Positions 1 through 24,000 of a stretch of 24,000 nt of DNA are shown piece after piece. The DNA is taken from assembly GCF_000633355.1 (NCBI RefSeq), contig NZ_AYMQ01000004.1, positions 12,630 to 36,629 on the forward strand. The letters run 5' to 3'. Origin of the DNA: Serratia sp. H1w (GTDB lineage Bacteria > Pseudomonadota > Gammaproteobacteria > Enterobacterales > Enterobacteriaceae). The translations under genes and the position numbers were made by a program. How positions within the stretch are numbered: position 1 is the first letter of the stretch; every line of letters begins with the position of its first letter. The notes beneath the pieces were generated by a model, which was not told where the DNA came from, did not search any database, and worked only from the letters and a program-made list of their open reading frames with translations.

Positions 1-229
1 GATTGAGTGCCGTGAGGCGGCCCTTGGCGATAATGCCCGTTGAAGCCACGGCGATAAAATCAACCTGATGACGATACGGGGCAATCAGCGTTTCCAGAGT
101 GGCTGACAGCTGTTGGGTACCGCCGCGTGGCGTGGCAATCTGTTGACGTTGGATCAACGTTCCCTCTTCGGTGACGATGGCCGCCGCAATTTTTGTCCCG
201 CCGATATCCAGTGCTAAACCTTTTCCCAT
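1..229 (-). CDS. nanK: N-acetylmannosamine kinase (ROK family), N-terminal ~76 codons only; the gene continues past the left window edge
   Basis: Not in the ORF track because no stop lies in the window. Reverse-strand translation from the ATG (complement of 227-229) reads [37 protein letters not shown]...[19 protein letters not shown]. The DIGGTK ATP-binding motif and the ASTGII segment are colinear with the E. coli NanK N-terminus. It lies next to nanE/nanA. Confidence 0.8.
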
Positions 230-461
230 GGTGCGTTCCTCAATGCTGCTAAAAAATGTCAGGGCGCTGCGCAGAAACTATGGCAACTCCTTAGTCAAAA
301 CTCCATTATTATTTTTATTTTGGAGTTTCGCTCCCATAAGTTATCCATAACCTTGAGCAGCCGCACAGATTTACGCTTGGACTGCGTTGCATAACCCGAT
401 CAAAAGTTTTACCATAATGGAGCAATGCTTCATTTTGTTTTAATTTCTGGAGTTTAAAGTC

Positions 462-1178
462 ATGCGCAGTCAGACCGTAAACAATCAGGGCCATCTTCGC
501 CATCAACTGCAAAATGGCCTTATCGTCTCATGCCAACCGGTGCCCGGTAGCGCGATGGATAAACCAGAGATCGTTGCGGCAATGGCTAGCGCAGCCGTCG
601 ATGGCGGTGCCGTGGCTTTACGTATTGAAGGTATCAGCAATATCTGCGCCGTACGTCAGGTGGTCAAGGTGCCGATTATCGGTATCATCAAACGCGATCT
701 GGCCGATTCGCCGGTGCGGATCACTCCCTGGCTGGAAGATATTGACGCACTGAGCGAGGCTGGCGCAGACGTTATCGCTTTTGATGTTACCCGTCGGGCA
801 CGCCCGGTGTCGGTGGAAGAATTGTACCTGCGGGTGCGTGCCACCGGCCGTTTGGCGATGGCTGATGCCTCTTCTCTGGAAGACGGGCTGTTGGCACAGC
901 GGTTAGGCATCGATTTTATTGGTACCACCCTGTCGGGCTATATTGACCCGCCGGTACCCAACGAGCCGGATATCGAACTGGTCAGGCAGTTGGCGCAGGC
1001 CGGGTGTCTGGTGATTGCCGAAGGGCGCTATAACTCGCCAACCCTGGCGGCGATGGCCATCTCAGCGGGGGCGTGCGCCGTCACCGTAGGCTCAGCCATT
1101 ACCCGTATCGAACATATTTGCGGCTGGTTTCACACGGCGATTGCCCAACGTGAAGCCACCAAGCTGACAGAATTCTGA
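462..1178 (+). CDS. nanE: N-acetylmannosamine-6-phosphate 2-epimerase
   Basis: 238-aa ORF. Segments [58 protein letters not shown] and [15 protein letters not shown] closely match E. coli NanE. GGAG lies 9 nt upstream of the ATG. Confidence 0.92.
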
Positions 1179-1225
1179 TTGCGGCCTGACGCGGCCACCC
1201 ACTATGCAAAGTCCTAAGGATGTAC

Positions 1226-2128
1226 ATGAAAAAGCTTACAGGTTTGATTGCTGCCCCCCATACGCCTTTTGATGAACAAGGTGAGGTCAACTACCCGGTT
1301 ATCGATCAAATTGCCGAGCACCTGGTCAACGATGGGGTCACGGGCGTTTATGTTTGCGGCACCACTGGCGAAGGCATTCATTGCTCGGTTGAAGAGCGCA
1401 AAAAAATTGCCGAGCGCTGGGTCAAGGCCGCTCAGGGCAAACTGTGCATCACGCTGCACACCGGCGCGCTCAGCATCAAGGACGCGGTTGATTTATCCCG
1501 CCATGCGGAAACGCTGGATATTTTTGCTACCTCGGCCATCGGCCCTTGCTTCTTTAAGCCGGGCGACCTCAACGACCTGATCGCCTACTGCCAGGCGATT
1601 GCCGCTGCCGCACCGTCAAAAGGCTTCTATTACTACCATTCCGGCATGTCGGGGGTGAATCTGGATATGGAACAGTTCCTGATCAAAGCCGAATCACAAA
1701 TCCCCAACCTGTCAGGGATTAAGTTCAACAGCGCCGATCTGTATGAGTATCAGCGTTGTCTGCGCGTCAGCGACGGTAAATTTGATATCCCGTTCGGCGT
1801 TGATGAGCATCTGCCCGGTGGTCTGGCCGTGGGGGCGATCGGCGCGGTTGGCAGCACCTATAACTATGCGGCTCCGCTGTTCCATAAGATCATTGCCGAT
1901 TTCAACGCAGGCGACCAGGCTGCGGTAAAACAGGGCATGGACCAGGTTATCGCTTTGATCCGCGTTCTGGTTGAGTTTGGTGGCGTGGCGGCCGGTAAAG
2001 CAGCGATGCTGGTACACGGCATCGATGCGGGTAATCCGCGTCTGCCACTGCGCACACTGACCAAAGAACAGAAGCAAACGGTCGTTAGCAGAATGCGTAG
2101 CGCTATCGCGATCACTGCTCACCAGTAA
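1226..2128 (+). CDS. nanA: N-acetylneuraminate lyase, NPL/Vibrio type (DapA/NAL class I aldolase family)
   Basis: The ORF track starts at 1220 (MYMKKL). The second ATG at 1226 has better AGGA spacing and matches the MKKL.GLIAAPHTPF start of this family. Motifs: CGTTGEG, FYYYH, the Schiff-base Lys context SGIKFNS, FGVDE and GAVGSTYNY. It is closer to vertebrate NPL and Vibrio NanA than to E. coli NanA, and sits directly downstream of nanE. Confidence 0.88.
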   Translation: MKKLTGLIAAPHTPFDEQGEVNYPVIDQIAEHLVNDGVTGVYVCGTTGEGIHCSVEERKKIAERWVKAAQGKLCITLHTGALSIKDAVDLSRHAETLDIFATSAIGPCFFKPGDLNDLIAYCQAIAAAAPSKGFYYYHSGMSGVNLDMEQFLIKAESQIPNLSGIKFNSADLYEYQRCLRVSDGKFDIPFGVDEHLPGGLAVGAIGAVGSTYNYAAPLFHKIIADFNAGDQAAVKQGMDQVIALIRVLVEFGGVAAGKAAMLVHGIDAGNPRLPLRTLTKEQKQTVVSRMRSAIAITAHQ

Positions 2129-2148
2129 GTAAAAACGTGGAGTTGGTT

Positions 2149-2174
2149 AATAAGGGCGCTTTGACGTCCTTATT
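2149..2174. terminator. Stem-loop between the convergent nanA and B3/B4 genes (AATAAGGGCG-ctttga-CGTCCTTATT); no clear U-tract on either strand
   Basis: Inverted repeat read directly from the sequence. It overlaps the stop codon of the minus-strand gene (2170-2172). Confidence 0.3.
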
Positions 2175-2841
2175 CTTGGCTGATAGGTGTTACCATACTT
2201 CCAGGCCAAATGTTTTTTATCTGTTGTGTCAGCACCTGACTTAAAGCAGCAATGTCCGCTGTTGCCGTATCATGCATCGCCTCCATCACAATCAGTGCTT
2301 GGGTGGTGTATTGACTCACCGCAGAGTAACCACTTTGCCGATGTGTCCAGCGCCTGGCATGAGCATAGCCGGCAGCATCGGCAAAGATCACTTCACCCAC
2401 CGAAGGTGACTCGGTGGTACCAGAGAACGTTTGGTAAATCTCATTCCCCTGCGCATAGCACACCTGGAGGTCACCGTTGATCTTCTGTCGATCGAATACG
2501 GCAATTGGAATGGCGAAGGCCAGTGAAAGCGCATTGCATAAATCGATCAGTGGAAAAATGGTTGGTAACAATCCCTCTTTTCGTAGGCGGCGCAATAGTG
2601 ATTCCGCCGCGCAGCGATACTGGGTTGGTTTTAGTCCCATTAGCACGAAGGCGTGTCGCCAGGCTTGGATCTCTGTAAGGCCGCTTTCGGTACCACCACT
2701 TAAGCGGGCCACTGCCTGGCGGCTGAAGTCGATGACCGGCAGGCTGACATCTGCTTGCTGGTCGATCCCTTCAACCAGCAGGCAGCAAGATGCTAGAGCT
2801 GGGAAGGAGGAGCGTAGAGAATTGGCATAGTTAAAGTTCAT
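2170..2841 (-). CDS. Stand-alone B3/B4 (PheT-like tRNA-binding/editing fold) domain protein; function unknown
   Basis: 223-aa ORF. The segment PLIDLCNALSLAFAIPIAVFD parallels the conserved VDxxNxxxLxxGxPxHxFD core of the PheRS beta-subunit B3/B4 domain. Length is typical of stand-alone COG3382-type proteins. Confidence 0.7.
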   Translation of the reverse strand: MNFNYANSLRSSFPALASCCLLVEGIDQQADVSLPVIDFSRQAVARLSGGTESGLTEIQAWRHAFVLMGLKPTQYRCAAESLLRRLRKEGLLPTIFPLIDLCNALSLAFAIPIAVFDRQKINGDLQVCYAQGNEIYQTFSGTTESPSVGEVIFADAAGYAHARRWTHRQSGYSAVSQYTTQALIVMEAMHDTATADIAALSQVLTQQIKNIWPGSMVTPISQE

Positions 2842-2922
2842 GACTCACCATAAAAGCGTTAAGGTTATTTCCGCTACTCTGAAGCTCATTGTGTTCGGAG
2901 TCTTGAACGAAATTGCAGCCGT

Positions 2923-3723
2923 TCAGCATTGGCGTAGACGGCGGGCATAGAGGCCAGGAGAAATTCCCAGTGTGCGGGTAAACTGGCGTGTCATATGGCT
3001 TTGGTCGGCAAAACCTGCCGCTACGGCACTCTCTGCCAGTGAGGTGCCATTGGCAATCAACCGTCTGGCGAGCTGGATCCGGCGCTGGATCAGGTAAGCA
3101 TGTGGGGTGATGCCGATAGTTTGTTGAAAGCTGCGGATCAGTTGATAACAGCTGATGCCGCAGAGCTGGGACAGCTCGCCAAGGGAAACCGGGGTGGCGG
3201 GATCGTCGTCAAGACGCTGTTGGGCCAGACGTAGCGTTGGCATGGTTACCATCGGTTCACGATGGTGAAATAACCGAGCTAACAGCAGGAACAGGGACTG
3301 CTCTTGAGCCAGTGGACTGCCCGGTTGCGGTTGGGTGATACAGCTAAACAGGCTGTGAAAACAGCTGGCGACCCTGTTATCGCTCAGGACAGGTAATGAA
3401 AACTCACTACCTGATAATTTGCCTGTCCCCAGTTCGCTGGTGGCTTGCGCTATCAGCTCTGGCTCCAGATAGAGCATGCGCCATGAGCGAGGCCCTTCAC
3501 CCATGGGACGACCATCATGTACTTCACCGGGGTTGACCGTAATGATGTCACCCGATCCGGCTTCAACCAGCCCACGGCCACTGAGTGATTTTTGTGCCCC
3601 AGAGATGATCAGCCCGATGCCAAACTGGGTGTGAAAATGCTTTGGGTAACTGTGGCGAGTGGTGGCTATTACCGCTTCGATGCCCGGCACAGAAAAGGAT
3701 GGCATACTGAATTGGGATGGCAA
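2923..3723 (-). CDS. AraC-family transcriptional regulator with an N-terminal cupin-type sensor domain
   Basis: 266-aa ORF. The N-terminus is cupin-like (HSYPKHFH..GDIITVNPGEVHDG). The C-terminus has a dual HTH (SLGELSQLCGISCYQLIRSFQ ... AVAAGFADQSHMTRQFTRTLGISPGLY). It lies 81 bp upstream of, and on the same strand as, the B3/B4 gene. Confidence 0.85.
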   Translation of the reverse strand: MPSQFSMPSFSVPGIEAVIATTRHSYPKHFHTQFGIGLIISGAQKSLSGRGLVEAGSGDIITVNPGEVHDGRPMGEGPRSWRMLYLEPELIAQATSELGTGKLSGSEFSLPVLSDNRVASCFHSLFSCITQPQPGSPLAQEQSLFLLLARLFHHREPMVTMPTLRLAQQRLDDDPATPVSLGELSQLCGISCYQLIRSFQQTIGITPHAYLIQRRIQLARRLIANGTSLAESAVAAGFADQSHMTRQFTRTLGISPGLYARRLRQC

Positions 3724-3884
3724 TCGCTAGCTCCTCTGTGTCAGGTGTTTTAGCGCAGTATTGACAGCCTATCACCCTTCATGGCGACTGGCAGCGCCTT
3801 TTCTTGTTCTGCCCCCGCGTTTTCCTGCCCGCTATTGGTTATCATCAACTATCGCTTTTCACTTGGTTTGAAGGATTATCCCCG

Positions 3885-4760
3885 ATGAAACATCCGCTGG
3901 TGGCCGTGTTGGCTCCGCTGCTCGATGATGGGCAGGGGATCCGGCAGGTTTATTTTGCCGGTAACCAACATCCGGCCCCGGAACTGGCCTATCAGGTAGG
4001 CTTTCCGCGCCTTGAGCTGGTGGTGGACGGGGAGCAGGAAATGGAGTGGGAAGGCAGCCAGGGGGCGCGGCATCGGCAGATATTGCTGCCGGGGGATGTG
4101 CTGTTTGTCCCAGCGCAAGGTTGGAACAGCCCGCGCTGGCAGCAACCCACTACCACGCTCAGCCTGTTGTTTGGCAAGCAGCAACTGGGATACAGCCTGC
4201 TGGGTTGGGACGGGGAAGGCACGCTGCTGCTGGGTAAAGACAATGTGGCGCGTCGCGGCCCGCGCGTAGGGTCGTTTATGTTGCAGGCGCTGAACGAACT
4301 CTCCTGGCATCAGAGCGATCAGCCCACCGCACGCTTTCTGGTGAAGGGTTTGTTGAGTCATGCGCTCGATCTGTTTGGCACCTCGGTGAGAACTGCCTCG
4401 CGTAGTCAGGCGCTGTTTGATGCGGTGCGCAGTCATCTGGAAGAGCATTATCGCGAGCCGTTAACCCGCGAGTCGGTGGCTCAGGCGTTCTATATCTCGC
4501 CCAATTACCTTTCTCACCTGTTCCAGAAGGCCGGTGGCATCGGTTTTAACGAATATCTTAATCACGTGCGGCTGGAGCAGGCCAAGCACCTGCTCAAACG
4601 CTATGACATGAAGGTGAAAGAGGTGGCGCACGCCTGCGGGTTTGTCGACAGTAACTATTTCTGCCGCCTGTTTCGCAAGAACACCGAGCGCTCCCCGTCG
4701 GAATACCGTGGCCAATACCACAGCGAGCTGGGCCCCTCTCCCACAGAGAAAGGGAATTAG
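3885..4760 (+). CDS. yijO: AraC-family transcriptional regulator, positional equivalent of E. coli YijO (convergent with frwD)
   Basis: The ORF track starts at 3804. The ATG at 3885 (MKHPLVAVLAP) is preceded by AAGGA and gives 291 aa. The C-terminal AraC HTH reads SVAQAFYISPNYLSHLFQK ... VAHACGFVDSNYFCRLFRKNTERSPSEYR. The symbol rests on synteny with the E. coli frw locus, not on a search. Confidence 0.7.
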   Translation: MKHPLVAVLAPLLDDGQGIRQVYFAGNQHPAPELAYQVGFPRLELVVDGEQEMEWEGSQGARHRQILLPGDVLFVPAQGWNSPRWQQPTTTLSLLFGKQQLGYSLLGWDGEGTLLLGKDNVARRGPRVGSFMLQALNELSWHQSDQPTARFLVKGLLSHALDLFGTSVRTASRSQALFDAVRSHLEEHYREPLTRESVAQAFYISPNYLSHLFQKAGGIGFNEYLNHVRLEQAKHLLKRYDMKVKEVAHACGFVDSNYFCRLFRKNTERSPSEYRGQYHSELGPSPTEKGN

Positions 4761-4792
4761 TCCAGCGTCGTTGGCGGGTAATGCGGCACTGC

Positions 4793-4817
4793 GTAGGGGC
4801 AGCTGCATGCTGCGCCC
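4793..4817 (+). repeat. REP-type palindromic element (GTAGGGGCAGCTGCATGCTGCGCCC)
   Basis: Member of a family with further copies at 14643, 15672, 15721 and 17338. It is an imperfect palindrome centred on GCATGC. Confidence 0.7.
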
Positions 4818-4860
4818 GTGTTAAAACCAGATGTGGGAGTAAAATTTTGGCACGGTCGGT

Positions 4861-4893
4861 CCCCTCTCCTTGGGGAGAGGGTTAGGGTGAGGG
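4861..4893 (-). repeat. Hairpin repeat, copy 1 (reverse complement CCCTCACCCTAACCCTCTCCCCAAGGAGAGGGG), ending 3 nt from the frwD stop codon
   Basis: Near-identical copies lie at 13527-13561 and 13653-13686. The internal stem is CCCTCTCC/GGAGAGGG. Spurious ORFs across it read ..PLTLTLSPRRGD../..GEGWGEG.. Confidence 0.8.
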
Positions 4894-4896
4894 AGA

Positions 4897-5241
4897 TTAC
4901 ACCACGCGGATATGTGTTTCCTGGGGGGAGGCTGCGGCCTTGCGTACCGCACTGAGCGCCTTCTCCGGCGTACGCAGAAAGGTGTTGATGCCGATCTGCA
5001 CGCAACGGTGATGCTCAAAACGCTCGCTTTCCGCCAGCAGGATGTCGCTGATCAACAGCACCACGTCGGCCTGGGCCAGATCGTCCGCCGTCAGCGAGTT
5101 TTCAATACCTAATGCCCCCTGCGTTTCTACTTTGACCGGCCATTTCTCCTGCGCACACAGTTTTTCCAGCCGTTCGGCAGCCATATAGGTATGGGCGACC
5201 CCGCTGATACAGGCCGTAACCGCTACGAGTTTTATCGTCAT
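4897..5241 (-). CDS. frwD: PTS fructose-like EIIB component (second EIIB of the locus)
   Basis: 114-aa ORF. The N-terminal VAVTACISGVAHTYMAAE carries the PTS_IIB(Fru) phospho-Cys motif. AAGAGG RBS. It is the last gene of the frwC-frwB-pflD-pflC-frwD order, as in E. coli. Confidence 0.85.
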   Translation of the reverse strand: MTIKLVAVTACISGVAHTYMAAERLEKLCAQEKWPVKVETQGALGIENSLTADDLAQADVVLLISDILLAESERFEHHRCVQIGINTFLRTPEKALSAVRKAAASPQETHIRVV

Positions 5242-5262
5242 ACCAGCCTCTTTATGTTCTGT

Positions 5263-6159
5263 TCAACCGCCAATGATGACCCGGTAACCCGCCTGCTGTG
5301 CCATCGCCTGCAAGGGGGCAACCTCTTGTTCTGTCGGGGCCGCGACCCCGCGCATGGCATATTCACGCCCTAAAAGAGTGTATTTTGCCTCGCCATACTG
5401 GTGAAAAGGCAACAGGTGGATCTCTTGTAGCCCAAAAGGTGCCAGGAACGCCAGCACCTGCGCCATATTCTCCGTGCTCAAAGTGTAGCCGGGTATTAAC
5501 GGCAGGCGAGGGATCAGATTAACTCCGTGCTGTACCAGCGCGGTAAAGTTTGCCAACACCCGTGGCAGATTGATGTTCAACTGACTTTTAGCGGCGTTGG
5601 CATCCATGATCTTCAGGTCAAACAGGATCTGATCGCAGTGTTCCGCCAAGGCCAATACGTGGGCTTGCGAGGCATCCCCGGCGGTTTCGACGGCGGTATT
5701 GATACCTAGTGCCTGTAAGCGCTGCAATAGCTGGGTAGCAAACTCGGCCTGCATCAGCACTTCACCGCCGGAGAGCGTCACCCCACCGCCGGAAGTGCGA
5801 TAAAACACCTCATCCTTGAGAATTTGCTGTAACAGCGCCTCCAGGGTAATGTTTTGGCCGATCAGCTCCATCGCTCCGCTTGGACACTCTTGCGCATCGT
5901 TCAGGCAGGGCTGGCAACGCAGGCACTTGGCCTTGCGCCGCACGCGGTGGATCTTGCCCGACATCGACTCTGGGTTAGCACACCATGGGCAGCTATGCGG
6001 GCAGCCTTTGAAAAACACCACGGTGCGGATGCCCTGCCCATCATTCAGCGAATAACGCTGAATATTGAAAATGCGGGCCTGCGGCTCGGTGTGAGTTGCC
6101 CGGGAAAACCCGGGCGTGATCAGGCTACAGTTGATGCGCTGTACGGCGGATGATGTCAT
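5263..6159 (-). CDS. pflC: Glycyl-radical enzyme activating enzyme (radical SAM), PflC type
   Basis: The ORF track starts at 6210. The ATG at 6159 (MTSSAVQRINCS) has a strong AAGGAG RBS (complement of 6167-6172) with 7 nt spacing, giving 298 aa. The radical-SAM motif CPHSCPWC (CX3CX2C) is encoded at 5980-6003. An extra Cys-rich segment KCLRCQPCLNDAQECP follows. The start overlaps the pflD 3' end by 35 nt. Confidence 0.9.
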   Translation of the reverse strand: MTSSAVQRINCSLITPGFSRATHTEPQARIFNIQRYSLNDGQGIRTVVFFKGCPHSCPWCANPESMSGKIHRVRRKAKCLRCQPCLNDAQECPSGAMELIGQNITLEALLQQILKDEVFYRTSGGGVTLSGGEVLMQAEFATQLLQRLQALGINTAVETAGDASQAHVLALAEHCDQILFDLKIMDANAAKSQLNINLPRVLANFTALVQHGVNLIPRLPLIPGYTLSTENMAQVLAFLAPFGLQEIHLLPFHQYGEAKYTLLGREYAMRGVAAPTEQEVAPLQAMAQQAGYRVIIGG

Positions 6160-8422
6160 CCTGGATCTCCTTCGACAGCTCCACGAAGAATGCGCTATAG
6201 CCGGCGACACGCACCACCAGCCCGGCGAAGTCCTGCGGCCTGGCCTGCGCTTCCTTCAGGGTTTCGGCATTCACGACGTTGAACTGCACATGCTGCAACT
6301 TGAGCTTGGTAAAGGCGCCGAGGAAATCCGCCAGTTTGTTCAGCCCCTGCTGGCCTTCCAGCGTGCTTGGGGTGAACTTCACGTTCAACAGCGTGCCGTT
6401 GGAAAGCAGGTAGTTATCCAGCTTGCTCACCGACTTCAGTACCGCCGTTGGCCCTTGGGCATCCTGGCCGAGCATCGGCGATAGCCCGCCGTCCGCCAAC
6501 TGTTCCCCGGCATAACGTCCATCCGGCGTGGCTCCCACCACCGCTCCCAATGGCACGTGGGCGGAAACGGTATAAGACCCAGGCGTAAACTGCCCCCCAC
6601 GCGGGTTGCGGTACTGCTCCACTTCTTTGCAGTAAAATCGCAGCAGATCGGCGCTGATCAGGTCGACTTCATCGATGTCGTTGCCGTATTTGTCGAAGCG
6701 ATTGATCAGCCGTGCGCGGATCTTTTCCCCTTCCGGCGTGGCGAAGTTGGCCTTCAGCGTGGCCAGCAGTTCGTCAAAACTCAGGCGCTGCTGATCGAAA
6801 ACCAGGCCTTTCAGGGCATACAGCGAGTCGCTCAGGTTGGCGATGCCGATGCCTTGTACGCCGGAGAAGTTATAGCGTGCGCCGCCTTCGGTGATGTCTT
6901 TACCGTTTTGCAGGCAGTCATCGATAAAGGAGGACAACAGCGGTACCGGAGCCCAGTCGCGGTGGCCGATATCGCAGATATTGCTGCCTTCGGCCATCAG
7001 CCGGACGTAATGACGGATTTTTTCGCGGATTTGATCCAGCAACTGCGGGTAGGTGAGGCTGGTATTGCCTTCGTTATCCAGCAACGTCAGTTCCATCACC
7101 TTCAGCAGGTTGAACATGGCAATGTCGTGCAGGCCGTAGGTACGCCCAGGGATCGACAGCTCAACGCAGCCCACCACCGCATAATCACGCGCATCTTCCA
7201 GCGAGACGCCACGGTTGAGGAACGCCGGAACCACCACTTCGTCGTTGAAGATTTGTGGAATGCCGGTGCCGAGGCGGATGGTTTCGGCGGTTTTCAGCAG
7301 GAATGGGCGATCGATAAATTCATTGACCCTTACGCCCAGGTTTGGCTGCGGCAGGCGGATATTCTGGTAGGCATCCAGGCACAGGAAGGACAGCACGTTG
7401 ACCGCGCTGCGGCCGGTTTCCGTCAGGCCGCCCAGCAAAATGGTGTAGCCGGTCGGAAAGCCAGCGAAATAACGCGCACTGGAGGTAGAGCGCAACAGCA
7501 CGATGTCGTTGCACTTCACCCACAGGCTTTCCAGCAGTTCCTTCAGGAAGGCCGGATCCTGTCCCTGATTGAGGGAGGCTTGATAGAACGGCAGCATGTA
7601 CTGATCGAAACGGCCGAGCGACAGTGAGCTGGCGTTGGATTCATACTGCAAAATGATGTTCATGTACCAGAACAGCTGGCAGGCCTGATAGAAGTCCTGC
7701 GGCTTATGGCGGGCGTTGTGGCTGGCGATCTCGGCGATCCGCAGCAGCTCGGCGCGGCGAGTTTCATCGTTGCACTGTTGCACCATCTGACGGGCCAGGC
7801 TGGCATAACGCAGGATGTGGCGCTGCGAGGCTTGCAACAGCAGCAGTGCGGCGGTGTAGAACGCATTATCTGGTTGTTGCTCAACGTGGCTTTGCAACTC
7901 GGCCAGCAGGCTATCCAGGCCGTTATTCAACAGGCGTGGGTAATCGATGATGATATGTCCCTGACCCTTGTCCGTCTGGTTGACGCTGAAAATCTGGGTC
8001 TGGGTAGCGGCTTTAACTTCTTCGGACATCTGGCCGTTGATGAAATCCTTCATCGAGCGCTGTTCCCAGTAAGGATAAAGCTGCTCGCGGTACACCTGCT
8101 TGTCGGCTTCGGAAATGGTGAAGCGATCCTGCGGGCGCGTTGGGAAAGCATCCAACTCTTTCAGCAGCCAGTAAGGGTCCATCTCTGGCGAGACGATCCC
8201 GGCACGCGGCTTCACCGTGCGGTTACCGGCGATCAGCTCGTCTTCCCGCAGGGTAATTGCTACGTGATCGAGGATATAGGCGGTGGCCTTGGCACGGCGG
8301 ATAATGGTGGGTTCTCCCTCGGTCTGCCGGTGGCTGGCGGTATAGAGCAGTGCGCGTTCGAGCGAAATTTCACGCGGGGCGGAGAACAGGGCGGCTTTGA
8401 GACGTTCGATCCGGGAGATCAT
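6125..8422 (-). CDS. pflD: Glycyl-radical enzyme, PflD type (annotated historically as formate acetyltransferase 2 but eliminase-like)
   Basis: The ORF track starts at 8467. The ATG at 8422 (MISRIERLKAALF) is preceded by AAGGAAA and gives 765 aa, the length I recall for E. coli PflD. The C-terminal glycyl-radical fingerprint is VVRVAGYSAFF (Gly codon 6200-6202). The thiyl-loop motif is VVGCVELSIPG (Cys codon 7166-7168, Glu 7160-7162). Confidence 0.92.
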   Translation of the reverse strand: MISRIERLKAALFSAPREISLERALLYTASHRQTEGEPTIIRRAKATAYILDHVAITLREDELIAGNRTVKPRAGIVSPEMDPYWLLKELDAFPTRPQDRFTISEADKQVYREQLYPYWEQRSMKDFINGQMSEEVKAATQTQIFSVNQTDKGQGHIIIDYPRLLNNGLDSLLAELQSHVEQQPDNAFYTAALLLLQASQRHILRYASLARQMVQQCNDETRRAELLRIAEIASHNARHKPQDFYQACQLFWYMNIILQYESNASSLSLGRFDQYMLPFYQASLNQGQDPAFLKELLESLWVKCNDIVLLRSTSSARYFAGFPTGYTILLGGLTETGRSAVNVLSFLCLDAYQNIRLPQPNLGVRVNEFIDRPFLLKTAETIRLGTGIPQIFNDEVVVPAFLNRGVSLEDARDYAVVGCVELSIPGRTYGLHDIAMFNLLKVMELTLLDNEGNTSLTYPQLLDQIREKIRHYVRLMAEGSNICDIGHRDWAPVPLLSSFIDDCLQNGKDITEGGARYNFSGVQGIGIANLSDSLYALKGLVFDQQRLSFDELLATLKANFATPEGEKIRARLINRFDKYGNDIDEVDLISADLLRFYCKEVEQYRNPRGGQFTPGSYTVSAHVPLGAVVGATPDGRYAGEQLADGGLSPMLGQDAQGPTAVLKSVSKLDNYLLSNGTLLNVKFTPSTLEGQQGLNKLADFLGAFTKLKLQHVQFNVVNAETLKEAQARPQDFAGLVVRVAGYSAFFVELSKEIQDDIIRRTAHQL

Positions 8423-8455
8423 CACATTTTCCTTTTGTGCGGTAATGGGGGCGGG

Positions 8456-8478
8456 AAAACCCGGCACGTGGTGCCGGG
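8456..8478 (-). terminator. Intra-operon terminator-like hairpin between frwB and pflD
   Basis: Perfect 8-bp GC-rich stem CCCGGCAC/GTGCCGGG (8460-8467 / 8471-8478) with a 3-nt loop. On the transcribed (minus) strand it is followed by TTTTCCC. Confidence 0.4.
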
Positions 8479-8490
8479 CTAGCCTTACGG

Positions 8491-8811
8491 TCAGGCCTTT
8501 TGCGCTAAATGAGCGGCAATTTTTTCCATGATGGCATCGGCACGTTTTACCGCGTCGCTGATGGCTACGCGCACCACGGTTTTCCCTTTAAAGCGTTCTT
8601 CAAACTTGATGCCGATATCCTTGGTCAGGATCACCACGTCGGCAGCGGCCACGTCTTCGGCCGTCAGTTCGTTTTCCAGGCCGATAGAGCCTTGGGTTTC
8701 CACCTTGCACTGCCAGCCTTGAGCTTTGGCGGAACGTTCAATGGCTTCGGCAGCCATGTAGGTATGGGCAACGCCAGATGGGCAAGCGGTAACAGCGATA
8801 ATCATAGTCAT
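8491..8811 (-). CDS. frwB: PTS fructose-like EIIB component
   Basis: 106-aa ORF, the same length as E. coli FrwB. The N-terminal IAVTACPSGVAHTYMAAE carries the phospho-Cys motif. GAGGAA RBS. Confidence 0.88.
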   Translation of the reverse strand: MTMIIAVTACPSGVAHTYMAAEAIERSAKAQGWQCKVETQGSIGLENELTAEDVAAADVVILTKDIGIKFEERFKGKTVVRVAISDAVKRADAIMEKIAAHLAQKA

Positions 8812-8838
8812 GGCAAATTCCTCAAAAGTATTCGTTGT

Positions 8839-8860
8839 CTCTCAGGCCGTAGCCTGAGGG
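8839..8860 (-). other. Intercistronic stem-loop between frwC and frwB
   Basis: Inverted repeat CTCTCAGGC-cgta-GCCTGAGGG read from the sequence, with no adjacent U-tract. It could act as an mRNA stabiliser or processing site. Confidence 0.3.
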
Positions 8861-8869
8861 CGTATTGAT

Positions 8870-9946
8870 TCAGTTAATTTCGAAATCCAGATCCAGATCG
8901 TCCTGGGCGGCTTTGGTGGCCTGTTTCTTGGCGGCAAAACTTTTCAGCAGGTTAACCAGCAGGGCGGTGACTACCATGCCGACCAGCAGCGCAGCAACGT
9001 AGCCGAGCTTGCCTTCAACCACTGGCAGCACAATCAACCCACCCCAACCGGCGTAGCACTGGGCACCGACCAATGCGGCGGTCACGGCGGCACAGGCGGA
9101 ACCAATCATGATGGAAGGGATAACGCGCAGCGGATCGGCGGCGGCGAACGGGATGGCCCCTTCGGTAACGCCGACGCAGCCCATCAGCAGCGCGGCTTTA
9201 CCCGCTTCGCGCTCTTCCGGGGTGTAGTATTTACGGCCAATCAGCGTGGCGAAGCCCAGACCGAGCGGTGGGGTGGCGATGGCAACGGCCGCGATGGCAA
9301 CCACGGAGTAGACGCCCTGAGCGACGCAGATCAGCATAAAGGCGTAGGCCACCTTGTTGACCGGGCCACCCATGTCAAACGCCAGCATCAGGCCCATGAT
9401 GATCGCCAGCACCACGATGCTGCCTTGCTGCATACCTTGCAGCCAGTGGGTCAGACCATTGGTCAGTGCGCCAACCGGTTCGCCCAGCCCCCACATCATG
9501 ATGCCCGCGGTGAGCAGGGTACCAATGATGGGGATCACGAAGATCGGCATCACCGAACGCAGGATCTTCGGCACCGGGATCTTCTTGAGATAGAACACAA
9601 TAATGCCGCCCAGCAGGCCAGCTATGATCGCCCCGAAGAAGCCAGCCCCGAAGGATGCGCCCACCCAGGCACCAATTGCCGAAGGAGCCAGCGCGGAGCG
9701 ATCTGAAATGGAGTAACCAATATAGGCCGCGAGGAAAGGCACCATCAGCGTTAACCCGGCCACGCCGATATCGAACAGTTTTTTCAGGTTAGGGTCGGTT
9801 GCGGCATCGGGTACTGCCCCTTTACCGTACAACATCACGGAGATAGCCAGCAAAATGCCACCGGCGACCACAAACGGGATCATATGGGAGACGCCGGTCA
9901 TTAAATGCTGGCGTGTGTTTCTTAGAATATTGAGTAGGTCTTTCAT
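8870..9946 (-). CDS. frwC: PTS fructose-like EIIC permease component
   Basis: 358-aa highly hydrophobic ORF. PTS_EIIC(Fru) family features include GGILLA, IAGLLGG and the GVTEGAIPFAAADP loop. It is the first gene of the minus-strand operon. GGGAG RBS. Confidence 0.9.
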   Translation of the reverse strand: MKDLLNILRNTRQHLMTGVSHMIPFVVAGGILLAISVMLYGKGAVPDAATDPNLKKLFDIGVAGLTLMVPFLAAYIGYSISDRSALAPSAIGAWVGASFGAGFFGAIIAGLLGGIIVFYLKKIPVPKILRSVMPIFVIPIIGTLLTAGIMMWGLGEPVGALTNGLTHWLQGMQQGSIVVLAIIMGLMLAFDMGGPVNKVAYAFMLICVAQGVYSVVAIAAVAIATPPLGLGFATLIGRKYYTPEEREAGKAALLMGCVGVTEGAIPFAAADPLRVIPSIMIGSACAAVTAALVGAQCYAGWGGLIVLPVVEGKLGYVAALLVGMVVTALLVNLLKSFAAKKQATKAAQDDLDLDFEIN

Positions 9947-10163
9947 CGTTCACTCCCTGGCCGCGACCAGCGTGCTTCTGAGATAAAACCACCAGGGAAT
10001 GACCCTTGATGGATAAAGGTTGTTGGCTATCACAATAGGCATCCGTCGCCACTATCAACAGTGGATAAAATTGCCATTTACTGGATTTTTGTATTGTCAG
10101 GAGAAAAGTGCGATCTAACTCAAAGTGTGCGACAGAAGAAACCGGGCTTGAGGGCGCAGGCTT

Positions 10164-10179
10164 TGTGAGCGACATCGCA
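10164..10179. promoter_or_regulatory. Candidate CRP-binding core (TGTGA-gcgaca-TCGCA) in the frwC/ptsA divergent control region
   Basis: 9 of 10 core positions match TGTGA-N6-TCACA. The position relative to any transcription start is unknown. Confidence 0.3.
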
Positions 10180-10306
10180 TTTATGCCGTCAGGATACATT
10201 TGTCCAGTGTTTGACATTTTTATCCGATAGCCCTGGGCCGCGCTGCGCTTCTATCCTTGTGACAAACCGGTGTTGTTCACCGCTGCTTTGGTATGAGGAA
10301 AGAGTG

Positions 10307-12808
10307 ATGGCGAAAATTGTGACGTTTACCTGCGTGCTGCCCAACGGGGTGCATGCCCGCCCAGCCAGCCATATCGAAACCCTGTGCAACGGTTTCCGTT
10401 CCCGCTTTGAATGGCACAACGCGCGCAGTGGCCGTTGCGGTGATGGCAAAAGCGTGTTGTCGCTGATCGGGACCGATACTTTGCTGGGCGACGAGTGCCG
10501 GATCACCATCGAAGGGGAAGATGAGCAGGCCGCATTTGAGCGCCTGACCCAGTTTATCGAACATGAATTCCCGCACTGTGACGAAGCGCTGCCGCAGGTG
10601 AACGACCAGGCCGAGCAGGAACCTATCCCGCAGTCTTTAGCTAATCTGAACCCAACGTTGGTACGGGCCCGTTCCGTCAACCAGGGCACTGCCAATGGCA
10701 AATTGGTGCATCTGGCGCGGGTCGATTTAAACGCTCTGTCTTTGCCGCCCGCTCACTCTATTGAACAGGAGCAGCAGCAACTGGCCGAAGGGCTAACGCG
10801 CTTTGGCAAGGCGTTGGATTTGCAACTGATGGGCGGTAACGGTACTACCACGGCGGTGCTGGAAGCGCACCGTTCATTACTGCGTGACGGCGGATTCCGT
10901 CAACACCTGCTCGACGGTGTGCTGTCAGGGGAAAGTTGCGCCGCCGCGATTGTGGCCACCGCAGCCCACTTCAGCCAACAGTTGGCGCAGTCTGCCAGTG
11001 CCTATCTGCGGGAGCGCGAACTGGATATTCGTGATGTCAGCTTCCAGCTGTTACAGCAAATTTATGGCGAGCAGCGCTTCCCGGCACAACAGGCGCTGAG
11101 TGTCGACAGCATCTGTATCACCGATGAGCTGACGCCCAGCCAATTCCTGGAACTGGATAAACGCTACTTGAAAGGCCTGTTGTTGGGCAGCGGTGGCAGC
11201 ACCTCGCATACGGTGATCCTGGCGCGCTCGTTCAACATTCCTACCCTGGTTGGCGTTGATGCCGCAGCCATGCTGCCATATCTGCATCAATCGGTGCAGA
11301 TCGACGGCGATCTTGGGCTGGTGGCCTGCGATCTCAGCGAACCGGTACGTCGTTACTATCAGCAGGAGCAGTGGCTGAGTGAGCAGATCCGCAGCCAGCA
11401 AAGCGCCTATCTGGATCAGCCGGGGCGCACTGCCGACGGCGTAAGAATGGAAGTGGCCGCCAATATCGCCCATGCGGTAGAAGCAGAAGCCGCCTTCAGC
11501 AACGGTGCCGAGGCGGTGGGCCTGTTCCGTACCGAAATGCTGTATATGGATCGCCTGACCGCGCCTTCCGAAGATGAGCTGTACAACATTTATTGCCAGG
11601 CGGTGGAAGCGGCCGCAGGCAAGACGATTATCGTGCGTACCATGGACATCGGCGGCGACAAGCCGGTGGATTACCTGAACATCCCGGCCGAAAATAACCC
11701 GTTCCTCGGCTACCGGGCGGTACGTATCTATCAGGAATTCCTGCCGCTATTCCGTACTCAGTTGCGCTCGATCCTGCGTGCTTCGGCACATGGTCCGCTG
11801 AAGATCATGATCCCGATGATCTCCTCGATGGAAGAGATCCTGTGGGTGAAGGATCAACTGGCCGAAGTGAAGCAATCGTTGCGTGCCGGGCAGATCCCGT
11901 TCGACGAAAAAATTCCGCTCGGCATCATGCTGGAAGTGCCTTCGGTGCTGTTTATCATTGACCAGTGCTGTGAGGAGATCGACTTCTTCAGCATCGGTAG
12001 CAACGACCTGACGCAGTACCTGCTGGCGGTGGATCGCGACAACGCCAAGGTCATCAAACATTACAACAGCCTGAACCCGGCGTTCCTGCGTGGGTTGGAT
12101 CATGCGGTGCGTGAAGTCCACCGCCACGGCAAATGGATCGGCCTGTGTGGCGAACTGGGGGCCAAAGGCTCGGTGCTGCCGCTGCTGGTGGGTATGGGGC
12201 TGGATGAGATCAGTATGAGCGCCCCTGCTATTGCCGCCACCAAAACCCGTCTGGCCAAGCTGGACAGCCGCGAATGCCGTTTGTTGCTCAACCGGGCCAT
12301 GGCCTGCCGGACGTCGCTGGAAGTGGAACACCTGCTGGCTCAGTTCCGCATGGAGCAAAGCGATGCTCCGCTGATCACGCCGGAATGTATCGCCCTGGGG
12401 GCCGATTGGCGCAGCAAGGAAGAGGTTATCAAAGGCATGGCGGATAACCTGCTGCTGGCTGGGCGCTGCCGCTACCCACGTAACCTTGCCGCCGACCTGT
12501 GGGCGCGTGAGGCGGTATTTTCCACCGGGCTGGGTTTTGGCTTTGCCATCCCACATACCAAATCTGAGCATATCGAACAGTCCACCATCAGCGTAGCCAA
12601 GCTGGCGCAGCCGGTCGTCTGGGGCGATGAAGAGGCCCAGTTCGTCATCATGCTGACCCTCAATAAACATGCCGCCGGGGACCAGCATATGCGCATTTTC
12701 TCCAAGCTGGCGCGGCGCATCATGCATGAAGGTTTCCGAGACGCCCTGGTGAACGCGGCATCGGCCCAACAGGTAGAGGCGTTGCTGAAACAAGAGCTTG
12801 AACTGTAA
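10307..12808 (+). CDS. ptsA: Multiphosphoryl transfer protein: fused HPr-like, Enzyme I and EIIA(Fru/Ntr-type) domains
   Basis: The ORF track starts at 10211. The ATG at 10307 (MAKIVTFTCVLPNGVHARPAS) follows GGAAAGAG and gives 833 aa, the length I recall for E. coli PtsA. Three phospho-site contexts are visible: HPr His in GVHARPAS (codon 10352-10354), EI His in GGSTSHTVILARSFNIPTLVG, and EIIA His in GFGFAIPHTKS. The EI C-terminal IGLCGELG is also present. Confidence 0.9.
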   Translation: MAKIVTFTCVLPNGVHARPASHIETLCNGFRSRFEWHNARSGRCGDGKSVLSLIGTDTLLGDECRITIEGEDEQAAFERLTQFIEHEFPHCDEALPQVNDQAEQEPIPQSLANLNPTLVRARSVNQGTANGKLVHLARVDLNALSLPPAHSIEQEQQQLAEGLTRFGKALDLQLMGGNGTTTAVLEAHRSLLRDGGFRQHLLDGVLSGESCAAAIVATAAHFSQQLAQSASAYLRERELDIRDVSFQLLQQIYGEQRFPAQQALSVDSICITDELTPSQFLELDKRYLKGLLLGSGGSTSHTVILARSFNIPTLVGVDAAAMLPYLHQSVQIDGDLGLVACDLSEPVRRYYQQEQWLSEQIRSQQSAYLDQPGRTADGVRMEVAANIAHAVEAEAAFSNGAEAVGLFRTEMLYMDRLTAPSEDELYNIYCQAVEAAAGKTIIVRTMDIGGDKPVDYLNIPAENNPFLGYRAVRIYQEFLPLFRTQLRSILRASAHGPLKIMIPMISSMEEILWVKDQLAEVKQSLRAGQIPFDEKIPLGIMLEVPSVLFIIDQCCEEIDFFSIGSNDLTQYLLAVDRDNAKVIKHYNSLNPAFLRGLDHAVREVHRHGKWIGLCGELGAKGSVLPLLVGMGLDEISMSAPAIAATKTRLAKLDSRECRLLLNRAMACRTSLEVEHLLAQFRMEQSDAPLITPECIALGADWRSKEEVIKGMADNLLLAGRCRYPRNLAADLWAREAVFSTGLGFGFAIPHTKSEHIEQSTISVAKLAQPVVWGDEEAQFVIMLTLNKHAAGDQHMRIFSKLARRIMHEGFRDALVNAASAQQVEALLKQELEL

Positions 12809-12817
12809 TTCATTCTT

Positions 12818-12833
12818 GGGCGCTGCGGCGCCC
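12818..12833 (+). terminator. Short GC hairpin (GGGCGC-tgcg-GCGCCC) followed by TTCATATTT, between ptsA and fsaB
   Basis: Read directly from the sequence. It lies 10 nt after the ptsA stop and 26 nt before the fsaB ATG. It may be a partial terminator or a processing/stabilising element. Confidence 0.35.
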
Positions 12834-12859
12834 TTCATATTTAGTCTTGAGGAGCAATT

Positions 12860-13525
12860 ATGGAACTCTATCTGGATACTGCTGATATCAATGCGGTGAA
12901 ACGTCTCGCACGGGTATTGCCATTGCAAGGGGTGACGACCAACCCAAGCATTGTGGCCGCATCACGCACGTCACTATGGGAAGTGCTGCCTGCGTTGCGC
13001 GATATCATCGGTGGGGAAGGGAAGCTGTTTGCCCAGGTGATGGCCGCCAAGGCCGATCAGATGGTAGAAGAAGCGGTATTGCTCAACCGACGCGTTCCTG
13101 GCCTGGTGGTGAAAGTGCCGGTAACCGGTGAAGGACTGGCCGCTATCAAAACCCTGCGTGGCATGGGCATTCCAACGTTAGGTACGGCGGTTTATGGGGC
13201 GGCACAGGGGCTGCTTTCTGCTCTGGCGGGGGCGGAGTATGTGGCACCTTACGTCAACCGGGTAGATGCTCAGGGCGGCAATGGCATTGCTACCGTGCAA
13301 GAATTGCAGCATTTGCTGGAACTGCATGCTCCGCAGGCCAAAGTGCTGGCAGCCAGCTTCAAAACCCCACGGCAGGCGCTGGAGTGTCTGCTGGCAGGTT
13401 GTGAAGCTATTACCTTACCGGTCGATGTTGCCGAGCAGTTTATCAGTGCTCCGGCGGTGCAGGCGGCGGTAGAAAAGTTTGAGCACGATTGGCACGGCGC
13501 GTTTGGTACCTTGGCGCTGAGCTAA
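12860..13525 (+). CDS. fsaB: Fructose-6-phosphate aldolase 2 type (transaldolase-fold class I aldolase, TalC/FsaB)
   Basis: 221-aa [20 protein letters not shown], the Schiff-base Lys context [44 protein letters not shown] and [22 protein letters not shown] are near-identical to E. coli FsaB. GAGGAG RBS. Confidence 0.92.
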
Positions 13526-13526
13526 G

Positions 13527-13686
13527 CCCCTCACCCTAACCCTCTCCCACAGGGAGAGGGGACAGAATGAGCCACATCTTGGCTACGAAACTCTACATAT
13601 ATATCAAGGTAATACAGGCAGACTCTAAACTTGAATTCAGCACGGTACGGCTCCCTCTCCCTGTGGGAGAGGGTTGGGGTGAGGGG
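13527..13686. repeat. MITE-like composite: two ~34-bp hairpin repeats in inverted orientation (13527-13561 and 13653-13686, 1 mismatch) flanking a 91-bp AT-rich spacer
   Basis: Left arm: CCCCTCACCCTAACCCTCTCCCACAGGGAGAGGGG. Reverse complement of right arm: CCCCTCACCCCAACCCTCTCCCACAGGGAGAGGG. The composite fills essentially the whole fsaB-ysgA intergenic region. A third copy lies at 4861-4893. Confidence 0.85.
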
Positions 13687-13692
13687 AGATTG

Positions 13693-14529
13693 TTACTTCA
13701 CACCCGGCACACCATGCTGGCTGAACCACGCCAACATACGCTGCCAACCGTCGGCGGAAGCCTCTGCGTTATAGCTTGGCCGGTAATCGGCGTGGAAAGC
13801 GTGGCCCGCTTCGGGATACACCACGATTTCCGCATCGGCATTGGCCGCACGGATTGCCTGGCGCATGGTTTCCACCGTTTCTTGTGGAATGCTGCCGTCC
13901 TGACCCCCGTATAAACCGAGTACCGGCGCCGAAAGACCGATGGCGATATCAACCGGATGCTTGGGCGAATTCAGGGTTTTCTCCCCCACCAGCTTGCCAT
14001 ACCAGGCCACCGCCGCCTTCAGTTGCGGGTTATGCGCGGCATACAGCCAGGTGATACGTCCACCCCAACAAAAGCCGGTGATCGCCAACTTGCTGGCGTC
14101 GCCGCTGTGGCGCGTTGCCCAATGCGCAGCGTGGTCCAGATCGGCCAGAACCTGGCTGTCTGGCACTTTGCTGACCAGGTTTTTTACCAACTCACTGACT
14201 TCGCTGTACTCTCTGGCATCTCCCTGGCGGAAATAGAGTTCTGGAGCGATGGCCAGATAACCCTGTTTCGCCAGGCGACGGCACAAATCCTGAATGTGTT
14301 CATGCACGCCAAAGATTTCCTGCACCACCAACACGATCGGGAATGGCCCCTGATGGTGGGCCGGTTTGGCGATATAGGCTGGCAGATCGTCCCCTTGCGA
14401 TGGGATGGTGGTTTCCCCTACGTGAATATCCTGTTCATCGGTCAGGATAGTCGAGGTAGCCAACGGTGCGACGGCCGGGGTGAATCCCCCTTTGGCCTGT
14501 TTTAATGTCATTTGTTGTTCTGTTTTCAT
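13693..14529 (-). CDS. ysgA: Dienelactone hydrolase family protein (carboxymethylenebutenolidase-like)
   Basis: The ORF track starts at 14601. The ATG at 14529 (MKTEQQMTLKQ) is favoured, giving 278 aa, but the start is uncertain. The DLH nucleophile motif is ITGFCWGG and the His context is EAGHAFHADY. It sits divergently upstream of udp, as E. coli ysgA does. Confidence 0.8.
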   Translation of the reverse strand: MKTEQQMTLKQAKGGFTPAVAPLATSTILTDEQDIHVGETTIPSQGDDLPAYIAKPAHHQGPFPIVLVVQEIFGVHEHIQDLCRRLAKQGYLAIAPELYFRQGDAREYSEVSELVKNLVSKVPDSQVLADLDHAAHWATRHSGDASKLAITGFCWGGRITWLYAAHNPQLKAAVAWYGKLVGEKTLNSPKHPVDIAIGLSAPVLGLYGGQDGSIPQETVETMRQAIRAANADAEIVVYPEAGHAFHADYRPSYNAEASADGWQRMLAWFSQHGVPGVK

Positions 14530-14642
14530 TGATTGCAGGCTCCATGCGTTAGAGAAAAAAGCGCGGCAGTTAACTATAGGCAGATTACCGCTTATTGGCA
14601 CGGCATGGCGAATTTTTGCTCAGGGCGGAAGCATGCCAGCAT

Positions 14643-14664
14643 GAGCAGCATGCAGCGCCTCTAC
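14643..14664 (-). repeat. Degenerate REP copy (reverse complement GTAGAGGCGCTGCATGCTGCTC)
   Basis: Same family as 4793, 15672, 15721 and 17338. Confidence 0.55.
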
Positions 14665-14712
14665 GAAGTAATTGGGTTAAACTTGGTGGAGATTTAGTCT
14701 CTTACTGAATTT

Positions 14713-14734
14713 TGATGTGACCTTAATCACACAA
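14713..14734 (+). promoter_or_regulatory. CRP-binding site (distal) of the udp promoter
   Basis: Perfect core TGTGA-ccttaa-TCACA at 14716-14731. Confidence 0.75.
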
Positions 14735-14764
14735 ATAATGTAGATGAATGTCTGTTTCTTTGTT

Positions 14765-14786
14765 CAAAGTGATTATCGTCACGAAA
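14765..14786 (+). promoter_or_regulatory. CRP-binding site (proximal) of the udp promoter, with a candidate -10
   Basis: Core AGTGA-ttatcg-TCACG at 14768-14783 (8/10 match). Its centre lies 52 bp from the distal site. The candidate -10 TAGAGT at 14805-14810 places this site near -41.5, a class II arrangement. Confidence 0.6.
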
Positions 14787-14853
14787 TTTGCCAGCAATTT
14801 TCAGTAGAGTAGTTATTTGTTCCTCCCAAAAACCGTATCTATGAGGAGTCCCC

Positions 14854-15615
14854 ATGTCTCAGTCTGACGTTTTCCACCTCGGTCTCACTAAAAACGATCT
14901 GCAAGGCGCCACTTTGGCCATCGTCCCTGGCGATCCGCAGCGTGTAGAGAAAATCGCCAAGCTGATGGAAAACCCGGTACACCTGGCTTCCCACCGCGAA
15001 TTTACCTCTTGGCGTGCCGAACTGGATGGCAAAGCGGTGGTCGTGTGTTCAACCGGTATCGGTGGCCCGTCTACCTCTATTGCCGTTGAAGAGTTGGCAC
15101 AGCTGGGTATCCGTACCTTCCTGCGCATCGGTACGACCGGCGCCATTCAGTCCAATATCAACGTGGGCGACGTGCTGGTCACTACCGCTGCCGTCCGTCT
15201 TGATGGTGCCAGCCTGCACTTTGCCCCGATGGAATTCCCGGCAGTGGCGGACTTTGCCTGTACTACGGCGCTGGTTGAAGCCGCCAAGGCCAGTGGCGCG
15301 ACCACGCATATCGGCGTCACCGCCTCTTCCGATACCTTCTACCCAGGCCAGGAACGTTACGACACCTATTCCGGCCGTGTAGTGAACCGCTTTAAAGGTT
15401 CCATGGAAGAGTGGCAGTCGATGGGTGTGATGAACTATGAAATGGAATCCGCCACCTTGCTGACCATGTGTGCCAGCCAGGGCCTGCGTGCGGGGATGGT
15501 TGCCGGTGTGATCGTTAACCGCACCCAGCAAGAGATCCCAAATGCAGAAACCATGAAGAAGACCGAAAGCCAGGCGGTGCAAATCGTCGTTGAGGCGGCT
15601 CGCCGTCTGCTGTAA
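14854..15615 (+). CDS. udp: Uridine phosphorylase
   Basis: 253-aa ORF, near-identical along its whole length to E. coli Udp ([33 protein letters not shown]..., [75 protein letters not shown]). GAGGAG RBS. Confidence 0.97.
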
Positions 15616-15671
15616 TCCTAGTTAAAAGTAGGCCGTTTGAGACTACTGACAAATCTTCGCTGGTCTCACAT

Positions 15672-15697
15672 GTTGGGGCGTTACATGCTGCGCCAAC
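15672..15697 (+). repeat. Degenerate REP copy (GTTGGGGCGTTACATGCTGCGCCAAC)
   Basis: Same family as the other REP copies. Located in the udp 3' region. Confidence 0.55.
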
Positions 15698-15720
15698 CTT
15701 AATAATCAGTGGGTTGGCCA

Positions 15721-15744
15721 GGGTCGAACATGTTCGACCCCTAC
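15721..15744 (-). repeat. REP variant: perfect 20-bp palindrome GGGTCGAACATGTTCGACCC followed by CTAC
   Basis: Its reverse complement begins GTAGGGGTCGAACATG..., sharing the GTAGGGG head and central CATG with the REP family. Confidence 0.65.
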
Positions 15745-15782
15745 AAATTCAGCAACATTGCCACTTTGTCATCAATCTGAAG

Positions 15783-15808
15783 CGGGCCGTTTGACGGCCC
15801 GTTTCTCC
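15783..15808 (+). terminator. Likely udp intrinsic terminator
   Basis: 7-bp GC stem CGGGCCG/CGGCCCG with the 5-nt loop tttga, followed by TTTCTCC. Confidence 0.55.
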
Positions 15809-15922
15809 ATCTGTTACGGTTATCCCCCCCTACGTCATACTGCTGGCCTGCCGTTGTTGGTGTTTTCCGATTACCGGCTGGTGTGGCGGTCTATCCCAAG
15901 ACAATCAATATAAGGACGTCTA

Positions 15923-16705
15923 ATGACCACTCAGATTTCACTCCATCCCTCACTTGCGCCGCTAGACGGTGGTATCAATTTCCGTGATTTAGGCGGTAAC
16001 ACCGTGGCCGATGGTCGCCGTATCAAACGCGGGCTGCTGTTTCGTTCCGGCGCTCTGGATCGGTTGAGCGAAAACGACTGTAGCTACCTGGCCAAGATGC
16101 CGATGCGCTCGGTGCTGGATTACCGTGATATTGACGAAGTGCAGGCCAAACCGGACGTGTTATGGGCGGGAGCCGATTATTATCACGTGCCAGCCAACCC
16201 GCTGAGCAGTGAAGTCAACGCCAACCTGGATAAACTCACTGACGAGACGCTGGCCAAGTTTGATGCCCGGGCCTTTATGCTGGAGCTGTATCGCCGCTTG
16301 CCATTCAATAACGCTGCCTATCGCCAACTGGCGCAGCTGTTGGCCCAGCCTGAAGGTGGTGCGATTGTGCAGCACTGCGCAGTAGGCAAAGACCGCACCG
16401 GCGTCGGTTCTGCGATGGTACTGCTGGCTCTGGGGGCGGATGAGGCCACGGTGATGGAAGACTATCTGCTAACGCAAATCACGCTGGCGAGCTTCCGTGA
16501 TCATATGTTGGAACAGCTCTCTAGCCGGTTGAACGACGCCTCGGTAGCGCAGTTTGCCTATGTACTCGGTGCTCGTGAAGAGTTTCTGGTCACCGCGCTG
16601 GGCTGCATTCGTCAGCAATATGGCTCTGCCGATCGCTGGTTGGAGGCCGAATATGGGCTGGGGCAAAGCCAGCGCGAGGCAATCCAGGCGTTCTATCTCG
16701 AATAA
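15923..16705 (+). CDS. Cys-based protein-tyrosine/dual-specificity phosphatase-like protein (Y_phosphatase3-like), cytoplasmic
   Basis: 260-aa ORF with no signal peptide. The CX5R P-loop is HCAVGKDRTG. The N-terminal GGINFRDLGG is typical of this family. AAGGA RBS. Confidence 0.78.
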   Translation: MTTQISLHPSLAPLDGGINFRDLGGNTVADGRRIKRGLLFRSGALDRLSENDCSYLAKMPMRSVLDYRDIDEVQAKPDVLWAGADYYHVPANPLSSEVNANLDKLTDETLAKFDARAFMLELYRRLPFNNAAYRQLAQLLAQPEGGAIVQHCAVGKDRTGVGSAMVLLALGADEATVMEDYLLTQITLASFRDHMLEQLSSRLNDASVAQFAYVLGAREEFLVTALGCIRQQYGSADRWLEAEYGLGQSQREAIQAFYLE

Positions 16706-16792
16706 TGGCAGCATGTTTAGCTCAGGTTTAACCCGCGCAGCAGGGCATTGCGTATCCTTGGATCAGGATCCATTCCCTAGGGGAGAAAATCA

Positions 16793-17323
16793 TTGAGCCT
16801 CAATGACATCATTGACTGGGTTGGGGAAGTGGTGCGCCAGCATCAAGCCTGGGCGATACCGATCGTCTTCTTCCTGGCCTTTGGCGAGTCGTTGGCATTT
16901 CTTTCTTTGCTGTTGCCTGCAACGGTTATTCTGCTGGGGCTGGGGGCACTGATTGGCGAGAGCGGCATTGCTTTCTGGCCGATTTGGGCGGCCGCCGCTG
17001 CGGGTGCCTTCTTTGGTGACTGGCTCTCCTATTGGGTTGGTTATCACTATCAGCAGCGTGTAGCCCATATGTGGCCGCTGTCACGTAATCCACAGTTGCT
17101 GGTACGTGGCCATGCGTTTTTTGAGCGCTGGGGCGTGCTGGGCATCTTCTTTGGCCGCTTCTTCGGGCCGTTGCGTGCCGTGGTGCCGCTGGTGGGTGGC
17201 ATTTGTGCCATGCCGCAAGCCTCGTTCCAGATTGCCAACGTGGCCTCGGCGATGGTCTGGGCCTTCGGCATCCTGGCTCCAGGAGCCTTTGGCATCAAAT
17301 GGCTTACCCAGTGGATAGGTTGA
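16793..17323 (+). CDS. DedA/SNARE-associated family inner-membrane protein (TTG start)
   Basis: 176 codons starting at TTG, with GGGGAG 7 nt upstream and an in-frame stop at 16778-16780. DedA motifs are FGESLAFLSLLLPATV..LGLGAL and GRFFGPLRAVVPLVGG. It is multi-pass hydrophobic. Confidence 0.78.
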   Translation: MSLNDIIDWVGEVVRQHQAWAIPIVFFLAFGESLAFLSLLLPATVILLGLGALIGESGIAFWPIWAAAAAGAFFGDWLSYWVGYHYQQRVAHMWPLSRNPQLLVRGHAFFERWGVLGIFFGRFFGPLRAVVPLVGGICAMPQASFQIANVASAMVWAFGILAPGAFGIKWLTQWIG

Positions 17324-17337
17324 ACCCATTCTCAATA

Positions 17338-17361
17338 GTAGGGGCGCTGCATGCTGCGCCC
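17338..17361 (+). repeat. REP copy (GTAGGGGCGCTGCATGCTGCGCCC) 15 nt after the dedA-family stop
   Basis: Same family as the other REP copies. It is followed by TTCTTTAT, so it may double as a weak terminator. Confidence 0.7.
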
Positions 17362-17516
17362 TTCTTTATCTGGCCACAACCGGATGCTTTTTAAATTATT
17401 TGGGATAGAGTGAGAAATTGATCACGAATTTATCCTTATCTGGCGATTTTTAATTCCCTTATTTTTTCAGCAGTGTTACTTTCCTAACAAGTGGATTGTT
17501 ACTGTGAATAAACAGG

Positions 17517-17566
17517 CAAAACCCAAACCCGTCGACAAACTAATGTCATGGGTTTGGGTTTTTTTT
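17517..17566 (+). terminator. Strong Rho-independent terminator with no obvious cognate gene
   Basis: 11-bp stem AACCCAAACCC (17519-17529) / GGGTTTGGGTT (17549-17559), followed by a run of 9 T (17558-17566). It lies about 195 nt downstream of the nearest upstream stop codon and 79 nt upstream of the next ATG. Confidence 0.7.
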
Positions 17567-17644
17567 TGCCTCTAATTTACCGGGCGATCGACAAATGATT
17601 AAAAAATAGTCCTGTAGGCATCATTTTTCACTAAGGAATAGTCA

Positions 17645-18433
17645 ATGAAAATTAAAACCTGGTTGCTGGCCTCTGTCCTTGCCGTTTCCTCTGCTGCGGC
17701 CTTCAGCGTATCTGCGGCGGAAAGCGACAGCGTGGATATTTATTTTGCCCGCCACGGTAAAACACTGCTCAATACCTACGATCGGGTGCAGGGCTGGGCT
17801 GACTCACCGCTGACACCGGTCGGGATCGAAACCGCGCGCTATCTGGGTGCCGGGCTGAAGGGGATCCCTTTCGACAGTTTCTACACCAGTGATGCCGGCC
17901 GCCAGCGTGAAACCATGCAGGTGATCCTCAAGGAAATGGGCAAGTCGGATGCCAAGGTCACGGAACTGACCGATCTGCGCGAAATGTTCTTCGGCGGTTT
18001 TGAAGGGCGTGCTAACGCCGAAATGGCCGGCGCGGCTGCCAAGAAAATGGGCCTGGCCTCTGGCGCCGAAATGTTCAAGCAGATGGGCGAAGGCAAGATC
18101 AGCCTGATCCCGATGGTGGATGCCATCACGCAAAGCGATGACAAAAAAGAGGCGGAAAGCGCGCTACAGGTGAAAACCCGTATGCAGCGTGCACTGAATA
18201 CCATGGTGCAGAATGCCTTGAAGAACGGTGATAAAAACATCCTGGCGGTCTCTTCTGGGCTATCGATGCAGATGATGATTTCCGATATGACCGATAACCC
18301 GAACAAAAATAAGCCACTGACTAACGCGGCGGTGGTCAAGATGACTTATAAAGATGGAAAATATACCGTAACCGATATTGGCGATATGACTTATGTCGAA
18401 AAAGGGAAAACGTTATTAAATAAAGCACCTTGA
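17645..18433 (+). CDS. Secreted (Sec signal peptide) histidine-phosphatase-superfamily protein, phosphoglycerate-mutase-like branch
   Basis: 262-aa ORF. The signal peptide is MKIKTWLLASVLAVSSAAAFSVSA|AE. The catalytic RHG is in YFARHGKT (His codon 17753-17755). TSDAGRQRET and LREMFFGGFEG match family motifs. The usual second-His motif position reads VSSG. AAGGAA RBS. Confidence 0.78.
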   Translation: MKIKTWLLASVLAVSSAAAFSVSAAESDSVDIYFARHGKTLLNTYDRVQGWADSPLTPVGIETARYLGAGLKGIPFDSFYTSDAGRQRETMQVILKEMGKSDAKVTELTDLREMFFGGFEGRANAEMAGAAAKKMGLASGAEMFKQMGEGKISLIPMVDAITQSDDKKEAESALQVKTRMQRALNTMVQNALKNGDKNILAVSSGLSMQMMISDMTDNPNKNKPLTNAAVVKMTYKDGKYTVTDIGDMTYVEKGKTLLNKAP

Positions 18434-18479
18434 TTATTACCCAATAAAAAATAACTAACCCCTCTGCTGGGGGATATTA

Positions 18480-18506
18480 GCCGAGGCAATAATAAATTGC
18501 CTCGGC
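18480..18506 (+). terminator. 10-bp stem-loop (GCCGAGGCAA-taataaa-TTGCCTCGGC) downstream of the phosphatase gene; no U-tract
   Basis: Perfect inverted repeat read from the sequence. Confidence 0.4.
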
Positions 18507-18515
18507 AGGGATTCT

Positions 18516-18643
18516 CTATACCCGTCGTCTTTCAAGCTGCAGCGTTGTTACCTGCACTTACTCACCCCAGTCACTTACTAAAAGTAAGCTCCTGGGGATG
18601 AGTAAGTTTGTCGCCTAGCTGCAACTTGAAATCCATAGGGTAA
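18516..18643. repeat. ERIC (enterobacterial repetitive intergenic consensus / IRU) element, ~127 bp
   Basis: The core CTCACCCCAGTCACTTACT..AAGTAAGCTCCTGGGGAT matches the classical ERIC2 and ERIC1R primer regions. The outer arms TTCAAGCTGCAGCG / TAGCTGCAACTTGAA are as in the ERIC consensus. Confidence 0.85.
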
Positions 18644-18658
18644 ATACCTTTTTCGGGG

Positions 18659-19981
18659 ATGAAAATAATGAAACCTTCTGTATTAAGCTGCTTAGTCGCT
18701 ATTTCGCTATTATCCACCACGGCCCAGGCCAGCGTTGATGATGTGCTGGATTCGTCCTTTTTCAGCGACAGTCATGCTGAACTGTCGCTGAAAAACTACT
18801 GGAAGTATCTCAAGGAAGATGCCGCCAACCCTAAGGAAGTGCATAACGCCTGGGGGCAAGGGCTGGCACTGGGCTATCAGTCTGGCTATTTTGCTGACTT
18901 TATCGGCGTGAATCTCGATTACTACAGCGCGGTGAAACTGGGTGCCAGTGATTACTTCAATACCCGTGGGGTGTTGTATAACAATGGCCCAGGCAACAGC
19001 AAAGAGAATGCCGCCGGCTACAGCAAGGTGGGCCAACGCTATATCAAGCTGAAAGGCGATGTGGGTGGTGCAGCACTGAATGCCCAGGCTGGTTGGCAGG
19101 TGTTACGTAACTACGGCGTGATTTCCACCTCCACTCGACTATCCCCTACGACTTACCTGGGATGGTCCGGTGGAGTATCCGGTGCCGGGCTGTCTTTACG
19201 CGGCGCGTATGTTGAACGTTCTATGGATCGTAACTCACCCGACAGCCTGCGTTTACAGACCAGCGATGGCCGCTATATCAACCATCTCGCCAGCGCTGAG
19301 TTGGGCTATGAGAATAAAGCATTTAACGGCCAATTAGCCTACGGGGAATCACAGGATTATCTGCGTCGTCAGATCTTGCGTGTGAACTACAAAGCCGATG
19401 AGAAACTCACCCTGGGCAGCCAGATTTATACCACTCAGGCGCTGGACGACTATAAACAGATGGCACTGAGCAAGCGCAACTTCGATCATAATGCCAACCA
19501 CTATGCGCTGGATGCCAAATGGCAGGAACCACTATGGAGTGTCAAGGTCGGGATTGCCCACACGCGGGCACCGAAGGGGGATGGTCAGCTTGGCTTCTAC
19601 CCGCGCCATATGTCCAAAAACTCACGCGGTACCTTTACCTCGATGGCCTATGCCGGTGAAGACTATATGCGTGATGGTGAAACCATGCTGGCAACCATGG
19701 CCGAATACCGCATCACGCCGGAATTTACTGCCGGACTGGCGGGCAACGTGGGCCAGTTCAGCTATCAGGGCGCAGCGGTGCGTACCGGTGAAATCAACGT
19801 CTTTGGCCGTTGGGCACCCTCCCATCCCAAGCTGAAAAATCTGACGGTGTTCGCCATGGCCGGACCGGGCTGGTCCTATAAGAACAGCAATAAAACGCCA
19901 ATACTGGTGGATGGCCATTCCCAGATCTCCCATTCGCTGTCCGGTGAGTTTATCGCTGAATACCGCTTCAAACTGTTTTAA
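18659..19981 (+). CDS. Outer-membrane porin, OprD-family-like beta-barrel
   Basis: 440-aa ORF. The signal peptide ends TTAQA|SV. The N-terminal SHAELSLKNYWKYLKED and GLALGYQSGYFADFIGVNLDYY resemble OprD/ChiP-family starts. Alternating beta-strand pattern and a C-terminal ...EYRFKLF with terminal Phe. An alternative start lies at 18668. Confidence 0.72.
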   Translation: MKIMKPSVLSCLVAISLLSTTAQASVDDVLDSSFFSDSHAELSLKNYWKYLKEDAANPKEVHNAWGQGLALGYQSGYFADFIGVNLDYYSAVKLGASDYFNTRGVLYNNGPGNSKENAAGYSKVGQRYIKLKGDVGGAALNAQAGWQVLRNYGVISTSTRLSPTTYLGWSGGVSGAGLSLRGAYVERSMDRNSPDSLRLQTSDGRYINHLASAELGYENKAFNGQLAYGESQDYLRRQILRVNYKADEKLTLGSQIYTTQALDDYKQMALSKRNFDHNANHYALDAKWQEPLWSVKVGIAHTRAPKGDGQLGFYPRHMSKNSRGTFTSMAYAGEDYMRDGETMLATMAEYRITPEFTAGLAGNVGQFSYQGAAVRTGEINVFGRWAPSHPKLKNLTVFAMAGPGWSYKNSNKTPILVDGHSQISHSLSGEFIAEYRFKLF

Positions 19982-19992
19982 CCTGTCTTATC

Positions 19993-20020
19993 AGCGCGGT
20001 ACTGTTGAAGATACCGCGCT
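19993..20020 (+). terminator. 9-bp stem-loop (AGCGCGGTA-ctgttgaaga-TACCGCGCT) after the porin gene; no U-tract
   Basis: Inverted repeat read from the sequence, 12 nt after the stop. Confidence 0.35.
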
Positions 20021-20123
20021 CACTTCATCATAAAAACAGACTGGACATCCATACAGGCTCCCTTTAACGTGGCAGGCAACAGGCGCAAAACGCGCCGGAA
20101 CCGCATGTTTGACAGGAGGCAGG

Positions 20124-21671
20124 GTGGATACCAGTTTGGTTTACGGTATTGGTGGCGTGGCGATAGGCTTACTGCTGGGGTGGCTGATCGCCAGCCTGCG
20201 CGCGCAACAGCACGCTGCGCAGCATGAAACCGACATGCGCCTGCTGGAGCAGTCTTTGCAGCAGGCCCAGCTTGAAACCACTTCCCGCCAAGAGACGCTG
20301 CAACGCCACGAACAACTGCTGCGGCAAAACGATCTGGAACTGCGCACCCTGCACAGCCAACTGGCCGCCGGGCAGGAGAGGCTGCAACAGCTCAACCACT
20401 GGCGCAATGAATGCGAACTGCTGAACCAGGAGCTACGGGCACAGCGCGAAGTCAACAGCGCTCAGGAAGCCGAGCTGCGTGAGGTGACCATCCGCCTGGA
20501 GGAAACCCGCATGGCCGCAGAAGAGAAGCAGCGGCTGCTGATCAGCAGTGAACAACGCTTGACCACCCAGTTCGAGAATCTGGCCAACCGCATTTTTGAA
20601 AGCAGCGGCCGCAAGGTGGAAGAACAAAATAAACAGAGCCTTGATAGCCTGCTGCTGCCGCTACGCGAGCAGTTGGACGGTTTCCGCCGCCAGGTGCAGG
20701 ACAGTTTTGGCCAGGAAGCACGCGAACGCCATACGTTGACACATGAAATCCGTAATCTACAGCAGTTGAATGCCCAAATGGCTCGCGAGGCGATCAACCT
20801 CACCAAGGCACTGAAAGGCGATAATAAAACCCAGGGTAACTGGGGTGAAGTAGTGCTGAGCCGCGTGCTGGAAGCCTCTGGCCTGCGCGAAGGGCATGAG
20901 TATGAGACACAGGTTAATGTGCGATTGGATAGCCAAAGCCGTATGCAGCCAGATGTGATCGTGCGTTTGCCGCAGGGTAAAGACGTAGTTATCGACGCCA
21001 AGATGTCGCTGGTGGCCTATGAGCGTTACTTCAACAGCGAAGATGATTTCGAGCGCGAAGCGGCCTTGACCGAGCATATCACTTCACTGCGTGGGCATAT
21101 TCGTGTGCTGGGCCGGAAAGATTATCAACAGTTGCCCGGCCTGCGTTCGCTGGATTATGTGCTGATGTTTATCCCGGTGGAGCCGGCCTTCCTGCTGGCC
21201 ATCGATCGTGAGCCAGAGCTGATTAGCGAGGCGTTGCAACATAACATCATGCTGGTCAGTCCAACGACCCTGCTGGTGGCGTTACGCACTATTACCAACC
21301 TGTGGCGTTATGAGCACCAGAGCCAAAACGCCCAGCGTATTGCCGATCGCGCCGCCCGGCTGTATGACAAGATGCGGCTGTTCGTTGACGATATGTCGGC
21401 CCTGGGGCAAAGCCTGGATAGGGCGCAGGGCAGCTATCACCAGGCGATGAATAAACTGAGTGAAGGCCGTGGTAATCTTATCGGCCGGGTCGAAGGCTTC
21501 CGCGCGCTCGGGGTTGAAATTAAACGCCCCATCAACCCGCTTTTGGCGCAGCAGGCCGCGGAACAGCAGGACGATGAACTGCTCGGCGAAGCCGACGAGG
21601 AGATAGCCTCGTTACCTGGGGAAGACGACGACGATAGCTCCGAACAATCGCATCGCGCATCGCACGGATGA
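20124..21671 (+). CDS. rmuC: DNA recombination protein RmuC
   Basis: The ORF track starts at TTG 20109. The GTG at 20124 follows AGGAGG (20114-20119). There is an N-terminal TM helix and a Q-rich coiled coil. Long stretches are near-identical to E. coli RmuC (LREQLDGFRRQVQDSFG.EA.ERHTLTHEIRNLQQLNAQMA.EAINLT.ALKGDNKTQGNWGEVVL.RVLEASGLREG, MFIPVEPAFLLA, MLVSPTTLLVALRTI.NLWRYEHQS.NAQ). The C-terminal tail is acidic. Confidence 0.92.
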   Translation: MDTSLVYGIGGVAIGLLLGWLIASLRAQQHAAQHETDMRLLEQSLQQAQLETTSRQETLQRHEQLLRQNDLELRTLHSQLAAGQERLQQLNHWRNECELLNQELRAQREVNSAQEAELREVTIRLEETRMAAEEKQRLLISSEQRLTTQFENLANRIFESSGRKVEEQNKQSLDSLLLPLREQLDGFRRQVQDSFGQEARERHTLTHEIRNLQQLNAQMAREAINLTKALKGDNKTQGNWGEVVLSRVLEASGLREGHEYETQVNVRLDSQSRMQPDVIVRLPQGKDVVIDAKMSLVAYERYFNSEDDFEREAALTEHITSLRGHIRVLGRKDYQQLPGLRSLDYVLMFIPVEPAFLLAIDREPELISEALQHNIMLVSPTTLLVALRTITNLWRYEHQSQNAQRIADRAARLYDKMRLFVDDMSALGQSLDRAQGSYHQAMNKLSEGRGNLIGRVEGFRALGVEIKRPINPLLAQQAAEQQDDELLGEADEEIASLPGEDDDDSSEQSHRASHG

Positions 21672-21749
21672 TGCCGCTGCAAGGTGGGGTATTACGCCGC
21701 TTTCTGGTACACTCCACGACACTAAATTGACTGAATGGCAGGCAGGACA

Positions 21750-22505
21750 ATGGCAGATCAAGCGCAGGAAACCACCGATTTTGGCTTTCGTACCGTAGCA
21801 AGAGACGAGAAGCAGGCCATGGTGGCTAACGTTTTTCACTCGGTAGCGGCAAAGTATGACGTGATGAACGACCTGATGTCGTTTGGCATCCATCGTATCT
21901 GGAAGCGTTTTACCATCGATTGCAGTGGCGTACGCCGCGGCCAACGCGTGTTGGATCTGGCCGGTGGTACAGGCGATCTGGCTGCTAAGTTCTCCCGTAT
22001 GGTGGGTGAGCAGGGGCAAGTCGTGCTGGCGGATATCAACGATTCCATGCTCAATATGGGGCGCGAAAAACTGCGCGACCACGGCATCGTTGGCAATATC
22101 AGCTACGTGCAGGCCAACGCCGAAGCGCTGCCGTTCCCGGATAACTATTTCGATTGCATCACCATTTCCTTTGGCCTGCGTAACGTCACCGACAAAGACA
22201 AAGCGCTGCGCTCGATGTTCCGCGTGTTGAAGCCGGGTGGCCGCCTGCTGGTGCTGGAGTTCTCCAAGCCGCTGCTGGAGCCGCTGAGCAAGGCCTATGA
22301 CGCCTATTCATTCCACGTGCTGCCAAAAATTGGCGAGTTGGTGGTGAAAGATCCAGACAGTTACCGCTATTTGGCCGAATCGATCCGTATGCACCCCGAT
22401 CAGGAAACTCTGAAGGGGATGATGGGCAATGCCGGCTTCGAGAACGTCAACTACTTCAACCTGACCGGCGGCATCGTTGCGCTGCACCGGGGTTTCAAGT
22501 TCTGA
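21750..22505 (+). CDS. ubiE: Ubiquinone/menaquinone biosynthesis C-methyltransferase
   Basis: The ORF track starts at 21735. The ATG at 21750 ([13 protein letters not shown]) gives 251 aa, as in E. coli UbiE. It is near-identical throughout, including the SAM motif [11 protein letters not shown]. Confidence 0.95.
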
Positions 22506-22506
22506 T

Positions 22507-23127
22507 ATGGAAATGCCGATGCTGTTAACCCCGTTACTGACCGGCGTGCTGGAAACCTCACTCAATAGCCTGCTGTTTCGCGATCGCAGCATGAAAGCGG
22601 CCCGCCAACGGTTGGTGGGCAAAGTGCTGCGTATCGAGTTACAGGAGCTCTCTTCGCCGCTGGTGCTATTGTTTAGCGAACAGCGTGTGGACGTACTCGG
22701 CCAGTCTGAAGATAGCGCCGACTGTACGGTACAAACCCGGGTGCCGGTGCTGCTGAAATTGCGCGATCGTCAGCAGCTTTCCCCGCTGATGCGTAGCGGC
22801 GAGCTGATTGTCGAAGGCGATATTCAGGTGGTGCAACAGCTGGTCGGTTTGCTCGATCTGGCGGAGTGGGATCCAGCGGAATGGTTGGCGCCTTATGTGG
22901 GTGATATTGCCGCGCAAGGGATGAGCCAGATCGTAGGCAAAGGCCTTGGTCTGCTGAAATCCGGCTTGCAGAGCCAGCAACGCTATGTGGCGGAAACGCT
23001 GACCGAAGAGTGGCGCATGGCTCCCGGCCCGTTGGAAGTGGTGTGGTTTAACGAAGAGGTTGATGCCACCGTTCGCAGTGTGGACGCACTGATTGCCCGT
23101 ATGGACCAGTTGGAGGGTAAACGATGA
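22507..23127 (+). CDS. ubiJ: Ubiquinone biosynthesis accessory factor UbiJ (SCP2 domain; YigP)
   Basis: The ORF track starts at 22477, inside ubiE. The ATG at 22507 lies 1 nt after the ubiE stop. [46 protein letters not shown] and [22 protein letters not shown] match E. coli UbiJ. Confidence 0.85.
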
Positions 23128-24000
23128 CCCCTGGCGAAATTTGCCGCCTGTATTTGATCGTGCGCGTTTTCCTTAGCTATGGTCTGGATGAACTGATCCC
23201 CAAGATGCGCTTGACCCTACCGTTGCGCATTGGCCGCCGCTTGCTGTTCTGGATGCCGAACCGTCATAAAGATTTACCGTTGGGCGAACGTCTGCGTCTG
23301 GCGCTGCAAGAGCTGGGCCCGGTGTGGATCAAGTTCGGCCAGATGATGTCGACCCGCCGCGATCTGTTCCCGCCGCATATTGCTGACCAACTGACCCTGT
23401 TGCAGGATCGGGTTGCACCGTTCGATGGTGCACTGGCGCGTAAGCATATCGAATTGGCGATGGGCGGCCCGCTGGAAACCTGGTTCGATGACTTTGACCA
23501 GCAGGCGTTGGCGTCGGCTTCGATTGCCCAGGTGCATACCGCCCGGCTGAAAACGACCGGCCAAGAGGTGGTACTGAAAGTGATCCGCCCGGATATTGGG
23601 CCGATTATCAAAGCCGATGTGCGCCTGATGTATCGCCTGGCAGGCTGGGTGCCTAAGCTGATGCCGGACGGTCGCCGTCTGCGTCCGCGCGAAGTGGTGC
23701 GTGAATATGAGAAAACCCTGCTCGATGAGTTGAACCTGCTGCGCGAAGCGGCCAACGCCATCCAGCTGCGCCGTAACTTTGACGGCAGCCCGATGCTTTA
23801 CGTGCCAGAGGTTTATTCCGATTACTGCCGTGAAAGCGTGTTGGTGATGGAACGGATTTACGGCATCCCAGTGTCGGATATTGCGGCTCTGGAACAGCAG
23901 AATACCAATATGAAGCTGCTGGCAGAGCGTGGCGTCCAGGTGTTCTTTACCCAGGTCTTCCGCGACAGCTTCTTCCATGCCGACATGCACCCAGGCAATA
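23124..24000 (+). CDS. ubiB: Ubiquinone biosynthesis regulatory kinase-like protein UbiB (ABC1/ADCK family), N-terminal ~292 codons; continues past the right edge
   Basis: Not in the ORF track because no stop lies in the window. The ATG at 23124 overlaps the ubiJ stop (ATGA). The translation reads [26 protein letters not shown]...[37 protein letters not shown]...[26 protein letters not shown]...[10 protein letters not shown], as in E. coli UbiB. Confidence 0.93.

Follow-up and report, generated by a model that had tools for sequence, protein, structure and literature searches.

Two glycyl-radical enzyme (GRE) systems of E. coli are the closest described relatives of the locus analysed here. 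According to Ma et al. 2024 (JACS 146:26187), as summarised in section 5.7 of one review (PMC13450708) and section 5.1 of another (PMC12441222), a PTS makes the 6-phosphate of the sugar, YbiW acts as the C-O lyase of 1,5-anhydroglucitol-6-P and PflD as that of 1,5-anhydromannitol-6-P, both reactions yielding 1-deoxyfructose-6-P. In the same review sections, downstream FSA-type aldolases convert 1-deoxyfructose-6-P into glyceraldehyde-3-P and hydroxyacetone. The E. coli frw/pflDC/ptsA-fsaB locus (b3945-b3954) is present in 5389 of 5426 complete E. coli genomes, and its gldA gene is co-transcribed with ptsA-fsaB (PMC6643234). The intergenic region ptsA<>frwC is a CRP Genomic SELEX target (PMC3105977), and within it TGCGATCCGCCTCATA is a listed CRP ChIP-seq site for ptsA/frwC in ETEC H10407 (PMC4287617). 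The evidence for the reactions and for CRP binding to this intergenic region comes from published work on E. coli or homologs.

The window, i.e. the whole 24,000-nucleotide stretch of Serratia sp. H1w DNA that was analysed, contains a locus of a fonticola-group Serratia that is very probably orthologous to frwCB-pflDC-frwD / ptsA-fsaB of E. coli, the module for the 1,5-anhydro-D-mannitol branch of the pathway called 'radical-mediated glycolysis' or 'anhydroglycolysis'. The system is therefore a known one, the ortholog of a solved and published pathway, and the finding adds little to it. A preliminary description of this DNA had listed the genes and outlined the E. coli biochemistry of PflD, YbiW and the FSA products; every gene it listed here was found intact, in the order and orientation given, and the outlined reactions proved to be those published by Ma et al. 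2024 and summarised in the two reviews. Its count of eight catabolic genes and a regulator is corrected here to seven catabolic genes and one regulator. The comparison with the E. coli proteins that it proposed gave gene-by-gene protein identities of 62-85% in the same gene order, with DNA approximately 76% identical between the two loci. Gene content, order, orientation, the convergent yijO and the pflD/pflC overlap are all shared with E. coli, as are the catalytic and phospho-carrier residues, and all eight Serratia reading frames are full length. Differences from the E. coli locus include the host, a member of the Yersiniaceae with approximately 56% G+C, and longer intercistronic spacers with hairpins. 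Features of the locus are given below.

Table 1. Coding sequences and observed, candidate or putative regulatory features of the Serratia sp. H1w locus, in window coordinates.
Feature	Coordinates	Strand	Evidence
yijO-like AraC-family regulator, 291 aa	3885..4760	+	Convergent with frwD; 63% identity to E. coli YijO over 287 aa
frwD, second stand-alone PTS EIIB, 114 aa	4897..5241	-	NF007747, 181 bits (cut-off 153)
pflC, GRE activase (radical SAM), 298 aa	5263..6159	-	NF007483; 62% identity to E. coli PflC
pflD, predicted glycyl-radical C-O lyase (isomerase) of 1,5-anhydromannitol-6-P type, 765 aa	6125..8422	-	NF007437; 84.6% identity to E. coli PflD
frwB, PTS EIIB, 106 aa	8491..8811	-	NF007783, 197 bits (cut-off 135)
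frwC, PTS EIIC permease, fructose family, 358 aa	8870..9946	-	NF007787, 680 bits (cut-off 426)
Divergent control region, mirrored pair of promoter modules	9947..10306	.	16-genus alignment
Candidate -10 (TATTGT), frwC operon promoter	10032..10037	-	Predicted; CCTATTGT block conserved in all aligned genera
Putative YijO operator facing frwC	10058..10094	-	Predicted; core motif
CRP site TGCGATCTAACTCAAA upstream of frwC promoter	10109..10124	.	Aligns with E. coli TGCGATCCGCCTCATA
Second CRP-like site TGTGAGCGACATCGCA upstream of ptsA promoter	10164..10179	.	Predicted
Putative YijO operator facing ptsA	10194..10231	+	Predicted; core motif
Candidate -10 (TATCCT), ptsA-fsaB promoter	10252..10257	+	Predicted; conserved block CTcTTAT.CTgt
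ptsA, fused HPr-Enzyme I-EIIA(Fru), 833 aa	10307..12808	+	Pfam; 71% identity to E. coli PtsA
GC-rich hairpin GGGCGCTGCGGCGCCC, then weak T tract	12818..12833	+	Terminator-like scan; between ptsA and fsaB
FSA-type (transaldolase-fold) aldolase, 'fsaB', 221 aa	12860..13525	+	NF009296, 385 bits (cut-off 306)

Six of the proteins (FrwD, PflC, PflD, FrwB, FrwC and the aldolase) passed the curated NCBIfam cut-offs; the models for the first five were built on the E. coli proteins, while the aldolase model is a subfamily-level FSA model. Together with the search of solved structures and synteny, the equivalog models were decisive for orthology. The placement of the GRE was determined by ranking bit scores and identities across PflD, YbiW, glycerol dehydratase, CutC, HypD and pyruvate formate-lyase (PFL). 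The window enzyme, which contains PFL-like and Gly_radical domains (Pfam), scored 1599 bits against NF007437 (cut-off 1109), compared with 512 for the HypD model, 502 for CutC and 122 for PFL. The closest solved structures were 8YJO, which is E. coli PflD (1490 bits), and the PflD homolog 8ID0 (1063 bits), with YbiW at 484 bits. These values place the window GRE in the group of PflD orthologs and outside those of YbiW, PFL, CutC and HypD. Because it falls in this group, the grouping with authentic pyruvate formate-lyases that the preliminary description had named as grounds for abandoning its reading is not what was found. The Cys loop GCVE (Cys419, Glu421) and the glycine loop RVAGYS (Gly741) are both identical to those of E. 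coli, and in the alignment Cys419 and Glu421 correspond to Cys431 and Glu433 of 8ID0, which are the residues named for the published mechanism in the review sections cited above (PMC13450708, PMC12441222). Positions identical between E. coli PflD (8YJO) and 8ID0 were used as a proxy for substrate-contact residues, and 443 of 461 (96%) are retained in the window enzyme.

The second E. coli system, ybiW-ybiY with fsaA (PDB 8ID7), resembles the Serratia locus in its GRE isomerase with a CxE loop, its type of activase and its FSA aldolase partner. In contrast, the Serratia GRE and activase are only 37.8% and 37.1% identical to YbiW and YbiY, respectively, the same values as between the E. coli paralogs, and neither a frw-type PTS nor an AraC regulator adjoins the ybiW locus. 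The activase PflC scored 474 bits against its NCBIfam model (cut-off 326) and contains the cluster motif CPHSCPWC (CX3CX2C) together with Fer4_12 and Radical_SAM domains (Pfam). PflC and FrwD are among the parts most diverged from E. coli. The start of pflC is most likely at 6159, judging from its N-terminus (MTSSAVQR..., compared with MTSSAGQR... in E. coli), an AAGGAG ribosome-binding site and the resulting overlap with pflD, which at 35 nt equals that of E. coli.

The PTS proteins show similar conservation of functional residues. FrwD (66% identical to E. coli FrwD) retains the AC-x2-G-x-AHT motif with Cys11, FrwB (85%) retains the Cys10 motif, and FrwC is 82% identical to its E. coli counterpart. 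The Pfam layout of PtsA comprises PTS-HPr (6-85), the N, mobile and C domains of PEP-utilisers (123-653) and PTS_EIIA_2 (689-829), with His16, His301 and His750 in the expected motifs; PtsA is the sole EIIA, HPr and EI encoded by the module for FrwBCD. The aldolase contains a TAL_FSA domain (Pfam) with the Schiff-base Lys85 within VVKVPVT. It is equally close to E. coli FsaA (71.8%) and FsaB (70.9%), a further difference from the E. coli locus, and the name 'fsaB' is therefore given by position only. The ptsA-fsaB spacer measures 51 nt here and 11 nt in E. coli. The spacers after frwD and fsaB contain REP-like hairpins, and a simple terminator scan yielded no convincing terminators after either gene.

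The pathway logic put forward in the preliminary description, in which a private PTS feeds a radical enzyme and then an aldolase, is supported by this orthology and by the published E. coli chemistry. In the proposed route, PEP would phosphorylate the EI domain of PtsA (His301), and the phosphoryl group would pass through the HPr domain (His16) and the EIIA domain (His750) to Cys10 of FrwB and/or Cys11 of FrwD. The anhydro-alditol would be imported by FrwC and released as the 6-phosphate. PflC, using SAM and a [4Fe-4S] cluster, is predicted to place the radical on Gly741 of PflD; the Cys419 thiyl radical would then take a hydrogen from C2 of the substrate and Glu421 would remove the proton of the C2-OH, after which cleavage of the ring C-O bond and return of the hydrogen atom would give 1-deoxyfructose-6-P. 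The FSA-type aldolase, through a Schiff base on Lys85, would split this product into glyceraldehyde-3-P, which would enter glycolysis, and hydroxyacetone. We infer from the E. coli orthology that 1,5-anhydromannitol is the substrate in Serratia.

The intergenic region between frwC and ptsA was aligned across 16 genera and was found to contain conserved blocks. A core motif, TACA-N4-TCCAGT-N3-TG, occurs twice in the window (0.07 matches expected) and in exactly one copy per orientation in 65 of 65 species loci. Across 1.7 Mb of related loci it is confined to the ptsA/frwC intergenic region, with its mirror copy approximately 120 bp away, and the same mirrored arrangement of CRP site and putative operator, with approximately 120 bp between boxes, is present in E. 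coli. The CRP-like site TGTGAGCGACATCGCA agrees with TGTGA-N6-TCACA at 9 of 10 positions. It is conserved from genus to genus and lies 13 nt from the operator box, a spacing that is identical in the mirror copy. The putative operator facing ptsA contains an internal direct repeat, TTTnTC(C/A), approximately 20 bp apart. The regulator carries HTH_18 and HTH_AraC domains in its C-terminal part, and no Pfam family scored above threshold in its N-terminal 172 aa. A sigma-70 consensus scan of 11 kb detected a single promoter, and none in the divergent spacer, which is read as fitting activator dependence; the promoter assignments remain candidates. A sigma-54 promoter, prompted by TTGGCA in the E. 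coli box, was rejected on two grounds: TGGCA lacks conservation, the box reading TTGACA in Serratia and TTGTCA in Rahnella, and the distance to a GC element is unsuitable. No riboswitch or known leader was detected, as a scan of the whole window at Rfam gathering thresholds returned no match.

Expression is most likely driven by two mirrored activator-dependent promoters, in each of which CRP would bind near -92 and YijO at a tandem operator spanning approximately -70 to -33, with predicted transcription starts at approximately 10025 (frwC side, minus strand) and 10264 (ptsA side, plus strand). Both YijO binding and the promoter positions are predictions from sequence. At araBAD, the tandem half-sites of AraC overlap the -35 element and CRP binds near -93. 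The Serratia arrangement is similar in its predicted geometry, with tandem direct-repeat operators and a CRP site at approximately -92, and in an adjacent AraC-family regulator gene, but differs in having two mirrored copies serving divergent operons and in that no distal looping site was identified. The resulting model of a mirrored CRP site and putative YijO operator in 65 species is testable and may be of use to specialists.

Comparison of chromosomal settings supports the earlier characterisation of the locus as a self-contained island. The same nine genes form one linked set in both Yersiniaceae and Enterobacteriaceae, but the chromosomal site of the module differs: it lies between metE and ysgA-udp in the former, including Serratia, and between ppc/eptC and gldA(-yijF) in the latter, including E. 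coli. The regulator gene yijO is linked to the module in most loci that carry frw PTS genes. In ten Rahnella species a gene for a BudC-like dehydrogenase adjoins yijO. The colinearity with E. coli implied in the preliminary description does not extend to gldA, which is the eighth gene of that locus. Searches with tblastn detected gldA in most Enterobacteriaceae loci, but in neither the 24-kb window nor any of the Yersiniaceae loci (19 of 19 negative), and a ysgA-like dienelactone hydrolase gene lies 3' of fsaB in convergent orientation. Since gldA is missing here, the last step either differs or is encoded elsewhere. This gldA-less form of the module at a different chromosomal site may likewise interest specialists.

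Without a linked gldA, hydroxyacetone could, for example, be excreted, or a non-orthologous reductase, for instance the BudC-like dehydrogenase of Rahnella, could act on it. Divergence of the Yersiniaceae module as a whole, either toward another (perhaps plant-derived) anhydro or deoxy sugar or toward another fate of hydroxyacetone, is unlikely but deserves mention. Less likely still is that the same radical ring-opening acts in Serratia on a different natural substrate, be it 1,5-anhydroglucitol-6-P or an anhydro/deoxy sugar phosphate from plants or soil. Such a substrate would be consistent with the 18 positions on which both solved PflD proteins agree and the window enzyme differs, with the absence of gldA and with the different chromosomal context. 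However, the window enzyme shares 85% identity with E. coli PflD but no more than 38% with the glucitol-specific YbiW, its Cys and Gly loops are those of E. coli, and the transporter proteins FrwC and FrwB are 82-85% identical to their E. coli counterparts, all of which argue for the mannitol-type assignment. The ptsA-fsaB operon could also have its main role in the metabolism of dihydroxyacetone or trioses, using the reversible FSA reaction and acting apart from the radical enzyme operon, as E. coli fsaB and gldA, when overexpressed, aid growth on dihydroxyacetone and share an operon with ptsA (PMC6643234). The wild-type E. coli genes are nevertheless uninduced on dihydroxyacetone (PMC6643234), gldA is absent here, the mirrored control region of both operons, conserved in 65 species, implies co-regulation, and FrwBCD have no module-encoded EIIA, HPr or EI other than PtsA; such a role is very improbable.

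There is hardly any likelihood that the routine annotation is correct and that the locus encodes a fructose-type PTS together with a pyruvate or 2-ketobutyrate formate-lyase and its activase, as the RefSeq and NCBIfam names 'formate C-acetyltransferase' and 'PTS fructose-like' would have it. The PFL equivalog TIGR01255 scored 122 bits against a cut-off of 994, the FruA IIBC equivalog NF007984 scored 251 against 793, and the FruB model NF008319 scored 73 against 302. The catalytic motif of PFL is an adjacent Cys-Cys pair, whereas the GCVE loop found here has a single Cys and a Glu, as in eliminase and isomerase GREs. Furthermore, neither a pfkB-type kinase nor a 1-phosphofructokinase gene was found in the module, and the function given for PflD in the cited review sections is that of a C-O lyase (PMC13450708, PMC12441222). 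The warning in the preliminary description that routine labels hide the pathway is borne out, and current pipelines still mislabel the module as formate acetyltransferase and fructose PTS. Equally hard to credit is a cryptic, decaying remnant that is out of use. The E. coli locus was long regarded as cryptic, and the Serratia module lies in a variable region with REP-like repeats at its borders, but its eight reading frames and catalytic residues are intact, and coding and regulatory sequences are strongly conserved across two families. The genes of the 1,5-anhydromannitol pathway are intact and evolve under purifying selection not only in gut Enterobacteriaceae but also in Yersiniaceae from the environment (Serratia, Rahnella and Ewingella).

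The module encodes seven catabolic proteins and one regulator, rather than the eight catabolic genes and a regulator of the preliminary description, which had otherwise placed every gene exactly as in the ORF map. The NCBIfam models for FrwD, PflC, PflD, FrwB and FrwC are based on E. coli proteins; the aldolase model is a subfamily-level FSA model. PtsA has HPr at one end, EIIA(Fru) at the other and the Enzyme I family between (NCBIfam), and Pfam agrees with the domain architecture of every module protein, including the HPr-EI-EIIA of PtsA. Module DNA was ~76% identical to the E. coli locus, which is carried by 5389 of 5426 complete E. coli genomes. Gene order and orientation were identical to the annotated E. 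coli region, in line with the colinearity proposed earlier; this did not extend to gldA, the next gene after fsaB in E. coli, which tblastn did not find anywhere in the 24-kb window. With a pflC start at 6159 (N-terminus MTSSAVQR, AAGGAG ribosome-binding site upstream), the pflD/pflC overlap of 35 nt equals that of E. coli. With 71.8% identity to E. coli FsaA and 70.9% to FsaB, the aldolase is equidistant from the two.

Genes of the module, with supporting evidence and identity to the E. coli counterpart
Gene	Position	Strand	Evidence	Identity to E. coli
yijO-like regulator gene	3885-4760	+	ORF map	63% (YijO)
frwD	4897-5241	-	ORF map; NCBIfam cut-off passed	66%
pflC	5263-6159	-	ORF map; NCBIfam cut-off passed	62%
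pflD	6125-8422	-	ORF map; NCBIfam, 1599 bits vs cut-off 1109	85%
frwB	8491-8811	-	ORF map; NCBIfam cut-off passed	85%
frwC	8870-9946	-	ORF map; NCBIfam cut-off passed	82%
ptsA	10307-12808	+	ORF map; Enzyme I family match	71%
FSA-type aldolase gene	12860-13525	+	ORF map; FSA model cut-off passed	71%

The activase PflC contains CPHSCPWC. PtsA carries His16 in the HPr motif GVHARPA, His301 in GGSTSHTVILA and His750 in AIPHT, both FrwB and FrwD retain the AC-x2-G-x-AHT cysteine, and the aldolase retains Lys85 within VVKVPVT; given what is established for PTS and FSA proteins in general, we take these motifs to have phospho-transfer and Schiff-base roles.

Among solved structures, PflD was best matched by 8YJO (E. 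coli PflD, 1490 bits) and then by 8ID0 (a PflD homolog, 1063 bits), with far lower scores for glycerol dehydratase (656 bits), YbiW (484 bits) and the CutC and HypD enzymes. When set against the E. coli K-12 paralogs, the glycyl radical enzyme (GRE) was 84.6% identical to PflD and 37.8% to YbiW, and the activase 62% identical to PflC and 37% to YbiY. The Cys loop GCVE (Cys419, Glu421) and the glycine loop RVAGYS (Gly741) are the same as in E. coli, and 443 of the 461 positions (96%) identical between E. coli PflD and 8ID0 are also kept. In the HMMER alignment, Cys419 and Glu421 align with 8ID0 residues Cys431 and Glu433, both of which feature in the published mechanism as outlined in a GRE review (PMC13450708). 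The pyruvate formate-lyase equivalog scored 122 bits, far short of its cut-off of 994. Grouping with authentic formate-lyases, which the preliminary description had considered incompatible with its proposal, was therefore not found, since the structure, equivalog and paralog comparisons and the conserved loops favour PflD.

According to section 5.7 of this 2026 review (PMC13450708), C-O cleavage is catalysed by YbiW in 1,5-anhydroglucitol-6-P and by PflD in 1,5-anhydromannitol-6-P; the two enzymes share the product 1-deoxyfructose-6-P, which downstream aldolases convert to glyceraldehyde-3-P and hydroxyacetone. In the mechanism outlined in the review, a Cys thiyl radical takes H at C2 and Glu deprotonates the C2-OH, after which the C-O bond of the ring breaks heterolytically and the H is returned. 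Section 5.1 of a 2025 review (PMC12441222) adds that both pathways start with PTS phosphorylation and let E. coli and many gut bacteria grow anaerobically on the sugar. The biochemistry given in the preliminary description agrees with these parts of the two reviews. The pathway, enzymes, structures and wide distribution are already published and the window locus is a straightforward ortholog; the points that remain are modest, namely a module relocated without gldA in Yersiniaceae, an aldolase equidistant from FsaA and FsaB, and a conserved twin promoter model.

It is very probable that the Serratia locus combines anhydromannitol import, radical ring opening and aldolase cleavage with expression dependent on CRP-cAMP and YijO. 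This analysis contributes orthology, residues and conserved DNA motifs; the chemistry (PMC13450708, PMC12441222, as reviewed there) and CRP occupancy of the spacer (PMC4287617, PMC3105977) were demonstrated by other groups, in E. coli or in homologs. FrwC would take up 1,5-anhydro-D-mannitol, the presumed Serratia substrate, and phosphoryl transfer from PEP through PtsA-EI, PtsA-HPr and PtsA-EIIA to FrwB and/or FrwD, which presumably divide the labour, would yield the 6-phosphate. PflD, activated by PflC, would open the ring of this compound by radical isomerization to give 1-deoxyfructose-6-P, from which the FSA-type aldolase would release glyceraldehyde-3-P and hydroxyacetone; with no gldA linked, the latter may be excreted or reduced by another enzyme. 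YijO would presumably act with sugar or sugar phosphate bound.

The 360-bp frwC-ptsA spacer aligns over 16 genera with strongly conserved blocks and forms a mirrored pair of ~100-bp modules, one toward each operon. Each comprises a CRP-type site, T(G/T)TGA-N6-TCGCA, a 13-nt gap, a ~38-bp box, (T/A)TACA-N4-TCCAGT-N3-TG...TTTnTC(C/A), with an internal direct repeat ~20 bp apart, a ~20-nt gap, and a conserved -10-like hexamer (TATCCT for ptsA, TATTGT for frwC). Exactly one core motif per orientation was present in 65 of 65 species spacers, and the window contained two against 0.07 expected; across 1.7 Mb of related loci the motif was confined to this spacer, with paired boxes ~120 bp apart. If the -10 elements are placed as predicted, the CRP sites are centred near -92 and the boxes lie at ~-70 to -33. 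This is the layout of araBAD, from which we infer that the boxes are putative YijO operators. A generic scan found no sigma-70 promoter in the spacer, as expected if the promoters, at their predicted positions, are activator-dependent. The E. coli counterpart of window positions 10109-10124, TGCGATCCGCCTCATA, is a CRP ChIP-seq site for ptsA/frwC in ETEC H10407 (PMC4287617), and ptsA<>frwC is among the CRP Genomic SELEX targets (PMC3105977).

Another anhydro-sugar is an unlikely substrate. Routine annotation hides the pathway, as had been anticipated, with RefSeq and NCBIfam names still reading 'formate C-acetyltransferase' and 'PTS fructose-like'; taken literally as a formate-lyase with a fructose PTS, this annotation is highly improbable, as it conflicts with the model scores and the Cys loop as well as with the published function. 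A chiefly dihydroxyacetone-related role of ptsA-fsaB (PMC6643234) is weakened by the mirrored control region common to both operons and by the absence of gldA, and we consider it quite unlikely. Decay into a cryptic remnant is hardly credible given intact reading frames and strong conservation.

A PflD scan of one genome per species recovered 309 loci with a relative; the best 80 were kept and searched by tblastn with all module and flank proteins. Among these 80, the nearest PflD relatives were from a Serratia MAG (99%), Serratia fonticola (98%) and S. aquatilis (94%). Window DNA (G+C ~56%) was 96% identical to the Serratia MAG and 90-91% to S. fonticola, and the locus sequence was matched at 96-99% in public Serratia genomes. 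Within the best 80, Enterobacteriaceae (Escherichia, Citrobacter, Enterobacter, Lelliottia, Buttiauxella, Atlantibacter, Pluralibacter and others) have the arrangement ppc-(eptC)-yijO-frwD-pflC-pflD-frwB-frwC / ptsA-fsaB-gldA. All 19 Yersiniaceae loci of this set (Serratia fonticola group, S. aquatilis, Rahnella, Ewingella, Enterobacillus) are flanked by metE and, at the opposite end, by udp; ysgA is missing from a single one, and most contain the same module. In none of the 19 did tblastn find gldA. Given these different chromosomal sites in the two families, which may reflect transfer or translocation, the module behaves as a self-contained unit, and the Serratia copy lies in a variable junction; this supports the earlier term 'island'. 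Homology of the window to its closest relatives ends at 3797, a short way upstream of yijO.

Variants of the module were also observed. By tblastn, no fsaB homolog followed ptsA in the Ewingella locus (L007) or in L052, L062, L066 and L068 (Yersinia similis, Klebsiella oxytoca group), all of which otherwise have the module. In the latter four, FrwD is only ~55% identical, and the AraC gene of the Klebsiella loci is ~53-55% identical and in opposite orientation. Ten Rahnella species carry a BudC-like short-chain dehydrogenase gene (NF052558, 380 bits) between yijO and metE (L008, 14555-15319, and nine other loci); speculatively, it could substitute for the missing gldA in hydroxyacetone reduction. 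Kluyvera and Pseudocitrobacter loci (L023, L027-L031, L035, L039, L040, L045, L058, L059) have pflD-pflC without the frw PTS genes, ptsA or aldolase; their PflD is 84-86% identical to that of the window, and the operator core motif is absent from them. In the one Kluyvera locus examined (L027), the neighbours of pflD-pflC are a yijO-like AraC gene (~55% identical), a gene for a PaeX-like acetylesterase and two short unassigned ORFs, and the group adjoins hyp-fhlA.

Two intercistronic spacers are much longer than in E. coli: ptsA-aldolase (12809-12859; 51 nt vs 11 nt), with a GC-rich hairpin at 12818-12833, and frwB-frwC (8812-8869; 58 nt vs 14 nt), with one at 8839-8860. These hairpins could function in mRNA processing or stability. 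REP-like hairpins, CCCTCTCCC-N3-GGGAGAGGG, lie within 13527-13686 and at 4734-4754 and 4862-4881; the motif has three matches, with 0.01 expected. In the spacer that separates the aldolase gene from ysgA, two extended copies (…GGGTGAGGGG) are arranged as an inverted pair, and the 13527-13707 stretch has no alignment with S. fonticola strains; another copy lies within the last yijO codons and seems to supply the YijO C-terminal extension. The left flank (462-3723) contains nanE-like, DHDPS-family aldolase (NanA-like, below cut-off), B3/4-domain and second AraC-type genes. In the nearest loci of the S. fonticola group, none of the four is present and yijO borders immediately on metE-metR; S. aquatilis shares just the AraC and B3/4 genes. 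Between udp and rmuC (15923-19981) are genes for a tyrosine-phosphatase-family protein, a DedA/VTT protein and a histidine phosphatase, and a 440-aa ORF with a weak UidC-porin match; the insert of E. coli SMS-3-5 at this place differs, with a tricarboxylate transporter and galactonate genes. In the SMS-3-5 locus (L082, 1-5734), an unrelated island (fdrA, carbamate kinase, DUF1116, DUF2877, cysteine hydrolase) adjoins ysgA, which suggests that insertions recur at the ysgA-side junction in Enterobacterales.

Follow-up and report, generated by a model that had tools for sequence, protein, structure and literature searches.

The pflD gene of Serratia sp. H1w very probably encodes a radical ring-opening isomerase, orthologous to PflD of Escherichia coli, that would convert 1,5-anhydromannitol-6-phosphate (AM6P) to 1-deoxyfructose-6-phosphate (DF6P). 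Motifs, residue alignment, orthology and synteny derive from the present analysis of a 24,000 nucleotide stretch of the genome (the window), and the substrate and mechanism from the literature; the Serratia enzyme presumably shares the substrate of its E. coli counterpart. The host of the window protein belongs to the fonticola group of Serratia, within the Yersiniaceae. Features of the locus are as follows:

3885..4760, + strand: yijO-like AraC-family regulator (Pfam HTH_18, HTH_AraC; 63% identity to E. coli YijO)
4897..5241, - strand: frwD, PTS fructose-like IIB subunit (NF007747, 181 bits, cut-off 153; Pfam PTS_IIB)
5263..6159, - strand: pflC, radical-SAM activating enzyme for PflD (NF007483, 482 bits, cut-off 326)
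6125..8422, - strand: pflD, 765-aa glycyl radical enzyme, E. coli PflD orthologue (Pfam, NCBIfam and PDB matches)
6143..6211, - strand: PflD glycyl radical fingerprint RVAGYSAFFVELSKEIQDDIIRR, residues 738-760, with the radical site Gly741
7115..7117, - strand: PflD Met436, in the column of PFL pyruvate-binding Arg435 (MAFFT alignment and BLASTP)
7145..7177, - strand: PflD Cys loop VVGCVELSIPG, containing the thiyl-radical Cys419 and the general base Glu421
7955..7957, - strand: PflD His156, in the column of PFL pyruvate-binding Arg176 (MAFFT alignment and BLASTP)
8491..8811, - strand: frwB, PTS fructose-like IIB subunit (NF007783, 197 bits, cut-off 135)
8870..9946, - strand: frwC, PTS IIC permease (NF007787, 680 bits, cut-off 426)
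10307..12808, + strand: ptsA, multiphosphoryl transfer protein (HPr-EI-EIIA; Pfam HPr, PEP-utilizers, EIIA_2), divergently transcribed
12860..13525, + strand: fsaB, fructose-6-phosphate aldolase (NF009296, 385 bits, cut-off 306; 71% identity to E. coli FsaB)
13693-14601, - strand: dienelactone-hydrolase/YghX-like gene, occupying the region 3' of fsaB

Sequence features of PflD

The pflD reading frame begins with an ATG (8420-8422), preceded 9 nt upstream by AAGGA, and ends with a TAG (6125-6127). Its product carries the C-terminal signature of glycyl radical enzymes (GREs): residues 738-760 match the published fingerprint RVxG[FWY]x6-8[FL]x4Qx2[IV]x2R in a regular expression search, Pfam Gly_radical covers residues 645-747 (E = 6e-29), and Gly741, encoded by GGC at 6200-6202 within RVAGYSAFF, occupies the alignment column of PflB Gly734. 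Pfam PF02901 (PFL-like) matches residues 3-626 with 691 bits. The fingerprint, a barrel with a Cys loop and a cognate radical-SAM activase together place PflD in the PFL-like division of the GRE superfamily.

A reading of the letters alone, hereafter the sequence-only reading, had pointed to this fingerprint and to a loop with a lone Cys and a Glu two positions further on, in place of the adjacent Cys-Cys of pyruvate formate-lyase (PFL). Both observations hold at codon level, with Cys419 encoded by TGC (7166-7168) and Glu421 by GAG (7160-7162), and none of the 8 Cys residues of the 765-aa protein are adjacent. The segments VVGCVELSIPG and RVAGYSAFFV are invariant among 81 PflD orthologues, comprising 80 species loci and E. 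coli K-12.

Alignments identify the GCVE segment as the true Cys loop, with no Cys-Cys at the site. Gly418 and Cys419 lie opposite Cys418 and Cys419 of E. coli PflB (mature numbering) in a MAFFT alignment and, independently, by BLASTP, and the Cys419 column is invariant in the MAFFT alignment of PflD, YbiW and PflB. Also, Cys419/Glu421 fall on Cys433/Glu435 of glycerol dehydratase 1R8W and on Cys431/Glu433 of 8ID0 by phmmer (in the latter case query residues 412-513 against chain residues 424-525, gapless), and on Cys441/Glu443 of E. coli YbiW. Since the homologous Cys-loop column is recovered in four comparisons (PflB, 1R8W, 8ID0 and YbiW), the C-x-E of PflD is not a chance motif. An AlphaFold2 model of PflD from the single sequence was unusable (mean pLDDT 34.8, pTM 0.23). 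A Cys-x-Glu (CXE) at this position is the mark of C-O/C-N cleaving GREs, among them glycerol dehydratase (GD), propanediol dehydratase (PD), HypD and CutC (PMC13450708, sections 5.6.1 and 5.6.2), as the sequence-only reading had maintained.

Within this group the relationship to PflD is at the orthologue level. The Serratia and E. coli K-12 proteins are both 765 aa long and align without gaps at 84% identity (120 of 765 residues differ), and the window protein scores 1599 bits against the PflD equivalog NF007437 (cut-off 1109) and 1211 bits against TIGR01774 (cut-off 678). The PDB matches are led by 8yjo (1490 bits, gapless) and 8id0 (1063 bits); the YbiW structure 8id7 reaches 484 bits, against 1490 for 8yjo, and at 39% identity YbiW falls short of orthologue-level similarity.

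Genomic context of the pflD locus

The probable start of pflC is the ATG at 6159, with AAGGAG upstream, and the gene thereby shares 35 nt with the end of pflD, the same overlap as in E. coli; the NF007483 profile begins at residue 18 of the listed ORF. The predicted activase contains the CX3CX2C motif at Cys53/57/60 and further cysteines at positions 79, 82, 85 and 92. In the case of ptsA, the probable start (ATG 10307) yields a protein of 833 aa, the E. coli length, with 71% identity to E. coli PtsA. The yijO-like gene is convergent with frwD, a position it shares in 73 loci; its listed ORF starts with a TTG at 3804, and N-terminal comparison suggests the ATG at 3885 as the probable start.

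The frwCB-pflDC-frwD / ptsA-fsaB / yijO arrangement occurs in E. coli K-12 and in 61-68 of the 80 species loci, and the combination of PTS and FSA-type aldolase genes around pflD is that expected for the AM6P C-O lyase. In E. coli, and likewise in 37 other species loci, the gene after fsaB is gldA. Yersiniaceae loci, including that of the window, have no linked gldA. A search of the window by tblastn with E. coli GldA gave no match, which also ruled out that the short + strand ORFs at 13567-14505 are a frameshifted gldA pseudogene. Kluyvera and Pseudocitrobacter have a pflD-pflC pair of 84% identity, with no Frw PTS, PtsA or FsaB nearby.

Other scans of the window were negative. FNR boxes with at most two mismatches numbered 9, against 8.06 expected by chance, and thus give no signal for anaerobic control. 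No match to the sigma-70 consensus was found between 4700 and 13800, nor any RNA family in the window at the Rfam gathering thresholds. The composition profile shows no GC anomaly around the pflD locus, and hence no sign of recent transfer. Long + strand ORFs antisense to pflD (6557-7627, 7706-8482 and 6116-6484) have no Pfam match and were taken as spurious ORFs arising from the GC richness of the coding strand.

Predicted function and alternative assignments

PflD has been shown to cleave the ring C-O bond of AM6P by means of its CXE motif, giving DF6P (PMC13450708; PMC12441222; Ma et al., JACS 2024, 146:26187, doi 10.1021/jacs.4c07718). The mechanism given there involves hydrogen abstraction at C2 of AM6P, deprotonation of the C2-OH by the Glu and cleavage of the ring C-O bond (PMC13450708, section 5.7; PMC12441222, section 5.1; Ma et al. 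2024). The published function bears out the proposal of the sequence-only reading that the enzyme performs elimination or ring-opening on a hydroxylated substrate. Since the leaving oxygen is retained in the molecule, current classification places PflD among the GRE isomerases and not among the net eliminases.

Transferred to the Serratia locus, the Frw PTS (FrwC/B/D and PtsA) would import and phosphorylate the anhydro-sugar. PflC would place the radical on Gly741 of PflD, from where it would move to Cys419; the Cys419 thiyl would then take hydrogen from C2 of the substrate, and deprotonation of the C2-OH by Glu421 would lead to heterolytic ring C-O cleavage and an alpha-keto radical. This radical would regain hydrogen from Cys419, leaving open-chain DF6P, which FsaB may split into glyceraldehyde-3-phosphate and hydroxyacetone, the reaction published for the FSA-type aldolase (PMC13450708, section 5.7).

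It is quite unlikely, although conceivable, that the pflDC module is not bound to a single substrate or pathway, such that some orthologues, possibly that of Serratia, serve another anhydro-sugar phosphate or downstream route than E. coli "anhydroglycolysis". A further possibility is that Serratia PflD performs the same radical ring-opening with a preference for another anhydro-alditol phosphate, such as the 1,5-anhydroglucitol-6-phosphate used by YbiW, or another epimer. The 16% divergence from E. coli PflD, the downstream difference at gldA and the genera in which pflDC stands apart from PTS and aldolase genes, a hint of variable context, speak in its favor. Nevertheless, it appears quite unlikely in view of the low identity to YbiW beside an orthologue-level match to PflD, and of a PTS, aldolase and regulator synteny identical to that of E. 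coli. Also, in the 66-residue Cys-loop stretch aligned by phmmer a single difference from E. coli PflD precedes residue 445 (Ala415 for Ser); Leu384 for Phe is listed as well, and the remaining differences of the stretch are at 445-449. This near-identity around the Cys loop is indirect evidence that the residues touching the phosphate and the C2-C4 hydroxyls of AM6P may be shared.

A small-molecule 1,2-eliminase, which would remove water from a free polyol in the manner of glycerol or diol dehydratases and would not be a sugar-phosphate isomerase, is very unlikely. Glycerol dehydratase 1R8W (656 bits) and propanediol dehydratase 5I2A (586 bits) are the best PDB relatives after the PflD structures, and they have in common with PflD the CXE loop and, after it, a His-Asp pair (GLHD versus GWHD). 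However, the PflD structures score far above both, pflD lies among PTS and sugar-phosphate aldolase genes and not in a diol-utilisation or microcompartment locus, and AM6P is the substrate assigned in the literature (PMC13450708).

That PflD is a true PFL, converting pyruvate to formate and acetyl-CoA, is exceedingly unlikely: the PFL-like fold family is common to both, and the formate C-acetyltransferase name (NF007437, RefSeq WP_025121834.1, E. coli pflD) is the only support for this reading, but Gly418 replaces Cys418 of PflB, the pyruvate-binding Arg176 and Arg435 of PFL (PMC13450708, section 5.3) give way to His156 and Met436, identity to PflB is 24% by BLASTP, the PFL equivalog TIGR01255 is missed (122 bits, cut-off 994.2), Pfam and NCBIfam profiles reveal no focA near pflD in the window, unlike the pflB locus, E. 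coli PflD does not bind FocA (PMC5600444), and the activity published for PflD is AM6P ring-opening (PMC13450708). The objection of the sequence-only reading to the historical name "formate acetyltransferase 2" is therefore justified.

Implications for annotation

The inference made from the letters was correct but not new, given that the chemistry was demonstrated in 2024 and that the PDB entry of E. coli PflD (b3951), 8YJO, is already named "Probable dehydratase PflD". That PflD is not a PFL was settled in the same year by experiment, through substrate, product, crystal structures and the CXE mechanism. Yet "formate C-acetyltransferase" is still the name of the curated equivalog NF007437 (NCBIfam release 20.0, June 2026) and, in RefSeq, of WP_025121834.1 and, across thousands of genomes, of E. 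coli pflD. As a consequence of the outdated name, metabolic reconstructions will falsely assign a second PFL and overlook anaerobic use of 1,5-anhydromannitol. The scientific gain from the inference is thus small and its practical value is in annotation, the sole remaining issue.

Comparison with known systems

The closest known system is E. coli PflD (8YJO), with which the window protein shares its length, an identical Cys loop (VVGCVELSIPGRTYGLHD) and Gly loop, the activase overlap and the arrangement of the whole locus. It differs from it in its Serratia host, in the substitutions noted above and in having gldA unlinked to fsaB in the window. 8ID0 is the AM6P-bound structure of a PflD homologue, and its catalytic Cys431 and Glu433 correspond to Cys419 and Glu421 of the window protein.

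E. coli YbiW (PflF; 8ID7/8YJN), a 1,5-anhydroglucitol-6-phosphate C-O lyase, resembles PflD in its GC[VI]E loop, in the His at the Arg176 position (found in E. coli PflD as well), in an adjacent activase (ybiY) and FSA aldolase (fsaA), and in the type of ring-opening and its product (PMC13450708). Unlike the window protein it has 810 aa, with insertions, and uses the C2 epimer as substrate, and its locus lies elsewhere, without a frw PTS.

GD (1R8W/1R9D), PD, HypD and CutC belong with PflD to the fold family TIGR01774 and have the CXE aligned; Asp447 of GD also matches Asp433 of PflD, after the loop. In these enzymes the leaving group (water or trimethylamine) is expelled in a net elimination and the substrates are small and unphosphorylated, whereas the product of PflD is an isomer. 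Finally, PflB and TdcE share with PflD the ten-stranded barrel family, the glycyl radical fingerprint and the second loop Cys (PflB Cys419), but PflB has the Cys-Cys pair, both pyruvate-binding arginines and FocA as a partner, in place of which the window protein presents Gly-Cys, His156 and Met436.

The pflD product and its radical motifs

The pflD gene lies among the following features of the window:

about 3885-4760, convergent with frwD: yijO-like AraC regulator, probable ATG 3885, not TTG 3804
4897-5241, minus: frwD, after pflC
5263-6159, minus: pflC, probable ATG 6159, not GTG 6210
6125-8422, minus: pflD, ORF of 765 aa, ATG 8420-8422, TAG 6125-6127
7145-7177, minus: Cys loop VVGCVELSIPG, from the translation of pflD
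8491-8811, minus: frwB, between frwC and pflD
8870-9946, minus: frwC, gene order frwC-frwB-pflD-pflC-frwD
10307-12808, plus, divergent: ptsA, probable ATG 10307, not TTG 10211
12860-13525, plus, divergent: fsaB, after ptsA
13693-14601, minus: dienelactone-hydrolase/YghX-like gene, next after fsaB
14854-15615: udp, beyond the YghX-like gene

The pflD start codon is preceded by AAGGA 9 nt upstream. Translation places Gly741 (GGC, 6200-6202) inside RVAGYSAFF, Cys419 at TGC 7166-7168 and Glu421 at GAG 7160-7162, exactly the codons cited in the sequence-only reading. Residues 738-760 match the complete published glycyl-radical fingerprint, and Pfam recovers the PFL-like (691 bits) and Gly_radical domains. 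Both VVGCVELSIPG and RVAGYSAFFV are unchanged in all 81 PflD orthologues (80 species loci, one genome per species, plus E. coli K-12). Two orthologues, L027 and L063, carry a Cys-Cys pair elsewhere (residues 239-240 and 179-180, respectively), far from the loop, which still reads VVGCVE; a plain text test for the presence of CC would thus mislead.

Three ORFs of 356, 258 and 122 aa run antisense to pflD on the plus strand (6557-7627, 7706-8482 and 6116-6484). A Pfam search of these gave no match; most likely they do not code for protein and simply arise from the GC richness of the gene.

The best PDB match is the E. coli structure 8YJO, 'Probable dehydratase PflD' (1490 bits, residues 1-765, gapless), followed by 8ID0 (1063 bits), with glycerol dehydratase (656 bits), YbiW (484) and pyruvate formate-lyase (PFL, 110) well behind. 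Against the NCBIfam PflD equivalog NF007437 the protein reaches 1599 bits (cut-off 1109), and it shares 84% identity (645/765) with E. coli K-12 PflD. A nucleotide identity of ~76% shows that the window is not E. coli. Proteins 98-99% identical occur in S. fonticola and one Serratia MAG (one-genome-per-species scan), and the window belongs to the Serratia fonticola group; the identical RefSeq protein is WP_025121834.1, 'unclassified Serratia'. AlphaFold run on the sequence alone gave no usable model (pLDDT 34.8).

Identity of the Cys loop and rejection of pyruvate formate-lyase

Four independent alignments identify the GCVE segment as the genuine Cys loop, as the earlier reading had proposed. 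In a MAFFT alignment with E. coli K-12 PflD, YbiW and PflB, Gly418-Cys419 falls opposite PflB Cys418-Cys419 (mature numbering), and a separate BLASTP comparison with PflB gives the same pairing. Cys419 therefore corresponds to the second cysteine of PflB, the acyl-carrying first being replaced by glycine. The claim of a lone loop cysteine likewise holds, none of the eight cysteines being adjacent to another. The likeness drawn to glycerol dehydratase is borne out by phmmer (66-residue loop region vs PDB), which places Cys419/Glu421 on Cys433/Glu435 of the glycerol dehydratase structure 1R8W. Full-length alignment sets the same pair on 8ID0 Cys431/Glu433, the hydrogen-abstracting cysteine and substrate-bound glutamate of PflD according to a 2026 review of glycyl radical enzymes (GREs; PMC13450708, section 5.7). 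YbiW Cys441/Glu443, likewise named in that review, occupy the same alignment columns.

The pyruvate-binding arginines of PFL are Arg176 and Arg435 (PMC13450708, section 5.3); the window protein aligns His156 and Met436 at these positions. Against the PFL equivalog TIGR01255 the protein reaches 122 bits, short of the cut-off of 994. With neither the Cys-Cys pair nor the arginines, and with TIGR01255 below cut-off, every PFL-defining feature tested fails. PFL identity is thus rejected, and the name 'formate acetyltransferase' was rightly disputed.

Neighbouring genes and variation among loci

Profile and orthologue alignments, with Shine-Dalgarno sequences, indicate that the mechanical ORF starts of pflC, ptsA and the yijO-like gene are probably too far upstream. 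From its probable start, pflC shares 35 nt with the pflD 3' end, an overlap also seen in E. coli. PflC carries the radical-SAM CX3CX2C motif at Cys53/57/60; its only four further cysteines (Cys79/82/85/92, in an insert) would be enough in number for one auxiliary Fe-S cluster.

The 68-nt frwB-pflD spacer contains a GC-rich hairpin, CCCGGCAC-CAC-GTGCCGGG, followed by TTTT (about 8445-8470, minus), which resembles a weak intrinsic terminator or attenuator within the operon; the consensus scan skipped it because its T-run is of four T only. A second hairpin lies at 8839-8860 in the frwC-frwB spacer.

By tblastn of the window proteins against the 80 species loci, FrwC, FrwB and FrwD occur in 66-67, PtsA in 64, FsaB in 59 and the yijO-like regulator in 72, so that the gene arrangement is broadly conserved. 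In 38 loci of Enterobacteriaceae, E. coli K-12 counted in, gldA follows fsaB; it is missing from the window and from the Serratia, Rahnella and Ewingella loci (L004-L021 and L040 vs L022 onward). Some dozen loci of Kluyvera, Pseudocitrobacter and further Enterobacteriaceae (L025, L029-L033, L037, L041, L042, L047, L060, L061) have pflD-pflC without the frw PTS, ptsA or fsaB within 10 kb. Their PflD shares about 84% identity with the window protein and has an unchanged Cys loop; around the L029 pair lie hypD/hypE-like genes and genes for a sigma-54 GAF activator, a TOBE protein, an esterase and an AraC regulator. Unlinked gldA and the loci lacking PTS and aldolase leave a slender chance of pathway or substrate variation among pflDC loci.

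The remainder of the window comprises:

462-1178: putative N-acetylmannosamine-6-P 2-epimerase, upstream of the locus
1220-2128: DapA/NanA-family lyase, scoring under nanA cut-offs
2170-2841, minus: B3_4-domain protein
2923-3723, minus: second AraC-family regulator, found in 1/80 loci only (L007)
15923-16705: Y_phosphatase3 protein
16793-17323: DedA-family protein
17645-18433: secreted histidine-phosphatase-like protein
18659-19981: OprD-family porin
20109-21671: rmuC
21735-22505: ubiE
22477-23127: SCP2/ubiJ-like gene

The region 15923-23127 looks like ordinary chromosomal backbone. FNR-box scanning showed no enrichment, Rfam no matches in the window and the composition profile no anomaly around the locus; a sigma-70 consensus scan of 4700-13800 found nothing.

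Predicted chemistry and comparison with characterised PflD

Function and mechanism are taken from published summaries (PMC13450708, section 5.7 and outlook; PMC12441222, section 5.1) of Ma et al. (J Am Chem Soc 2024, 146:26187, doi 10.1021/jacs.4c07718). As summarised there, a PTS converts 1,5-anhydromannitol to its 6-phosphate (AM6P); in activated PflD the Cys thiyl radical takes H from C2, the C2-OH is deprotonated by the glutamate two residues beyond the cysteine, heterolysis of the ring C-O bond gives an alpha-keto radical, and H-atom return from cysteine yields 1-deoxyfructose-6-phosphate, which an aldolase splits into glyceraldehyde-3-phosphate and hydroxyacetone. YbiW performs the equivalent reaction on 1,5-anhydroglucitol-6-phosphate.

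Of the 'elimination or ring-opening chemistry on a hydroxylated substrate' first proposed, ring-opening stands, while elimination is refined: PflD is now classed as a GRE isomerase, not a net eliminase. Its non-PFL, ring-opening nature is already established, since 8YJO bears the name of a probable dehydratase and publication of substrate, product, structures and mechanism dates from 2024. The family is nevertheless still called 'formate C-acetyltransferase' in curated resources (NF007437, WP_025121834.1 and E. coli pflD annotations), a misnomer persisting two years after AM6P lyase activity was published and in need of correction.

The motifs, their correspondence by homology to catalytic residues known from structures, the orthology and the synteny are established directly here. 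By orthology, Serratia PflD would take on the function and mechanism of characterised PflD, with AM6P as its predicted substrate, and the window encodes all the named parts of the pathway: a PTS, an activase, the lyase and an FSA-type aldolase. No departure from characterised PflD was found at any testable site of the Serratia sequence; E. coli K-12 has essentially the same Cys-loop and Gly-loop segments, and the same gene arrangement around pflD.
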